A stretch of DNA of 53,287 bases from Thermoanaerobaculia bacterium (lineage in GTDB: Bacteria; Acidobacteriota; Thermoanaerobaculia; Multivoradales; UBA5704). Below the pieces are notes generated by a model. That model searched no databases. It saw nothing but the letters and a program-made list of their open reading frames with translations, and was not told where the DNA came from. The stretch spans positions 1 to 53,287 of the forward strand of contig DATHUD010000712.1 in the NCBI GenBank assembly GCA_035462575.1. Reading direction: 5' to 3'. Of this stretch, positions 1 through 53,287 are shown one piece after another; positions within the stretch are counted from its first letter, which is position 1; each line of letters begins with the position of its first letter. A program made the translations under genes and the position numbers.

Positions 1-51
1 CAAAGGCGCGCGAACATCACCCGCGCGGTATACGCGGGGTACCTATTTCCT

Positions 52-801
52 TTAAACGACCTCGAAGCCCCTCTGCTCGAGCTCCCGCTTCTCGATCTCG
101 CGCTGGACGCCCGTCTCCTCTTCGACGACGCGGCCGTCGAACAGGTGGATCGAGCGCTGGGCGTAGCGGGCGAAGCGCGGGTCGTGCGTCACCATGCAGA
201 TGGTGGCGCCTTCCTTGTGGAGCTCGTCGAGCAGCTCCATGACCGCCTCGCTGTTGCGCGAATCGAGGTTGCCGGTGGGCTCGTCCGCGAGCAGGATCGA
301 GGGCTTGCCGACCACGGCTCTGGCCACCGCGACTCTCTGCTGCTGACCGCCGGAGAGCTGCGAGGGGTAGTGCTTCATGCGGTGGGACATGCCGACCCGC
401 TCCAGGGCCTCCTGGACGCGCTCCTTGCGCTCCTTGGCGGCCATGCCGCGGTAGGTGAGCGGCAGCTCCACGTTCTCGTAGACGTTCAGGTCGCCGATCA
501 GGTTGAACGCCTGGAAGATGAAGCCGATCTCGCGGTTCCGGATGCGGGCCCGCTCCGAGAACGAGAGGTCGGCCACCTGCTTGCCGTTCAACCGGTACTT
601 GCCGTCGCTCGGCGTGTCGAGCAGGCCGAGAATGGACAGGAGGGTCGTCTTGCCGCAGCCCGAGGGGCCGGCGATCGAGACGTACTCCCCGTTCTTGATC
701 TCCATGTGGATCCCGGACAGGGCGTGGGTTTCGACCTCGTCGGTCAGGAACACCTTGGTCACGCCGTCGAGACTGAGAAGCGCTTCGTTGTTCGTGGTCA
801 T
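52..801 (-). CDS. ABC transporter ATP-binding protein (MacB/LolD-type ATPase)
   Basis: 249-aa ORF with Walker A GPSGCGKTT, ABC signature LSGGQQQRV and Walker B ILLADEPT. GGGAGGA Shine-Dalgarno lies just upstream of the ATG at 799-801. It follows the HlyD-type adaptor gene after a 15-bp gap. Confidence 0.9.
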   Translation of the reverse strand: MTTNNEALLSLDGVTKVFLTDEVETHALSGIHMEIKNGEYVSIAGPSGCGKTTLLSILGLLDTPSDGKYRLNGKQVADLSFSERARIRNREIGFIFQAFNLIGDLNVYENVELPLTYRGMAAKERKERVQEALERVGMSHRMKHYPSQLSGGQQQRVAVARAVVGKPSILLADEPTGNLDSRNSEAVMELLDELHKEGATICMVTHDPRFARYAQRSIHLFDGRVVEEETGVQREIEKRELEQRGFEVV

Positions 802-816
802 CGTTCCTCCCGGTTG

Positions 817-2070
817 CTACTGCAGCCGAATGCGGTCGTATCCGTCCTGGGCCGAGGTGTCCGACAGGATGACCTGGTCGCCTTCCTGGAGCCCGCTCAC
901 GATTTCGATGGTGGTCACCGAGCTGCGTCCGAGCTGGACCGGAACGCGGATGGCTTCCTCGCCGTCCTTGACCAGCTTGAAGAGCTCGACCTTCTGGTTG
1001 GGCTGCCCGACGCTCGGACGGCCGACGAAGAGGACGTTTTCCAGGCGCTCGATCTCGATCGTGCCGTCGACCGAGACGTTGGGCCGCGCGCCCTTGGGCA
1101 GCGGGCCTTCGAGGGCCACGTCCACGATCACGGTGCCTTCCTGCGCCGAGGGGGCCACGCGCATCACCCGGCCGCGGACGATGCCGTTCCGGGTGTCGAT
1201 CGAGGCCGGCAGGCCCACCGAGACGTCCCTGGCGAGCGTCTCCGGGATGCGCAGCTCGGCCTTGAGCTTCTCCGGCCGCGCCACCCGGGCGAGGGTCGTG
1301 CCCGGCGTCACCCGCTGGCCGACCTGGAGCGGAAGCTCCTGGAGCACGCCCGGGATGCCGGCCCGCACCTTGAGCGAGTCGACCTGCCGCCTGCGCAGCT
1401 CGAGGAGGTCCCGCGCCTGGCTCACCCGCGCCTGCTGGGCCGCGAGCTGCGCCTGGTGGGACCGCCGGCTCTGGGTGAGCCGCGCGGCCTCGATCTTGGC
1501 CTGCTTTTCCGCCTGGTCGGACCGCAGGCGCGAGAGCTTGAAGTCGAGCTCGGGGATCAGCCCGTCCTTGGCCAGCGTCTCGTCCGCCTCCACCTGCAGC
1601 TTCGCCTGATCGCTCGTCGAGCGCGCGGCGTTCACCTGGGACTCCTGGGCGAGGAGCTGATTGTCGAGCTGCGCCCGCAGGTCCTCATAATCGGCCTGGG
1701 CCGCCTTGAGCGCCGACTCCGCCTCCAGGGCGGCCTGCATGACCTGGGGATCGGTCATCTCGAGGAGGACGGTGTCCGCCTCCACCTGCGCGCCGGGAAG
1801 AGCGGGAATGCGCTCCACTCTCCCCTCGACAGGCGCTGAAATGACCCGCACTTCCTCCGGCACCAGGTTGCCGGGGCCGCGGACGGCCCGCAGCATGGGG
1901 CCGCGCTGCACCTTGTCGACCCAGACGGTCTCCCTCTCCACGGGAGGGGCTGCCGGCTCGAGCCGGGAAAGACCGACGGTGATCAACAAGACCAGCACGC
2001 CGATCCCGACGACGACGATGGTACGCCGCATGCGGCGCTTTTCTGCTTGTCCAGTTCTCGGAATATCCAT
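817..2070 (-). CDS. HlyD/MacA-family efflux periplasmic adaptor subunit
   Basis: N-terminal TM segment (IVVVGIGVLVLLITVGL), a long coiled-coil region, and C-terminal beta-barrel-like motifs. I start it at ATG 2068-2070 (MDIPRT..., GGGAGAAA SD upstream) rather than at the track start 2145. Confidence 0.85.
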   Translation of the reverse strand: MDIPRTGQAEKRRMRRTIVVVGIGVLVLLITVGLSRLEPAAPPVERETVWVDKVQRGPMLRAVRGPGNLVPEEVRVISAPVEGRVERIPALPGAQVEADTVLLEMTDPQVMQAALEAESALKAAQADYEDLRAQLDNQLLAQESQVNAARSTSDQAKLQVEADETLAKDGLIPELDFKLSRLRSDQAEKQAKIEAARLTQSRRSHQAQLAAQQARVSQARDLLELRRRQVDSLKVRAGIPGVLQELPLQVGQRVTPGTTLARVARPEKLKAELRIPETLARDVSVGLPASIDTRNGIVRGRVMRVAPSAQEGTVIVDVALEGPLPKGARPNVSVDGTIEIERLENVLFVGRPSVGQPNQKVELFKLVKDGEEAIRVPVQLGRSSVTTIEIVSGLQEGDQVILSDTSAQDGYDRIRLQ

Positions 2071-2210
2071 AGTGTTTCTCCCGCGCTGACTACGCAGGGG
2101 GCGTGCCAGAGTTGCAAAGCTCGTAACTTGTTGCAGCACAATCACTTCAGCGTTACCTAACGATCGAGGACTGTTCGGGTCCGGGATTTTTGCGTCCCAG
2201 AACCGGACAC

Positions 2211-2732
2211 ATGCTAGCCTTGACAGCCATGAGCGCCGAGCAACACCGAACCTACGCCCCCGAGACCCTGGGATTCGGGGTGGTCACGGTGAGCGACAGC
2301 CGCAAGGAAGGGGACGACACGAGCGGACGCACCCTCCGCGACCTGGCCACCGCGGCCGGTCACCGGATCGAGGGCTCTGTGATTGTACCGGACGACGTGG
2401 CCGCCATCCGCGGCGCCGTGCGCGGGATGCTGGCTCTCCCCGGGGTGGACGTGGTGGTGCTGACGGGCGGCACCGGCTTCTCCCCGCGGGACGTGACCCT
2501 GGACGCGGTCCTCCCTCTCCTCGAAAAGCCGATTGAAGGGTTCGGCGAGCTGTTCCGGATGCTCTCCTGGCAGCAGGTGGGGGCCGCGGCCATGCTCTCC
2601 CGCGCCGCCGCCGGCCTCGTCGGCCCCCGGGCCGTCTTCCTCCTCCCCGGGTCCCCCAAGGCCGTCACCCTGGCGATGGAAAAGCTGATCCTGCCCGAGG
2701 CGGGCCACCTCCTCGGGCAGGCGCGGCGATGA
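2211..2732 (+). CDS. moaB: MoaB/MogA-type molybdenum cofactor biosynthesis protein B
   Basis: Motifs VVTVSDSR...DDTSG, VVVLTGGTGFSPRDVT and LPGSPKAV are typical of MoaB/MogA. The start is uncertain: TTG 2190, ATG 2211 or ATG 2229. Confidence 0.8.
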   Translation: MLALTAMSAEQHRTYAPETLGFGVVTVSDSRKEGDDTSGRTLRDLATAAGHRIEGSVIVPDDVAAIRGAVRGMLALPGVDVVVLTGGTGFSPRDVTLDAVLPLLEKPIEGFGELFRMLSWQQVGAAAMLSRAAAGLVGPRAVFLLPGSPKAVTLAMEKLILPEAGHLLGQARR

Positions 2733-2738
2733 GAGCCT

Positions 2739-3005
2739 CTACCGCCTCCGGCCGGAGATCATCCGCCAGAGGAACAGCAGCAGGATCGCGCCCAGGACGG
2801 CGATGACGAAGCTTCTGAAGTCGAACCCGGAGATGCCGCCGTAGCCGAGCCAGGTGGCGATCATGCCCCCGAGCACGGACCCCACGATCCCGACGATGAT
2901 GGTGATGATGCAGCCCCCGGGGTCCCGGCCAGGCGTCAGGAACTTGGCGATGGCCCCGGCGATCAGTCCGAACACGATCCACGACAGGAGTCCCATGACT
3001 TCCAT
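2739..3005 (-). CDS. GlsB/YeaQ/YmgE-family small stress-response membrane protein
   Basis: 88 aa, Gly-rich with three hydrophobic helices (GLLSWIVFGLIAGAIAKFL...IVGIVGSVLGGMIATWLG). Only the last 88 codons of the 171-aa track ORF are plausible. The upstream part runs through a repeat element. Confidence 0.85.
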   Translation of the reverse strand: MEVMGLLSWIVFGLIAGAIAKFLTPGRDPGGCIITIIVGIVGSVLGGMIATWLGYGGISGFDFRSFVIAVLGAILLLFLWRMISGRRR

Positions 3006-3093
3006 GTCTCTTTCTCCTTTCCCGCAGCACGAAGCTGCCGTCGGCGGATACAGCCTTCCGAAGATACAGGTTTGCGAGGGGCGTGCCACCGCC

Positions 3094-3229
3094 GGGCCCT
3101 CACCCCAACCCTCTCCCAGCCTTCCACCCCCCAACCGGGAGAGGGAGCCTTTAGAAAGGCAAGAATCCAGCAAGGGCTCCCTCTCCGGGCGGATGGGAGG
3201 GGGCTGGGAGAGGGGTGGGGGGAGGGCCC
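3094..3229. repeat. Nested-palindrome repeat element, copy 1 (subfamily A)
   Basis: Outer arms are GGGCCCTCACCCCAACCCTCTCCCAGCC (3094-3121) and GGCTGGGAGAGGGGTGGGGGGAGGGCCC (3202-3229). Inner arms are CCGGGAGAGGGAGCC and GGCTCCCTCTCCGGG. It is near-identical to copy 5 at 50498-50634 and sits in the divergent gap between the GlsB-like gene and polA. Confidence 0.85.
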
Positions 3230-3268
3230 CGGCGGAGCCGGGGTTTTGCCGCATACAATGTCCCCGCC

Positions 3269-5929
3269 ATGGCCGAACCGAAGACCGACACCGCTCCCGC
3301 CCGCCGCCGCCTGTTCCTGATCGACGGGTACTCGAACATCTTCCGCGCCTTCTACGCCATCCGGAACCTCTCGAACTCCAAGGGCGAGCCCACCAACGCC
3401 GTCTACGGGTTCGTCCAGATGCTCAAGAAGCTCCTCCGCGAGGAGAGCCCCGACCTCGTGGGCGTGGCCCTCGAAGGGGGGAGGACCTTCCGGAGCGACA
3501 AGTTCGAGGAGTACAAGGCGAACCGCGCCCCCATGCCCGACGACCTCCGGAGCCAGCTCCCCTGGATCCGCAAGGTCTTGGAGGCGTACCGCATCCCCAT
3601 CCTCGAATCCGCCGGCTACGAGGCGGACGACGTCCTGGGCTCCCTCTCCTGCCGCGCCGCCGAGGCGGGCTACGACGTGATCCTCATCTCCGCCGACAAG
3701 GACCTGATGCAGCTCGTCGAGCCCCGCGTCTCGCTCTACCACACGGGCCGGAACAAGCTCTACGGACCCGGGGAGGTGACCGAGGACTTCGGCGTCCCCC
3801 CGGAGAAGGTGGCCGACGTCCTCGCCCTCATGGGGGATTCGATCGACAACATCCCCGGCGTACCGGGGATCGGCGAAAAGGGGGCGAAGAGCCTCATCCA
3901 GGAGTACGGCTCGCTCGAAAACCTCCTCGACAACGCGGAGAAGATCTCCCGCAAGGCCTACCGCGAGGGCCTGACCGGGCACCGCGACCAGGCGATCCTC
4001 TCGAAAGAGCTGTCGACCATCCACACCAACCTGGACGTCGCCTTCGACCCCGAAGCCCTCCACCGCGACCCGCCGGACATCGAAGCTCTCCGCCAGGTCT
4101 TCACCGAGCTCGAGTTCTTCTCCCTGGTCGAAGAGCTGGGGCCGGCGGGCGCGCTCGACGGCGGCGGCGAGATCCCCGAAGCCGAGGAGGCGGTCTCCGT
4201 CGAGGTCTGGACCGACCGGGCCGGCCGGCTCGCCGGGGGGGAAGTCTTCGTGGCGGTCCTCGGAGAAGAGCGGCCTTTGGGGATCGCGGCCGCCGCGCCC
4301 GGAGAGGGGCAGATCATCTACGCCGACTTCCGGCGCGAAGGCCTGCGCGACGCCGCCCTGGAAACCCTCCGCGGCTGGATCGCGGACGCCAAGATCCGCG
4401 TGGCCGGCCACAATCTGAAGGAGGTCCTCCGCCTCTGCCCCGGCCCCTCGTGCCAGTCCGCCCTGTTCGACGCCATGCTCGTCTCCTATCTCCTGAAGCC
4501 CTCCGTCCACGGCCACTCGCTGGACGAGCTGTCCCTGGAGCGGATGAGCCGCAAGGCCATCACCGCCAAGGAGGCCGGGTGGGACAAGGGGCAGGAGCCG
4601 CCGGTGGGGGATTCCCGCCTCGCCGCCTACGCGGCCGAGCGGGTGGAGATCGCCCGCCGGATGGCCGAGGCCATGCGCCGCGAGCTGGAAGCCGGCTCGC
4701 TCGCCAAGGTCTACACGGAGATCGAGGCCCCGCTCGTCCCCGTCCTCCTGCGCATGGAGGAGGAGGGCATCCTTCTGGACGTCGACTATTTGAAGGGGAT
4801 GTCCGTCGAGCTGGGCGACGAGATCGTGGACTTGGAAAAGCGGATCTACAAGGAAGCGGGAGAGGAGTTCAACATCGGCTCCCCCCAGCAGCTCGGCTTC
4901 GTGCTCTTCGAGAAGATGCAGCTTCCGGTCCTGAAGCGCACCCAGAAGACCAAGAGCTACTCGACGGGCGCCGAGACCCTGGAGGAGCTCGCGAAGCGGG
5001 GCTATCCCATCGCCCAGCTCCTTTCGCGCTGGCGGGAGCTCACCAAGCTCAAGTCCACCTACGTGGACGCCCTCCCCGCCCTGGTCGGGCCGGACGGCCG
5101 CCTCCATACCCGCTTCAACCAGGCCGTGGCCGCCACCGGGCGCCTGTCGTCCACCAACCCGAACCTGCAGAACATCCCCATCCGCACCGAGCTCGGCCAG
5201 AGCATCCGCCGCGCCTTCATCGCCAGCCCGGGCAACGTCCTCCTGGTGGCGGACTACAGCCAGATCGAGCTGCGCATCCTCGCCCACATCGCGGAGGAAA
5301 AGCGCCTCATCGACGCCTTCGCCGCCGGGGAGGACATCCACCGCGCCACCGCCGCCCTGGTCCTGGGTGCCGCCCCCGAGCTGGTCACCCCCGAGCAGCG
5401 CCGGGCCGCCAAGACGATCAACTTCGGCATCCTCTACGGCATGAGCGCCTTCGGCCTCTCGACCGAGCTGGGGATCTCGACCAAGGAGGCCGACAAGTTC
5501 ATCAACGCCTACATGGGCCAGTACCCCGGCGTGAAGCAGTACATGGAAGAGACCCTGGCGAGCGCCGAGAAGGAAGGCAAGGTCGAGACCCTCTACGGCC
5601 GCGTCCGCTGGCTCCCCGACATCAAGAGCAAGAACTGGAACTTGAGGGAGAACGCCCGCCGGATGGCCATCAACGCCCGCATCCAGGGCACCGCCGCCGA
5701 CATCCTGAAGCTCGCCATGATCGCCCTCGACCGCCGGCTCCGGGACGAGCAGCCCGGGGCACACCTGCTGTTGACGGTGCACGACGAGCTCGTCCTGGAG
5801 GTGCCGGAGGAGCAGGCCGAGGCGGTCGCGGCGATCGTGAAGGCGGAGATGGAGGGGGTGGTGGAGCTCAAGGTGCCGCTGGTGGTGGACGCCGGGTGGG
5901 GGAAGAGCTGGTACGAGGCGAAGGCGTAG
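3269..5929 (+). CDS. polA: DNA polymerase I
   Basis: 5'-nuclease N-terminus (LFLIDGYSNIFRAFYA), pol motif A DYSQIELR, motif B RRAAKTINFGILYG, motif C TVHDELV. Start taken at ATG 3269 (MAEPKTD...). Confidence 0.95.
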   Translation: MAEPKTDTAPARRRLFLIDGYSNIFRAFYAIRNLSNSKGEPTNAVYGFVQMLKKLLREESPDLVGVALEGGRTFRSDKFEEYKANRAPMPDDLRSQLPWIRKVLEAYRIPILESAGYEADDVLGSLSCRAAEAGYDVILISADKDLMQLVEPRVSLYHTGRNKLYGPGEVTEDFGVPPEKVADVLALMGDSIDNIPGVPGIGEKGAKSLIQEYGSLENLLDNAEKISRKAYREGLTGHRDQAILSKELSTIHTNLDVAFDPEALHRDPPDIEALRQVFTELEFFSLVEELGPAGALDGGGEIPEAEEAVSVEVWTDRAGRLAGGEVFVAVLGEERPLGIAAAAPGEGQIIYADFRREGLRDAALETLRGWIADAKIRVAGHNLKEVLRLCPGPSCQSALFDAMLVSYLLKPSVHGHSLDELSLERMSRKAITAKEAGWDKGQEPPVGDSRLAAYAAERVEIARRMAEAMRRELEAGSLAKVYTEIEAPLVPVLLRMEEEGILLDVDYLKGMSVELGDEIVDLEKRIYKEAGEEFNIGSPQQLGFVLFEKMQLPVLKRTQKTKSYSTGAETLEELAKRGYPIAQLLSRWRELTKLKSTYVDALPALVGPDGRLHTRFNQAVAATGRLSSTNPNLQNIPIRTELGQSIRRAFIASPGNVLLVADYSQIELRILAHIAEEKRLIDAFAAGEDIHRATAALVLGAAPELVTPEQRRAAKTINFGILYGMSAFGLSTELGISTKEADKFINAYMGQYPGVKQYMEETLASAEKEGKVETLYGRVRWLPDIKSKNWNLRENARRMAINARIQGTAADILKLAMIALDRRLRDEQPGAHLLLTVHDELVLEVPEEQAEAVAAIVKAEMEGVVELKVPLVVDAGWGKSWYEAKA

Positions 5930-5951
5930 GGACCATGGCGCTCCGTTCCTT

Positions 5952-6016
5952 CCCTCGAAGGGCAGCCGCCGCCCACCGTGGGAGACCCCAGTCCCCTCGA
6001 AGGGCAGCCGCCGCCC
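5952..6016. repeat. 23-bp direct repeat pair (CCCTCGAAGGGCAGCCGCCGCCC) in the polA/hicB convergent gap
   Basis: Identical 23-mers at 5952-5974 and 5994-6016, read directly from the sequence. Confidence 0.6.
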
Positions 6017-6062
6017 GGTGAGGCAGAGGCATTTTCCTCTGTGGGGCGACGATCGCCCTGCT

Positions 6063-6284
6063 TCAGGAAGAGGTCTGATAGATGGCGGGGCGATACCGAG
6101 GCTCGGGAACGGGCCTCCCCTCGGTGCGAGTGGCTTCGAGCCAGGCGGTCTTGGCGGTCTCGACCTCCGCGAGAGCTTCGGCAGGAGTTCGCCCGAACGC
6201 CGAGCAGGACTCCAGATCGGGAACGTCGGCGATATAGCCGCCATCCTCCTCGCTATGGAAGATCGTGACGGCGTAGTCCTTCAT
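6063..6284 (-). CDS. HicB-family antitoxin-like protein (UPF0150)
   Basis: 73 aa. YAVTIFHSEEDGGYIADVPDLESCSAFGRTPAEALAEVETA matches the HicB N-terminal fold signature. No hicA-like ORF is adjacent. It lies 6 bp downstream of osmC. Confidence 0.7.
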   Translation of the reverse strand: MKDYAVTIFHSEEDGGYIADVPDLESCSAFGRTPAEALAEVETAKTAWLEATRTEGRPVPEPRYRPAIYQTSS

Positions 6285-6290
6285 CCTGGC

Positions 6291-6704
6291 CTACTCTCCC
6301 TCGTACACGAACTCGACCGGCTTTTCGAGCCCCTCGGACAAGCTCTTGTGAACCGGGCAGGTGAGCGCCGCGTTTTCGAGCTTCTTCTTCTGGTCGGGGG
6401 TGAGCCCCGGAGGCATGTGGATGGTGACGGGGATGGCGCCGATCCTGCGGGGGTTGGACGCCATGTGCTTCTCCAGGCGGAAGGAGAGGCCGGTCAGGTC
6501 GATCCCGTCGCGCTCGCCCACGATGGCGATCAGGGTCAGCATGCAGGCGCCGAGCGAAGTTGCGGCGAGGTCGGTGGGGGAGAACGAGCTGCCGTCCCCT
6601 TGGTTGTCGACCGGGGCGGCGGTGCGGATCACGGTGCCCGAAGGGCCGTGGGTGAGCTCGGTCTTGAGGTTGCCGATGTACTTGCCGGTGATCTCGACGG
6701 CCAT
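6291..6704 (-). CDS. OsmC-family peroxiredoxin-like protein
   Basis: 137 aa with the two conserved Cys contexts SLGACMLT and LTCPVHKS. GGGAGGA SD lies upstream of the ATG at 6702-6704. Confidence 0.85.
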   Translation of the reverse strand: MAVEITGKYIGNLKTELTHGPSGTVIRTAAPVDNQGDGSSFSPTDLAATSLGACMLTLIAIVGERDGIDLTGLSFRLEKHMASNPRRIGAIPVTIHMPPGLTPDQKKKLENAALTCPVHKSLSEGLEKPVEFVYEGE

Positions 6705-6772
6705 GGAATCCTCCCTCTTCGATGTGCGGATGCGAGTCTATCCGCGAAGGGGGCGGACCGCCACCGGGTCCG

Positions 6773-7597
6773 TCAGCTCGATTCGGGAGAGGTGGTCTCG
6801 GCGAGCAGGGCCCGCAGGCGGGTGAGCTCGGCCTCCGCCTCGTTGGCGCGCTGGCGTTCCGCGTCGGCCTGCTGTTCGGCGGTGTCGGCTCGCTGGCGCT
6901 CCGCCTCGGCCCGCTGGCGCTCTGCATCGGCTCTCTGCCCCTCCGCCTCCGCCTCGGTAGGAACCAGGGTTCCGTCCGGACGGAAGAGCCGGACCCAGGT
7001 GCCCTTCCGTTTCTTCTGCTTGAAGGCTCCTCGCCAGAGGCCGACGAAGACTCCGAGCTGCTCGCTCCACAGCCGGCCCTTCCGGTCGGGGGGGATCGGC
7101 CGGTAGGCCCCGTCCGCGAGACGGAATCCCTGAAGGATCCGGGTGTACGGGTTGAACAGGAAGTACTCCGCCGTGCGGAAGTCCCGTTCGTAGATCTTTT
7201 TCTTTTCGTTGAGATCTTTCTCCGCGGTGGAGTAGGAGAGCATCTCGAAGATGACGTCCGGCAAGCGGCCGTCCTCCTCCCAGGCGATCCAGGCTTCGCG
7301 CTCGCGGTCCGGATCGACGCCGCCCACCCAGAAGACATCCGGACCGCGGAAGGCCCTTGTCTCGATGCCCTGCGTCACTTCTTCCCAGACCTCCCGGGCC
7401 TGCTGGACGGAGTAGTACACGAAGATGTCCGCGCCCGCGAAGACATCATTCCGGCCCTGCTCCGCCATGGCTTGGTAGAGAAGATCCTGCAGGAGCGGAA
7501 GCTGGATGCTGTGCCAGTCTTTTTCCAAGGGCCGTCCGTCGTCCAAGACGAGCTCGAAGGGCAGAGGCGAGAGCGCCGCGACGGCTGGCTGGCTCAT
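6773..7597 (-). CDS. Uma2-family (DUF820) PD-(D/E)xK endonuclease-like protein, paralog A
   Basis: Core PDVIFEMLSYSTAEKDLNEKKKIYERDFRTAEYFLFNP is typical of Uma2. The C-terminus has AERQRA-type coiled-coil repeats. Start at ATG 7595-7597 (MSQPAV...) with AGGGAG 6 nt upstream. An in-frame upstream ATG at 7645 is the alternative. Confidence 0.8.
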   Translation of the reverse strand: MSQPAVAALSPLPFELVLDDGRPLEKDWHSIQLPLLQDLLYQAMAEQGRNDVFAGADIFVYYSVQQAREVWEEVTQGIETRAFRGPDVFWVGGVDPDREREAWIAWEEDGRLPDVIFEMLSYSTAEKDLNEKKKIYERDFRTAEYFLFNPYTRILQGFRLADGAYRPIPPDRKGRLWSEQLGVFVGLWRGAFKQKKRKGTWVRLFRPDGTLVPTEAEAEGQRADAERQRAEAERQRADTAEQQADAERQRANEAEAELTRLRALLAETTSPESS

Positions 7598-7761
7598 GAC
7601 ATGCTCCCTTGCGGAGTCGTGTTTGGCGAGGATCTTATTCCGCATGGCGGGTAAAGGAAAGAGGGATGAGAGCCCCGGGTCCTTCTCCTGGACGACAGGA
7701 TAACACGGCCCCCCGGCCTCAGCCCGGAGCTGCCTAGACGCGCGGACCGCCACCGGGTCCG

Positions 7762-8559
7762 TCAGCTCGATTCGGGAGAGGAGGTCTCGGCGAGCAGGGC
7801 CCGCAGGCGGGTGAGCTCGGCCTCCGCCTCGTTGGCGCGCTGGCGTTCCGCGTCGGCCTGCTGGCGTGCTGCGTCGGCCTGCTGGCGTGCTGCGTCGGCC
7901 CGCTGGCGCTCTGTCTCGGCCTCGGTGAGGACCATGTTTCCGTCGGGACGGAAGAGCCTGAGCCAGAGGTACGTCTTATTGTTGAAGACTCCCTGCCAGA
8001 AACCGAAGGACACTCCGAGCTGCTCGCTCCAAAGCCGTCCCTCCCGATTCGGCGGGATCGGCTGATAGGACGAGCTCATTAAGCGGAACCCCTCCAGCGC
8101 CTCCGCATCCGGGTCGTAGAGGAAGTACTCCGCCGTATGAAACACGTTCTGGTAGAGCTCTTTCTTTTTGGTGCGGTCGTTTTCCGCCGTCTTAGGGGAC
8201 AACAGCTCGACGATGACGTCCGGCAGCCGCCAGTCCTCGTCCCAGGAGACCCACGCCTTGCGCTGATGGGGGGAGACGCCACCTACCCAGAAGACGTCCG
8301 GACCGCGAAAGGCTGGTTCCTTCGAGAGCTGTCCCGTCTCCTCTTCCCAGACTTCCCGCGCCTGCTCCTGGGAGTAGTACACGAACATGTTTCCGCCGAC
8401 GTAGAAGTCGGTCCTCCCCTGCTCCGCCATGGCCTGCTGGAACGACTCCAGGAGGAGGTACAGCTCCCAAACGTGCCACTCTGTCTCCAAAGGCTCGCCA
8501 TCGCTGTAGACGAGCTCGAAGGGCAGAGGCGCGAGCGCCGCGACGGCTGGCTGGCTCAT
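7762..8559 (-). CDS. Uma2-family (DUF820) PD-(D/E)xK endonuclease-like protein, paralog B
   Basis: Same architecture as paralog A (PDVIVELLSPKTAENDRTKKKELYQNVFHTAEYFLYDP, C-terminal A(A/E)RQ(Q/R)AD repeats). Only the last 265 codons of the 651-aa track ORF are credible. Confidence 0.8.
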   Translation of the reverse strand: MSQPAVAALAPLPFELVYSDGEPLETEWHVWELYLLLESFQQAMAEQGRTDFYVGGNMFVYYSQEQAREVWEEETGQLSKEPAFRGPDVFWVGGVSPHQRKAWVSWDEDWRLPDVIVELLSPKTAENDRTKKKELYQNVFHTAEYFLYDPDAEALEGFRLMSSSYQPIPPNREGRLWSEQLGVSFGFWQGVFNNKTYLWLRLFRPDGNMVLTEAETERQRADAARQQADAARQQADAERQRANEAEAELTRLRALLAETSSPESS

Positions 8560-8681
8560 GACGTGGTCCCTTTCGGAGTCGTGTTTGGCGAGGATCTTAT
8601 TCCGCATGGCGGGTAAAGGAAAGAGGGATGAGAGCCCCTGGTCCTCCTCCTGGACGACAGGATAGCACGGCCACCCGGTCC

Positions 8682-9251
8682 TCAGCCCGGCCGCCACCAC
8701 CGGCCGGGGAGGAGGGCCATCGTCCGGTCCGGGATGAAGCCCTCGGAGACGGAGCGGACGTCCGAGACGGAGACGAAGGCCTTGGGGTGCGAGGCGCGGA
8801 CGATCTCCATCAGGCGGTCGAAGTCTTTTCTTCGGATGACGGTGAAGATCAGGCGGACGTTGCCGGAGATGCCCCGGGCGGCGAAGTCGGTGGCTCCGAA
8901 GTGTTGCGAGCGGAGGTTGGCGATCAGGTCCGTCGCGTCTTCCGGGGTGATGATCTGCACGGAGAGGAGCCCCAGGGCGAGGCGGCGCTCGATCGAGATG
9001 CCGACCCAGGTGCCGGCGGCGAAGCCCGCGGCGTAGGCCATGAGGTTGATCCAGTTGTCGAGGCGCTGCATGACCTGGCTGATCGCGAAGAGCCAGATCA
9101 GGACCTCGAAGAAGCCGATGAACGGGGCCAGGTGCCGCATCCCGCGGGAGACGAGGATGATCCGCAGCGTCGAGAGCGACACGTCGCCCAGCCGGGCGCA
9201 GAAGATGAGGAGCGGGAGGGTCACCTCGGGGAAGGGGAGGGAGAGGTCCAT
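8682..9251 (-). CDS. UPF0316/DUF2179-family membrane protein
   Basis: 189 aa with three N-terminal hydrophobic helices followed by a soluble C-terminal domain (IFTVIRRKDFDRLMEIV...VSVSDV), as in the UPF0316 family. Its start abuts the stop of the upstream gene. Confidence 0.75.
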   Translation of the reverse strand: MDLSLPFPEVTLPLLIFCARLGDVSLSTLRIILVSRGMRHLAPFIGFFEVLIWLFAISQVMQRLDNWINLMAYAAGFAAGTWVGISIERRLALGLLSVQIITPEDATDLIANLRSQHFGATDFAARGISGNVRLIFTVIRRKDFDRLMEIVRASHPKAFVSVSDVRSVSEGFIPDRTMALLPGRWWRPG

Positions 9252-10067
9252 TCAGCCGAGGTCCTCGCAGTAGCGCACGTAGTCGTCGAGCACGCGGTCC
9301 ATGGACGTCCGCTCCCGGACCTCGCGCATCTTCTCGAGCCCCTGCTTCCAGAGCGGCCCTCCGAAGCTCGCCCGGGCGTGGTCCACGGCCGCGGCGAGGC
9401 TCTCCCGGTTGGGCTCGCAGTAGAAGGGGTAGTCCGGCCCCAGGAGCTCCAGGGTGCTCTCGTCTCGGGTGGTCACGAGGTTCGCGGCGCAGGCGGCGGC
9501 GGTCGAGACCTTGCAGTTGGGCTTGTAGAGGAAGTCCCGCCCGGGCTCGCGCATGGAGAGGTGGCAGTTGTAGCGCAGGCCGTTTTCGAACCAGTTGGAC
9601 GAGAAGCTGGGGATGTCCGGCCGCCGGGCCCACTCGGGGGAGGAGCGCGGGTCTCCCAGGTAGGCGATCTCGAAGCGGGAGAGGCCCACCTCGTTCGGCC
9701 GGTAGCGAGGGTCCCACTGGTGGTAGATCACCCGGCAGAGCTTCCCGGGTCTCCCGAAGTCTTCGAGCTGGCGCCGGTTCTTGAAGATCAGGCCGTCGAA
9801 GAGCCAGCGGTTCTTGAGGTGGCGTTTGAAGACGATCGTGTCCTGGACGTCGAGGACCGTGCGGTGGCCCCGCCGCTTCGCGCCCAGGAGGTCGGGGAGC
9901 TTGGAGGTCTTGATGAAGATGAGGATCGAGTCGCGGAGGCCGGGCAGGTCTTGCGGATAGACCGCCCGGCTTTCGAGGCCCCGCGCGCGCAGACCTTCGC
10001 TCACCTGGTCGGCCCCCATGAGGGTCGACCCCTTGTCGTAATACTTGACGAAATAGATGGGCCGCAT
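9252..10067 (-). CDS. Hypothetical protein (function unknown)
   Basis: 271-aa ORF with coding-like composition, packed between a small membrane ORF and the UPF0316 gene on the same strand. I recognise no diagnostic motif. Confidence 0.55.
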   Translation of the reverse strand: MRPIYFVKYYDKGSTLMGADQVSEGLRARGLESRAVYPQDLPGLRDSILIFIKTSKLPDLLGAKRRGHRTVLDVQDTIVFKRHLKNRWLFDGLIFKNRRQLEDFGRPGKLCRVIYHQWDPRYRPNEVGLSRFEIAYLGDPRSSPEWARRPDIPSFSSNWFENGLRYNCHLSMREPGRDFLYKPNCKVSTAAACAANLVTTRDESTLELLGPDYPFYCEPNRESLAAAVDHARASFGGPLWKQGLEKMREVRERTSMDRVLDDYVRYCEDLG

Positions 10068-10078
10068 GGAGCGACGGG

Positions 10079-10237
10079 TCAGCGGCCCAGGAGGAGGAGG
10101 ATTCCCGCGAGCAGCGCGAGGAGCCCCATGATCACGCCGCTCGCGGGGAAGCCGAAGCCGGTCAACGTCATCAGTCCGGACAGCACGAGATAGACGCCCA
10201 GGATCACCAGTCCGAGGCTGCGAGCACTTCTGGCCAT
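10079..10237 (-). CDS. Small hydrophobic membrane protein (52 aa), absent from the ORF track
   Basis: My translation is MARSARSLGLVILGVYLVLSGLMTLTGFGFPASGVIMGLLALLAGILLLLGR, which gives two predicted TM helices. A strong SD (AAAGGAGAGG) lies directly upstream of the ATG at 10235-10237. It is the first gene of the 10237-8682 minus-strand cluster. Confidence 0.55.
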   Translation of the reverse strand: MARSARSLGLVILGVYLVLSGLMTLTGFGFPASGVIMGLLALLAGILLLLGR

Positions 10238-10338
10238 GACCTCTCCTTTTGAGGAACCGGACGGCGCTTTCGTGCGCGCCCGGGTTTCACCGCGGCCGGG
10301 TCTTCCAAAGCAGCGGCTCTAGGATATCGTTCCTGGCC

Positions 10339-11124
10339 ATGACCAGGACCCCTCACAATCCCTATGACCTGACCGGCAAGGTGGCGGTGGTGACCGGAGC
10401 CTCCCGCGGCATCGGCGAGGCGATCGCGACGGCGCTCGCGGCGATGGGCGCCCGGGTGGTGCTCGCGAGCCGGAAGATCGAAACGCTCGAAGCCACCGCG
10501 AAGCTCATCCGCGACAGCGGCGGCGACGCCCTGGCCGTGGCCTGCCACACGGGCCGGGAGGCGGACGTCCAGGCCCTCCTGGCCCGCGCCCGCGAGGAAT
10601 ACGGCGGCGTCGACATCGCGATCAACAACGCGGCCACGAGCCCCCATTTCGGCCCGATCCTCACGGCCGAGGAGGGCCACTGGGACAAGACGTTCGAGGT
10701 GAACGTCAAGGGGTACATGCACGTGGTCCGCGCCGCGGTCCCCCTGATGAAGGAGCGCGGCGGCGGCGCGATCGTGAACGTGGCCTCGGTCGCGGGGATG
10801 GTCCCCCACACGGGGCTGGGCGTCTACGGGGTGAGCAAGGCCGCGGTGATCATGCTCACGAAGACGCTGGCGATCGAGCTCGCGGGGGACAACATCCGCG
10901 TCAACGCCCTCGCCCCGGGCCTGATCGAGACCCGCTTTTCGGAGGCGCTCCGCTCCACCCCCGAGATGCTGGAGCGGGCGCTGCGCTCGATCCCCCAGCA
11001 CCGCATCGGCCAGCCGGACGACCTCGTGGGCGCGGTGCTGTACCTCGCGAGCGACGCGTCGCGGTTCACGACGGGGGCGGTGCTGGTGGTGGATGGGGGG
11101 CAGACGGTGAATCTGGCGTATTGA
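10339..11124 (+). CDS. SDR-family oxidoreductase
   Basis: TGASRGIG cofactor motif, NNAA, and catalytic Y-x3-K (YGVSKAA). Start at ATG 10339 (MTRTPHNPYDLTGKVAVVTGAS...). Confidence 0.9.
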   Translation: MTRTPHNPYDLTGKVAVVTGASRGIGEAIATALAAMGARVVLASRKIETLEATAKLIRDSGGDALAVACHTGREADVQALLARAREEYGGVDIAINNAATSPHFGPILTAEEGHWDKTFEVNVKGYMHVVRAAVPLMKERGGGAIVNVASVAGMVPHTGLGVYGVSKAAVIMLTKTLAIELAGDNIRVNALAPGLIETRFSEALRSTPEMLERALRSIPQHRIGQPDDLVGAVLYLASDASRFTTGAVLVVDGGQTVNLAY

Positions 11125-12106
11125 GGAGCCCCTCCACCTCGCGGAGGAACGCGTCCGCCTTTCCGTTCAGCCAGCTCTCCTCGAGATCCCCGAACAACCG
11201 GTCCCTCCGGGCGCGGTTCAGGCGCGCCAGGGAGATCAGGCCGGATTCGTTCGCGCGGCGCCCGGCCACCCGGATCACCCTCTCGTCTTCGGTCCCCTGA
11301 AGAGAGAGGGCGAGGAGGTGGCGGGCCCGCTCGGTGGCGGCGGTCTCGACGGCCTGGGCGAGCTCGGTTTCTAAGACGTGGGCGTCGTGAAGCTCGCCGA
11401 GGAGGTCCTGGACGGCCTTGAAGCGCTTGACCACGAGGGGCGCGCCGGGGATCTCGCCGGCCAGAGGCTCCAGCAGGTAGCGGAGGCGCTTGGCCTCTAT
11501 GCGGGCTTCGTGGGCCTCCTCCTCGTCCTCGGGTCCCCCGATCTTCGCGAGGTGCTTTTCGAGCTCCGCCACCTCCTCCTTGAGGATCTTCGCGGTGACG
11601 TCTCCCAGGGTGATCCGGTGGGGGGAGCCGTCCAGGTGGACCTCGGTGTGGAAGACGGAGAGGCGGCGCCGCAGGTTCTCTTCCACCTTCACGAACTCGC
11701 GGGCGAGCTCGGCCTCCATCTCGGCGTAGGCGGCGCGCATCCTCTCTTCGAGCCGGGCGAGGAGCCACTGGAGGCCGGCCCGGTGGTAGGAGGAGAGGTG
11801 CCGGGAGCGCCCGCGCAGCCACTCGATCTGGACCTCGGTGTCGCGGCCGGGGCCGGTCGACTGCGCGAGGCGCCGCAGCCGCTTCCGGAGCTTCCTGGGG
11901 AGGCTCTTTTCGACCCATTCGCCATAGGAGCGCAGAGAGCTCCGCAGCCTTCTCAAGGCCACCCGGAAATCGTGGAGGGCTTCGGTGTCCTCGGGATCAT
12001 GGACGCGGGGCCACGCCGCGGCGGCCTGGTCCAGGTAGGAGAGGGCCAGGAGGCGGGCGCCTTCCTCGGGGGTGCGGGAGAGGAGGCCGTCGGTTGTGGG
12101 AGCCAT
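11066..12106 (-). CDS. CHAD domain-containing protein
   Basis: Helical protein with the conserved His/Arg motifs HDFRVALRRLRS and HEARIEAKRLRY. It lies 4 bp downstream of sixA. Its 3' end overlaps the convergent SDR gene by 59 bp. Confidence 0.8.
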   Translation of the reverse strand: MAPTTDGLLSRTPEEGARLLALSYLDQAAAAWPRVHDPEDTEALHDFRVALRRLRSSLRSYGEWVEKSLPRKLRKRLRRLAQSTGPGRDTEVQIEWLRGRSRHLSSYHRAGLQWLLARLEERMRAAYAEMEAELAREFVKVEENLRRRLSVFHTEVHLDGSPHRITLGDVTAKILKEEVAELEKHLAKIGGPEDEEEAHEARIEAKRLRYLLEPLAGEIPGAPLVVKRFKAVQDLLGELHDAHVLETELAQAVETAATERARHLLALSLQGTEDERVIRVAGRRANESGLISLARLNRARRDRLFGDLEESWLNGKADAFLREVEGLLNTPDSPSAPHPPPAPPPS

Positions 12107-12110
12107 GGGA

Positions 12111-12614
12111 TCAGTCTGCCAGGTTCCGGAGCTGGCCGGGGGCGAGGGCCCAGAGGAGCGTGGCAGTGCCGGCTCCCACCTCGTCCGGGAACTCGAGGAG
12201 GCAGGCGCCTCCCTTGCGGAAGGAGAAGAGGCGCCGCTCGTTGCCGGTCAGGAGCCAGGAGAGGATCAGGCTCAGGCTCGGCTCGTGACCGACGGCGGCG
12301 ATCGTCTCCGCCTTCTGCTTGCGCAGCCAGCGGAGGAATTCGGTGGGGGTGGCCTCGGGGGAGAGCTCTTCGATCTCCACCTCGGAGAGGCCGCCGTAGA
12401 CGGAGTCGAGGATGGCGGCCGTCTGGGCGGCCCGGGTGAGCGGGCTCGTGGCCAGGAGGTCGATCTCGGGGACCAGCTCCCGGAGCCCCTTGGCGTTCTG
12501 CTTCATCTTCTTGCGGCCGTCGTCGGTCAACGGCCGCTGGCGGTCGTCCTTGCCGGTGCGCGCAAAGTCCTCGGGCTCTTCGGCGATGGCGTGGCGGATC
12601 AGGAGAAGTTTCAT
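12111..12614 (-). CDS. sixA: Phosphohistidine phosphatase SixA
   Basis: 167 aa with the histidine phosphatase motif LIRHAIA near the N-terminus and a downstream GHEP motif. Confidence 0.85.
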   Translation of the reverse strand: MKLLLIRHAIAEEPEDFARTGKDDRQRPLTDDGRKKMKQNAKGLRELVPEIDLLATSPLTRAAQTAAILDSVYGGLSEVEIEELSPEATPTEFLRWLRKQKAETIAAVGHEPSLSLILSWLLTGNERRLFSFRKGGACLLEFPDEVGAGTATLLWALAPGQLRNLAD

Positions 12615-12850
12615 ACGGGCACCTCGAATCCGGAAAAATACCGCGTTCGACCGTTCGAAAGAACCCCTGGATCAAAAAGAGGCCGGAAAGGGCAAGGGGA
12701 CCACCGGCCCGCAACCCCGTCCCGGCCTGACGACAGGCGCGGAGGTTTATCGCGGGGTGGACGGTATGGGATGGGGCTTAAGGAAGCGGTGACGGGGGTG
12801 TGGCGAGGGGGTGACAGGTGGGGAGACCGGTCCCGAAGGATGGAATCCGG

Positions 12851-12884
12851 CTGTAGGGGCGGCCCTGTGTGGCCGCCCCTACAG
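12851..12884. repeat. REP-like GC hairpin (14-bp stem, 6-nt loop); probable spy terminator
   Basis: CTGTAGGGGCGGCC-CTGTGT-GGCCGCCCCTACAG lies 22 bp beyond the spy stop. The same core GTAGGGGCGGCCCTGTGTGGCCGCCCC recurs at 27553. Confidence 0.6.
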
Positions 12885-12905
12885 GTCGTTTCCGACGGAC
12901 CCGGT

Positions 12906-13352
12906 TTACTCGTCTTCCTCGCGTCCCAGCCCGGCGGCCTCTTTCAGGGCCTCGTACTTCGCGAGTTGCTCGGGGGTGAGGATGGCCGAGAAGGCGGTGT
13001 CGAACTCCTCGTATTCGGCGCGGATCCTGTCGCCGTTCTCGTGGACGGCGAGCGCGGCCTCGCCGACCTCGCAGGCGTTCGGGCTGGCGGCATTGATCTC
13101 GGCCTGGAGTGCCTCGCGCAAGGGCTTCCTGGCCTCACGGAGAGGCTTGACGTCGGCTTCGAGGTCCTCCCGGAGCGTCTTGAAGGTCGCGACCTGGTCG
13201 GGGGTGAGCCTCAGGAAGCGGGCGAGGGCGCGCGGGTTCTTGAGGATCTGCTCCGCGTTCTGGCCTCCGCGCGGGGCGGCCTCGGCCGCGAAGGGGAGGA
13301 CGAGGAGGGCGGCGAGGGCGGTGGCGAACAGCATCAGCTTTCTTGCGTTCAT
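12906..13352 (-). CDS. Spy/CpxP-family periplasmic chaperone-like protein
   Basis: Signal peptide (MNARKLMLFATALAALLVLPFAAEA), helical and charged, with two LTxxQ motifs (LTPDQ, LTPEQ). Confidence 0.75.
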   Translation of the reverse strand: MNARKLMLFATALAALLVLPFAAEAAPRGGQNAEQILKNPRALARFLRLTPDQVATFKTLREDLEADVKPLREARKPLREALQAEINAASPNACEVGEAALAVHENGDRIRAEYEEFDTAFSAILTPEQLAKYEALKEAAGLGREEDE

Positions 13353-13508
13353 GAGTGCGTGTCTCCTGGGTCGGGGCCCTGGGGCCCGGGTTCAGATCCT
13401 TCTTCCCCTTGAACCCTCGACCCAGGGATTTCCTGCGGCCTGTGATAGCGTTTTCCGGGCCTCCCAGGGGAGGCCCGGCAGCCCATCCTTTAAGGACCCG
13501 TCAGACCT

Positions 13509-14603
13509 ATGGCCAAAAGCGACGGTTTGAAGCGTACGCCCCTCTACGACTGCCACCTGGAGGCCGGAGCGCGCATCGTGGATTTCGCCGGCTGGGAGAT
13601 GCCGGTCCAGTATGCCGGGGTGATCGAGGAGCACCGGGCCGTGCGCACTGCGGTGGGCCTCTTCGACGTCTCCCACATGGGCGAGGTCCGGGTGCGCGGG
13701 GAGGGGGCCGAAGCGTTCCTCCAGCGGATCACCCCCAACGACGTCGCGAAGCTCTCCCCGGGGCGGGCCCACTACAGCGGCCTCCTGACCGAGCGCGGCA
13801 CCTACGTGGACGACCTCCTGATCTACCGCCGGGCGGCGGACGACTTCCTGGTGGTCGTCAACGCCTCGAACGCGGACCGCGACTTCGAGTGGATGGCCTC
13901 GCGGGCGGGAAGGGAGGCCGAGGTCGAAAACGTCAGCGACCGCTACGCCCTTCTGGCCCTCCAGGGGCCCAAGGCGGTGGAGATCCTCACCCCTCTCGCC
14001 ACCCCGGGTGCTGCGGCCCTTCGCTACTACGGGTTTCTCGACGGTGAGGTGGCAGGCGTGCCGGCGCTGATCTCGCGCACCGGTTATACAGGGGAGGACG
14101 GCTTCGAGCTGTATCTGGCGCCGGAGGACGCCCCGGAGGTCTGGCGCCGGCTGGTGGCGGCGGGGGCCTCTCCCGCGGGCCTCGGCGCGCGGGACACCCT
14201 GCGGCTGGAAGCGGCGATGGCCCTCTACGGGCATGAGATCGACGAGGCGACGACCCCCTTCGAGGCGGGGCTCGCCTGGGTGGTCAAGCTCGACAAGGGG
14301 GACTTCCTCGGCCGCGACGCCCTGGCCGCCCAGCGCGAGCGGGGGGTGGGCAAGAAGCTCGTGGGGTTTACGGTCGAGGGACGGGGAATCGCGCGCCAGG
14401 GGCACGGGGTTCTTTCGGAAGGAGGAGAGAACGTGGGAGCGGTGACCAGCGGAACGTGGAGCCCGACCTACGAGAAGGCGCTCGGGCTGGCCTACGTGCC
14501 GCCGGAGATGGCCTCGCCGGGCACGGCGATCACCGTGGACGTGCGCGGCAAGGGCCTTCCCGCCGTCGTCGTGGAGACGCCTTTCTATCGCCGTCCGCGG
14601 TAG
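13509..14603 (+). CDS. gcvT: Glycine cleavage system aminomethyltransferase GcvT
   Basis: 364 aa. [29 protein letters not shown] and FDVSHMGE are typical of GcvT. It is followed by gcvH and gcvP. Confidence 0.95.
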
Positions 14604-14750
14604 GGTGGAGCCTCCGATCGAATGTGGTGGTATAACTGGATTCAACCGGATCGGTCTCCCCTCGAGAAGTGAGCGCCTGACATCCACGAGCCTGGGACGG
14701 CTCGGGGGCGCCGGCCGACCGGAATCAGTCAACTGGAGGGTGGTGAGCCA

Positions 14751-15123
14751 ATGTATCCAAGCGAGTATCTCTATTCGAGGGAGCATGAGTGGATCCGGGT
14801 CCAGGACGACGTGTGCACCCTCGGGATCACCGAGTTTGCGCAGCAGGAGCTGGGCGAGGTGGTCTTCGTCGAGCTTCCCGAGGTCGGCCAGGTCTTCGAC
14901 GCGAACGACGAGCTGGGGACGATCGAGTCCGTGAAGGCCGTCGCGGAGGTCTACACGCCGGTCGCCGGGGAGGTCGTCGAGGTCAACGACGCGGTCGTGG
15001 ACGACCCCGAGCTGCTGAACGAGGATCCGCACAGCGAAGGCTGGCTGATCAAGATGCGGTTCTCGTCCGCGGCGGACTTGAAGAGCCTGATGAATGCCGA
15101 GGCCTACGAGGAGTACGTGAAGA

Positions 15124-15137
<14 letters not shown>
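14751..15137 (+). CDS. gcvH: Glycine cleavage system protein H
   Basis: 128 aa with the lipoyl-lysine motif TIESVKAV. Confidence 0.95.
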
Positions 15138-18099
<2,962 letters not shown>

Positions 18100-18111
18100 G
18101 AAGCGGATGGC

Positions 18112-18489
18112 GTGAAGAGGCTCGAGCCTGTCCTGTTCGGCCTCTTTCTCGCCTGCTGGCTCGTCGATCTGCTCGTCCTCCTGCGGGTGGTCTGGTTTGC
18201 CGGCATGCTCCCGATGACGCTCTACGGCCTCTACACAGTGGCCGTCGCGTTCGGGTGGCTCTTCGGCAATATCTACGTGCGCCGGAGGCGGGGCCTCCCT
18301 CCGTCCGTCCGCCGCCGGCTTCTCCTCCTCTACATCGTCGGCCCGCCGGGGATCCTCTACCTGCTGCGCTACATGACCCCGATCCAGCTCCAGCGGGAGG
18401 CGCCCTTCGTCCCGCTCTATGCCTTCTGCGTCTTCGTGATTCTGTTCCTGGTGCCGGTGACGATCCTGAAGCTCCCGGAGAAGAGATGA
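18112..18489 (+). CDS. Hypothetical integral membrane protein
   Basis: 125 aa with about four hydrophobic helices. Tightly packed: GTG start 12 nt after the gcvP stop, and its stop overlaps the larE start (ATGA). Confidence 0.6.
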   Translation: MKRLEPVLFGLFLACWLVDLLVLLRVVWFAGMLPMTLYGLYTVAVAFGWLFGNIYVRRRRGLPPSVRRRLLLLYIVGPPGILYLLRYMTPIQLQREAPFVPLYAFCVFVILFLVPVTILKLPEKR

Positions 18490-19325
18490 CCCGCGTGCTA
18501 GCATCCCCCCCGATGAGCGATCTCGGCCTCTCCGTCAGCATCGACGCCCTCGTCTCCGACCTCGCGGGCCGGGGATCGGCGCTCGTCGCCTACTCGGGCG
18601 GGGTCGACTCCGGGGTCGTGGCGGCCCTCGCGTTCCGGGCTCTGGGGGAGCGGGCGCTCGCGGTCACGGCGGCGGCGGAGACGCTCGCGGGCGCGGAGCT
18701 GGACTACGCCCGGAGCCTCGCGGCCGAGATCGGCATCCGCCACGAGACCGTGACGTACAGCGAGCTGGACGATCCCGAGTTCGTGGCGAACCCCGCCCAC
18801 CGGTGCTACGTGTGCCAGGGGATGCGGATGGGCACCATGGTCCGCCTCGCGGCCGAGCGCGGGTACGCGGTGGTTTTGGACGGTACCAACGCCTCCGACC
18901 CGGGGCCGGACCGGCCGGGCTTGCGGGCGGTGCGCGAGAGCGGGGTCTTCTCGCCCCTCCTCACGCACGGGGTGGACAAGGCCACGACCCGGGAGATCGC
19001 GCGCGCCCTGGGCCTCTCGGTGTGGGACCGCCCGGCGAACGCCTGCCTCTCCTCGCGCATCCCCCACGGGCAGCTCGTGACTCTCGGCAAGCTCCGGCGG
19101 ATCGAGGCGGCCGAGGAGGTGCTCGCGAAGGAGGGGTTCCGCGTGGTGCGGGTGCGCCACGAGCAGGGGGCGGCCCGGGTCGAGGTCGGCCCCGACGAGG
19201 TCTCCCGGCTCGCGGAGATCTGGAACGACCTGGCGCCGCGCCTCACCTCCCTCGGCTTCGATCGGGTGGCGTTCGACCCCCGGGGCTACCGCCGGGGCGG
19301 GGCCGACCTGGGCTCTCCATCGTGA
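18486..19325 (+). CDS. larE: ATP-dependent sacrificial sulfur transferase LarE
   Basis: PP-loop YSGGVDS and the Cys-containing motif NACLSSR are characteristic of LarE. It is the in-frame C-terminal 279 codons of the 1079-aa track ORF. Confidence 0.85.
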   Translation: MTRVLASPPMSDLGLSVSIDALVSDLAGRGSALVAYSGGVDSGVVAALAFRALGERALAVTAAAETLAGAELDYARSLAAEIGIRHETVTYSELDDPEFVANPAHRCYVCQGMRMGTMVRLAAERGYAVVLDGTNASDPGPDRPGLRAVRESGVFSPLLTHGVDKATTREIARALGLSVWDRPANACLSSRIPHGQLVTLGKLRRIEAAEEVLAKEGFRVVRVRHEQGAARVEVGPDEVSRLAEIWNDLAPRLTSLGFDRVAFDPRGYRRGGADLGSPS

Positions 19326-20098
19326 ATCCCCGGCAGCTCCGGCAGCTCCTCGAGTCCGTGGCCTCCGGTGACGTCTCGGCCGACGAGGCCCTGCGCGATC
19401 TCGCCGAGCTCCCCTACGCCGACCTGGGGTTCGCCAAGCTCGACCTCCACCGCGAGCTCAGGAACGGGCTCCCCGAGGCGGTCTACGCCGAGGGGAAGCG
19501 GACGGACGATCTGAAATCCATCACGGCGCGGATGCTCGAGGCCCACGGCAGGGTCCTCCTCACCCGGCTGCGGCCGGACGCGGCGGCGGAGGTGCTCGCC
19601 GCCTGGCCGGATGCGGTCTACCACGAGCGGGCCCGGATTCTCACCGCCGGCGCTCCGTCCGAGGCACTCCCCGGCTCGATCGCCGTCCTGGCCGCCGGAA
19701 CCTCGGACTTGGCAGTCGCGGAAGAGGCGGCGGTCTGCGCGGCCTGGTTCGGGCACTCCGTGGAGCGGTGCTACGACGTGGGGGTCGCCGGCCTCCACCG
19801 GCTGCTGGGCAACCTCCCTGCGCTCCGCCGCGCCGACGTGGTGGTGGCGGTGGCCGGCATGGACGGCGCCCTTCCCACGGTGGTCGCGGGGCTGGTCCGG
19901 GCCCCGGTCGTGGCCGTTCCCACGAGCGTCGGCTACGGCGCGAGCTTCGGGGGACTCGCCGCGCTCCTGACCATGCTGAACGCCTGCGCCCCGGGGATCG
20001 GCGTCGTCAACATCGACAACGGCTACGGCGCGGCGGTGCTGGCGAGCCGGATTGCCCGGTCTCAGGCAGGGCGCTCGACGAACATCGCATCCCCGTAG
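19322..20098 (+). CDS. larB: Nickel-pincer cofactor biosynthesis protein LarB (PurE-like carboxylase/hydrolase)
   Basis: AAGTSDLAVAEEA and VAGMDGALPTVVAGL motifs. The GTG start overlaps the larE stop (GTGA). The 3' end overlaps convergent queA by 37 bp. Confidence 0.85.
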   Translation: MNPRQLRQLLESVASGDVSADEALRDLAELPYADLGFAKLDLHRELRNGLPEAVYAEGKRTDDLKSITARMLEAHGRVLLTRLRPDAAAEVLAAWPDAVYHERARILTAGAPSEALPGSIAVLAAGTSDLAVAEEAAVCAAWFGHSVERCYDVGVAGLHRLLGNLPALRRADVVVAVAGMDGALPTVVAGLVRAPVVAVPTSVGYGASFGGLAALLTMLNACAPGIGVVNIDNGYGAAVLASRIARSQAGRSTNIASP

Positions 20099-21081
20099 GA
20101 ATAGAAGCGGTACCCCTCGCGGATCGCCTCCTCGTAGGCGGCGAGGACCCTCTCCCGGCCCGCGAAGGCCGAGACCAGCATCAGGAGCGTCGAGCGGGGG
20201 AGGTGGAAGTTGGTGAGGAGCGCGTCCACCACCTTGAAGGGGAAGCCGGGGGTGATGAAGAGCTCGGTCGAGCCTCCGCCCGGCCGCACCTCGCCTCCGC
20301 CCGCGAGCGCCGCGCTTTCGAGCGTCCGCACGACGGTGGTCCCCACGGCGACGACCCGCCGCGCCCGGCGGATCGCCTCGGCGGCCTCCTCGCCCACCTC
20401 ATAGCGCTCGCGCTCCATCCGGTGCTCCTCGATGCGCTCGGCGGAGACCGGCTTGAAGGTGCCGATCCCCACGTGGAGGGTCACCCGGGCGATCTCGACG
20501 CCCGCCGCCTCGATTTCGGAGAGCAGCTCCGTGGAGAAGTGGAGCCCGGCCGTGGGCGCGGCGACGGCTCCGGGGTTTCGCGCGTAGACGGTCTGGTAGC
20601 GCTCCCGGTCCTCGTCCGTGTCCGGCCGTTCGATGTACGGGGGGAGGGGCACGTGCCCCAGCCGGTCGAGGTGCCTCTCGACGGGCTCCGAGAAGCGCAG
20701 GCGGTGGCGGCCGTCCGGGTCCTTGGCGGTCACCTCTGCGGCGAGCCCGGCGTCGAATTCGAGGACGGTCCCCGGCTTCGCCCGGCGGCCGGGCTTCACC
20801 AGCGCGTCCCACTCCCGCTCGTCGATCCGCTCCAGGAGGAGGATCTCCATCCGGCCGCCGCCCCCTCCCACGCGCGTGGCGTAGAGGCGGGCGGGGATCA
20901 CCCGCGTGTCGTTCAGCACCAGGAGGTCGCCCGGGCGGAGAAGCTGCGGCAGGTCGCGCACCCGGGCGTGCCGCTCCGGGCCCTCCCGGTCGAGCACCAG
21001 GAGGCGGCTCTCGCCCCGGGGGGCGGGCTCCTGGGCGATCGCTTCAGGCGGAAGCTCGTAGTCGAAGTCGCGGGTGAGCAC
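20062..21081 (-). CDS. queA: S-adenosylmethionine:tRNA ribosyltransferase-isomerase
   Basis: 339 aa with FDYELPPEAIAQEP at the N-terminus and TAGLHF and FYSYGDAMF motifs. GTG start. Confidence 0.95.
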   Translation of the reverse strand: MLTRDFDYELPPEAIAQEPAPRGESRLLVLDREGPERHARVRDLPQLLRPGDLLVLNDTRVIPARLYATRVGGGGGRMEILLLERIDEREWDALVKPGRRAKPGTVLEFDAGLAAEVTAKDPDGRHRLRFSEPVERHLDRLGHVPLPPYIERPDTDEDRERYQTVYARNPGAVAAPTAGLHFSTELLSEIEAAGVEIARVTLHVGIGTFKPVSAERIEEHRMERERYEVGEEAAEAIRRARRVVAVGTTVVRTLESAALAGGGEVRPGGGSTELFITPGFPFKVVDALLTNFHLPRSTLLMLVSAFAGRERVLAAYEEAIREGYRFYSYGDAMFVERPA

Positions 21082-21093
21082 GGGCGCGGTCCG

Positions 21094-22353
21094 CTAGACG
21101 GCCGGGGTGTCCTGGAGGACGCTCGCGGCGAGCGCCAGGGCGACCAGCATCAGGCCTCCGGCGGTCCAGAAGGGCCAGCCCGATCCCGCCACGCCGAAGA
21201 TCCAGGTCCCCGCGGCCGGGCCCAGGGCGCGGGCGAGGGCCCCGAAAGAGCGGGTGAGGCCGATGGTGCTCCCCTGCGAGCTGTCGTCCGTCATCCGGGA
21301 GAGGAGGCCCAGGGTCGAAGGCTGGTTCATCCCCTGGCCCACGGCGAGGAGGGCGAGGCTCGAAAGCATCAGGGCGAGGGCGGCCCCGACCGGCGGCTCC
21401 GAGGCCGGGGCGAAGGGCAGCAGGGCGAGGCCCGCGGCCATCAGGAAGATCCCGGAGAGGATGAGCCGCCGCTCTCCGAAGCGCCGGACGAGCCGGCCGA
21501 GGAGCCCCCCCTGGACCACCACCAGCATCACTCCCACGTAGACGAAGAGCCAAGCCGTCTGGGGCGTTCCGAAGCCGAAGCGGTCCTGGCAGAAGAGGGC
21601 GAGGGTCGCCTCCATCATGGAGAAGCAGAAGAGCACGAGGAAGTAGAGGAGCATCAGCCCGCGCAGCGGGGCGTGCCCCCACGCGGCCCGCAGGTCCGCG
21701 AAGTCGAGCCACGACCCCTGCCGCGAGCGCCCCTTGAGCTCCGCCGAGAGCGATTCGGGGAGCCAGACGAGCGCAAAGACCAGGTTCACGGCCGAGAGCA
21801 CCGCGGCGGTCAGGGGAATGAGCCGGTGGCCGAGATGGACCAGGGCCCCCGCGCTCCCCAGGTGGGCGAGGAGGCCCCCGAGGGCGGGGCCAAGCACGAA
21901 GCCGATCCCGAAGGCCGCCCCGATGAGTCCCATGGCCTGCGAGCGGCCCTCCCGGGAGGAGACGTCCGCCACGTACGCCTGGGCGATCGCGTAGTTCGAG
22001 GCGGCGATCCCTGAAAGGGTCCGGGCGAGGAGCAGGACGAGGAAGGAATCGGCCGCCGCGAACAGCAGGTAGGCCGCCACGCTTCCGGCGATCGACACCA
22101 GGAGCACCGGGCGGCGGCCCGTGCGGTCGGAGAGGCGCCCCAGGAGCGGCGCGAACACGAGCTGCGCCAGGCTGTAGGAGGAAAAGAGAAGGCCGATCTC
22201 GAACGCCGAGGCCTGGAGCTCCTGCCCGTAGAAGGGGAGGAGAGGGAGGATCATCCCGAACCCGATGAGGTCCAGGAGGACGGTGATGAAGATGGTGGTC
22301 AAGGCCCGGCGCCGCGGCGGAGCGGGGCGGGAAGAGACGGCGTCGGCGCTCAC
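21094..22353 (-). CDS. MFS transporter (drug:H+ antiporter-like)
   Basis: 419 aa, about 12 TM helices, MFS motif A GRLSDRTGRRPVLL. Confidence 0.85.
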   Translation of the reverse strand: MSADAVSSRPAPPRRRALTTIFITVLLDLIGFGMILPLLPFYGQELQASAFEIGLLFSSYSLAQLVFAPLLGRLSDRTGRRPVLLVSIAGSVAAYLLFAAADSFLVLLLARTLSGIAASNYAIAQAYVADVSSREGRSQAMGLIGAAFGIGFVLGPALGGLLAHLGSAGALVHLGHRLIPLTAAVLSAVNLVFALVWLPESLSAELKGRSRQGSWLDFADLRAAWGHAPLRGLMLLYFLVLFCFSMMEATLALFCQDRFGFGTPQTAWLFVYVGVMLVVVQGGLLGRLVRRFGERRLILSGIFLMAAGLALLPFAPASEPPVGAALALMLSSLALLAVGQGMNQPSTLGLLSRMTDDSSQGSTIGLTRSFGALARALGPAAGTWIFGVAGSGWPFWTAGGLMLVALALAASVLQDTPAV

Positions 22354-22393
22354 AAGGCCGGGAGTGTAGCACCGGCCCGTCGCGCAGGCCGGA

Positions 22394-23377
22394 TCACGGC
22401 ACGGTGCCGGTGTTCCTGGAGCGCGGGTCCAGGGCGTCGCGCAGGCCGTCCCCCAGGAGGTTCCAGGCGATCACGGCGAGCGCGATCGCGGCGCCCGGGA
22501 ACACCGCGATCCACCACGCGAAGGACAGCGCCTCCCGCCCCTCGGAGATCATGTTCCCCCAGCTCGGCGTGGGGGGCTGGATCCCCAGGCCGAGGAAGGA
22601 GAGGGAAGACTCGGCGAGGATCAGGCTCCCCATCAGGAGGACCGTCTGGATCAGGACCGGGGTGAAGGCGTTGGGGAGCAGGTGGCGCCAGAGGATCACG
22701 AGCGGATGCTGCCCCAGGGCGCGCGCCGCCACGATGAACTCGCGGTTCCTGAGGCCCAGGATCTCGGCGCGGATCAGCCGGCTGATCGACAGCCAGCTCA
22801 AGGACCCGAGGATCACCACCATCGACCAGAGCCCCGGGTCGACCAGGGCCGCGATGGCGATCAACAGGAAGAGCGAAGGGAAAGAGAGGAGGGCGTCCAC
22901 GCCTCGCATGAGGAGAGTGTCGACGAACGGCCCGCCCAGGGCGGCCGCCGAGCCCACGGCCACGCCCAGCGTCAGGGCGAGGAGCACCGAGACCACGCTG
23001 ACCGCGAGCGAGATCCGGGTGCCGTAGAGGAGGCGCGACAGGACGTCGCGGCCGAACTTGTCGCTCCCCAGGAGGAACACCCGGCGGTCGGCGACGCCCT
23101 CCGGGGTGAGGTTCAGCACGCCGGAGGCGGGGAGCTCCTGGATCTGCCCCCGCCGCGTGAGGACGAGACCGGTCTCCGTCCTCTCTACTCTGTCCGCCAG
23201 CCGCCAGCCGCCGTCCGCGAGGTGCACGGCGGCGAGCTTCGTCCCCGGCGGCCGGAAGGCGGCCGAGGCCGGATCGAGCTGCTCCGCCGGATCGTAGGGC
23301 GCGAGAAGCGGAGCCGCCGCGGCCACCAGGATGAGAAAAGCGGCCAGCGCCCCGCCCCAGAAGAGAGTGCTACGCAT
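22394..23377 (-). CDS. Peptide/nickel ABC transporter permease (DppC/OppC-type)
   Basis: 327 aa. N-terminal anchor helix plus an ABC TM1 domain. Overlaps the upstream permease gene by 8 bp. Confidence 0.9.
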   Translation of the reverse strand: MRSTLFWGGALAAFLILVAAAAPLLAPYDPAEQLDPASAAFRPPGTKLAAVHLADGGWRLADRVERTETGLVLTRRGQIQELPASGVLNLTPEGVADRRVFLLGSDKFGRDVLSRLLYGTRISLAVSVVSVLLALTLGVAVGSAAALGGPFVDTLLMRGVDALLSFPSLFLLIAIAALVDPGLWSMVVILGSLSWLSISRLIRAEILGLRNREFIVAARALGQHPLVILWRHLLPNAFTPVLIQTVLLMGSLILAESSLSFLGLGIQPPTPSWGNMISEGREALSFAWWIAVFPGAAIALAVIAWNLLGDGLRDALDPRSRNTGTVP

Positions 23378-24338
23378 CGCGTACCCTGGGGTCTGAGAGG
23401 GCGTGGAGCACGTCGGCCGCGAGGTTGCCGGAGATCACCAGGATGGCGGAGACGGCGACGGTGCCCAGGATCAGCGGGAAGTCGCGGGCGAGGATGGCCC
23501 CGAAGGTGAGCCGGCCGAGGCCCGGCCAGGAGAAGACCACTTCGGTGACGAGCGAGCCGTTGAGCAGGGCCGGGAGCGTGAGGGCCAGGAGCTGGACGAG
23601 CGGCGGAAGGGCGTTCCTCATCCCGTGCACCCAGACCACGCGGCGCTCCGAAAGGCCCTTGGCGCGCGCCGTCCTGATGTAGTCGCGGCTCAGGACCTCC
23701 AGGAGGCTCCCACGCACGAAGCGGGCGGTCGCTCCGGCGTTCGTGAGGCCCAGCACGAGGGCGGGCAGAAGAAGGTGCCTCAGGAGATCGAAGAGCCGCT
23801 CGCCGGCTCCCATCTCGCCGGCGCCCACCGAGCGCATGTGGCCCGCCGGCAGCACCGGCCAGACGTAGGAGAAGAGGAGGATCGCCATCAGGCCGAGCCA
23901 GAAGACCGGCTGGGAGAAGAGGAGCAGCGTCCCGATCCGGATCGAGTGGTCGACGGCCGTCCCCGGCCTCCGCGCCGCAGCGACGCCCAGGAGCAGCGCG
24001 GCGCCGAATTCGACGAAGAGAGCCGCGAAGGCCAGGAGCAGCGTGCCGGGCAGCGCGTTTTTGATCGCCTCCGTCACCGGCCTCTGCTGGGAGAACGAGG
24101 TCCCCAGGTCCCCCCGCAGCACCGCTCCCGAAAGCCATGAGAAGTACTGCTCGTGGAGCGGCCGGTCGAGGCCCAGGACCCGCCGCAGGTTCTCCCTCTG
24201 CTCCGCGGTCATGCGGTCGCTCTCCTGGATTCGCGCCGGATCCCCGGGGACCAGGTGCAGCAGGAGAAAGGTGATCGAAAGGACCAGCAGCAGGAGGAGG
24301 AGCGAGGCGGCGAGGCGCCGCAGGAGGAAGGCGGACAA
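23370..24338 (-). CDS. Peptide/nickel ABC transporter permease (DppB/OppB-type)
   Basis: 322 aa. N-terminal LLRRLAASLLLLLLVLSITFLLLHLVPGDP is typical of DppB/OppB. Confidence 0.9.
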   Translation of the reverse strand: MSAFLLRRLAASLLLLLLVLSITFLLLHLVPGDPARIQESDRMTAEQRENLRRVLGLDRPLHEQYFSWLSGAVLRGDLGTSFSQQRPVTEAIKNALPGTLLLAFAALFVEFGAALLLGVAAARRPGTAVDHSIRIGTLLLFSQPVFWLGLMAILLFSYVWPVLPAGHMRSVGAGEMGAGERLFDLLRHLLLPALVLGLTNAGATARFVRGSLLEVLSRDYIRTARAKGLSERRVVWVHGMRNALPPLVQLLALTLPALLNGSLVTEVVFSWPGLGRLTFGAILARDFPLILGTVAVSAILVISGNLAADVLHALSDPRVRDA

Positions 24339-24366
24339 GGTCGTCCGGTGGGCCGCGGGCGGCCGT

Positions 24367-26019
24367 CTACCGCTCGGGCCGGACCCACCACTCCTGGAGG
24401 TTGAAGAACGCCGAGGACGGGCTCGGCCGGGCGTTCTGCACCCGCTGGTCGATCACGCTCAGCCGCTTCGACTCCCAGAGGAAGGTGAGCGGCTGCTCGC
24501 GGTGGATGATCTGCTGGACCTGGCGGACGTAGGGGCCCATCTGCTCCATCTCGCGCTGCTCGAGCGCCTCGGTGAGGAGGCGGTCCACCTCGGCGTTCCG
24601 GTAGCGCATGTAGTTGGCGCCTTCCGCGATCCCCCGGATGGAGAAGCTGCTCGTCAGGTCGAGGCTCGTGTCGACCGAAAAGCCGACGATCGAGCCGGCG
24701 AAGTCGCCCGCGACCGTCCGATCCACCAGAGTGTTCCACTCGACCTGCCGCGGCTCGACCTGGATCCCCACCTTCTTCAACTGATTCTGGATCATCACCA
24801 CGGCGTCGATGCGGAGCTGGTTGCCCGCGTTGGTCAGGATCTCGAAGGCGAACGGCTTGCCGCTCTTGTCGAGGATCCCGTCGCCATCGCTGTCCTTCCA
24901 CCCCTTGGCCGCGAGGATCCGCCGGGCCTCGGCGGGATCGTAGGGCCACGGCGCGATCGACCGGTCGTGGGCCCAGATGAAGGAGGGGACGGGAGAGACG
25001 GCGACCTTGCCGTAGTCACCCAGAAGGGTCTCGACGATCGCCTGGCGGTCGGTCGCGAGCGTGATCGCCCGGCGGACCTCGGGGTCTCTGAACAGCGGAT
25101 GCTCGTTGTTCCAGCCGATCCCCACGTAGAGGTTGACCCAGTAGTCGAGGATCCGGAGCCGGGGCGAGGACTCGATCCGCGGCACGTCAGAGGGGGTGAT
25201 CTGCGGCGAGAACTCGAGGTCGCCTGAGAGGAGCTGGGGGATCAGGCTCGGCTGGTCCGAGATGAACCGCATCACCACCCGGTCCAGGTAGGGGAGCTTC
25301 TTGTCGTAATAGCGGTCGTTGCGGACGAGGACGAGCTGCTGCTGCGGCTCCCACGAGGCCACGGTGAAGGGGCCGGAGACGACCAGGTTCTTCTGGAACC
25401 AGTCCGCGCTCTTGCGCCACTCGGAGAAGGGAAGCTTCCCCCAGGCGTGCTTCGGCAGGATGCCCCCTTCGTTGGCGTTCAGGAGCTGCGCGGAGTACGG
25501 CCGCGAGTAGTGGAAGCGGACCGTATGGGGATCGACGACCTCGACGTCGGTGATCGCATCTTTGGAGACGGCGTTGTCCCAGGCCACGTCCGGATGGATC
25601 TGGGCCTGCCAGGTCCAGCGCACGTCCTCGGCCGTGATCGGCACGCCGTCGCTCCACACCGCGTCCTCGCGCAGGTGGAAGGTCAGGGTCTTGTGGTCCG
25701 GCGACCACTCCCACGACTTCGCGAGCTGGGGCTTCATCGTCGGCGGGTGCTCGGTGTAGTCCGGCTGCTCCTCGACCAGGTGGAGGAAGAGGCGGAACAC
25801 CACCTCGCTCGACGCCTGGCTCGTCGGCTGGATCAGCTCGTTGACCCCGTTCGGCTCGGCCGTCCACCCGGTCACGAGCGTGCCGCCGCGGCGCGGGGCC
25901 TCCTCCGCCGTGCCCGCGGGGTTGGCCGGGCCGGGCTCCTTCTCCTCGGCAGGCCGGCAGCCGGACGCGAGAAGGGCGGCCAGAGGGAGGGCGAGGAAGA
26001 GCTTGGTGGCGCGCGACAT
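24367..26019 (-). CDS. ABC transporter substrate-binding protein, family 5 (peptide/nickel), lipoprotein
   Basis: Lipobox LLASGC after MSRATKLFLALPLAA, then a family-5 SBP body. Start chosen at ATG 26017-26019. The track start 26055 is the alternative. Confidence 0.85.
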   Translation of the reverse strand: MSRATKLFLALPLAALLASGCRPAEEKEPGPANPAGTAEEAPRRGGTLVTGWTAEPNGVNELIQPTSQASSEVVFRLFLHLVEEQPDYTEHPPTMKPQLAKSWEWSPDHKTLTFHLREDAVWSDGVPITAEDVRWTWQAQIHPDVAWDNAVSKDAITDVEVVDPHTVRFHYSRPYSAQLLNANEGGILPKHAWGKLPFSEWRKSADWFQKNLVVSGPFTVASWEPQQQLVLVRNDRYYDKKLPYLDRVVMRFISDQPSLIPQLLSGDLEFSPQITPSDVPRIESSPRLRILDYWVNLYVGIGWNNEHPLFRDPEVRRAITLATDRQAIVETLLGDYGKVAVSPVPSFIWAHDRSIAPWPYDPAEARRILAAKGWKDSDGDGILDKSGKPFAFEILTNAGNQLRIDAVVMIQNQLKKVGIQVEPRQVEWNTLVDRTVAGDFAGSIVGFSVDTSLDLTSSFSIRGIAEGANYMRYRNAEVDRLLTEALEQREMEQMGPYVRQVQQIIHREQPLTFLWESKRLSVIDQRVQNARPSPSSAFFNLQEWWVRPER

Positions 26020-26123
26020 GGGGAGCCCGGTCATCGTACTCGACCCGCCGCGCAAAAAGGAAGCCCTCCCCCCCGGGGCTCCCCGCGGGGCGCCGCAACC
26101 CCGGGTGGTATCCTTGGCGCGGC

Positions 26124-27542
26124 ATGAAACGGGTTTCGAGCTCCCCCTTCTCGCGCCGGCTCCTGGTCGCGTCCCTGGTGTTCGGCCTCTTTGTCCTGTT
26201 CGACATCGCGCTCTTCGGCTGGCTGATCTTCCGGTCGCTTTCGCAGCGCGAGGTCGAGCGGGTCCTCCTCGAGACGAGGGCGGAGGCCGAAACTCTGGCC
26301 AAGCAGATCGCGAGCCGGGCCGAGGCCCAGGGGCGGGACCTCTACACGGCGGTCGCCGTCGAGCGCGAGACCCAGACCTACATCGACCAGATCCTGCGCC
26401 AGCGGGAGATCGTGCGCACGGTCGAGATCCGCGACAAGAACGGCGTCCTCGTCTTCGAGGCGAAGAGCCGCGCGAGCCTGCCGGTCGAATCCGGGACCGC
26501 GACCGTCCCCAAGCCCTCCCCCGAGGTGGGGACGCCCGAGCTGCGGCGGCAGGGCGACTCGGTGGGCGAGGTCACGCAGAAGACGGACGAGTGGGCCTCG
26601 GCCTTCGAGGTGCCGGACATAGAGGTGCCGATCGGCAACGTCGGCACGCTCCAGATCGGCCTTTCGGCCGGCGAGCTCTCCCGGCGGATCGAGGTGCTGC
26701 GGGGCGAGCTGATCCGGCAGGCGACCCTCATCGCCGTCGTGTCGATGGCCCTCCTGATCACCGCCTACGCGGCCGTCTGGCTCCTCCTGAAGCGCTCCCA
26801 GCGGCTGGAGCTCCAGGCGGCGGAGGCCGAGCGCATGGCCTACATCGGCACGCTCGCCTCGGGGCTCGCCCACGAGATCCGGAACCCTTTGAACTCGCTC
26901 AACCTGAACATGCAGATGCTCGAAGAGGAGATCGACGAGCACGGCTCGGTCCCCACGGGCAAACGCCTGCTGTCGATCACCCGCTCGGAGCTGAGCCGCC
27001 TGGAGCGGCTGGTGACCGACTTCCTGGCCTACGCCAAGCCGCGCCCGCTGGAGCTCGAGGACGTCTCCGCCGCGCGGCTGCTCGAGCGGGTGCCCGAGGT
27101 GCTCGCCGGGGAGATCCAGAAGCGGGGAGCCCAGGTGAAGGTGGAGGACAAGACCAACGGCGCCCGGGTGCGGGCCGACTTCGCCCAGATGAGCCAGCTC
27201 CTCCTGAACCTCGCCCAGAACTCCTTGGCCGCCGCGGAGGAGGCCGGCCGCCGCCCGGTCCTCGAGCTCGTGGCCACCCGGCAGGGGCCGTCCGTGCTCC
27301 TGGAGCTCTCGGACAACGGCGTCGGCATCCCTCCGGAGGAGCGGGACAGGATCTTCGACCTCTTCTACTCGACCAAGAAGGGCGGGACCGGCCTGGGGCT
27401 CGCCATCGTCGACCGGATCGCCCGCGCCCACGGCGGCCAGGTCGGCGTCCGCAGCGAGCAGGGGGTCGGGACGAAGATCACGGTGGAGCTGCCGGCAGCG
27501 ACCCCCGAGCCCGCGCGGGCGCCGGTCGAAGCCTCGGCCTGA
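26124..27542 (+). CDS. Sensor histidine kinase
   Basis: N-terminal TM helix, second TM near residue 200, H-box HEIRNPLN, and ATPase boxes LSDNGVGIP and GGTGLGLAIV. Confidence 0.85.
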   Translation: MKRVSSSPFSRRLLVASLVFGLFVLFDIALFGWLIFRSLSQREVERVLLETRAEAETLAKQIASRAEAQGRDLYTAVAVERETQTYIDQILRQREIVRTVEIRDKNGVLVFEAKSRASLPVESGTATVPKPSPEVGTPELRRQGDSVGEVTQKTDEWASAFEVPDIEVPIGNVGTLQIGLSAGELSRRIEVLRGELIRQATLIAVVSMALLITAYAAVWLLLKRSQRLELQAAEAERMAYIGTLASGLAHEIRNPLNSLNLNMQMLEEEIDEHGSVPTGKRLLSITRSELSRLERLVTDFLAYAKPRPLELEDVSAARLLERVPEVLAGEIQKRGAQVKVEDKTNGARVRADFAQMSQLLLNLAQNSLAAAEEAGRRPVLELVATRQGPSVLLELSDNGVGIPPEERDRIFDLFYSTKKGGTGLGLAIVDRIARAHGGQVGVRSEQGVGTKITVELPAATPEPARAPVEASA

Positions 27543-27552
27543 GCTGAAATGC

Positions 27553-27615
27553 GTAGGGGCGGCCCTGTGTGGCCGCCCCCGGATTGGCAGGGCGCCCACA
27601 TAGGGGCGCCCCTAC
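27553..27615. repeat. Composite REP-like palindrome; probable bidirectional terminator between the kinase gene and hsp20
   Basis: GTAGGGGCGGCCCTGTGTGGCCGCCCC has the same core as 12853-12879. It is followed by GGGCGCC-CACATAGG-GGCGCCC, and the whole is closed by GTAGGGG...CCCCTAC. It lies between two convergent stop codons. Confidence 0.55.
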
Positions 27616-27632
27616 AGAAGAAACCCGCGTCT

Positions 27633-28076
27633 TCAGGCGATCGCGATCTTGCGCGGCTTGGCCTGCTCGGCCTTGGGCACGGTGATCGTCAGGACACCGT
27701 TCTCGAAGGCGGCCTGGACGCCCTCCGCGTTGACCTGGCTGGGCAGCGCGAAGGAGCGGGTGAAGGTGCCGTAGGTCCGCTCGATGCGGTGGTAGCTCTC
27801 CTTCTTCACGTCCTTCTCGAACTTCCGCTCGCCCGACAGCCGGAGGATGTTGTTCTCCATCGTGATGTTGATGTCGTCCTTGGTCAGGCCCGGCAGCTCG
27901 GCCTGCAGGCGGTACGCGTCCTCGCGCTCCTGGATGTCCACGGGGGGCATCCAGCCCCGGCTCGCGACCTCTTCGCCCTGGAGGTCGTTCAGGAAGGTGT
28001 CGAACAGCCGGAAGAGCGGCTCCCGGGTGGTCACATAGGAAGCATTGGGATTCCAGCGGGTCACGGAATTCAACAT
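27633..28076 (-). CDS. Hsp20/alpha-crystallin-family small heat-shock protein
   Basis: 147 aa with an alpha-crystallin domain (VDIQEREDAYRLQAELPGLTKDDINI...GVLTITVPK). AAGGAGG SD upstream. Confidence 0.9.
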   Translation of the reverse strand: MLNSVTRWNPNASYVTTREPLFRLFDTFLNDLQGEEVASRGWMPPVDIQEREDAYRLQAELPGLTKDDINITMENNILRLSGERKFEKDVKKESYHRIERTYGTFTRSFALPSQVNAEGVQAAFENGVLTITVPKAEQAKPRKIAIA

Positions 28077-28162
28077 GGTTGATTTCCTCCTTTTAGGTCT
28101 TCAGGTCCTTCAGTTGCCTGGGGCCCGGCAGCCCCCTGGCTGCCTCCCCCGAGTTCGACCCC

Positions 28163-28191
28163 ATGATAATGCAGCGCTAAGGTCTTGTCAA
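28163..28191 (-). promoter_or_regulatory. Sigma-70-type promoter for hsp20
   Basis: On the minus strand, TTGACA (28191-28186), a 17-nt spacer, then TATCAT (28168-28163). This lies about 85 nt upstream of the hsp20 ATG. Confidence 0.55.
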
Positions 28192-28248
28192 CCCCTTTCT
28201 GCAAAGATCTCAGCGATTCGATGTCAGATCATGGGGCGAGGGAGCTCC

Positions 28249-28278
28249 AAAAGAAAAACCCCGCCGGGTGGCGGGGTT
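28249..28278 (-). terminator. Intrinsic terminator of the small zinc-ribbon gene
   Basis: On the minus strand, AACCCCGCC-ACCC-GGCGGGGTT is followed by TTTTTCTTTT. It lies about 30 nt beyond the stop at 28310. Confidence 0.7.
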
Positions 28279-28309
28279 CGAATCTTAGTCTGGCAATGGA
28301 AGATCTTGG

Positions 28310-28471
28310 CTAAGAGCTCATGTCCTCGATCTCCTCCGGCAACGCGAACTCCTCGGGGTTGTCGTTGCCGCAGGCCTGGCAGAGGACCTCGGTGAGCTTG
28401 CCGTCCTCCCACTCGAAGACGTAGCAGGGGGTCTCGCACTCGAGGCAGATCAGATACTCGGGACTGGCCAT
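28310..28471 (-). CDS. Small CxxC-x19-CxxC zinc-ribbon protein (53 aa)
   Basis: MASPEYLICLECETPCYVFEWEDGKLTEVLCQACGNDNPEEFALPEEIEDMSS. GGAGG lies 5 nt upstream of the ATG at 28469-28471, and the gene has its own terminator. The rest of the 476-aa track ORF is antisense to the hydrolase gene. Confidence 0.6.
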   Translation of the reverse strand: MASPEYLICLECETPCYVFEWEDGKLTEVLCQACGNDNPEEFALPEEIEDMSS

Positions 28472-28506
28472 GGTCGCCTCCGGAGAAGGGAATGGAGGAG
28501 GCGATT

Positions 28507-29397
28507 CTAGCGCGATCCGGCCGCGGCCGTCTTCGGGGGATCCGCGGCGGGTTCCGCCTTGCCGGAGGACGCGCGCCGGAACTCCTCCAGGGCTTCGGCC
28601 AGGCGCCCGGGGCACTCCACGTGGACCGCGTGGCCGCAGTCCGGCAGGACCGTGAGGTACGGATCGGGCAGGGCGGCGGCCATGGCCCGGGCGGTCTCCA
28701 GGTTGAACAGGCCGTCCCGCTCCCCCCAGATGAGCGCCGTGGGCATGGGGAGGCGCGCCAGGTCGCCGGCGTCGTAGGTGTCTTCCTCGGCGAGCTGCGC
28801 GAGCGTCCCCTTGACCGCGGAGGAGGTGTAGGCCTTGAGGAACCCGGATCGCGAGATCCGCATCATCCAGGGCACTTTGACGAAGAGGGCGGGGTAGAGG
28901 CGGTCGACGCCCTCCAGGTCCTCGATCGTCACCAGCTCCTGGATGGTGTCCCAGTCCTGGTCCCGGAAGCCGCCCGCGTCGATCAGCACCAGCCGGGAGA
29001 CGAGGTCCGGCCGCTCGAGGGCCAGGCGCACCGCCATCCAGCCCCCCAGGCTGATGCCGGCGACCGTGACGGGCCGGCCCGCGAATTCCCGCTCGAGGAG
29101 CCGGGCGATCACCTTGGCGCCGGGCCGGATGGCGAGGCCGTCGCCCGGGCACACCGTCCCTCCGAGGGCGGACAGCTCCGGCACGAGCAGCCGGCAGTTG
29201 CCGCGAAGCGCGGTCAGGATCGGCGCCCAGGTGGCGGCGACCGCGCCCAGGCCGTGGAGGAGCACCCAGGGCTCGGCGTTCTCGGGCCCGAGCCGGTAAT
29301 AGATGAGGCGGACCGGCCCCACCCGCAGGGCCGCCCGCTCGGCACCCAGGAGACGGAGGAACAGGATGGTTCCGAGGTTCAGGACCTTGAGCACCAT
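28507..29397 (-). CDS. Alpha/beta-fold hydrolase
   Basis: HGLG oxyanion motif, nucleophile elbow GISLGG, and a C-terminal DCGHAVH catalytic His context. Start placed at ATG 29395-29397, which leaves a divergent gap to rplU. Confidence 0.85.
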   Translation of the reverse strand: MVLKVLNLGTILFLRLLGAERAALRVGPVRLIYYRLGPENAEPWVLLHGLGAVAATWAPILTALRGNCRLLVPELSALGGTVCPGDGLAIRPGAKVIARLLEREFAGRPVTVAGISLGGWMAVRLALERPDLVSRLVLIDAGGFRDQDWDTIQELVTIEDLEGVDRLYPALFVKVPWMMRISRSGFLKAYTSSAVKGTLAQLAEEDTYDAGDLARLPMPTALIWGERDGLFNLETARAMAAALPDPYLTVLPDCGHAVHVECPGRLAEALEEFRRASSGKAEPAADPPKTAAAGSR

Positions 29398-29507
29398 GGT
29401 GCCCAGGATACCAGCAAAAAGGATACCTGCCGGGTTGACCGGGAGGTGGTCCTGTGGTACTTTCCGCCGTCCACGCGTCTTTTGACGGACCCCTGGGAGC
29501 ATTCTCT

Positions 29508-29834
29508 ATGTACGCAGTGATTGAAAGTGGTGGCAAGCAGTATCGCGTCGCCCCCGGTGACGTGCTCGACCTCGAGCTTCTCTCCGGGGCCGGCGAGCAG
29601 GGCGGTGCGGTCCGGTTCGACCGGGTCCTCATGGTCTCCGGCGACAACGGGACGCAGTTCGGCAGTCCGGCGCTCTCCGGCGCCTCCGTGACCGCCTCCT
29701 TCGTGAGCGCCGTGCGCGGCCCGAAGATCCGCGTCTTCAAGAAGAAGAGGCGGTCGACCTACCGGCGGACCAAGGGCCACCGGCAGAACCTGCACCGCAT
29801 CCGCATCGACGAAATCGTGCTCCCGTCCTCCTAG
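29508..29834 (+). CDS. rplU: 50S ribosomal protein L21
   Basis: MYAVIESGGKQYRV N-terminus. Confidence 0.95.
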   Translation: MYAVIESGGKQYRVAPGDVLDLELLSGAGEQGGAVRFDRVLMVSGDNGTQFGSPALSGASVTASFVSAVRGPKIRVFKKKRRSTYRRTKGHRQNLHRIRIDEIVLPSS

Positions 29835-29861
29835 GACGGAGCTTTTCGAGGTATCCAGCTC

Positions 29862-30158
29862 ATGGCACATAAAAAAGGACAGGGCTCCAGCCGCAACGGC
29901 CGCGACTCCAACCCGCAGCACCTGGGCGTCAAGGCCTACGGCGGGCAGCAGGTCACGGGCGGCTCGATCATCGTGCGGCAGCGCGGCACCAAGTTCTTCC
30001 CCGGCCAGAACGTCGGCCAGGGCAAGGACGACACCCTCTTTGCGAAGATGGACGGCGTCGTGAAGTTCCAGAACCGGGGCCGCCGCGGCACCTACGTGCA
30101 CATCCTGGCGCCCACGGAATCCGCCGGCACGGCGGAAACCGCCGGCGCCGCGGAATAA
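29862..30158 (+). CDS. rpmA: 50S ribosomal protein L27
   Basis: [25 protein letters not shown]-terminus, with an Ala/Glu-rich C-terminal extension. Confidence 0.95.
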
Positions 30159-30203
30159 CGAGGAGCCGGTTTCCCCGGCTCCTCCCTTCCCCCTGATTCC
30201 ACC

Positions 30204-31211
30204 TTGATTTTTCTCGACGAAGCCACTCTCCACGTCTTTGGCGGGCGTGGAGGCAACGGTTGCGTGGCCTTCCGCCGGGAGAAGTACGTCCCGAAAGGCG
30301 GCCCGTCGGGCGGGGATGGCGGGCACGGGGGATCGGTCTTTCTGGTCGGCCAGGCGAGCCGCAACACGCTCTACCACCTCCAGTTCGCCTCGCGTTACCC
30401 GGCCGAGCGCGGCCGGCACGGCGAGGGCTCGAACAAGTCCGGCCGTTCGGGGGAGGACCTGGAGGTCCCGGTCCCCCTGGGCACCGTGGTCTACGACAAG
30501 GAGACCGGGGAGATGCTGGGCGAGGTCCTGGAAAACGGCCAGCGCCTCAAAGTCGCCTCGGGCGGGCGCGGCGGGCGGGGCAACGCCCGCTTCGCCACGG
30601 CGACCAACCAGGCGCCCCGGCGCGCCGATCCCGGCCAGGACGGCGAGGAGCGGACGCTCCGCCTGGAGCTCAAGCTCCTGGCGGACGTGGGCGTCGTGGG
30701 CCTGCCCAATGCCGGCAAGTCGACGTTCATCAGCGTCGTCTCCGCCGCCCGGCCGAAGATCGCCGACTACCCGTTCACCACCCTCATCCCCCAGTTGGGC
30801 GTCGTGGCCCAGGGGCCGTTCTCCGAGCCCTTCGTCATCGCCGACCTGCCGGGCCTGATCGCCGGGGCGGCCCAGGGCGCCGGGCTCGGCTTCCAGTTCC
30901 TCCGCCACATCGAGCGCTGCCGGGTGCTGCTCCACCTGGTGGACCTCTCGAACCCGGAAGGGAGCGCGGCCGAAGATCTGGAGACCGTCGAGCGGGAGCT
31001 CGCCGCGTTCAACCCGGAGCTCATGGAGCGCCCGCGGCTGATCGTGGGGAGCAAGCTCGACTCCGGCCTGCCCGAGAGGCGGGAGGAGCTCGCGCGGACG
31101 GCCCAGGAGCGCGGGCTGCCGCATTTCGAGATCAGCTCCGCCACCGGCGAAGGCGTCCAGAAGCTGGTGGGGGAGCTCTCCCGCCGCCTGGAGGCGGCCC
31201 GGGTACCGTGA
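30204..31211 (+). CDS. obg: GTPase Obg/CgtA
   Basis: Obg fold (GGRGGNGCVAFRREKY, GGDGGHGGSV), G1 GLPNAGKST, G3 DLPG. TTG start. Confidence 0.95.
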   Translation: MIFLDEATLHVFGGRGGNGCVAFRREKYVPKGGPSGGDGGHGGSVFLVGQASRNTLYHLQFASRYPAERGRHGEGSNKSGRSGEDLEVPVPLGTVVYDKETGEMLGEVLENGQRLKVASGGRGGRGNARFATATNQAPRRADPGQDGEERTLRLELKLLADVGVVGLPNAGKSTFISVVSAARPKIADYPFTTLIPQLGVVAQGPFSEPFVIADLPGLIAGAAQGAGLGFQFLRHIERCRVLLHLVDLSNPEGSAAEDLETVERELAAFNPELMERPRLIVGSKLDSGLPERREELARTAQERGLPHFEISSATGEGVQKLVGELSRRLEAARVP

Positions 31212-31810
31212 AGGTCGGGCTCTTCGGAGGCAGCTTCGACCCCATCCACCGGGGGCACATCGAGCCCGTCCAGGAGGCCCGGCGCGCCCTGGGGCTCGAC
31301 CGGGTGATCTATCTGCCCACGGCCGTCCCCCCGCACAAGCCGGGGCGCAGGCTCGCGCCGGCCCACTCCCGGTTCGCCATGGTCGAGATGGCTCTCCTCG
31401 ACGAGGAGGGGCTCTACGCCTCGCCTCACGAGCTGACCCTGGGCCGGCCCGCCTACACGATCGAGACGTTGGAGCACTTCAAGCGGGAGATGCCCGGGGC
31501 CGAGCTCCATCTCCTGATCGGCGGAGACTCCTTCGCCGATCTCTCCCACTGGGTCCGCTGGCGGGAGATCCCCGAAGCGGCCCGGATCGTCGTCCTCACC
31601 CGGCCCGGCTGGGACCTGGACGCGGTCCCCCTGGACCTGGAGGTCGCCGCCCTCGTGGGGAGCGACCGGGTCGTCTTTTTGAAGCAGCCGCCGGTCGACC
31701 TTTCGTCCACCCGGCTGCGCGAGTTGTTCGCGGCGGGCGAGCCCGCCCCCGCCGGGTCCATGCCGGACCTGGTGGTACGATACGTGCAAAAATACAAGCT
31801 CTATCAATGA
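31208..31810 (+). CDS. nadD: Nicotinate-nucleotide adenylyltransferase
   Basis: GGSFDPIHRGH motif. The GTG start overlaps the obg stop (GTGA). Confidence 0.9.
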   Translation: MKVGLFGGSFDPIHRGHIEPVQEARRALGLDRVIYLPTAVPPHKPGRRLAPAHSRFAMVEMALLDEEGLYASPHELTLGRPAYTIETLEHFKREMPGAELHLLIGGDSFADLSHWVRWREIPEAARIVVLTRPGWDLDAVPLDLEVAALVGSDRVVFLKQPPVDLSSTRLRELFAAGEPAPAGSMPDLVVRYVQKYKLYQ

Positions 31811-32184
31811 ACGCCGAACCCATCACCACCCTCACCGACACCGTCCAACGAGTTCGAGAAGCCGTCTCCGCCGCGGACGACCGCAAGGCGGTGGACTTGA
31901 AAGTCCTGCACCTCCAGAAGGTGAGCGACTTCACGGACTACTTCCTCATCTGCAGCGGCACCAGCGAGCGCCAGGTCCAGGCCATCGCCGACGCCGTCCA
32001 GGAGAAGCTCCGCGCGGGCCGCGTGCGCCCCCTCCACGTCGAGGGTTACAACCGCGGTCAGTGGGTGCTGATCGACTATGGCGACCTGGTCGTCCACGTC
32101 TTCCAGGAGGAGCCCCGGCGGTTCTACGCCCTGGAGCGCCTCTGGGGAGACGCTCCCGAGGTGACGGCCGAGTTCCGGGCGTGA
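31807..32184 (+). CDS. rsfS: Ribosome silencing factor RsfS (Iojap family)
   Basis: 125 aa with DYFLICSGTSERQVQAI and WVLIDYGDLVVHVF motifs. ATGA overlap with nadD. Confidence 0.9.
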   Translation: MNAEPITTLTDTVQRVREAVSAADDRKAVDLKVLHLQKVSDFTDYFLICSGTSERQVQAIADAVQEKLRAGRVRPLHVEGYNRGQWVLIDYGDLVVHVFQEEPRRFYALERLWGDAPEVTAEFRA

Positions 32185-33101
32185 CGTCCGCGTCGCCCCT
32201 GTCGCTCGAACGCCTCCAGAGAGACTTCCCGTCCCTGGCCGAAAGCCTGAAGGGGGCGGACCGCGCCGCGGCCACGGACGCCCCGGTCCTCCTCCTGGGA
32301 GAGCCGGGGACCGGCCGCTCCACCGTGGCCCGCGCCCTCCACGACGCAAGCCCCCGCGCCGCGGGCGCCCTGGTCGAGGTCGACCCCGGGGCGCTCCCCA
32401 GCACCCTCTTCGAGAGCGAGTTCTTCGGCTACCGGGCGGGCGCCTTTACCGGCGCCGAGCGGGCCGGCGAGGGGCGGGTCGCCCGCGCGCTCGGCGGCAC
32501 GCTGGTCCTGGACCACGTCGAGGAGCTGCCGCTCGCCTCTCAGCCCAAGCTTCTGCGGCTGATCGCCGAACGGCGGTACTCCCCGCTGGGCGGCGAGGAG
32601 ACGGAGGCGGACGTCCGCTTCATCGCGATCGGCTCTGAAGACCTCCCCCGGCGGGTCGCGCGGGAGGCGTTCCGCCCCGATCTCTTTTACCGCCTGGAGG
32701 TCCTGGCCTTCCGGCTGCCGCCGCTGCGCGAGCGCCGGCCCGACCTCCCGGCGATCCTCGACCATCTCCTGGCGGATCTGGCCGAGCGCTTCGGCTACGG
32801 CGAGCCCGTCCTCGCTCCCCGCGCCCGCGCCTGGATGCTGGAGCACCCCTGGCCCGGCAACCTCCGCCAGCTCCGGAACCTCCTGGAGCGCGGCCTGATC
32901 CTGGCCGAGGGCGGCCCCGTCGATCCGCCGCCTCCGGCGGACCTCTCCGAAGCGCGGCCCCGGCCTCTCCTGGAGGTCGAGAGGGAGCAGATCCGGAACG
33001 CCCTCGCCTACACCCGCGGCCACCAGGGCCGGGCCGCGGAGCTCCTGGGCATCAGCCGCAAGGCGCTGTGGGAGAAGCGGCGGCGGTACGGGATTCCGTA
33101 G
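32181..33101 (+). CDS. Sigma-54-dependent transcriptional activator lacking a receiver/sensor domain
   Basis: AAA+ Walker A GEPGTGRS, sigma-54 contact loop GAFTGA, and a C-terminal Fis-type HTH (AAELLGISRKALWEKRRRYGI). The GTG start overlaps the rsfS stop. Only about 40 residues precede the AAA+ core. Confidence 0.85.
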   Translation: MTSASPLSLERLQRDFPSLAESLKGADRAAATDAPVLLLGEPGTGRSTVARALHDASPRAAGALVEVDPGALPSTLFESEFFGYRAGAFTGAERAGEGRVARALGGTLVLDHVEELPLASQPKLLRLIAERRYSPLGGEETEADVRFIAIGSEDLPRRVAREAFRPDLFYRLEVLAFRLPPLRERRPDLPAILDHLLADLAERFGYGEPVLAPRARAWMLEHPWPGNLRQLRNLLERGLILAEGGPVDPPPPADLSEARPRPLLEVEREQIRNALAYTRGHQGRAAELLGISRKALWEKRRRYGIP

Positions 33102-33118
33102 AAGAGGGAGAAGGGGAA

Positions 33119-33213
33119 CACGGACGAGCACGGACCCACACGGACCAACAAGGACGAACACCCCCCTCGTCCGTGCTGTCTTTTCTGTCCGTGATCGTCC
33201 GTGTTGGTCCGTG
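33119..33213. repeat. Two opposed arrays of heptamer CACGGAC / GTCCGTG at 10-bp phasing
   Basis: CACGGAC starts at 33119, 33129 and 33139, with degenerate CAAGGAC at 33149. GTCCGTG starts at 33169, 33187, 33197 and 33207. The gap is convergent (stops at 33101 and 33233). Confidence 0.7.
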
Positions 33214-33232
33214 TTCGTCCCTTCAGCTCCCT

Positions 33233-33643
33233 TCAGCGCACCGCCTCTGGCTCCACCACCCGCAGCACCGGCACCGGCGGAGGCTCCCCCTCACACTCTT
33301 CGAGCCACGCCTGCCACCGGCCCACCTCTTCGAGAAGACTCGCGATATCGAGGCCGTGCGAAGCCGGCACGAAGGGCTCCAGGCGGCGGCGCGCCTTGGC
33401 GAAGGTGCGGCGGGGGCCGGCCTGCCGTTCGAGGTCGCGGAACTGGTGGAGGGCCGCGGCGACCTGGATGATCCCCTGGAAGAGGTTCCGGGGCTCCGGC
33501 CGGTTCGAGCGCCAGATCTCCTCCAGGACCTCGTGGGCCTCGAAGAAGTCTCCGCGGTTGAAGAGCCCGATCCCTTCCCGGAAGAGATGCTGCCGCTCCT
33601 CGGCGGAGAGGATGGGGTGGAGGACCCGGGGCTCCGGGCTCAC
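33233..33643 (-). CDS. DUF309 domain-containing protein
   Basis: FNRGDFFEAHEVLEEIW motif. The GTG start overlaps the stop of the upstream HD-GYP gene (GTGA). Confidence 0.75.
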   Translation of the reverse strand: MSPEPRVLHPILSAEERQHLFREGIGLFNRGDFFEAHEVLEEIWRSNRPEPRNLFQGIIQVAAALHQFRDLERQAGPRRTFAKARRRLEPFVPASHGLDIASLLEEVGRWQAWLEECEGEPPPVPVLRVVEPEAVR

Positions 33644-34962
33644 TCGGCGGCCCGCCGCTCCAGGTCCGGCTCGGCCAGCGAGTCGAGAAGGTCGGCCGGG
33701 AGCGAGAGGCCCGGGTGGACCCGCTTGCACAGCTCGCGCAGGCGGCGGAGCTCGACCTCGGGCAGGTGGCGGAACGCCTCTACGACCTGCGGGTCGAGCT
33801 GCTGGCCCGACACCCGCTGGAGCTCGGCCACCGCGACCTGGTGGCTGCGGGCCCGCCGGTAGGGGCGGTCGGAGGTGATGGCGTCGTAGGTGTCCACCAC
33901 CGCGAAGATCCGGGCGGAGAGAGGGATGCTCTCCCGGGCGAGGCCACGGGGGTAGCCATGGCCGTCCCACCGCTCGTGGTGGCTGTAGATGATCTCGAGC
34001 GAGGCCGGCTGGAGGAAGCTGACCTCGGCCAGCATGTCGAAACCCCAGTTCGGGTGCTGCTTCATGATGTGCCACTCGTCCTCGGTGAGCGGGCCCACCT
34101 TGCGGAGGATCTCGTCGGGGACCACCATCTTGCCCACGTCGTGGAGGAGCGCCCCCCACTCGATCGCCTTGATTGCCTCGCCCTTGAAGCCCATGGCCTT
34201 GGCCAGGGCCACGGCGTAGAGCGCCACGCGGAAGGAGTGGCCGCTCGTCTCGTGGTCGCGGGCGTCGGCCGCGGTCACCACCGCTCCCACCGCCTCCACG
34301 TACGAGCGCTCGCGGGCGTGCTGCGACTCCTCGAGCGTGACCAGAAGGGAGCGGAAGGTCTCCTCGATGAGCCGGACCTCGCTCCCGCCGCCGGAGCTCG
34401 CGAAGTCGCTCTGGAGCTCGCCCGACCGTGCCATCGCGGACATGGTCTCGGCGAGCTTGCGCAGCGGCAGCGTGATCCGCCGCACCACCCACCAGGCCCC
34501 CGCCGCGGCGAGAATTCCGGCAGAGAAGCCGATGAACAGGAGGTTCCAGCCGATCTGGCCCGCGAGCTGTGGATCGCCGGAGACGGTGACGAGGTGGTAC
34601 ACGAGGAGCAGTGCGATCACCAGGACCGTGGCCGCGATCGTGGCCGTGAAGAGGAGCGAACGGGTGCGCAGGTTCAAGTTCGATAACTCCCAAAAGCCGG
34701 AGAGAGGGCCCCGGTGCCCAGCATCCAAAGGATAGACTCCAGACCTCTTCGCGAGGAAACGATTCAAGCGCAGGTTTGGGGAGGCACCTCTCCGGATCGA
34801 CGGATCGGCGACCATCCCTTGATCACGCTCCTGCGAAATTGCGCGCAGTATACGCCAACCGGCGCCCTCCCTCCAAGGAGATCCTTCAGGGCTCGGCGGC
34901 ACGGAGGCGGCACCTGCCTCCGCCGCAGCGGACCGCGCTCGAATCGACTCGGTAGGGCTCAT
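33640..34962 (-). CDS. HD-GYP domain protein with TM/HAMP-like N-terminal region (putative c-di-GMP phosphodiesterase)
   Basis: HDVGK, HHERWDGHGYP and DRPYR motifs, with two hydrophobic segments upstream. The start is uncertain (ATG 34962 or ATG 34815). Confidence 0.85.
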   Translation of the reverse strand: MSPTESIRARSAAAEAGAASVPPSPEGSPWREGAGWRILRAISQERDQGMVADPSIRRGASPNLRLNRFLAKRSGVYPLDAGHRGPLSGFWELSNLNLRTRSLLFTATIAATVLVIALLLVYHLVTVSGDPQLAGQIGWNLLFIGFSAGILAAAGAWWVVRRITLPLRKLAETMSAMARSGELQSDFASSGGGSEVRLIEETFRSLLVTLEESQHARERSYVEAVGAVVTAADARDHETSGHSFRVALYAVALAKAMGFKGEAIKAIEWGALLHDVGKMVVPDEILRKVGPLTEDEWHIMKQHPNWGFDMLAEVSFLQPASLEIIYSHHERWDGHGYPRGLARESIPLSARIFAVVDTYDAITSDRPYRRARSHQVAVAELQRVSGQQLDPQVVEAFRHLPEVELRRLRELCKRVHPGLSLPADLLDSLAEPDLERRAAE

Positions 34963-35031
34963 CTACTGAAGAAGGTGCTTCTCGCGGCCCAAGGCGCGAC
35001 TTCTTTTCGCTCCCTGGTAGCATGCCGGCCC

Positions 35032-36435
35032 ATGCGAGACTCGAAGACCCGGTGGGGCGCGCTGGCCCTGGCCGCCGGACTCCTGCTCGTCGCGTCTCCG
35101 GCCGGCGCGCGGGAGATCCTCTCCGCCCATGAGGTGGCGGCGGGCCTCGCCCGGCTCGGGCCCCGGCCGGTCGACCGCCCCGCGGACCAGACCCGGGCCG
35201 TAGCGTTCCTTCTCGATGCCATGCGCCGCGCGGGGCTTTCGGACGTGCGGGCGGTGCCCGTCCCGGGCCAGCCGGAGCTCGTGAACCTCGAAGGCGCGCT
35301 GCCGGGCAGGTCGGACCTGGAGGTCGTGCTCTCCGCCCACTACGACACCGTCTCCCGGAGCCCCGGGGCGGGGGACGACGCCTCCGGCTGCGGCGTCGTG
35401 CTGGCCGCGGCGGCCGACCTCGCGCGCACGCCGCTCGACCACACCGTGCGCGTGGTCCTCTTCGACGGCGAGGAGAAGGGCCTCCTCGGGAGCCGCGCCT
35501 GGGTGGACGCGCTGCCGCCGGAGCGGGCGTCCCGCATCCTCGCGAACCTGAACGTCGAGATGGTGGGCTGGGCCGGGAGCGCCGGGCCGGTGATCCACAC
35601 CTTCCCGGTCAAGGCCGGCGAGGAGCGGGTGATGCCTCCCGGGTGGCTCGCCCACTTCCTTCTGCGAAGCGGCGAAGCCGTGGGCTGGCCGCTCTCCGTC
35701 GCGGACAACCGATACCCCGTCCTCACCCAACTCGTGCTGCGCTCGGCCCGGGTGCGCCTGGCGGCCGACAGCAACAGCTTCCTCGCCCGGGGAATCCCCG
35801 CCGTGGCCCTCTCGGACAGCTCGCTCCTGGTCCTGGACCCCGCCTACCACGGCCCGGCGGATGCCCCCGGCCGCCTCGACGCCGCGCGCCTCGGCCGCTG
35901 GACCGACCTGATCGCCGCGACCGTCCGCAGGCTCGACGGCCTCGCCGGGAGGCCCGCCCCCGAGGACCGCTACCTCGCGGCCTTCGGCCGGGTCTGGCTG
36001 CGGCGCGACCTCCTCTGGGTGGGGTTCCTCCTCTGGGTGCTCCTCGTCTTCCGGGGCCGACCCGGGCGCTGGCTCGGGACCTCGGCCGCGGAGCACGGCC
36101 GCCAGATGCGCTCCTACCTCCCCGGCTTCCTCTTCCGCCTCCTTCTCCTCCTCGCGATCTTCCTGGCGCCGGTCTTTTCCGTGCTCCTCCTCCCGGCCGC
36201 CGCCCTCACCGTCATCCCCCCGCGGCGCACCTCCCTGAAGATCCTCTGGATCCTCCTGGGCCTCCTCCCCCTCCTCCTCCTCCTCGGAGCCCTGGGCTTC
36301 GCCGCCGCGGAAGGCATGGTGAGCCTCAAGGGAGGATTCCGGGGCGGCTGGGCCGCGGCGGTGCTGATCCCGGCGACTCTTCTCGCCTGGGGTCTGACCC
36401 TCGGCCAGTCCCGGTCCGGAGATCGTAAAGTCTGA
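35032..36435 (+). CDS. M28-family metallopeptidase with C-terminal multi-TM region
   Basis: Signal peptide (ALALAAGLLLVASPAGA), zinc-ligand contexts SAHYDT, GAGDDASGCGV and FDGEEKGLLGS, then several hydrophobic helices. Confidence 0.8.
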   Translation: MRDSKTRWGALALAAGLLLVASPAGAREILSAHEVAAGLARLGPRPVDRPADQTRAVAFLLDAMRRAGLSDVRAVPVPGQPELVNLEGALPGRSDLEVVLSAHYDTVSRSPGAGDDASGCGVVLAAAADLARTPLDHTVRVVLFDGEEKGLLGSRAWVDALPPERASRILANLNVEMVGWAGSAGPVIHTFPVKAGEERVMPPGWLAHFLLRSGEAVGWPLSVADNRYPVLTQLVLRSARVRLAADSNSFLARGIPAVALSDSSLLVLDPAYHGPADAPGRLDAARLGRWTDLIAATVRRLDGLAGRPAPEDRYLAAFGRVWLRRDLLWVGFLLWVLLVFRGRPGRWLGTSAAEHGRQMRSYLPGFLFRLLLLLAIFLAPVFSVLLLPAAALTVIPPRRTSLKILWILLGLLPLLLLLGALGFAAAEGMVSLKGGFRGGWAAAVLIPATLLAWGLTLGQSRSGDRKV

Positions 36436-36498
36436 CCCTTTACGCCTTGTTCGTTCCAAGGAGCCGTGTGCTAAACTGGAATCGTCGAGGGAAGAACA

Positions 36499-36930
36499 AT
36501 GATCTCGCAAGAAGATATCGTTCTGGCGGCCTTGTCACCGGCCGGCGGTACGCCCTACAGCCCGGTCCAGGTGCAGAAGCTCCTCTTCCTGGTTGACCAG
36601 AACCTTTCCCCGTATCTCGGGGGACCGAAGTTCGACTTCCAGCCCCACCACTACGGTCCTTTCGACAAGAGGGTGTATTTCACCCTCGAAGACCTGGCCC
36701 AGCGGGGCATGGTCGAGATCACCCGCGGCAGAGGAAACTGGCCCGAGTACCGGCTCACCCCGGAAGGGCAGGCTCGTGCCGCGGAGGTGCTGGCGGGTCT
36801 GGACGAGCGAGCTCGAAGCTACCTCGGGAGGGTGTCCGCCTTTGTGCGGAGCCTGTCGTTCTCGGAGCTGGTTTCCGCGATCTACAAGGCCTATCCCGAG
36901 ATGCGCGTCCGAAGCGTTTTCCAAGAGTAA
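36499..36930 (+). CDS. YwgA-type / SocA-Panacea (DUF4065)-like protein with winged-helix-like C-terminal half
   Basis: 143 aa. VQVQKLLFLVDQNL...FDFQPHHYGPFDKRVYFTLEDLAQRGMVE resembles the KLxKLLY...YGP signature of the DUF4065/YwgA family. This is recognised from memory and not verified by search. GAGGGAAG SD upstream. GC looks lower than in the neighbours. Confidence 0.55.
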   Translation: MISQEDIVLAALSPAGGTPYSPVQVQKLLFLVDQNLSPYLGGPKFDFQPHHYGPFDKRVYFTLEDLAQRGMVEITRGRGNWPEYRLTPEGQARAAEVLAGLDERARSYLGRVSAFVRSLSFSELVSAIYKAYPEMRVRSVFQE

Positions 36931-36936
36931 CCTCCT

Positions 36937-37200
36937 GTGACATCGATCGTCGGAGTCCTCTGCAGGGACGGCGCTGTCATCGGTACGGACAGCGCCACGA
37001 CCTTTGGGGGAAGGCTCCGCACGATCGAGCAAGCGACCGAAAAGCTCGATCTCATCGGAGATGAGATCATTCTGGCCGGGGCCGGATCGACCGGGCTCCG
37101 GCAACGGTTCCGCGACATCGTCGAGGACGCCTGGGTCTTTTCCGGAAGGCACGCGTTCACGGGGGCCGACCTGCCCGAGGTTCCGAGTCTGGAGATCTAA
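36937..37200 (+). pseudogene. Truncated HslV/proteasome-beta-like Ntn-hydrolase fragment (87 aa)
   Basis: (M)TSIVGVLCRDGAVIGTDSATTFGG...KLDLIGDEIILAGAGSTGLRQRF aligns by eye with the Thr1 N-terminus and first half of HslV/20S beta subunits. It stops at about half the length of the fold, and no continuation exists in the other frames. The GTG start has no SD, and it is in the same frame as the preceding gene, separated only by TAA-CCT-CCT. Confidence 0.5.
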
Positions 37201-37324
37201 GCCTGGCCCGGAGGGCCAAAGCGGAGCGAAACGCTTCTGCCTTCCCCGTCACTCCTTGACGGCACCCCCCGGTCCCGAGGATGATGGGAGATCGGGTTTC
37301 GCCCAAAAAAGGAGGAGGAAGCTC

Positions 37325-37783
37325 ATGTCCCAAAAGCTCTTTTCTTCGCTCGCCATCGCCGGAGCTCTGTTGACGGCGTCTGCCACCTATGCCCAGCAGC
37401 CGCTGTCCCCGCGAGAGGCCCTCGTGAAAGCCGTCGAGCGCTACGCCGCCCAGGTGAAGCCGACCCTGCGCGCCGAAGAGGGTCCGGTCACGAAGGCCGT
37501 GCCCCGCACCGACAAGGCGGAGGCCATCTTCATCGGCACCGTCGAGCTCGTCGACAGCACCGACTTCCTGGACGACGGCACGCCGTTCCGGATCGTCGCC
37601 ATCGACTCGCGGCGGCCGTTCGACCAGTTCCACTTCATCGTCTGCCTGGGCTCGTCGTCCAACAACGCCTGCGGACGCCTTCGTGAGGGCCGCCGGGTCC
37701 AGTTCACCACCGACGTCCTGACGATCGAGGACGGCGACGAGGCCGGGCTCGCGCTCTTCGTCGCCAAGCGGATCAAGACCTAG
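37325..37783 (+). CDS. Hypothetical secreted protein
   Basis: 152 aa. Strong SD (AAAGGAGGAGGAAG) and a signal peptide (LFSSLAIAGALLTASATYAQQ). No recognised domain. Confidence 0.65.
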   Translation: MSQKLFSSLAIAGALLTASATYAQQPLSPREALVKAVERYAAQVKPTLRAEEGPVTKAVPRTDKAEAIFIGTVELVDSTDFLDDGTPFRIVAIDSRRPFDQFHFIVCLGSSSNNACGRLREGRRVQFTTDVLTIEDGDEAGLALFVAKRIKT

Positions 37784-38991
37784 CCCACGCTCTCGCGGGG
37801 GTGGCTGCCGGCCGCCCCCGCCTTCACCTTCTCCTCCCCGTACGCCAGCCTCGCCAGCGTGTCGATCGCGTGGTCGCACTCCGCCTCGGTGTTGTAGAAG
37901 TGGGGCGAGAGGCGGATGCCCGCGTTCGGCCGGTAGTCGCAGATGATCTCCCGGGCGATCAGCTCCTTCGACAGCCGCTCGGCATCGGGATGCCAGACCG
38001 ACACCGTGCCGCCCCGGTGCTTGGGGTCGCGCGGCGTCCGCAGCTCGAAGCCCGCCTCTTCGGCCGCGGCCATCAGGTGGGACGTCAGAGCGAGCGAGCG
38101 CTCGCGGATCTTCTTCGCCCCCACGCCCGCCACGATCTTGTACCCGGCCCGGCAGGAGTAGAGGGCGGGGATGTTGGGCGTGCCCGTGAGGAACCGCCAG
38201 GCCCCGTGGGCGTAGCGGATGGGGCCGGGCCGGAAGGCGAAGGGCTCCTCGTCCGCCTGCCAGCCGGTGAGGGTCGGCTCGAGCGTGTCCGCGATCTCGG
38301 GGTTGACCCAGAGATAGCCCGCGCCGGGGCCGCCGCAGAGCCACTTGACCGACCCGCCCACGGCCGCGTGCACCCCCCACGCCTCCAGCTCCAGCGGGAC
38401 CACCCCCGTGGACTGATAGACGTCCAGGAGCAGGATCGCCCCGACCTCCCGGCAGCGCTTCGCGATCGCCTCGGCGTCCTGCACGAAGGCGCTCCGGAAA
38501 AGGGTGTGGGAGATGGGGACGAGCCGCGTCCGCTCGTCGATCGCCGCCAAGAGCCGCTCGGTGGGGAGGCCGATGCCGTCGTCCGAGGGGACGGTCACGA
38601 TCTCCGCCCCCTTCTTCCTCTCCCCTTCGAGCAGGTACATCACGTTGGGGAAGTGCAGCCCCTCGTAGACGATGCGGTTTCTCTCCGCGGGGTAGTCGAT
38701 GCAGGAGAGGAACAGGGCCGCCGCCACCGAGACGTTCTGGTGCATCGCGATGAACCCGGGGCGCACCCCGAGGAGGGGGGCGAGGAGATCGCCCGTCTCG
38801 ACCGGCATCTCCCACCACCCTTCGTGCCAGGCGCGCACGCCCCGCGTCTCCCACTGGCGGGCGAAGGCCTCGACCTCGTCGTGGACGGTGCGCGGCATCG
38901 CCCCCAGCGAGTTGTTGATGAGATAGGTCGTGCGCTCGAGGATCGGGAACTCCGAGCGCAGCGCCAGCAGGTCTTCGTGCGGGGCGGCCAT
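37780..38991 (-). CDS. Class V aminotransferase-fold PLP enzyme, kynureninase-like
   Basis: 403 aa. GGSVKWLCGGPGAGYLWV is the PLP-lysine context, as in the kynureninase and cysteine desulfurase fold. It is the last gene of the crotonase/thiolase operon. Confidence 0.75.
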   Translation of the reverse strand: MAAPHEDLLALRSEFPILERTTYLINNSLGAMPRTVHDEVEAFARQWETRGVRAWHEGWWEMPVETGDLLAPLLGVRPGFIAMHQNVSVAAALFLSCIDYPAERNRIVYEGLHFPNVMYLLEGERKKGAEIVTVPSDDGIGLPTERLLAAIDERTRLVPISHTLFRSAFVQDAEAIAKRCREVGAILLLDVYQSTGVVPLELEAWGVHAAVGGSVKWLCGGPGAGYLWVNPEIADTLEPTLTGWQADEEPFAFRPGPIRYAHGAWRFLTGTPNIPALYSCRAGYKIVAGVGAKKIRERSLALTSHLMAAAEEAGFELRTPRDPKHRGGTVSVWHPDAERLSKELIAREIICDYRPNAGIRLSPHFYNTEAECDHAIDTLARLAYGEEKVKAGAAGSHPRESVG

Positions 38992-38995
38992 CGCC

Positions 38996-39772
38996 CTACC
39001 TCCCCGTCCACTGCGCCGGCCGCTTTTCGAGGAACGCCTTGACTCCCTCCTCCTTGTCGGCCGACGAGAAGCAGAGGCAGAAGAGGTCGCGCTCGTAGGT
39101 GATGCCGTCCTCGACCGGCAGCCGCTCGCTCGCGCGCAGGGCCTCCTTGGCGACCTTGATCGTGAGCGGGCTCTTCCCCGCGATCTTCCCGGCGAGCTCC
39201 AGCGTCTTCGCCCGCAGCTCCTCGGCCGGCACGACCATCTCGACGAGGCCGATCTCCTTGGCCTCGGCGGCCGGGATCATGTCGCCGGTCAGGATGAGCC
39301 GCATGGCCTGGCCCACGCCCACGAGGCGGGGGAGGCGCTGCGTGCCGCCGCCGCCCGGGATCAGCCCCAGGTTGATCTCCGGCTGGCCGAAGCGGGCCTT
39401 GTCCGAGGCGATGCGGATGTCGCACGACATGGCGAGCTCGCAGCCGCCGCCCAGGCAGAAGCCGTTGATCATGGCGATGACGGGCTTGGGATAGGAGGCC
39501 ATGATGTCGAAGATCCGCGGGCTCCGCATGGCGTGCCGCTGGTCGAACGGCGTCCGCCCCGCGAATTCGCCGATGTCCGCCCCGGCGATGAACGACTTCT
39601 CCCCGGCGCCGGTGATCACGATCACGCCCACCTCGGCGTCGTGCTCGAGCTGCGCCAGGATCTCCAGCATCTCGTCGCGCACCTGCTGGTTCAGGGCGTT
39701 CAGCTTGTCGGGACGGTTGATCGTCAGGATGGCGACGCGCCCTTCGCGCTCCACCAGAATGGTTTCAGGCAT
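38996..39772 (-). CDS. Enoyl-CoA hydratase/isomerase (crotonase) family protein
   Basis: 258 aa. FIAGADI, GFCLGGGCELAMSCD and GQPEINLGLIPGGGGTQRL motifs. Confidence 0.9.
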   Translation of the reverse strand: MPETILVEREGRVAILTINRPDKLNALNQQVRDEMLEILAQLEHDAEVGVIVITGAGEKSFIAGADIGEFAGRTPFDQRHAMRSPRIFDIMASYPKPVIAMINGFCLGGGCELAMSCDIRIASDKARFGQPEINLGLIPGGGGTQRLPRLVGVGQAMRLILTGDMIPAAEAKEIGLVEMVVPAEELRAKTLELAGKIAGKSPLTIKVAKEALRASERLPVEDGITYERDLFCLCFSSADKEEGVKAFLEKRPAQWTGR

Positions 39773-39806
39773 CGGATATCTCCTCTATCGGAATCGGATT
39801 CGAAAA

Positions 39807-40577
39807 TTACCGGTGCTTCCACACCGGTTGCCGCTTTTCGAGGAAGGCGGCCACGCCCTCCTCCATGTCCTCGGTGCGGCAGAGCTCTTCCACGTAGACG
39901 CGCTCGGCCAGGTCGAGCGCGTCCGCGAAGGCGCGGTCCCGGCCGGCGCGGACGACTTTCTTGGCCAGCCGGGTGACGGCCGTGCTCTTCCCCCCGATCT
40001 CCCGGGCGAAGCGGGCGACCGCTTCGTCCAGGCTTCCGGCTTCCACCCGCCGCGTCACGAGCCCCATCCGCTCCGCCTCGTCGCAGGTGAGGATGCGGCC
40101 GGTCAACACGAGGTCCAGGGTGCGGCCCGCGCCGATGAGCGAGGGGTAGAGCGCCGCGGCCACGGGAGGGTAGCACCCCAGGTCGATCTCCGGCTGGCCG
40201 AAGCGGGCGTCTTCGGTCGCGATCACCAGGTCGCACGCGAGCGCCACCTCCATGCCGCCACCGAGGCAGTGGCCATGGACGGCCGCGACCGTCACCGCGT
40301 CCAGCTCCCGCAGCTTGCGGATCGCGCCGTGGAGGCTTTCGAGCATGGGGCCCACCTTGTCCGGCGTGTGGTCCTGCACGGACACGCCCGCCGAGAAGGC
40401 GCGGTCGCCGGCTCCACGGAGGAAGACCACCTGAAGCTCGGGATCGGCCGCGAGCTCCGAGACCGCCTCGCCCAGCCGGGCGATGGTCGGGATGTCCAGG
40501 ATGTTGAGCGGCGGACGGTTGAGCGTAACGGTCGCGGCGCGGCCGTCTTTGCGGAGGAGGATCGTGGGCTCGCTCAT
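39807..40577 (-). CDS. Enoyl-CoA hydratase/isomerase (crotonase) family protein
   Basis: 256 aa (MSEPTILLRKDGRAATVTLNRP...), GHCLGGGMEVALACD motif. ATGA overlap with the upstream gene. Confidence 0.85.
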   Translation of the reverse strand: MSEPTILLRKDGRAATVTLNRPPLNILDIPTIARLGEAVSELAADPELQVVFLRGAGDRAFSAGVSVQDHTPDKVGPMLESLHGAIRKLRELDAVTVAAVHGHCLGGGMEVALACDLVIATEDARFGQPEIDLGCYPPVAAALYPSLIGAGRTLDLVLTGRILTCDEAERMGLVTRRVEAGSLDEAVARFAREIGGKSTAVTRLAKKVVRAGRDRAFADALDLAERVYVEELCRTEDMEEGVAAFLEKRQPVWKHR

Positions 40578-41263
40578 CGCTCGGTTGCGCGGACGAAATC
40601 CGTCCACAAGGCCCGCTGCGGGTCGAGGGCGATCAGGTTTTCGGGGTGCCACTGGACTCCCCGCACCCACCAGCCGGAGCCGGCGAGCACGGCGGCCTCG
40701 ATCAGGCCGTCCGGCGACTCGGCCACGGGCACGAGGCCGTCCGCCAGCCGCTTGATGGCCTGGTGATGGCGGCTGTTGACGAGCGGAGCGTCCCCGGTCA
40801 GCCGCTCGGCGATCGGAGCGCCGGGGTCGAGCACGCGCACCGCATGGGCGAGGAGGTCCTTGGGCTCGGCCACGCTGTGCTCCACCGCGCTCGGCCGCTG
40901 CGTGGGCAGGTCCTGCCAGAGCGAGCCGCCGAGCCAGACGTTCAGCACCTGGATCCCGCGGCAGACGGCCCAGACCGGGATCTGCGCCGCGCGGGCGGCG
41001 TCGAGCAGGCTCCACTCCAGGTCGTCCCGCTCCGGAAAAGTCTCCACGCCGGCGTTGGGGAGGGTCTCCTCGCCGTAGCGCGCCGGCACCACGTCCACAC
41101 CGCCGCAGAGCACGAGCCCCCGGGCGAAGCAGAGCTCGGGGACCGGCTCGCCGGGAGTGACCACCCGGATGCCCTCCGCCGGCACGCCCGCCGCCTGGAG
41201 CGCCTCGACGTAGGGGACCGCGTACTCGTCCGTCCCCGTCGCGACGAGGATCTCGCCGCTCAC
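40574..41263 (-). CDS. Class I glutamine amidotransferase / peptidase C26 (gamma-glutamyl hydrolase-like)
   Basis: 229 aa with catalytic Cys context AVCRGIQVLN, plus SRHHQA and VQWHPE. The GTG start overlaps the thiolase stop. Confidence 0.8.
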   Translation of the reverse strand: MSGEILVATGTDEYAVPYVEALQAAGVPAEGIRVVTPGEPVPELCFARGLVLCGGVDVVPARYGEETLPNAGVETFPERDDLEWSLLDAARAAQIPVWAVCRGIQVLNVWLGGSLWQDLPTQRPSAVEHSVAEPKDLLAHAVRVLDPGAPIAERLTGDAPLVNSRHHQAIKRLADGLVPVAESPDGLIEAAVLAGSGWWVRGVQWHPENLIALDPQRALWTDFVRATER

Positions 41264-42462
41264 GCCGCCTCCCGCTCGACGAGCGCCGCGAGCCCCAGGC
41301 CGCCCGAGACGCAGAGCGTCGCGATCCCGCGCTCCAGATTCCGCGCCTCCATTCCGTGGAGCAGGGTCACGAGGATGCGGGCGCCCGTGGCGCCGATCGG
41401 GTGGCCGAGGGAGATGGCCCCGCCGTCCGGATTCACCCTGGCGGGATCGAAATCGAGGCTCTTCAGGCAGGCGAGCACCTGGCAGGCGAACGCTTCGTTC
41501 AGCTCGACCTCGTCGATCGCGGAAATCGGAAGGCCAGTCTTCTGGAGGAGCTTCCGCACCGCCGGCACCGGGCCGATGCCCATGATCCGCGGCTCGACCC
41601 CCACGACCTCCCAGCCCACGAGGCGCGCCACGACCGGCAGCCCCAGCTCTGCGGCCGCCCGGCGGGAGGCCACGACGATCGACGCGGCGCCGTCCGTGAT
41701 CCCCGAGGCGTTGCCCGCGGTCACCCGCCCGCCGTCCTTGCGGAAGACCGGGTCGAGCTTCTCGAGCGAGGCGAGCGTCACGCCGTCCCGCGGGTGCTCG
41801 TCCCTGTCCACCACGGTCTCGCCCTTCTTGCCGGCGACCTTGACCGGCGCGATCTCGCTCTCGAACCGGCCCCGGGCGCGGGCGCGCTCGGAGCGGTTCT
41901 GGCTCTCGACCGCCCAGGAGTCGGACGCTCCGCGGTCGATGCCGCATTCCAAGGCCAGCTCCTCGGCCGTCTCGCCCATCACCAGCTCCGAGAGCGGGTC
42001 GTTGAAGCCGTCCTTGTACATGCCGTCCACGACCTCGGCGTTCCCCATCCGGTAGCCCCAGCGGGCCCGGGGGAGGAAATACGGGGTGTTCGACATGCTC
42101 TCCGTGCCGCCCGCGAGCACCACCTCGGCCTCGCCGGTCAGGATCGTCCGCGCCGCCGAGAGCACGGCCTGGAGCCCCGAGCCGCACGCCTGGTTCACCG
42201 TGTACGCCGGCCGCTCCACCGGCACGCCCGCCCGGAACGCGATCTGCCGCGCCGTGTTGGGTCCGCCCCCCGCCTGCCGGGCGTGCCCGAAGATCACCTG
42301 GTCGACCTTCGCGGGATCGAGCCCCGCGCGCGAAAGGCACGCCTGGGCCGCCGCCGTCCCCAGGTCGGCCGCCGAAAGCGAGGCGAGCGCCCCGCCGAAT
42401 CTTCCGATGGGCGTCCGCACCGGGGAGGCGAGGACGATGTCGTTGTCGTGCTTGTCTGCCAT
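41260..42462 (-). CDS. Acetyl-CoA C-acetyltransferase (thiolase II)
   Basis: Active-site contexts VNQACGSGLQA, GNASGITDGA and LCVSGGLG. Start at ATG 42460-42462 (MADKHDNDIVL...). Confidence 0.95.
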   Translation of the reverse strand: MADKHDNDIVLASPVRTPIGRFGGALASLSAADLGTAAAQACLSRAGLDPAKVDQVIFGHARQAGGGPNTARQIAFRAGVPVERPAYTVNQACGSGLQAVLSAARTILTGEAEVVLAGGTESMSNTPYFLPRARWGYRMGNAEVVDGMYKDGFNDPLSELVMGETAEELALECGIDRGASDSWAVESQNRSERARARGRFESEIAPVKVAGKKGETVVDRDEHPRDGVTLASLEKLDPVFRKDGGRVTAGNASGITDGAASIVVASRRAAAELGLPVVARLVGWEVVGVEPRIMGIGPVPAVRKLLQKTGLPISAIDEVELNEAFACQVLACLKSLDFDPARVNPDGGAISLGHPIGATGARILVTLLHGMEARNLERGIATLCVSGGLGLAALVEREAA

Positions 42463-42517
42463 GGATTGGTCCGATACCTGCCTTGTTCTCATTACGGGCC
42501 GAGGCCCCGCGCCCCAG

Positions 42518-42679
42518 AACCCTCACCCCGACCCTCTCCCAGCCTCCCGGCCACCACCCGGGAGAGGGCGCCCCCGCCCAAGACGCGACATGTCACGTCT
42601 CCACCTGTTTATTCCAGCTCCCTCCTCTCCCGGCGGTGGACGGGAGGCTGGGAGAGGAGGGCCGGGGAGGTGAGGGCCC
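42518..42679. repeat. Nested-palindrome repeat element, copy 2 (subfamily B)
   Basis: Left arm AACCCTCACCCCGACCCTCTCCCAGCC, right arm GGCTGGGAGAGGAGGGCCGGGGAGGTGAGGGCCC. Inner arms CCCGGGAGAGGGCGCC and GCTCCCTCCTCTCCCGG. It is intergenic within the thiolase/crotonase operon. Confidence 0.8.
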
Positions 42680-42702
42680 TCCCCCTGCGAAACCGCCTGG
42701 AA

Positions 42703-43524
42703 TCAATACCCCCGGAACTCGGGCTTGCGCTTCGAGATGTAGGCGTCCAGGCCCTCCTTGGCGTCCGGGCTCTCGAAGAGCTGCTGCTGGAGCTCGCGCT
42801 CGATCGCGAGGCCGCTCTCGAACGGCACCTCCCAGCCGGACTGCACCGACCGCTTGATCCGGCCGACCGCCTTGGCCGCCTTGTTCGGCGGGCAGAACTG
42901 CTTGGCGTACTCGTGGACCTGGCCGAGGAAGTCGTCGCCGTCGAGGATCGTGTTGACGATCCCCATCCGCTGCGCCTCCTCGAAGTCGATCAGCCGGCCG
43001 GTCGCCATCAGCTCGATCGACTGGCTCTTGCCGACCCGCCGGGAGAGGCGCTGCGTGCCGCCCGTGCCGGGAAGAACGCCGAGCGTCACCTCGGGAAGGC
43101 CGACCTTGCCCGAGCCCTTCTTCGCGATCAGGATGTCCGCCGCCATGGCGATCTCCAAGCCGCCGCCCACCGTGTGCCCTTCGAGCGCCGCGATGACCAG
43201 CTTGGGCGTCTGCTCCAGGCGGTTCAGCGTCTCGTTGGCGTGCAGGCAGAAGTAGTACTTGAAGTAGGGATCGGACGACTTCAGCATATTGATGTTGGCG
43301 CCGGCGCAGAAGAACTTGTCCCCCTCGCCCTTGACCACGAGGACGTAGACGTCCTTGTCGAACCGCGCCTTCAAGATCGCCTCGTCCAACTGGCGCATCA
43401 TCTCGTGGGTGTAGGTGTTCGCCGGAGGATCTTCCAGCGTCAGGTAGGCGACGCCGTCCCTGGTCTCGTAGTGCACCAGAGTCTTCTGGGCGGTGGTCGC
43501 TTCGGCAACGGTGGTCTCAGCCAT
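42703..43524 (-). CDS. Enoyl-CoA hydratase/isomerase (crotonase) family protein
   Basis: 273 aa. FFCAGANI, GHTVGGGLEIAMAAD and LPEVTLGVLPGTGGTQRL motifs. GAGGAG SD before the ATG at 43522-43524. Confidence 0.85.
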   Translation of the reverse strand: MAETTVAEATTAQKTLVHYETRDGVAYLTLEDPPANTYTHEMMRQLDEAILKARFDKDVYVLVVKGEGDKFFCAGANINMLKSSDPYFKYYFCLHANETLNRLEQTPKLVIAALEGHTVGGGLEIAMAADILIAKKGSGKVGLPEVTLGVLPGTGGTQRLSRRVGKSQSIELMATGRLIDFEEAQRMGIVNTILDGDDFLGQVHEYAKQFCPPNKAAKAVGRIKRSVQSGWEVPFESGLAIERELQQQLFESPDAKEGLDAYISKRKPEFRGY

Positions 43525-43626
43525 ATCGTTCTCCTCTCGTCGGATTTGAGGGATGGGTTCCGGGGCGCGCCGCCCGGGCGGGACTCGCGGCGTATTCTCC
43601 CACGAGACGGGAGGAGCGTCCACCAG

Positions 43627-43760
43627 GGGCCCTCACCACCCCGGCCCTCCTCTCCCATCGCCCCCCCAACCCCCGGGAGAGGAGGGAGACTGCTGCCCGA
43701 GAGGGAGGGGGCGCCCTCTCCCGGAGGTTGGGGGGGCGATGGGAGAGGGTCGGGGTGAGG
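43627..43760. repeat. Nested-palindrome repeat element, copy 3 (subfamily B, inverted relative to copies 2 and 4)
   Basis: GGGCCCTCACCACCCCGGCCCTCCTCTCCCATCGCCC...GGGCGATGGGAGAGGGTCGGGGTGAGG. It matches the reverse complement of copy 4 arm for arm. Confidence 0.8.
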
Positions 43761-43819
43761 TTTCGGGGCGGGGGCTGCAGTCCGATAAAGTAGAGCCGGG
43801 ACACCGAAAGGAGCTCCTC

Positions 43820-44617
43820 ATGAACCCTCGCCGTCTCGCCTTCCTCGCCGCCGTCTTCCTGCTGACCGTTCCACCGGCCGGGGCGGAGACGCCGGTCATC
43901 AGAATTCTCGCGGCCTATACCCCGGCGGCCGGATCCGGCGAGAGGCTCGGCAAGGCGGTGGAGGAGACCAATCTCCGCTTCGAGAAGCTCGGGGTGACGC
44001 CGCGCCTGGAGCTCGCCCACGCCGTCCCGGTGGACTACGAGGAGGCCCGGACCCGCGATCCCCTCGGAACCGACCTCGAACGCCTCCACGGGAAGACCGA
44101 CGGCTACCTGTACGAGCTCCACGCCCTCCGCGACGCCTACGAGGCGGACCTCCTCGTCCTCCTGGTCGGAGACGCCGCGAACGACCGGGACTGCGGCCGG
44201 GTCCACGACGCCTTCCTCGTCCTCGAAGCCGGCTGCGCGGACGCCCCCGGCACCCTCACCCGCCAGCTCGCGCTCCTGGCCGGCATCCCCGAAGACGATC
44301 CCGCCGCCTGGAACGCCCAGGGCGAAATCCTCGCCCGCTTCCGCTCCCCCGTCGCCGTGACGCTTACCTGCGACGGCCGGGGCCCCCGCTTCGACTGCCA
44401 CGCCGCCGCCGAGGGAGGCAGCGGCCCCTACCTCTACCAATGGAGCTTCCGCGGAGAGGGGACGCTTACCGCCGAAGGCACCCACGCCGGGATCGCCATG
44501 GCCCCGGACTGCGACGCGGAGGACGCGGCGCCGTTCGTCTGGGTCACTGTGAAGGACGCCACGACGGCGACGACCTACGCGTCGCGTTCTCTGGGATGCT
44601 GGGCGGAAGCCCACTGA
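43820..44617 (+). CDS. Secreted reprolysin/M12B-like protein lacking the HExxH zinc site, with a C-terminal PKD/Ig-like segment
   Basis: AAAGGAG SD and a signal peptide (LAFLAAVFLLTVPPAGA). IRILAAYTPAAG...AYEADLLVLLVGD...DCG resembles Reprolysin_4/5-type metallopeptidase N-halves. The expected HExxGH position reads TLTRQLALLAG. GGSGPYLYQWSF resembles a PKD-like repeat. The family call is by eye only. Confidence 0.5.
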   Translation: MNPRRLAFLAAVFLLTVPPAGAETPVIRILAAYTPAAGSGERLGKAVEETNLRFEKLGVTPRLELAHAVPVDYEEARTRDPLGTDLERLHGKTDGYLYELHALRDAYEADLLVLLVGDAANDRDCGRVHDAFLVLEAGCADAPGTLTRQLALLAGIPEDDPAAWNAQGEILARFRSPVAVTLTCDGRGPRFDCHAAAEGGSGPYLYQWSFRGEGTLTAEGTHAGIAMAPDCDAEDAAPFVWVTVKDATTATTYASRSLGCWAEAH

Positions 44618-44636
44618 ACCAGCTCATCTGCGCGGC

Positions 44637-44843
44637 AAAACCCACTGGGTCTGCGGGAAAACCCACTGGGTTTTCGGCAGAACCCACTGGGTTTTCGGGA
44701 AAATCCACTGGGTTTTTGGCAGAACCCACTGGGTTTTCGGCGGAACCCAGTGGGTTTTTGGCAAAACCCACTGGGTTTTTGGCAGAACCCACTGGATCTG
44801 CGCCAGATCCACTCCGTTTCGGAACGGAATCCAAGTGGATTCC
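44637..44843. repeat. Tandem array of 21-bp units, each containing a 17-bp palindrome (consensus ARAACCCACTGGGTTTTYGGC)
   Basis: The CCCACTGGG core occurs at 44641, 44662, 44683, 44704, 44725, 44746, 44767 and 44788, in exact 21-bp steps. Two degenerate palindromic units follow. No stop codon occurs in any frame across the array. Confidence 0.9.
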
Positions 44844-45024
44844 GGGACAGGAGCACCGGTTTGGGCGCCGGAGGAGTTGGTTTCTGTCGCCGTCAGGAGC
44901 GGATCTGGCTCGGAAATGCTGGCTTGGGAGGACCCGGAGTCGGTGATTCGAACGGGAGATGGGCGAGATCTTGCTAAACTCTCGGTAGTTTCCCCGACCG
45001 TTTCGAGCTGCCAGGAGGCCGACC

Positions 45025-47991
45025 TTGGACCCTTCCGCTCTCTCCGACCTCGTCGCCCAACTCGTCCAGACCCTCGGACCCTACCTGCCGGCTCTTCTTG
45101 AAACGGGGAAGACCGTCGGAGGCAAGGCCGTGGAGGAGGTCGGAAAGAAGGCCGGCGGCGAGGCGTTCGATGGGGCGAAGAAGGTCTGGAAGAAGCTGCG
45201 GGGGAAGGTGGAGGAGAAGCCGGAGGCGGCCGAGGCGGTCCGCGACCTCGCCGAGGACCCGGACGATTCGGATCTCCAGGCGGCGGTTCGGGTCCAGCTC
45301 AAGAAGATCCTCGCCGCGGATCCCAGCCTTGTCGGGGAGATGGCGAAGCTTCTCCAGACCGTGGAGATCCACGGTTCTGGGAACGCAGTCGCGCAGGTCC
45401 GAGGCTCTCAGAACGTCGTCGCTCAAGGCAGCGGAAACACGGCGGGTGGGGCAGGTTCGTACGTCGCAGGGCGCGACTTCCACTTTCACACCGACTTCGG
45501 AAAGGCCGATAAAGACTCTCTCCGCAAGACCTATCTCTCCTGGGTGATGGAGCAGACGGGATACTTGGCCCTGTCGGGGGTGGACCCGGCCGTCAAGGCA
45601 AGCGACCGGGAGGCGCGGTTGAGCCTGGAAGCGGTCTATACAGACCTGCGGACTAACTCTTTTCGTCAAGAAGGAAATTTTTGGAGGTTGTTATCGGCGC
45701 TCGAGCAGCTCAACGAGCACCCCCGCTTGGTACTGCTCGGCGCACCCGGCAGTGGCAAGAGCACGTTCGTCAACGTCTTGGCTCTTTGCATGGCCGGGGA
45801 ATTATTGGGCTCCCAGGCTACCAATCTGGCTCTTTTGACGTTCCCTCTCCTGAGGAAACGCCAAGGGGAAGAGAAGGAGCCCCAGCCCTGGGATCATGGT
45901 CCGCTCTTTCCCGTGCGCGTCGTTCTCCGGGATTTCGCCGCCACTGGCCTGCCCCTTCCGGCCATCTCGGCCACCGCCCGGCACCTTTGGGATTTCATTG
46001 AGTCAACTCTTAAGGATTCGGGTGTCGCGGAGTGCTTCCCTCTCGTGAAGAAAACCCTTCAGGAGAAGGGCGGCCTGATTCTCCTCGATGGCCTTGATGA
46101 GGTCCCTGAGGCGGAGACCCGGCGGGAGCAGATCCGGCAGGCCGTTGAGAGCTTCGTGAGTGGTCTTGGGAAGAGCTGTCGTATCCTTCTCACGAGTCGC
46201 ACCTACGCCTATAAAAATCAGGATTGGGCTCTTCGCGGCTTCAAAGACGCGGAGCTTGCTCCTTTCGATTCCGTCCAGATCCGCCACTTCGTCTCCCGCT
46301 GGTATTCCCACATGGCCGCCCTGGGGAGGGTGAAGGCGGAAGAGGCCGAGGGCCGGGCTGTGCGGCTTGAGCAGGCGATTTTCAATAGCGAGCGCCTAAG
46401 GGGGTTGGCTGGGCGTCCCCTCCTCCTGACGCTCATGGCAAGCCTTCACGCGTGGCGGGGGGGGAGCCTGCCTGAGCACCGGGAGGAGTTGTATGCCAAT
46501 GCCGTCGAGTTGCTCCTCGACTCCTGGGAGCGCCAGCGGCTGCGGGTCAACGCCATGGGCGAGTATGAACTCCTCCAGCCGAGCCTCGCAGAGTGGCTCA
46601 AGGTGGATCAGCAAAAAGTCCGGCAGATCCTGGACGAACTGGCCTTCGAAATCCACAACGCCCAGGCGGATTCGGAGGGCACGGCCGACCTCCCGGAGGA
46701 GAAGCTGGTAGCTCGCCTCCTGAGCGTCAGCCGGAGCCCGGAAGCAAACCCCCTTCAACTCATCGATTTTCTCAGCCAACGTTCCGGCCTGCTAGAGGCG
46801 AGAGGCGTGGGAATCTACTCGTTTCCTCACCGGACCTTTCAGGAGTACCTCGCCGCCTGCCATCTTACGGGTGAGTCCTTCCCAAAGCAGGTGGCGGATC
46901 TGGGACGGTCCGGTCTAGGCCGTTGGCGCGAGGTGGTTCTGCTTGCCGGAGCCAAGGCTGCTCGAGGCTCCACTGCGAGCGTCTGGCAACTCGTGGAGGC
47001 CCTCTGCTGGCGGGAGGCGGACGATACTGCGGGTGATCTCGCGGACGCCTGGGGGGCTCACCTCGCCGGACAGGTGGTCGTCGAGTCCGCGAACCTCGCC
47101 GAGATCGCCGAGTGGAACCGCTCGAAGCTGGAGCGCCTCCGACGCTGGGTGGTGCGTCTGTTGCGGGACGAGAGGCTCCCAGCGGTCGAGCGAGCTCTGG
47201 TGGGAGACAGCCTGGCTCGGATTGGAGATCCACGGACCGAGGTGATGACGGTGGACGGGATGGAGTTTTGCGAGGTACCAGTAGGGAAGTTCTGGATGGG
47301 GAGCGTAGAGGTGGACTGGGAGGCTGATGGGAATGAGAAGCCCCTGCATGAGGTGGAGATCCCGTATACGTTCCGGATCGGCCGTTTTCCTGTCACCGTG
47401 GCGCAGTTTCGCGAGGCCGTTGAGACGGGCGGCGTCAATCTAAAGGGTCCTGGGGGTCTCAGCCAACCCGCAAACCGTCCGGTGACTCGAGTGAGCTGGC
47501 ATGAGGCTCAGGAGTTTTGTGTTTGGTTGACGCGGAAGTGGTGCAGGGAGGGGCGGATCGGGGTGGATTGGGAGGTGCGCCTTCCTACGGAGGCGGAGTG
47601 GGAGAAAGCGGCGAGAGGAATGGACTGCCGGCTGTATCCGTGGGGTTATAAGTTTGAGGCGGAGCGCGCCAACGCTTCTGAGACCGGGGTCGGCCGGCCT
47701 AGCGCAGTAGGGTGTTTTCCTGGCGGAGCTAGCCCTTTCAAGTGCGAGGAGATGAGCGGGAACGTCCGGGAGTGGACTCTGAGTCTTGTGGAAGAGTATC
47801 CGTATCGTTTCAGGGATCGCCTAGAAGTTTTTGAAGAGTATTCGGACAGGATAATGGTGCTACGTGGTGGCTCGCTCTTCAATGAATCCAAGCTCGTGCG
47901 GTGTGCCTGCCGCTTCAGAGACGTCCCGGACTTCCGGGAGGACGACATAGGATTCCGGGTCGTTGTTGCCCCATTCTCCTTTGAGCTCTGA
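45025..47991 (+). CDS. STAND NTPase: N-terminal helical module + NACHT domain + C-terminal FGE/SUMF1-like domain
   Basis: 988 aa. TTG start with AGGAGG 6 nt upstream. Walker A GAPGSGKST (aa 239-247), Walker B LILLDGLDEV (aa 351-360), FPHRTFQEYLAA. C-terminal RVSWHEAQEFCVWL, RLPTEAEWEKAARG, GNVREWT, LRGGS and DIGFRVV are typical of the FGE-sulfatase fold. It is visibly less GC-rich than the neighbouring genes. Confidence 0.9.
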   Translation: MDPSALSDLVAQLVQTLGPYLPALLETGKTVGGKAVEEVGKKAGGEAFDGAKKVWKKLRGKVEEKPEAAEAVRDLAEDPDDSDLQAAVRVQLKKILAADPSLVGEMAKLLQTVEIHGSGNAVAQVRGSQNVVAQGSGNTAGGAGSYVAGRDFHFHTDFGKADKDSLRKTYLSWVMEQTGYLALSGVDPAVKASDREARLSLEAVYTDLRTNSFRQEGNFWRLLSALEQLNEHPRLVLLGAPGSGKSTFVNVLALCMAGELLGSQATNLALLTFPLLRKRQGEEKEPQPWDHGPLFPVRVVLRDFAATGLPLPAISATARHLWDFIESTLKDSGVAECFPLVKKTLQEKGGLILLDGLDEVPEAETRREQIRQAVESFVSGLGKSCRILLTSRTYAYKNQDWALRGFKDAELAPFDSVQIRHFVSRWYSHMAALGRVKAEEAEGRAVRLEQAIFNSERLRGLAGRPLLLTLMASLHAWRGGSLPEHREELYANAVELLLDSWERQRLRVNAMGEYELLQPSLAEWLKVDQQKVRQILDELAFEIHNAQADSEGTADLPEEKLVARLLSVSRSPEANPLQLIDFLSQRSGLLEARGVGIYSFPHRTFQEYLAACHLTGESFPKQVADLGRSGLGRWREVVLLAGAKAARGSTASVWQLVEALCWREADDTAGDLADAWGAHLAGQVVVESANLAEIAEWNRSKLERLRRWVVRLLRDERLPAVERALVGDSLARIGDPRTEVMTVDGMEFCEVPVGKFWMGSVEVDWEADGNEKPLHEVEIPYTFRIGRFPVTVAQFREAVETGGVNLKGPGGLSQPANRPVTRVSWHEAQEFCVWLTRKWCREGRIGVDWEVRLPTEAEWEKAARGMDCRLYPWGYKFEAERANASETGVGRPSAVGCFPGGASPFKCEEMSGNVREWTLSLVEEYPYRFRDRLEVFEEYSDRIMVLRGGSLFNESKLVRCACRFRDVPDFREDDIGFRVVVAPFSFEL

Positions 47992-48023
47992 ACCCTCTGA
48001 CCTCTGAATCTCTGGACGGAGGG

Positions 48024-48049
48024 CCAGAGGGGGGCTTGCCCCCCTCTGG
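48024..48049 (+). terminator. GC hairpin downstream of the NACHT gene (11-bp stem, 4-nt loop)
   Basis: CCAGAGGGGGG-CTTG-CCCCCCTCTGG lies 33 nt after the stop. No U-tract follows, so terminator function is not certain. Confidence 0.5.
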
Positions 48050-48060
48050 GGCGGTGCGAA

Positions 48061-48206
48061 ACCTCACCCCGACCCTCTCCCATCGCCCTCCCTTCCTCCG
48101 GGAGAGGGCGCCCCCACCCTCCTCTGCGGGATAAGACCTCCTATCGTCTCCCTCCTCTCCCGGGGGGCGGGAGGGCGATGGGAGAGGAGGGCCGGGGAGG
48201 TGAGGT
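48061..48206. repeat. Nested-palindrome repeat element, copy 4 (subfamily B)
   Basis: ACCTCACCCCGACCCTCTCCCATCGCCCTCC...GGGAGGGCGATGGGAGAGGAGGGCCGGGGAGGTGAGGT. Inner arms CCGGGAGAGGGCGCC and TCTCCCTCCTCTCCCGG. Confidence 0.8.
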
Positions 48207-48266
48207 CCGGGCGGGCGGGGCGGCCGCAATCTGGCAAAGTAGACTCAAAGGCCCGGACATTTTGAT

Positions 48267-48285
48267 GACAAGATGATATCTTGTC
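48267..48285. promoter_or_regulatory. 8-3-8 dyad GACAAGAT-GAT-ATCTTGTC upstream of the Rpn-like gene (possible operator)
   Basis: Perfect palindrome in a locally AT-richer patch about 60 nt upstream of the ATG at 48343. No convincing -35/-10 pair could be assigned. Confidence 0.35.
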
Positions 48286-48342
48286 GCGCATTCCGGAACC
48301 TGAGCCCCGGTTGGGAGCGGGGCTCCAAGGGGAACGCCGCCC

Positions 48343-49251
48343 ATGCCCTCGATGGCCCACGAGATCCAGGTGGATCTCTTCAAGAACCGTCCGTCCCTCG
48401 CCGCCGAGATCCTGGCGGAGGTGCTGGACGTCCCGCTTCCGCCCTACAGCGAAGCGCGCCTCGCCTCGACCGACTTGACGGAGATTCAGCCGGCGGAATA
48501 CCGCGCCGACGCCGTCGTCGTCCTTTTCGAGCACGACGCCCCGGTCCGGGTGATCATCGTGGAGGTTCAGCTCGCGGCCGATCCCGGAAAGCGCCTGAGC
48601 TGGCCCGCGTACGTGACGGTCTCCCGCGCGATCCATAGATGCCCGGCGGATCTGCTCGTTGTCGCACCCGAGCCAGCCGTCGCCGGCTGGTGCGCGGAAG
48701 GGATCGAGATCGGCGTCCCCGGTTTCATCCTGCACCCGCCGGTGCTGCGCCGCACCGCCGTTCCGGTCGTGACGGACCCCGCGGAAGCGGCCCGCCGGCC
48801 CGAGCTCGGGGTGCTCTCCGCGATCGCCCACGGCGAGACTGGTGAGGGGGCGACAATCGCTGCCGCGGTACTTCCCGCGGTCCGGGAACTCGACGGTGAC
48901 AGGGCCAAGTTCTACTACGACCTTGTAGACAATTCCCTCAATCAGGCCGCTCGCCGGTCGCTGGAGGTGATGATGAAGGGCTACGAATATCAGAGTGATT
49001 TTGCGAAGAGGTATGTCGCGGAGGGGCGTGCTGAGGGTTGGGTCGAGGGGCGTGCCGAAGGGCGAGTCGAGGGGCGTGCGGAGGGGACGGCTCAAGCCGT
49101 GCTGACCGTGCTTCAGGCTCGCGGCATTACTGTACCGGACGCGGTCCGTGAGCGCATCCTGGCCCAGACAGACCCGGAGCGGCTGAAGCGCTGGCTGGAA
49201 AGGGCGGCCGTTGCCAAGTCGGTCGACTCGGTCTTTGACAAGCCGAACTGA
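48343..49251 (+). CDS. Rpn/YhgA-like PD-(D/E)xK nuclease-family protein with DUF4351-like C-terminus
   Basis: 302 aa. YRADAVVVL...VIIVEVQL is the D...E-x-Q/K nuclease core context. The C-terminal (A/V)EGR x4 repeat followed by VLTVLQARGITVPDAVRERILAQTDPERLKRWLERA is the DUF4351 pattern. The family call is by eye. Confidence 0.65.
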   Translation: MPSMAHEIQVDLFKNRPSLAAEILAEVLDVPLPPYSEARLASTDLTEIQPAEYRADAVVVLFEHDAPVRVIIVEVQLAADPGKRLSWPAYVTVSRAIHRCPADLLVVAPEPAVAGWCAEGIEIGVPGFILHPPVLRRTAVPVVTDPAEAARRPELGVLSAIAHGETGEGATIAAAVLPAVRELDGDRAKFYYDLVDNSLNQAARRSLEVMMKGYEYQSDFAKRYVAEGRAEGWVEGRAEGRVEGRAEGTAQAVLTVLQARGITVPDAVRERILAQTDPERLKRWLERAAVAKSVDSVFDKPN

Positions 49252-49280
49252 GGGGGGCCCCTACCATCGGGCTGAAGCTG

Positions 49281-49838
49281 TCAGAATCCGGACTCGAGAA
49301 CCCTCTTCCAAAGCGCAGAGCACCTCTCCGGCAATCGGGGAAGCTCCCTTTCGACCACCTCGATCAGCCTCTCCCGGTCCGGCCCTTCCAGAACCTGCAG
49401 AATGTCCCAGGCATCCTGGGGGCCTCCGGCGTAGAGCTTGAGGAGGATCAGGTCGGCAGGGCCGAGGATGGGCAGCTCCAGATCGGCGTAGCTCCTCAGG
49501 GGAGCGCGCTCGATCATCTCCCTCTGCCAGGTGAACTTGCCAATGACAAGGTCAACGGGCGGCTGGCCGGGGGTCTCGAACCGGGCAACGCCGGCCAGGG
49601 GATCGGTCAGGTCGCCCTTGGTGATCTCCACGTCCACACCTTGAGCATTGAGATCCGTCCAGGTCTGCCGGTCGAGGCAGGCGGGATCGAGGGCCATCAG
49701 GTCCGCGTCCAGGGTAGTGCGGTTCAATCCGTGGACGGCCATGGCCGACGCCCCGATCAGGGCGTGGGGAATCCCGCGCTTCCTGAGAACCCCGACGACC
49801 TGTTCGAGGAGTTTCAGCCGATGATCTCCGTCATGCAT
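49281..49838 (-). CDS. Nucleotidyltransferase-fold protein (minimal NTase, toxin-like)
   Basis: 185 aa. LIGASAMAVHGLNRTTLDADL gives the G[SA]...DxD NTase signature. The start overlaps the 3' end of a small upstream ORF by 25 bp. Confidence 0.65.
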   Translation of the reverse strand: MHDGDHRLKLLEQVVGVLRKRGIPHALIGASAMAVHGLNRTTLDADLMALDPACLDRQTWTDLNAQGVDVEITKGDLTDPLAGVARFETPGQPPVDLVIGKFTWQREMIERAPLRSYADLELPILGPADLILLKLYAGGPQDAWDILQVLEGPDRERLIEVVERELPRLPERCSALWKRVLESGF

Positions 49839-50035
49839 TTGGACGGGGTGCGGCCAGCCTGCCGCCGGCGCTGTAGGAGGCGGATCGCGGTTCGCCGGTC
49901 CACGCCTTGCGCCTGGCGGAAGGCTTCGAGGCCGATCTCGGCCATTTCCAGGGAACGGCGAATGCGTTCCTCCAGAGGGAGGGCGAGGAAGGCTTCCCGG
50001 TCCTTCTTCCTGAGATCGTCCGCCACGGAGCGCAT
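49814..50035 (-). CDS. Small helical protein, putative cognate antitoxin/regulator of the NTase
   Basis: 73 aa (MRSVADDLRKKDREAFLALPLEERIRRSLEMAEIGLEAFRQAQGVDRRTAIRLLQRRRQAGR...). It overlaps the NTase gene in a typical TA arrangement. The weak point is that AGGAGG sits 16 nt from the ATG. Confidence 0.5.
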   Translation of the reverse strand: MRSVADDLRKKDREAFLALPLEERIRRSLEMAEIGLEAFRQAQGVDRRTAIRLLQRRRQAGRTPSKCMTEIIG

Positions 50036-50061
50036 GGCCAAAGTATAGCCGCCTCCTACTC

Positions 50062-50466
50062 CTACTCCGGCTCCTCCTGCCTCGCCTGGAGCAGGAAACC
50101 GGTGATGGCGCCGCTCTGGTCGATGCCCCAGCGGATGGTGAACGGCGTGGGCGCTTTCGCGAAGCGGGCGGTCCGGATGTAGAGCCGGGTGGAGGCGCCG
50201 GGCGTCACCGTTTCGTCCAGGATGGCGGTCTCGGCCCCCGCGCTGTTCACGAAGTCCTTGCGGAGGTCGGCGAGGTCCCGGGCGCTTCCGATCGCCTCCC
50301 GCATCGGCATGGAGAAAAGGTCCCAGATCTTGGCGGTCTCGCCCGCGTAGAGCCACTCCGTGTACCGGCGCCCGGCCTCCAGAGCATCGACCGGCGCGGG
50401 GGGCTGGGCCTGGACCGGGAGGGCGAGGAGGATTGCAAGGAGGGCGGCGGTCCGGAGGGTTCGCAT
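50062..50466 (-). CDS. Hypothetical secreted protein
   Basis: 134 aa with a signal peptide (MRTLRTAALLAILLALPVQAQ). The remainder of the 342-aa track ORF runs through repeat copy 5 and antisense to padR. Confidence 0.6.
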   Translation of the reverse strand: MRTLRTAALLAILLALPVQAQPPAPVDALEAGRRYTEWLYAGETAKIWDLFSMPMREAIGSARDLADLRKDFVNSAGAETAILDETVTPGASTRLYIRTARFAKAPTPFTIRWGIDQSGAITGFLLQARQEEPE

Positions 50467-50497
50467 GGTGGAGGGAGTATAGCCGGGCGTTCCGCCC

Positions 50498-50634
50498 GGG
50501 CCCTCACCCCAACCCTCTCCCAGCCCCCTCCCATCCTTCCGGGAGAGGGAGCCTCTGCAACAGCAAAATCCCCATAAGGGCTCCCTCTCCCGGTCGGGGG
50601 ACGGGAGGCTGGGAGAGGGTTGGGGTGAGGGCCC
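50498..50634. repeat. Nested-palindrome repeat element, copy 5 (subfamily A)
   Basis: Outer arms GGGCCCTCACCCCAACCCTCTCCCAGCC and GGCTGGGAGAGGGTTGGGGTGAGGGCCC are perfectly complementary. Inner arms CCGGGAGAGGGAGCC and GGCTCCCTCTCCCGG. Confidence 0.9.
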
Positions 50635-50671
50635 GGGCCGAAGGCCCGGTGCGATCTCCCGCTTGAAGCAT

Positions 50672-50728
50672 TCCCCTTGACACCTTAGGGGAATCCGCCC
50701 TATCCTTTCCCCTGGACATCTTAGGGGA
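50672..50728 (+). promoter_or_regulatory. padR promoter with two copies of dyad TCCCCT-N9-AGGGGA (putative PadR operators)
   Basis: TCCCCTTGACACCTTAGGGGA (50672-50692) embeds the -35 TTGACA (50677-50682). TATCCT lies at 50701-50706, 18 nt downstream. The second dyad TCCCCTGGACATCTTAGGGGA (50708-50728) covers the predicted start site and SD. Confidence 0.6.
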
Positions 50729-50736
50729 GAGTCGCA

Positions 50737-51069
50737 ATGGCCAAGATGGATCTTCTGCAGGGCACTCTGGACGTCCTCATCTTGAAGGCGCTCTCGTGGG
50801 GACCGCTCCACGGGTACGCGGTGGTCCGCTGGATCTCGCAGCGGACGGAAGACGCGCTCCGGATCGAGGAGGGGGCGCTCTATCCGGCGCTTCACCGGAT
50901 GGAGGAGCGGGGGTGGATCGAGGCGGAGTGGGGGGTGTCGGAGAACAAGCGGCGGGCGAAGTTCTACCGGCTGACGGAGCTCGGGCGGCGCCAGCTCTCC
51001 TCCGAGTCGGAATCCTGGCAGCGCTACGCGGACGCGGTGGGGCGCGTGCTCCAGGCCGCGACGGCCTGA
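50737..51069 (+). CDS. PadR-family transcriptional regulator
   Basis: 110 aa. LDVLILKALSWGPLHGYAV...EEGALYPALHRMEERGWI...KFYRLTELG. Confidence 0.9.
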   Translation: MAKMDLLQGTLDVLILKALSWGPLHGYAVVRWISQRTEDALRIEEGALYPALHRMEERGWIEAEWGVSENKRRAKFYRLTELGRRQLSSESESWQRYADAVGRVLQAATA

Positions 51070-51088
51070 CCGGAAAGGGACGAACGCC

Positions 51089-53287
51089 ATGGCATCCTGG
51101 GGACGCAGCTTCCGGCTTCACCTGAAGGGCGGCACGGTCGAGCGGGACGTGGACGAGGAGGTCGCGTTCCACATCGAGACCAAGATCGAGGAGCTCATCG
51201 AGGAGGGGATGGCTCCCTCGGCCGCCCGCGAGGAGGCCCTCCGCAGCTTCGGGGACGTGGAGGGGATCAAGCGGTCGTGCCGCGAGATCAGCCACCGCCG
51301 GCAGCGGGGGCGGCGGCGGACGGAGGTGTTCGGCGAGCTCTGGCAGGACGCGGTCTTTGCCGTGCGGCAGCTCCGGAAGACCCCGGGCTTCACCCTGGTC
51401 GCCATCCTCACGCTGGCGCTGGGGATCGGCGCCACGACCGCCATCTTCGGCGGCCTCTATGGAGTGGTGCTGCGGCCCCTTCCGATCCCCCACGCCGAGC
51501 GGCTGGTCTATCTGTGGACAGTCCAGCAGGGAAGCGAGATCTCGGTCTCGCCCGGCAGCTTCCGGCGGTATGAGGAGCGGCTGCGGTCGCTCGAAGACCT
51601 CGCGGCGGCGGCGAACGCCGGGTTCACCCTGACCGGCGGCGAGGTTCCGGAGATGGTCGTGGGCTCCCGCGTGACCTCCCGGTATTTCGACGCCTTCGGC
51701 GTGCGGCCGGCCCTCGGACGGATGTTTTCAGCGGCCGAGGACCGCCCCGGCCGCGAGCGGGTGGTGGTGCTCTCGAACCGCCTCTGGCGGGGGAAGCTCG
51801 GCGCCGACCGCGGCATCGTGGGGCGGAGCATCCCGTTGAACGGCCTCCCCCACACCGTGGTCGGGGTGATGCCCGCGGACTTCGACCAGGCGGAGAGGGC
51901 CCAGCTCTGGGTGCCGCTCGCGCTCACGGCCGAGGACGACACGAACTACGGCCATCGCTACCTCCGCGTGGTGGGCCGGCTGGCTCCGGGCGTTCCGATG
52001 GAGCGGGCGCAGACGGAAGCAGAGGCGATGTCGCGCCAGCTCGAGGAGGTCTCTCCCCAGTTCAACAAGGGGGCCGGGGCCGTGCTGGAGCCCTGGCTGG
52101 ACGGTCTGCTCGGAAGCTTGAAGCAGCGGCTCGTGATCCTTCTGGGCGCGGTCTTCTGCGTGCTCCTGATCGCGTGCGTGAACGTGGCCAACCTGCTGCT
52201 GGCGCGGGGCGCGGCCCGCTCGCGGGAGATCGCCATCCGCGCCTCCCTGGGTGCCGGGCGCGGGCGGATCGTCCGCCAGCTCCTCACCGAAAACCTGGTC
52301 CTGGGCCTCGCCGGCGCGTTGGCGGGCCTCGGGCTCGCGTACGGAATCCTGAAAGGGATCGTGGCCGCGGCCCCCGCGACGATTCCGCGCCTCGATCAGG
52401 TGCGGCTGGACGCGCCGGTGCTCGCCTTCGCCCTGGCGCTCGGGCTCGCGGCGAGCCTGCTCTTCGGGCTCGTCCCCGCGTTCCGGGTGGCGCGGCCGGA
52501 CCTCCAGACCATGCTCAAGGAGGGCGGGCGGAGCTTCGGCACGGGGGGGCCGCGCGACCGCGTCCGCTCCGGGCTCATGGTGGCCGAGGTGGCGCTCGCC
52601 CTCGTGCTCCTGGCGGGCGCCGGCCTTCTCCTGCGCAGCGCGGTGCACCTGGGGCAGGTGGAGCTCGGGTTCGATCCGTCCCGCCTGCTCACGGCGCGGC
52701 TGCTGCTCCACGGCTCCGGAGAGGGCACCGAGGAGAGGGCCGTCCGCACGTTCGAGCGGGCGGTGGAGGAGGTGGGGCGCGTGCCGGGGATCGAGGCGGT
52801 CGCCGGAGCCTCGCTCCTCCCGCTGTCGAGCTCCAATTCGTCCTCGTCCACGGCGATCGAGACCCGCCCCCTGCCGCCCGAGGAGAAGATGAACGCCAAC
52901 CACCGGCTGGTCACGCCCGGCTACTTCCGGACGCTCTCCGTCCCCGTCCTCGCCGGGCGGGACTTCGGCCCCGCCGACCGCGAGGGGGCCTTGCCGGTGG
53001 TCGTCGTCAACCAGACCCTCGCCCGCCAGGCGTGGCCCGGGGAGAGCGCCCTCGGGAAGAGGCTCTCCATGTGGTCGAACGAGGAAGCGCCGGTCTGGCT
53101 CGAGGTCGTGGGCGTCGTGGGGGACATCCGCCAGGGCCAGCTCAGTCAGGACGTGCGGCCCGAGGTCTACTTCCCCCTGGCGCAGGTCCCGCCCTTCCTG
53201 TGGGACGACGAGGACATCACCTTCGCCCTGGTGGCCCGCACGGAAGGCGATCCGGCCGGGCAGGCGGACGGCGTGCGCAAGGCCGTG
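51089..53287 (+). CDS. ADOP-type duplicated MacB-like ABC permease (permease-prefix + MacB_PCD + FtsX), 3'-truncated by the window end
   Basis: Not in the ORF track because no stop is reached. My translation from ATG 51089 begins MASWGRSFRLHLKGGTVERDVDEEVAFHIETKIEELIEEGMAPSAAREEALRSFGDVEGIKRS...AVRQLRKTPGFTLVAILTLALGIGATTAIF. It continues through an FtsX region (VNVANLLLARGAARSREIAIRASLGAGRGRIV) and a second periplasmic domain, open to 53287 (733 codons). Confidence 0.85.
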   Translation, partial: MASWGRSFRLHLKGGTVERDVDEEVAFHIETKIEELIEEGMAPSAAREEALRSFGDVEGIKRSCREISHRRQRGRRRTEVFGELWQDAVFAVRQLRKTPGFTLVAILTLALGIGATTAIFGGLYGVVLRPLPIPHAERLVYLWTVQQGSEISVSPGSFRRYEERLRSLEDLAAAANAGFTLTGGEVPEMVVGSRVTSRYFDAFGVRPALGRMFSAAEDRPGRERVVVLSNRLWRGKLGADRGIVGRSIPLNGLPHTVVGVMPADFDQAERAQLWVPLALTAEDDTNYGHRYLRVVGRLAPGVPMERAQTEAEAMSRQLEEVSPQFNKGAGAVLEPWLDGLLGSLKQRLVILLGAVFCVLLIACVNVANLLLARGAARSREIAIRASLGAGRGRIVRQLLTENLVLGLAGALAGLGLAYGILKGIVAAAPATIPRLDQVRLDAPVLAFALALGLAASLLFGLVPAFRVARPDLQTMLKEGGRSFGTGGPRDRVRSGLMVAEVALALVLLAGAGLLLRSAVHLGQVELGFDPSRLLTARLLLHGSGEGTEERAVRTFERAVEEVGRVPGIEAVAGASLLPLSSSNSSSSTAIETRPLPPEEKMNANHRLVTPGYFRTLSVPVLAGRDFGPADREGALPVVVVNQTLARQAWPGESALGKRLSMWSNEEAPVWLEVVGVVGDIRQGQLSQDVRPEVYFPLAQVPPFLWDDEDITFALVARTEGDPAGQADGVRKAV

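Follow-up and report, generated by a model that had tools for sequence, protein, structure and literature searches.

The array at positions 44633-44800 of the 53,287-nucleotide stretch analysed here (the window), which belongs to the core chromosome of a Thermoanaerobaculia (Acidobacteriota) MAG, is best read, with a probability that we put at about 45%, as a series of fast-evolving, copy-number-variable and sequence-specific protein-binding sites that would form the upstream control region of the adjacent NACHT-FGE gene. To our knowledge, the control of bacterial NLR-like (NACHT/STAND) genes is largely not understood, and the arrays that accompany a whole clade of NACHT-FGE genes in Thermoanaerobaculia offer a concrete and testable handle on it. 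They also suggest that regulatory DNA can keep pace with the sensor domain of an immune-type gene in its rate of evolution. In practical terms, none of the labels plasmid origin, centromere, REP or gene should be applied to the array in annotation.

Structure of the array

A single strong tandem array was returned by TRF, at 44633-44795 (period 21, 7.8 copies, 85% matches). By combining TRF, the motif search with shuffles, the repeat families and a unit table, the main array was delimited at 44633-44800, with no strand assigned, as eight 21-bp units in exact register, and the eight in-phase units of the original prediction are upheld by both TRF and the motif search. The unit consensus is CGGCARAACCCACTGGGTTTT, composed of a dyad core, (A)AACCC-ACT-GGGTT(T), and a 4-bp spacer, YGGS. 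The 13-mer core AACCCACTGGGTT, searched with at most two mismatches, occurs on the + strand at 44639, 44660, 44681, 44702, 44723, 44744, 44765 and 44786, in constant 21-bp steps, and nowhere outside the array in the 53,287 bases. The 15 strand-matches observed compare with 0.42 expected, a number that none of 100 shuffles equalled.

The core had been described as recurring in every unit. The eight positions are confirmed, but only five of the eight copies of CCCACTGGG are exact, while three carry one substitution (TCCACTGGG at 44704, CCCAGTGGG at 44746 and CCCACTGGA at 44788). In the same way, the 17-bp palindrome attributed to each unit, AAAACCCACTGGGTTTT, is perfect in just two of them (44658-44674 and 44763-44779), the other six having dyads of 11-15 bp. 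The decay of the 3' end into distinct dyads was correctly seen for two of them, namely P1, TGGATCTG-CGC-CAGATCCA, which overlaps the last degenerate unit (44793-44811), and P3, CGGAATCC-AAGT-GGATTCCG (44825-44844, which encloses GGAATCC-AAGT-GGATTCC), but a third, P2, CCGTT-TCGG-AACGG (44814-44827), had been left unlisted. The three dyads, drawn from the sequence and a dyad scan and assigned to neither strand, are all identical in the closest relative, L134 (100% for P1).

The array is the region of lowest GC around the locus (0.51-0.55). Its units score, weakly, as hairpin-plus-T-run sites (6 against 1.1 expected), and a terminator reading was considered and set aside: the T runs are missing from orthologous arrays and are not a conserved property. 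Nor does the locus resemble a CRISPR, the units abutting with a 4-bp spacer and no cas genes being present in the window ORFs scanned. Elsewhere in the window, the two other 21-bp repeats, at 6885 and 7839, are coding coiled-coil heptads. They make up the ends of two genes that resemble each other, and the gene at 7762-8700 is a match to the Uma2 family.

Genomic setting

The window carries housekeeping genes, including polA, gcvTHP (glycine cleavage), queA, the L21/L27 genes, obg, a thiolase, enoyl-CoA hydratases and a PadR-MacB pair, and the locus is syntenic in relatives. Immediately upstream of the array, on the + strand, lies a gene for a secreted protein of 265 aa with a signal peptide (VLQ45_27190, 43820-44617), whose real start is at about 43820 and whose stop falls 16 bp before the array. 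The element does not include this gene, since L134 and L136 lack it and it has been replaced in L135, L137 and L131. Downstream, also on the + strand, Pfam, homologues and synteny define an NLR-like STAND gene of 988 aa (45025-47991) that comprises an N-terminal helical region, a NACHT NTPase and a C-terminal FGE-sulfatase domain of C-type-lectin fold. This NACHT-FGE gene, for which PADLOC has no model, starts with the TTG at 45025, 182 bp past 44843, in agreement with the distance of about 180 bp first given.

One option originally put forward was a relic partition or origin site of an integrated element. In its broader form, that of a relic or active iteron origin or centromere of an integrated plasmid, phage or island, this proposal now appears very improbable. 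It draws on the iteron-like form of the array, with eight direct repeats of about 21 bp in helical phase, and on arrays with a ACCCACTGGGT core that lie within the replication-organiser genes of contigs L124 and L123 and beside the terS gene of contig L127. Against this stand the housekeeping and syntenic context on a core chromosome and the absence of rep, par, integrase and relaxase genes among the roughly 50 largest high-GC3 ORFs of the window searched with Pfam. Moreover, no DnaA box was found near the locus, the sole TTATCCACA-like site in the window (one mismatch) being at 35591, and no AT-rich unwinding region is present at the locus apart from the lower GC of the array itself. The array gave no blastn match against 50,697 phage and 72,556 plasmid records, and the phage look-alikes were retrieved from low-GC DNA by a search that fixed the core and the spacing. 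ATCCAC motifs were also considered as DnaA boxes, a resemblance that was not supported.

The array is non-coding

All six frames are free of stop codons between 44637 and 44843, and five shadow ORFs overlap the array, both as originally reported. Openness of all six frames over 207 bp was reached in 0 of 5000 shuffles and in 0.09% of the 207-bp stretches of the window, yet its origin is trivial, because the unit that is repeated has no stop and a length divisible by 3. Together with the gene calls at L129 and similar loci, where the gene caller ran the upstream protein into the array, this openness is what could speak for a coding heptad repeat (e.g. NPLGFRx or xPTGFxx) of a real protein, a reading to which we give almost no credence. 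A GC3 frame signal is seen in the upstream gene as far as 44617 and again in the NACHT gene from about 45025 on, and the stretch that separates them shows no such signal; the flanking genes have a GC3 of 0.85-0.95 and the array is without GC3 periodicity. The true stop of the upstream gene (44615-44617) is conserved, and the shadow ORFs gave no significant match in Pfam. A conserved heptad protein at homologous loci had been named at the outset as the finding that would count against a binding array; the peptides encoded by the orthologous arrays are instead unrelated to each other, and TAG stops are present in their units. The array is non-coding.

Arrays at orthologous and paralogous NACHT-FGE genes

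For comparison, homologues of the upstream protein and of the NACHT protein were fetched with their DNA. Across these loci, the position and the period of the array are conserved, while its sequence and copy number are not. An array lies upstream of the NACHT-FGE start in 9 of the 9 orthologous loci fetched (the window, L134, L129, L130, L132, L135, L136, L137 and L131) and is retained where the NACHT protein is down to about 60-65% identical in amino acids; with the sole exception of the paralogue L138, the array loci are orthologous, so that they provide few independent data points. In every orthologous array the autocorrelation has its peak at 20-21 bp (41 in L137), and the arrays end about 60-230 bp before the NACHT start codon. 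The number of units, orthologous and paralogous arrays taken together, ranges from 4 to about 25.

At the nucleotide level, the closest relative, L134 (NCBI GCA_035458145.1), matches the window to about 94% over the PadR-MacB flank, to 97% over the leader and to 80% over the NACHT gene. It keeps the unit of the window, the three 3' dyads and the left junction, and the comparison of unit number that had been proposed gives 4 units in L134 versus 8 in the window. Further away, the arrays of L129, L130 and L132 have 8-15 increasingly degenerate units with a TACCCGTTGGGTA-type core, that of L136 has about 10 units of TCTCCC-N4-GGGGAAAG, that of L137 has a 41-42-bp unit, that of L135 has about 17 units of CGCCTC-N3-GAGGCG, and that of L131 has about 20-25 units with the non-palindromic core TGTCGCGTAS. 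The paralogue L138 (59% identity), set in other genomic surroundings beside a bAvd-RT diversity-generating retroelement (DGR), is preceded by 19-20 units of TCATCAG-N-CACGCCT with a period of exactly 21 bp. Thus, cores such as ACCC-N3-GGGT, CGCCTC-N3-GAGGCG, TGTCGCGTA and TCATCAG replace each other between fairly close orthologues.

The left neighbour of the array varies and can be the secreted protein, a reprolysin-like protein, small genes, a TA pair or nothing. Since the array stays with the NACHT gene while its left neighbour varies, it can be assigned to the NACHT gene. In L133 neither the NACHT gene nor an array is present; in L128 an L131-type array is kept and a deletion took the promoter, the NACHT gene and the 5' part of the next gene. 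Scattering of the unit over unrelated intergenic sites, which the original prediction had named as a counter-argument, was not seen: TRF found no comparable intergenic array outside the NACHT-upstream site in the 53-kb window or in about 88 kb of related loci. Distant NACHT-FGE genes of other phyla (Competibacter, Chlorohelix, Thiodictyon) carry no array. A tblastn search of plasmids with the NACHT protein returned distant homologues only, and the two inspected (L141 and L142) have no upstream array; viral contigs searched for related loci gave nothing useful.

An ancestral composite region, from which motif A (ACCC-N3-GGGT) and motif B (TGTCGCGTA) would have expanded in different lineages, was also considered, and the motif counts proved uninformative in GC-rich DNA. 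Weak hints of such a region are a B-like palindrome in L136 and TTTCTGTCGCC in the leader of the window.

Constraint on the core

In the arrays of L131 and L128, with 19-20 units each, 6-8 positions of the 8-9-bp core reach 2.0 bits, while the 11-12-bp spacers are near random at 0-0.7 bits, and the information profile of L138 is similar. When the orthologous L131 and L128 arrays are compared with each other, divergence amounts to 6.2% in the core and 17.6% in the spacer (Fisher p = 0.0009), the core being defined as an 8-mer with at most one mismatch in either sequence, which biases the estimate slightly towards low divergence. A core-rich and spacer-poor profile does not come from homogenisation, because homogenisation copies whole units. 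The comparison therefore indicates purifying selection on the core relative to the spacer in the L131/L128 pair. This core type is a sister array type to the units of the window, and we infer that the window's own, recently homogenised units are under equal constraint.

These data bear directly on whether the array could be a neutral or nearly neutral minisatellite (VNTR), prone to slippage and without function for the NACHT gene, which we regard as unlikely, though less so than any other alternative considered here. Several observations are in its favour: the 8 versus 4 units of close relatives, the turnover of unit sequence between orthologues, the degenerate look of the L130 and L132 arrays, and the ease with which equal short cores at 20-21-bp spacing are found in unrelated DNA; in addition, unequal exchange keeps the length of the unit, and inheritance alone could thus account for the period. 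A neutral repeat would not, however, be expected to show the information profile of the core or its threefold lower divergence, nor to persist at all orthologues and at a paralogue of 59% identity, as bacteria generally delete useless DNA. By definition the array is a VNTR, being a tandem repeat of a 10-100-bp unit whose copy number differs in close relatives, and bacterial VNTRs such as the MIRU-VNTR of Mycobacterium tuberculosis (compare PMC12817950) are likewise intergenic, with units of tens of bp in strain-variable number. The copy number of VNTRs upstream of genes may affect expression. What sets the array apart from VNTRs is that it is kept at one gene across deep divergence while its sequence is replaced, that the L131/L128 core is selected, and that its units are dyads in strict two-turn phase.

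Leader and promoter

Between the array and the putative promoter, the leader (44845-44970, + strand) aligns with that of L134 at about 97% identity. It holds TTTCTGTCGCC (about 44883-44893), which by eye, with no statistics attached, resembles the TTYCYTGTCGCG unit of the L131 and L128 arrays. The leader is followed on the + strand by the TTGCTAAACTC box (44971-44981), a probable extended -10 element (TGn-TAAACT) that was recognised in the leader alignment and whose promoter function is suggested by that alignment. Within it, GCTAAACT (44973-44980 in the window, with TAAACT at 44975-44980) is invariant in the four TTG-type orthologues, in which its distance to the start codon varies, and in ATG-type orthologues an invariant ATAAATAA box takes its place. 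A scan with consensus promoters found no sigma-70 site at the TTGCTAAACTC box. The Shine-Dalgarno sequence AGGAGG (45013-45018) and the TTG start codon (45025-45027), read from the + strand (45013-45027), are conserved in L134, L135 and L137.

In the orthologues, the GCTAAACT and ATAAATAA boxes sit between the array and the start codon. With a conserved -10-like box on the downstream side of the array, and with the spacing of this box to the start codon variable, transcription probably begins downstream of the array, which, as judged from these alignments, probably also precedes the NACHT promoter. A sigma-54 promoter with enhancer sites was the other candidate; by eye, GG-N10-GC fits the window and L134 and fails in L135. 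The -10 box is preferred, because TAAACT is conserved where GG-N10-GC fails. In the ATG-type orthologues, an inverted repeat, CCTCCTA-N11-TAGGAGG, covers the ribosome-binding site, and its capacity to sequester that site implies that some transcript starts further upstream.

DNA level and RNA level

This last point is one of those that could support action at the RNA level, in which the array would be transcribed, as part of a long NACHT 5' leader or as a separate small RNA, and would act as a CsrB-like sponge or platform or as a dsRNA/RNase target that limits NACHT expression. A related proposal, that the transcript folds into a ladder of hairpins, had been made from the start. In favour of such a role, the window units can form stems of 5-7 bp with an ACU triloop, and the non-palindromic cores of L131, L128 and L138 are all co-oriented with the NACHT sense strand. 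The window array also folds far better than shuffles (z = -7.6), although any array of palindromes yields such a value on either strand. The hairpin ladder itself gains no support from the following results. The mismatches in the dyads of dyad-type arrays are G·T in 47 cases and A·C in 44; without a G·U bias, neither strand gives evidence of an RNA helix. The dyad scan found dyads weak or absent in L130, L132, L131, L128 and L138. Rfam returned no match at gathering thresholds and, below them, only spurious matches of the microRNA type, far under the gathering scores of the families. Taken with the conserved -10-like box downstream of the array, these results make an RNA-level role of any kind rather improbable.

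Proposed mechanism and candidate binder

Of the options first put forward, an operator array of the NACHT gene is the one that the evidence favours, through the linkage to orthologues, the -10-like box and the core constraint of a related array. We infer that the ligand is a protein acting on DNA. As the cores are 21 bp apart, or two helical turns, each is exposed on the same side of the duplex as the one before it. Every core would be bound by a dimeric DNA-binding protein whose gene lies elsewhere in the genome, and the bound proteins would polymerise cooperatively on that side to give a filament or a wrapped complex just upstream of the promoter. Mis-expression of NACHT/STAND proteins can, as we assume, be costly, and the complex would set the expression of this potentially costly immune-type protein, most plausibly by silencing; the array would thus probably be a silencer. 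Gain and loss of units, through slippage or unequal recombination, would tune the effect. Several observations weigh against the control-region reading, namely that no gene for a binder lies beside the arrays, that the core differs between fairly close orthologues, that selection was measured on a sister core type and on loci of which few are independent, that look-alike arrays are found between convergent genes, that the promoter is called by conservation only, and that distant NACHT-FGE genes of other phyla have no array.

The first observation extends a point of the original prediction, which had noted no adjacent binding partner in the window. Apart from the NACHT gene, no gene common to all array loci was found, no candidate binder adjoins any of the arrays, and no small RHH or HTH gene is conserved beside them. 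An all-vs-all blastp of the ORFs from seven core-sharing loci gave matches only between six-frame translations of the repeats, as far as a shared neighbour is concerned; besides the repeats, three short matches were recorded between ORFs away from the arrays, and they indicate no shared neighbour. The NACHT protein itself is not the specific binder, because its termini do not co-vary with the type of array. Indeed, the window and L134 have a common array and strongly different N-terminal and C-terminal NACHT regions, and L135 combines a window-like NACHT N-terminus with an unrelated array core. From these comparisons, the binder, if there is one, would be encoded elsewhere in the genome, and the turnover of the core would point either to several trans factors or to one quickly changing specificity.

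Look-alike arrays in unrelated DNA

A two-unit pattern, CCCACTGGGTT-N10-CCCACTGGGTT, in which the core and the spacing are both fixed, was used for a cross-phylum search. It matched a Verrucomicrobiota MAG (L001), a low-GC contig (L122) and two high-GC soil contigs (L125 and L126), as well as, on the phage side, two phage-like contigs (L123 and L124) and a viral contig (L127). The L124 array is contained in a DUF1376+DnaT gene, and that of L123 in a DUF6291 gene that is followed by a G39P-type helicase loader; an origin inside the initiator gene is a classic layout. In L127 the arrays precede the gene of an Sf6-type small terminase (terS). The 21-bp arrays of L125, L126 and L001, with a ACCCACTGGGT core, are placed between convergent genes and therefore have no promoter there to regulate. 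Control searches with other cores likewise return unrelated arrays at 20-21-bp spacing: the matches of GTCGCGTA are giant-virus coding sequences or unrelated repeats. TCATCAG gave more than 119 matches. Since the search fixed core and spacing and the controls also match, the look-alikes are treated as convergent and not as relatives.

The look-alikes nevertheless sustain a further, improbable idea, according to which the array would be a dedicated, fast-evolving DNA component of an NLR-like immune module, a chromosomal bait or decoy in which the iterons or pac arrays of phages from the surroundings are mimicked. On binding it, a replication initiator or small terminase of a phage would be titrated away from the phage genome or would switch on the adjacent NACHT gene. 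We consider this a long shot: the core and period of the window do match the phage iterons of L123 and L124 and the arrays beside terS in L127, but those matches are low-GC sequences obtained with a fixed core and spacing, and the controls return unrelated arrays as well. As a precedent for interference by cloned sites, lambda ori iterons together with oop block the growth of lambdoid phages (PMC3349717). If the decoy were true, the array and the NACHT protein would be a two-part sensor, the DNA half of which evolves as fast as the protein sensor domain. The sensor domain of the NACHT protein is probably DGR-diversified.

Relation to known repeat systems

Whichever protein may bind the array, its form can be set beside several known systems. 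Iterons are found in the R6K gamma ori (7 x 22 bp), in pSC101 and RK2, and in the lambda ori, where they lie inside gene O. Like them, the array has tandem direct repeats of about 17-22 bp, or about two helical turns, in 4-20 copies in which the core is conserved and the spacer less so, and its sequence is specific to a family and turns over rapidly from one relative to the next; iterons of the lambda type are also dyads. Unlike them, it has no cognate initiator gene, DnaA box or AT-rich unwinding element, lies on a core chromosome and is tied to NACHT-FGE. The centromere arrays of partition operons, such as parC of R1, parC of pSK41 (20-bp tandem repeats) and sopC of F, similarly are phased repeats directly upstream of a gene. 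They load a cooperative protein filament and double as an operator, the likeness proposed here for the NACHT array. In those operons, however, the gene for the binder, ParR or ParB, is always adjacent, and no parA/parM or parB/parR gene was found among the window ORFs scanned. Because the defining partner genes and origin features were absent on testing, the array is not placed in the iteron or parC families.

Site arrays of oligomerising regulators, among them the UAS dyads of NtrC-type activators and the MalT boxes, share with the array the repetition of sites upstream of a promoter and on one helical face, which nucleates an oligomer. They differ in usually having 2-5 sites, as opposed to 8-25 in the NACHT arrays, and the window offers no convincing sigma-54 promoter. 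No description of such arrays at bacterial NLR-like genes was found in the searchable literature, including the DGR/STAND paper PMC10907252.

The last comparison concerns the REP/BIME and REPIN families (compare PMC3733652 and PMC3116915), which are short imperfect intergenic palindromes, sometimes clustered, and in this the array is similar. REPs occur in tens to hundreds of dispersed copies, whereas the array unit has no second copy in the 53 kb. The true REP/MITE-like element of this genome is another sequence, CCCTCTCCC...GGGAGAGGG, which is present in 3 copies in the last 10 kb of the window.

Divergence of the NACHT gene and features of its 3′ end

The NACHT-FGE gene of the window (45025-47991) and its counterpart in L134, the closest relative locus (795-3761), share 80% nucleotide and 76% amino acid identity, and they are far more diverged than their own flanks, which are 94% identical at the nucleotide level, or than the leader together with the first 50 codons (97-100%). 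Within the protein, amino acid identity falls to 38-70% in residues 51-350 and to 33-48% at the C-terminus. Since the gene has diverged so much more than its flanks and leader, this comparison of sequences suggests diversifying selection or within-gene recombination.

The 3′ end of the gene (47860-48056) also looks like the target of a diversity-generating retroelement (DGR). Within the coding region, around 100 bp (roughly 47860-47965) are hypervariable among close orthologues, and are followed on the 3′ side by CTCTGAAC repeats in a highly conserved stretch across the stop codon (47989-47991), and by the GC hairpin CCAGAGGGGGG-CTTG-CCCCCCTCTGG (48024-48049). In the paralogues L138 and L139, bAvd and RT genes adjoin the NACHT-FGE genes; the window contains neither a DGR template repeat nor an RT.

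At the 5′ end, the orthologues that start with ATG carry CCTCCTA-TATAAATAAGG-TAGGAGG directly upstream of the start codon (region 3505-3550 in L129, 1635-1680 in L130, 2395-2430 in L131 and 4970-5003 in L136), where the TATAAATAAGG element forms a box that is rich in AT, against 68% GC in the genome, and lies between the arms of a 7-bp inverted repeat. In RNA, this inverted repeat would sequester the Shine-Dalgarno sequence. The TTG-type leader of the window is devoid of this arrangement.

Gene content and repeats around the locus

The slot to the left of the array, which starts after the enoyl-CoA hydratase gene (43633-44632 in the window; 1956-4429, 3195-4519 and 893-1640 in the orthologue loci L135, L137 and L131, respectively), is a gene-flux hotspot: depending on the locus, it is empty or contains small ORFs, a DUF3368/UPF0175 toxin-antitoxin pair, or the gene for a secreted protein or a reprolysin-like protease. 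The segment comprising the secreted-protein gene, the array and NACHT is bracketed by copies of a MITE/REP-like element, which form arms that are 92-94% complementary and 4.3-4.5 kb apart. Each element is about 140 bp long and itself palindromic (CACCCCGGCCCTCCTCTCCC...GGGAGAGGAGGG). Copies are found at 43628-43767, 48057-48208 and 50483-50649 in the window, at 398-458 in L134, and in the high-GC soil contig L126; the element is a generic repeat of the genome, unrelated to the 21-bp array unit.

Downstream of NACHT lies a conserved protein of 294-302 amino acids with RAEG repeats at its C-terminus (48343-49251 in the window, 3905-4789 in L134, 8062-8958 in L136), which has no match in Pfam and by eye resembles Rpn/DUF4351-type PD-(D/E)XK proteins. 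In L128 (9121-9363), only its last 80 residues are left after the deletion that took out NACHT. The same variable region contains a DUF2204-type nucleotidyltransferase gene paired with a small upstream ORF (49281-49838 and 49814-50356, both on the minus strand), possibly a toxin-antitoxin-like pair; the C-terminus of the small ORF (...RRQQAGRT.SKCM..IIG) is kept in L134.

Other 21-bp repeats

Two further 21-bp tandem repeats of the window, at 6885-6949 and 7839-7922, are coding and unrelated to the array upstream of NACHT: they represent coiled-coil heptad repeats (...ADAARQQ...) towards the C-terminal ends of two genes that resemble each other, and the one at 7762-8700 has a match to the Uma2 family of putative restriction endonucleases. 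In two phage-like contigs, replication-organiser genes (3031-3933 in L124, DUF1376+DnaT; 11103-11942 in L123, DUF6291, then a G39P-type loader) contain 3-5 ACCCAsTGGGT repeats with a 20-21-bp period, which occupy the inter-domain linker and are translated to NNPVGFE-type peptides. These repeats are probably origins inside the initiator gene, a layout known from lambda O and SPP1 G38P.

Follow-up and report, generated by a model that had tools for sequence, protein, structure and literature searches.

The locus described here raises the question of how a bacterial NACHT protein could act when it ends in an FGE-sulfatase-like domain and when no known effector domain is recognised in it by Pfam, PADLOC or NCBIfam. 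The gene lies in a window of 53,287 nucleotides, the whole stretch of DNA that was analysed, from a Thermoanaerobaculia (Acidobacteriota) chromosome, and we lean towards reading the 988-aa product as an NLR-like, all-in-one STAND-FGS conflict sensor. An earlier sequence-only reading had described it as an undescribed system with no recognisable effector. The latter statement holds for the three resources named above and fails once homologues of aa 1-160 are examined, as these display a Bell-like domain with a short motif. The former has to be given up, because STAND-FGS sensors, with or without DGRs, were already described (Kaur 2021, PMC8195603; Kibby 2022, 10.1101/2022.07.19.500537, under 'antigen-receptor-type' bacterial NACHT proteins) and can also be found in Dore 2024 (PMC10907252) and, as FGE-sulfatase sensors, in a 2026 STAND survey (PMC13581612). 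Novelty is modest since both STAND-FGS sensors and Bell/BASS signalling have been published; the parts of the protein (Bell-like domain, amyloid-type motif, NACHT, FGE) are of known kinds and their combination is undescribed.

The gene and its NTPase core

The features of the locus are collected in Table 1. As had been noticed from the sequence, the gene starts at TTG behind an AGGAGG, and the TTG is found at the same position in orthologues P0005 and P0007; a protein identical to the product is present in a public metagenome (P0001). The gene is also less GC-rich than its flanks (62.3% G+C vs 70.5% in the upstream operon, 72.1% in the downstream genes and 69.0% in the whole window), with GC3 of 0.74 vs about 0.9 in the neighbours. 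All motifs quoted in the earlier reading were found at the residues claimed.

Table 1. Features of the NACHT-FGE locus (window coordinates)
Feature	Position	Strand	Remarks
REP-like palindromic element, about 140 nt	43627..43768		left bound of variable segment; repeat families I2, I3, D5-D8
Tandem array, 7.8 copies of 21-bp unit CGGCAGAACCCACTGGGTTTT	44633..44795		TRF score 228-256
Shine-Dalgarno AGGAGG	45011..45016	+	six bases ahead of TTG; read directly from sequence
CDS, 988 aa	45025..47991	+	TTG start; Bell-like domain, amyloid-type motif, NACHT, FGE-like sensor
Six-helix N-terminal domain, aa 1-113	45025..45363	+	M-D-P start; proposed Bell-like membrane-targeting executioner
G/S/N/V/A/Q-rich strand repeats ending in AGSYVAGRDFHFH, aa 114-160	45364..45504	+	proposed amyloid-signalling (BASS1-like) motif
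Pre-NACHT segment, aa 161-234	45505..45726	+	LRxAYL...LALSGVDP...LSLDAVYT; kept in all family members
NACHT NTPase core, aa 235-429	45727..46311	+	Pfam PF05729
Helical and winged-helix STAND arm, aa 430-745	46312..47259	+	contains FPHRTFQEYLAA His motif
FGE-sulfatase / C-type-lectin-fold domain, aa 748-980	47266..47964	+	Pfam PF03781; without FGE catalytic cysteines
DGR variable region (VR) equivalent, aa 945-981	47857..47967	+	scaffold RGGS..VRCAxR..P..R..GFRVV, hypervariable positions within
Conserved 3' end and downstream non-coding element	47968..48049	+	CCCCATTCTCCTTTGAGCTCTGA, CTCTGA repeats, hairpin; resembles DGR IMH and target-recognition hairpin
REP-like palindromic element	48057..48208		right bound; 92-94% complementary to 43627-43768 copy; I2, I3

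The assignment as a NACHT STAND NTPase with a C-terminal FGE domain was confirmed by Pfam, with NACHT at 43 bits (E 5.8e-11, cut-off 26.7) and FGE-sulfatase at 143.9 bits (E 9.2e-42, cut-off 23.3). The other search that had been proposed, PADLOC, gave no model match to the 988-aa protein beyond the P-loop, and the NCBIfam EruA model reached 26 bits vs a cut-off of 1000. In 40 homologues K245 of Walker A (GAPGSGKST, aa 239-247), D355/D358/E359 of Walker B (LILLDGLDEV, aa 351-360) and sensor-1 R392 are invariant, and so are H602-Y608 of the winged-helix His motif (aa 600-611) and the pre-NACHT columns R167, L171, L183, Y205 and T206. When aa 1-235 were compared by BLAST with 120 homologues, all aligned from about aa 161 on. 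The STAND arm is the best-conserved stretch (0.96 identity among close homologues), and over the NACHT region divergence amounts to 0.39-0.44 at third codon positions vs 0.10-0.16 at first and second positions, a pattern indicative of purifying selection.

The C-terminal sensor and its variable region

The FGE-fold motifs are RVSWHEAQEFCVWL (aa 822-835), RLPTEAEWEKAARG (852-865), GNVREWT (912-918), LRGGS (946-950) and DIGFRVV (974-980), and relatives in the PDB are matched at 1e-11 to 1e-22, the best solved one being the FGE-like domain of ToxD (7spq, 2e-22). FGE (SUMF1) and EgtB/OvoA/PvdO belong to the same fold family; the catalytic loop of human FGE, verified as GGSYMCHRSYCYRYRCAAR, reads GGSLFNESKLVRCACR here, 3 residues shorter and devoid of both copper-binding catalytic cysteines, and the DinB domain of EgtB is absent. 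In relatives the region is hypermutated, which a fixed active site would not tolerate. The domain is best read as a non-catalytic ligand sensor, and the loss of the cysteines together with a DGR-type hypervariability of the C-terminal 37 residues supports this role, which had been suggested before.

These residues align with both the VR and the TR of a related locus (L006), where all VR/TR mismatches fall at TR adenines. They are hypervariable among orthologues, and in comparison with L009 and L012 first- and second-position changes in VR codons equal or exceed third-position ones while silent changes stay below the gene average. Relatives are diversified by DGRs, and 28 of the 94 family loci carry RT and/or bAvd (Avd); in the window TR, RT and Avd are all absent, and no DGR lies within 5 kb of any of ten Bell-fused loci. 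The non-coding element behind the gene, with CTCTGA repeats picked up by TRF and a perfect hairpin (48024-48049, 11-bp stem, CTTG loop), is near-identical in L009-L012, L059, L083 and the DGR-bearing L006, whose proteins are just 59-76% identical.

The missing DGR parts, in the window and around the Bell-fused loci alike, would suit a decaying remnant, a fused gene once targeted by a DGR whose function has been lost, and so would the lowered G+C and GC3 and the third bases changed in 3 of the 9 codons for which the L006 TR has AAC (AAT, GAA and GAG here). It is nevertheless very improbable that the gene is such a relic: its 988-codon frame is intact with all NTPase catalytic residues, the ribosome-binding site is strong, the codon pattern over NACHT is that of purifying selection, the non-coding IMH/hairpin element is conserved and at least four genomes have kept an orthologue in this position.

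The N-terminal domain and the strand motif

The short N-terminal helical module that had been predicted is real in the AF2 model built from a 101-sequence alignment (pLDDT 90.1, pTM 0.81), with helices at residues 3-28, 33-43, 45-64, 66-77, 82-98 and 100-112, the first having the highest mean Kyte-Doolittle hydropathy of the six (+0.63). The structure prediction called for earlier thus gave a confident model, and the fold search gave nothing significant in PDB or BFVD (best E 1.6-1.8, TM at most 0.33 in PDB), so the model does not establish kinship in fold with Babybell, HeLo or MLKL. The domain family comprises 2584 clusters and is met with chiefly in standalone proteins of ~140 aa; its members are mostly 130-165 aa long with the domain beginning at residue 1, and 115 of the 149 top representatives do not exceed 200 aa. 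In hhalign, aa 79-155 matched Streptomyces Bell-BASS1 proteins at 91.4% probability (E 9e-7), a match spanning just the final two helices and the motif; the profile set includes P0290 (database name STRTUCAR8_03302, S. turgidiscabies Car8), which we equated with ELP64852.1 (Dyrka's Table S2) because organism, length and motif position agree. The M-D-P start fits the acidic-residue N-terminal signature of Bell, HeLo-like and Babybell domains (10.1101/2020.01.06.895854; 10.1101/2024.11.07.622273), and starts of the M-[DE]-P type are also known from bNACHT02/11/23 and Avast2 (10.1101/2024.11.07.622273). Judged by its profiles and its gene arrangement, the family appears to behave like, and to be related to, the published Bell/BASS amyloid-signalling executioners.

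The strand repeats behind the helices (GSGNAVAQ 117-124, GSQNVVAQ 127-134, GSGNTAGG 135-142) are modelled as disordered (pLDDT about 32), and hhalign pairs AGRDFHFH of this segment with AGRDQHIT of BASS1. The BASS1 HMM scored the 988-aa protein at noise level (1.9 bits) and its close homologues at 10.5 bits at most, and the motif strings (GSGAxAQ...AGxGG.A.GRD.H) are not in Dyrka's list of 346 pairs (BASS1-10). The standalone homologues carry a C-terminal G/N/Q/V-rich motif that is repeated by the N-termini of adjoining STAND genes, which follow 3-41 nt after each of P0122-P0124. Within the NACHT-FGE family Bell-like genes adjoin receptors in about 15 loci, the gaps in tight collinear pairs range from -14 to +89 nt, and in 5/5 tight pairs the standalone tail resembles the receptor N-terminus at z = 9-15 against shuffles; L008 and L006 offer further examples. 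The relatives seem to split the pathway between a motif-NACHT-FGE receptor and a Bell-like-motif executioner of ~145 aa, which are fused here, and a single gene uniting Bell-like executioner, BASS1-like motif, NACHT and FGE-like sensor is rather the likeliest account.

The module had been regarded as either an adaptor or a new effector. The data favour an effector, and not a new one in view of its large standalone family. It is unlikely that the helical domain is an effector-associated or Death-like adaptor which recruits a separate enzymatic effector homotypically, leaving the protein without killing activity of its own. Such a role would be in keeping with the six helices, as in Death-fold adaptors, with a fold search that matched no known pore-forming helical domain, with EAD-type or exchangeable N-termini in other family members (PF19960, PF20229, PF13271) and with STAND-FGS proteins whose EADs pair with effector-fused copies (Kaur 2021, PMC8195603). 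However, no Pfam EAD or bDLD model matches the domain, an enzyme-fused copy of it is absent among the top matches and the 94 loci, the partners are coupled by the shared strand motif and not by the helical domain, and the standalone partners consist of domain and short motif alone, so the two-gene systems offer no other effector moiety.

Proposed mechanism and known systems

We suppose, with somewhat better than even confidence, that the protein works as an all-in-one NLR with a Bell-like executioner, an amyloid-type motif, NACHT and an FGE sensor. The non-catalytic FGE/C-type-lectin domain would bind an invader-derived or non-self ligand by the surface encoded in its hypervariable C-terminal region, and the ligand would license nucleotide exchange and oligomerisation of NACHT. 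The motifs gathered in this way would adopt a cross-beta (amyloid-type) fold, freeing the hydrophobic helix 1 of the Bell-like domain to attack the membrane, so that the cell would be killed or arrested (abortive infection); from ligand binding to the choice between phage defence and kin discrimination, these steps are inferred. For Bab/Agp, experiments showed that a Bell-type domain bearing an amyloid motif executes abortive infection (10.1101/2024.11.07.622273), and no experiment has been made on any STAND protein with a CLec/FGS sensor (PMC10907252).

STAND-FGS systems have the same layout, with an effector or adaptor at the N-terminus followed by NACHT and one FGS domain at the C-terminus, and the same VR scaffold. 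They are often DGR-diversified, whereas this copy and the other Bell-fused ones have no DGR nearby, and the Bell-like module is not found among the effectors and EADs of those papers; many such N-terminal extensions were called uncharacterised by Dore et al. (PMC10907252). Bell/BASS pairs (Dyrka 2020, 10.1101/2020.01.06.895854) and Bab/Agp of E. coli (Ibarlosa 2024, 10.1101/2024.11.07.622273) share with the present family a helical domain of ~105 aa at the extreme N-terminus, the acidic residue at position 2 and proteins of ~140 aa ending in a strand motif that is repeated at the adjoining STAND N-terminus. In contrast to them, executioner, motif and receptor form one polypeptide here, the sensor is FGS instead of TPR or WD, and the host belongs to Acidobacteriota, not to Actinobacteria or Cyanobacteria. 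Bell-NLR fusions are rare (10.1101/2020.01.06.895854), and no description of the motif retained within one was found in the literature. Validated NACHT/Avs proteins (bNACHT01/02/11/23, Avs1-5, EruA) have the NACHT NTPase core in common and differ in sensor type. The logic is that of fungal HET-S/NWD2 and HeLo-NLR, where the NLR nucleates an amyloid motif and a membrane-targeting domain of the N-terminal-helix type is switched on, and the order of helical domain and motif is that of HET-S; homology of the N-terminal domain to HeLo is not detectable in sequence or structure. The fungal all-in-one HeLo-NLR forms are not known to carry an amyloid motif, whereas here it is kept in the protein.

Genomic neighbourhood

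The gene is syntenic across four related genomes. Next to it lies an operon of the fatty-acid/kynurenine type, and the segment around the gene differs from genome to genome, with toxin-antitoxin genes and a transposase among its contents. Conservation of a housekeeping kind, which had been named as an argument against a conflict role, is only superficial: the gene evolves fast at its syntenic site, with 71-73% protein identity to the positional orthologues vs 87-95% for flanking genes. The 'nuclease' (48343-49251) and NTase (49281-49838) genes beside it, previously taken for partners, are not conserved as such: three positionally orthologous loci have other sets of genes downstream, with toxin-antitoxin genes, a transposase or just the 302-aa ORF.

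Vertical retention on the chromosome, the lack of any phage, prophage or defence genes found near the locus and the mosaic similarity of orthologues (Bell part closest to L010/L011, FGE part to L012/L009) would also agree with a self/non-self (kin, allorecognition) or other signalling NLR whose variable lectin domain reads a polymorphic cellular ligand, like the fungal HET NLRs. The architecture is an exact analogue of the NWD2/HET-S incompatibility pair, and kin recognition was raised for DGR-diversified STAND sensors (Dore 2024, PMC10907252). A role other than anti-phage is still improbable, as Bab/Agp, the sole Bell-type/amyloid system tested, and the bacterial NACHT proteins that have been tested are anti-phage (10.1101/2024.11.07.622273; 10.1101/2022.07.19.500537), and all domains are predicted to be cytoplasmic, with neither a signal peptide nor a transmembrane segment, a location from which the ligands of other cells are less accessible; such a role would moreover alter the trigger only and leave the mechanism of the all-in-one receptor unchanged.

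The upstream repeat array reported earlier is present, 230 bp ahead of the start codon. Its units contain the palindrome AACCCA-C-TGGGTT and are rated as terminator-like hairpins whichever strand is read, and arrays of the same period and unrelated sequence lie upstream of orthologous and related genes; the array is possibly regulatory or insulating. REP-like palindromic elements occur five times in the window.

The gene and its NACHT core

The open reading frame at 45025-47991 (+) is real: it begins with TTG, carries AGGAGG six bases 5' of the start and encodes 988 aa. All motifs listed in the sequence-only reading were found at the residues which it gave, and its description of the sequence proved accurate, including the lower G+C content (62.3% for the gene in a 69% window; GC3 0.74 vs about 0.9 in neighbouring genes). 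Both proposed domains were confirmed by Pfam, with NACHT (PF05729) at aa 235-429 (43.0 bits, gathering cut-off 26.7) and FGE-sulfatase (PF03781) at aa 748-980 (143.9 bits, cut-off 23.3), the second match covering nearly the whole domain (profile positions 5-254 of 255). Walker A K245, Walker B D355/D358/E359, sensor-1 R392 and winged-helix H602 are all present and invariant among 40 homologues. The gene was not assigned to any catalogued defence system: PADLOC-DB v2 and the NCBIfam antiphage models gave no system-specific match, only similarity at the P-loop level (mad8 and PtuA in PADLOC, both E > 0.004), and the NCBIfam EruA model was far below threshold (26 bits, cut-off 1000).

More than 3200 database proteins match the 988-aa protein. 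The best 120 of these all combine NACHT and FGE (47-76% identity), and their named members come from Thermoanaerobaculia metagenome-assembled genomes. Among species-representative genomes full-length relatives were seen only in Thermoanaerobaculia and Holophagales.

A Bell-like domain at the N-terminus

When aa 1-235 were compared with these 120 proteins by BLAST, aa 161-235 proved common to all of them, aa 123-160 with the G-S-x-N repeats to many homologues devoid of the first 115 residues, and aa 1-115 to about 32. The first 113 residues were modelled as six helices forming an all-helical bundle, in which helix 1 has the highest hydropathy; the protein begins M-D-P-S-A-L, with D2 at least 90% conserved. 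A profile of this region, searched against 1.84 billion representatives, retrieved 2584 clusters at E <= 1e-3. Among the best 149 of them, 115 are proteins of at most 200 aa in which residue 1 already belongs to the domain; five are of at least 700 aa.

This large family escapes the usual resources. Pfam gave no match for aa 1-235 or for 24 N-terminal homologues apart from weak beta-solenoid-family matches on the repeat region, and the N-terminal family profile met only chance matches among PDB sequences (TAL repeats, E > 0.2). In Foldseek searches neither a first, low-confidence model (pLDDT 62) against the PDB nor a pLDDT-90 model against the PDB (best E 1.8, TM <= 0.33) and BFVD gave a significant match. 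The pLDDT-90 model thus showed no likeness in the PDB to HeLo, MLKL or CC domains, and Foldseek gave none to Babybell 9H9V, whose presence in the searched PDB set is unconfirmed. Large topological variation has been described among Bell domains, the N-terminal helical cell-death domains of bacteria (10.1101/2024.11.07.622273).

A database search with aa 1-160 retrieved three proteins of 140-153 aa (P0122-P0124) composed of the helical domain and a G/N/Q/V-rich tail. The survey of gene neighbourhoods which had been proposed for the N-terminal module placed each of them 3-41 nt 5' of a P-loop gene on the same strand, and the N-terminus of this P-loop protein repeats the tail in all three cases (for example VVGNQNQVIGQVSGGT vs VTGDRNQVIGQMFGGT). 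Of these partners, that of locus L001 was read over its full length; it is of NB-ARC type and has TPR repeats. The same logic defines the Bell/BASS pairs of Dyrka 2020 (10.1101/2020.01.06.895854), in which the executioner tail shares a bacterial amyloid signalling sequence (BASS) with the N-terminus of the adjacent NLR.

Bell and Babybell executioners have an N-terminal helical domain of about 80-105 aa and are mainly proteins of ~120-160 aa. Several of their features are found here as well: an extreme N-terminal location, an acidic residue at position 2, a hydrophobic first helix and a standalone and gene-pair context. Thirteen Streptomyces proteins bearing BASS1 aligned with the N-terminal family in hhalign (91.4%, E 9e-7), the alignment spanning only aa 79-155, that is helices 5-6 and the motif (AGRDFHFH with AGRDQHIT). 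Since the proteins retrieved with the BASS1 peptide were short or truncated C-terminal halves, the comparison was limited to this half of the domain. One of the Streptomyces proteins, P0290 (database name STRTUCAR8_03302, S. turgidiscabies Car8), agrees in organism, length and motif position with ELP64852.1 in Table S2 of Dyrka and was taken to be that protein. The same table served to build a BASS1 HMM, which matches the AGRDxHI core only; it scores 1.9 bits here, which is noise level, and up to 10.5 bits in close homologues (shuffled maximum 3.5). A string search did not find the motif among the 346 pairs of Dyrka's supplementary list (BASS1-10). Residues 114-165 are disordered in the AF2 model (pLDDT about 32), which is compatible with an amyloid motif and is not evidence for it. 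Judged from sequence comparison, homology to Bell proteins is probable over the half of the domain that could be aligned, and aa 1-113 may be described as a Bell-like domain of divergent sequence, followed by a motif of BASS1-like type.

The helical module had been proposed to be either a new effector or an adaptor recruiting one. The effector role gained support from the Bell-like features and the executioner-type context; its novelty did not hold, as the module belongs to a family of 2584 clusters. An adaptor role is disfavoured because the standalone partners contain no other part which could act.

Putative executioner and receptor pairs within the NACHT-FGE family

The same arrangement recurs in the family of the gene itself. 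Ninety-four loci with 101 complete-looking NACHT-FGE reading frames were examined. Ten frames are fused to a Bell-like domain, 21 have a motif-only N-terminus (in most of them GSGAxAQ within the first ~60 residues) and 70 have other N-termini, so that about 30% of receptors in this Acidobacteriota family use a Bell-like executioner. A separate executioner gene is usually found near the motif-only receptors, and about 15 of the 94 loci have a standalone Bell-like gene in adjacent position. In five loci (L078, L084, L117, L126 and L135) such a gene lies less than 100 nt 5' of the NACHT-FGE gene, and in all five tail and receptor N-terminus resemble each other with z = 9-15 vs shuffles. At L008 a 158-aa Bell-like protein (10434-10910) ends in VTGSGAIAQGRGAVSAGAGGVAVGGDVHG, and the next gene, a split NACHT gene, begins VDGSGAIAQNRSVAGGAGATVVGRDLHFY. 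Altogether, matching motif pairs were found at L001-L004, L006, L008 and the five tight loci.

The protein under study carries IHGSGNAVAQVRGSQNVVAQGSGNTAGGAGSYVAGRDFHFH between its helical domain and its NACHT module. The simplest reading of this sequence is that executioner and receptor became fused head to tail, the motif being kept and expanded.

Tandem NACHT-FGE paralogues are common on one contig, frequently with differing N-termini, which fits a lineage-specific expansion of the receptor family.

The proposed lectin-fold sensor and its possible diversification

The earlier proposal that the FGE-like domain is the sensor was strengthened. Among solved structures, aa 737-988 come closest to the FGE-like domain of ToxD (2e-22), followed by EgtB, OvsA, PorK and SUMF1/2. 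In human FGE the catalytic loop GGSYMCHRSYCYRYRCAAR, checked in PDB 2aii/1y1e, has the form GGS-x2-C-x4-C-xRYR with C336 and C341. The equivalent loop here, GGSLFNESKLVRCACR, aligned by anchoring on RCA[AC]R...PD...GFR, is 3 aa shorter and has neither cysteine, and in relatives this loop and the residues that follow are the variable region (VR) rewritten by a diversity-generating retroelement (DGR).

Locus L006 shows this directly: the homologue gene (protein P0017, 59% identity) is followed by bAvd and reverse transcriptase (RT) genes, and its VR (10552-10683) is 89% identical to the template repeat (TR, 11204-11335), with all mismatches at TR adenines. RT and/or bAvd occur in 28 of the 94 loci. 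[quoted passage not shown] Nine AAC codons of the L006 TR correspond here to AAT, GAA, CTC, TTC, GAC, GTC, TTC, GAG and GAC, and these positions are hypervariable in close homologues within a constant scaffold (RGGS..VRCAxR..P..R..GFRVV). Over aa 945-981 (47857-47967) differences at first and second codon positions equal or exceed those at third positions, and in comparison with L009 and L012 silent changes fall short of the average for the gene; in the NACHT region the codon-position pattern is reversed, as is typical of purifying selection. Decay of the gene is disfavoured because of this selection and of the intact motifs.

The L006 locus also carries a gene for a 146-aa Bell-like executioner (12595-13035) directly 3' of the RT. 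Its tail (HGSGAVAQGKGNVVAGKGGIAAGRD) corresponds to the N-terminal sequence of the DGR target (HGSGALAQGNGNVVAGQKAIAAGRD), and receptor, DGR and executioner therefore form one cassette at this locus.

No DGR was detected in the 53-kb window: neither a search for repeats, nor BLAST of the 3' end against the window itself, nor tblastn using RT and bAvd of L006 revealed a repeat of 47792-47991 or a TR, RT or bAvd; likewise none of the ten Bell-fused loci has a DGR within 5 kb. The last 24 coding bases and the non-coding DNA 3' of the stop (47968-48049) are nonetheless near-identical in orthologues and in DGR-bearing L006, although the proteins of the loci keeping this element are only 59-76% identical. 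Recognition of a DGR target involves an IMH-like boundary at the 3' end of the VR, followed downstream by a hairpin that is GC-rich and has a 4-nt loop. The conserved element, which ends in CTCTGA repeats and a perfect hairpin, resembles such an IMH plus hairpin; alternatively it could be a terminator. On the first reading the element suggests diversification in trans: the gene may be targeted from a distance by a DGR in another part of the genome.

Relation to known systems and proposed mechanism

The locus had been put forward as the most plausible undescribed system of the window. This is not tenable for the sensor: STAND-FGS proteins, with the FGE-sulfatase/C-type-lectin fold (FGS) as sensor, exchangeable N-terminal effectors and DGRs close by or at other genomic sites, are already explicit in Kaur 2021 (PMC8195603) and Kibby 2022 (10.1101/2022.07.19.500537), and likewise in Dore 2024 (PMC10907252) and Fig. 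1c of PMC13581612. Bell/BASS signalling together with rare Bell-NLR fusions was reported by Dyrka 2020, and Bab/Agp, one such Bell-type system, is an abortive-infection defence (Ibarlosa 2024, 10.1101/2024.11.07.622273). Bell/BASS has so far been linked with TPR/WD-type NLRs, mainly of Actinobacteria and Cyanobacteria, whereas here a Bell/BASS-like module accompanies an FGS-type putative sensor in Acidobacteriota; the N-terminal extensions of DGR-diversified STAND-FGS proteins are largely uncharacterised (Dore 2024). As far as could be found, neither literature describes the coupling of both systems, the motif itself, its retention in a fusion or the occurrence in Acidobacteriota.

By analogy with the NLR, HET-S/NWD2 and Bab/Agp paradigms, on which every dynamic step is modelled, the parts and their comparative evidence can be arranged as follows. 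The lectin-fold domain would bind a ligand through its VR surface, upon which the NACHT module would undergo nucleotide exchange and oligomerisation. Clustered motifs might then nucleate a cross-beta fold, and this would free helix 1 of the Bell-like bundle for an attack on the membrane. That the receptor serves kin recognition instead of phage sensing is less likely. A more far-reaching reading, regarded as rather doubtful, is that the gene stands for a grade of bacterial NLR not yet described, with one polypeptide uniting a lectin-fold sensor still rewritten by a DGR in trans (with the IMH/hairpin as handle), a BASS1-like motif converting naive copies in a prion-like manner and so amplifying the signal across receptors, and a Bell-type pore former in cis, with expression gated by the family-specific 21-bp array.

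The coupling joins two bodies of work, on DGR-diversified STAND-FGS antigen sensors and on Bell/BASS amyloid signalling, and offers hypervariable lectin-type NLRs an output mechanism that is concrete and open to test. Being compact and encoded by a single gene, the fused form lends itself to asking whether an amyloid motif acts in cis and whether VR residues can be reprogrammed to new ligands. Annotation gains a profile for the helical domain (2584 clusters), which is missed by Pfam, PADLOC and NCBIfam.

Repeat arrays and genomic setting

A tandem array with a 21-bp period lies upstream of the gene (7.8 copies), of its positional orthologues and of other family members. These arrays are located 70-420 bp 5' of the gene and reach 18.7 copies in L006 and a maximum of 23 copies across loci; they accompany seven of the ten Bell-fused genes. 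Of 23 period-21 arrays counted in 814 kb, 11 are located in the upstream windows, which comprise 8.7% of the sequence; this is an enrichment of about 5-fold. Unit sequences are unrelated between loci, even orthologous ones, and have G+C below that of the genome. In the window each unit resembles a bidirectional terminator hairpin. A sigma-70 promoter scan found nothing.

The variable segment, which comprises the NACHT gene, the gene for the secreted protein and the array, is bracketed by two copies of a palindromic element in inverted orientation (92-94% complementary). An Rfam scan of 43500-50800 returned only sub-threshold miRNA-hairpin look-alikes on the palindromic elements.

Repeats, elements and variable genes at the locus and in homologue loci (L numbers)
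Feature	Position	Remarks
21-bp (or 41-42-bp) arrays	Window 44633-44795; L006 7401-7814; L009 7715-7920; L010 7510-7629; L011 6850-7036; L065 4540-4831; L083 17-190; L089 4464-4541; L058 8192-8698	5' of NACHT-FGE genes or beside Bell-like partner genes
REP- or MITE-like G+C-rich palindromic intergenic element	3092-3236; 42513-42679; 43627-43768; 48057-48208; 50483-50649	~140 nt, five copies
CTCTGA repeats and perfect hairpin	48024-48049 (hairpin)	11-bp stem, CTTG loop: CCAGAGGGGGG-CTTG-CCCCCCTCTGG
Secreted protein	Between conserved flanks; 43820-44617 (+)	In window
Reprolysin-domain protein	Between conserved flanks	In L010
PIN or MazE toxin-antitoxin genes	Between conserved flanks	Varies by genome
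Transposase_31 gene	Between conserved flanks	Varies by genome
302-aa ORF (orf302)	Between conserved flanks; 48343-49251 (+)	Window and L009 only
Tandem NACHT-FGE paralogues	L008 7227-13536; also L018, L069, L077, L078, L087, L090, L098, L107, L112, L113, L122, L124, L126, L131

The window is chromosomal, containing DNA polymerase I, glycine dehydrogenase and a thiolase/enoyl-CoA hydratase/kynureninase cluster. Three close homologues (P0005-P0007) occupy the same genomic position, each after the ECH-thiolase operon, and PadR-MacB genes follow downstream in L011 as in the window. Between positional orthologues the flanking proteins are 87-95% identical vs only 71-73% for the NACHT protein. Content between the conserved flanks varies by genome, so the flanking "nuclease" and "NTase", earlier suspected as partners of the system, are not conserved ones. 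The first, orf302, is 82% identical to a gene at the same position in L009; it has no Pfam match, bears a weak likeness (1e-5) to the C-terminal part of a Transposase_31 (Rpn/YhgA-like) protein from L011 and was judged PD-(D/E)xK-like from a D...EVQ motif. It also contains a repeated AEGR(V/A)EGR stretch encoded by a 12/24-bp tandem repeat at 49021-49086. The NTase gene (49281-49838, -) is DUF2204-like below the Pfam threshold (19.5 vs 20.3 bits) and is not syntenic.

The secreted protein has 265 aa, an apparent signal peptide (MNPRRLAFLAAVFLLTVPPAGA) and no family match; it is missing from orthologous loci, where other genes take its position, for example that of the Reprolysin-domain protein (757 aa). 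A 342-aa reading frame (50062-51090, -) runs antisense across the PadR gene (50737-51069, +) and is probably a remnant or a mis-call, because part of it resembles DNA at the Peptidase_M23 gene of L009.

The protein resembles its relatives in a mosaic fashion. In the Bell-like part L010/L011 come nearest (81-82% aa identity) and L009/L012 reach only 67%, and the FGE part is closest to L012 (73%), then L009 (67%), a pattern which suggests recombination between alleles or paralogues. Elsewhere in the window a tandem duplication of ~962 bp (6753-8700, 71-92% identity) carries Uma2-family (putative restriction endonuclease-like) genes, and more repeats with a 21-bp period lie in or beside them (6845-6953 and 7839-7922).
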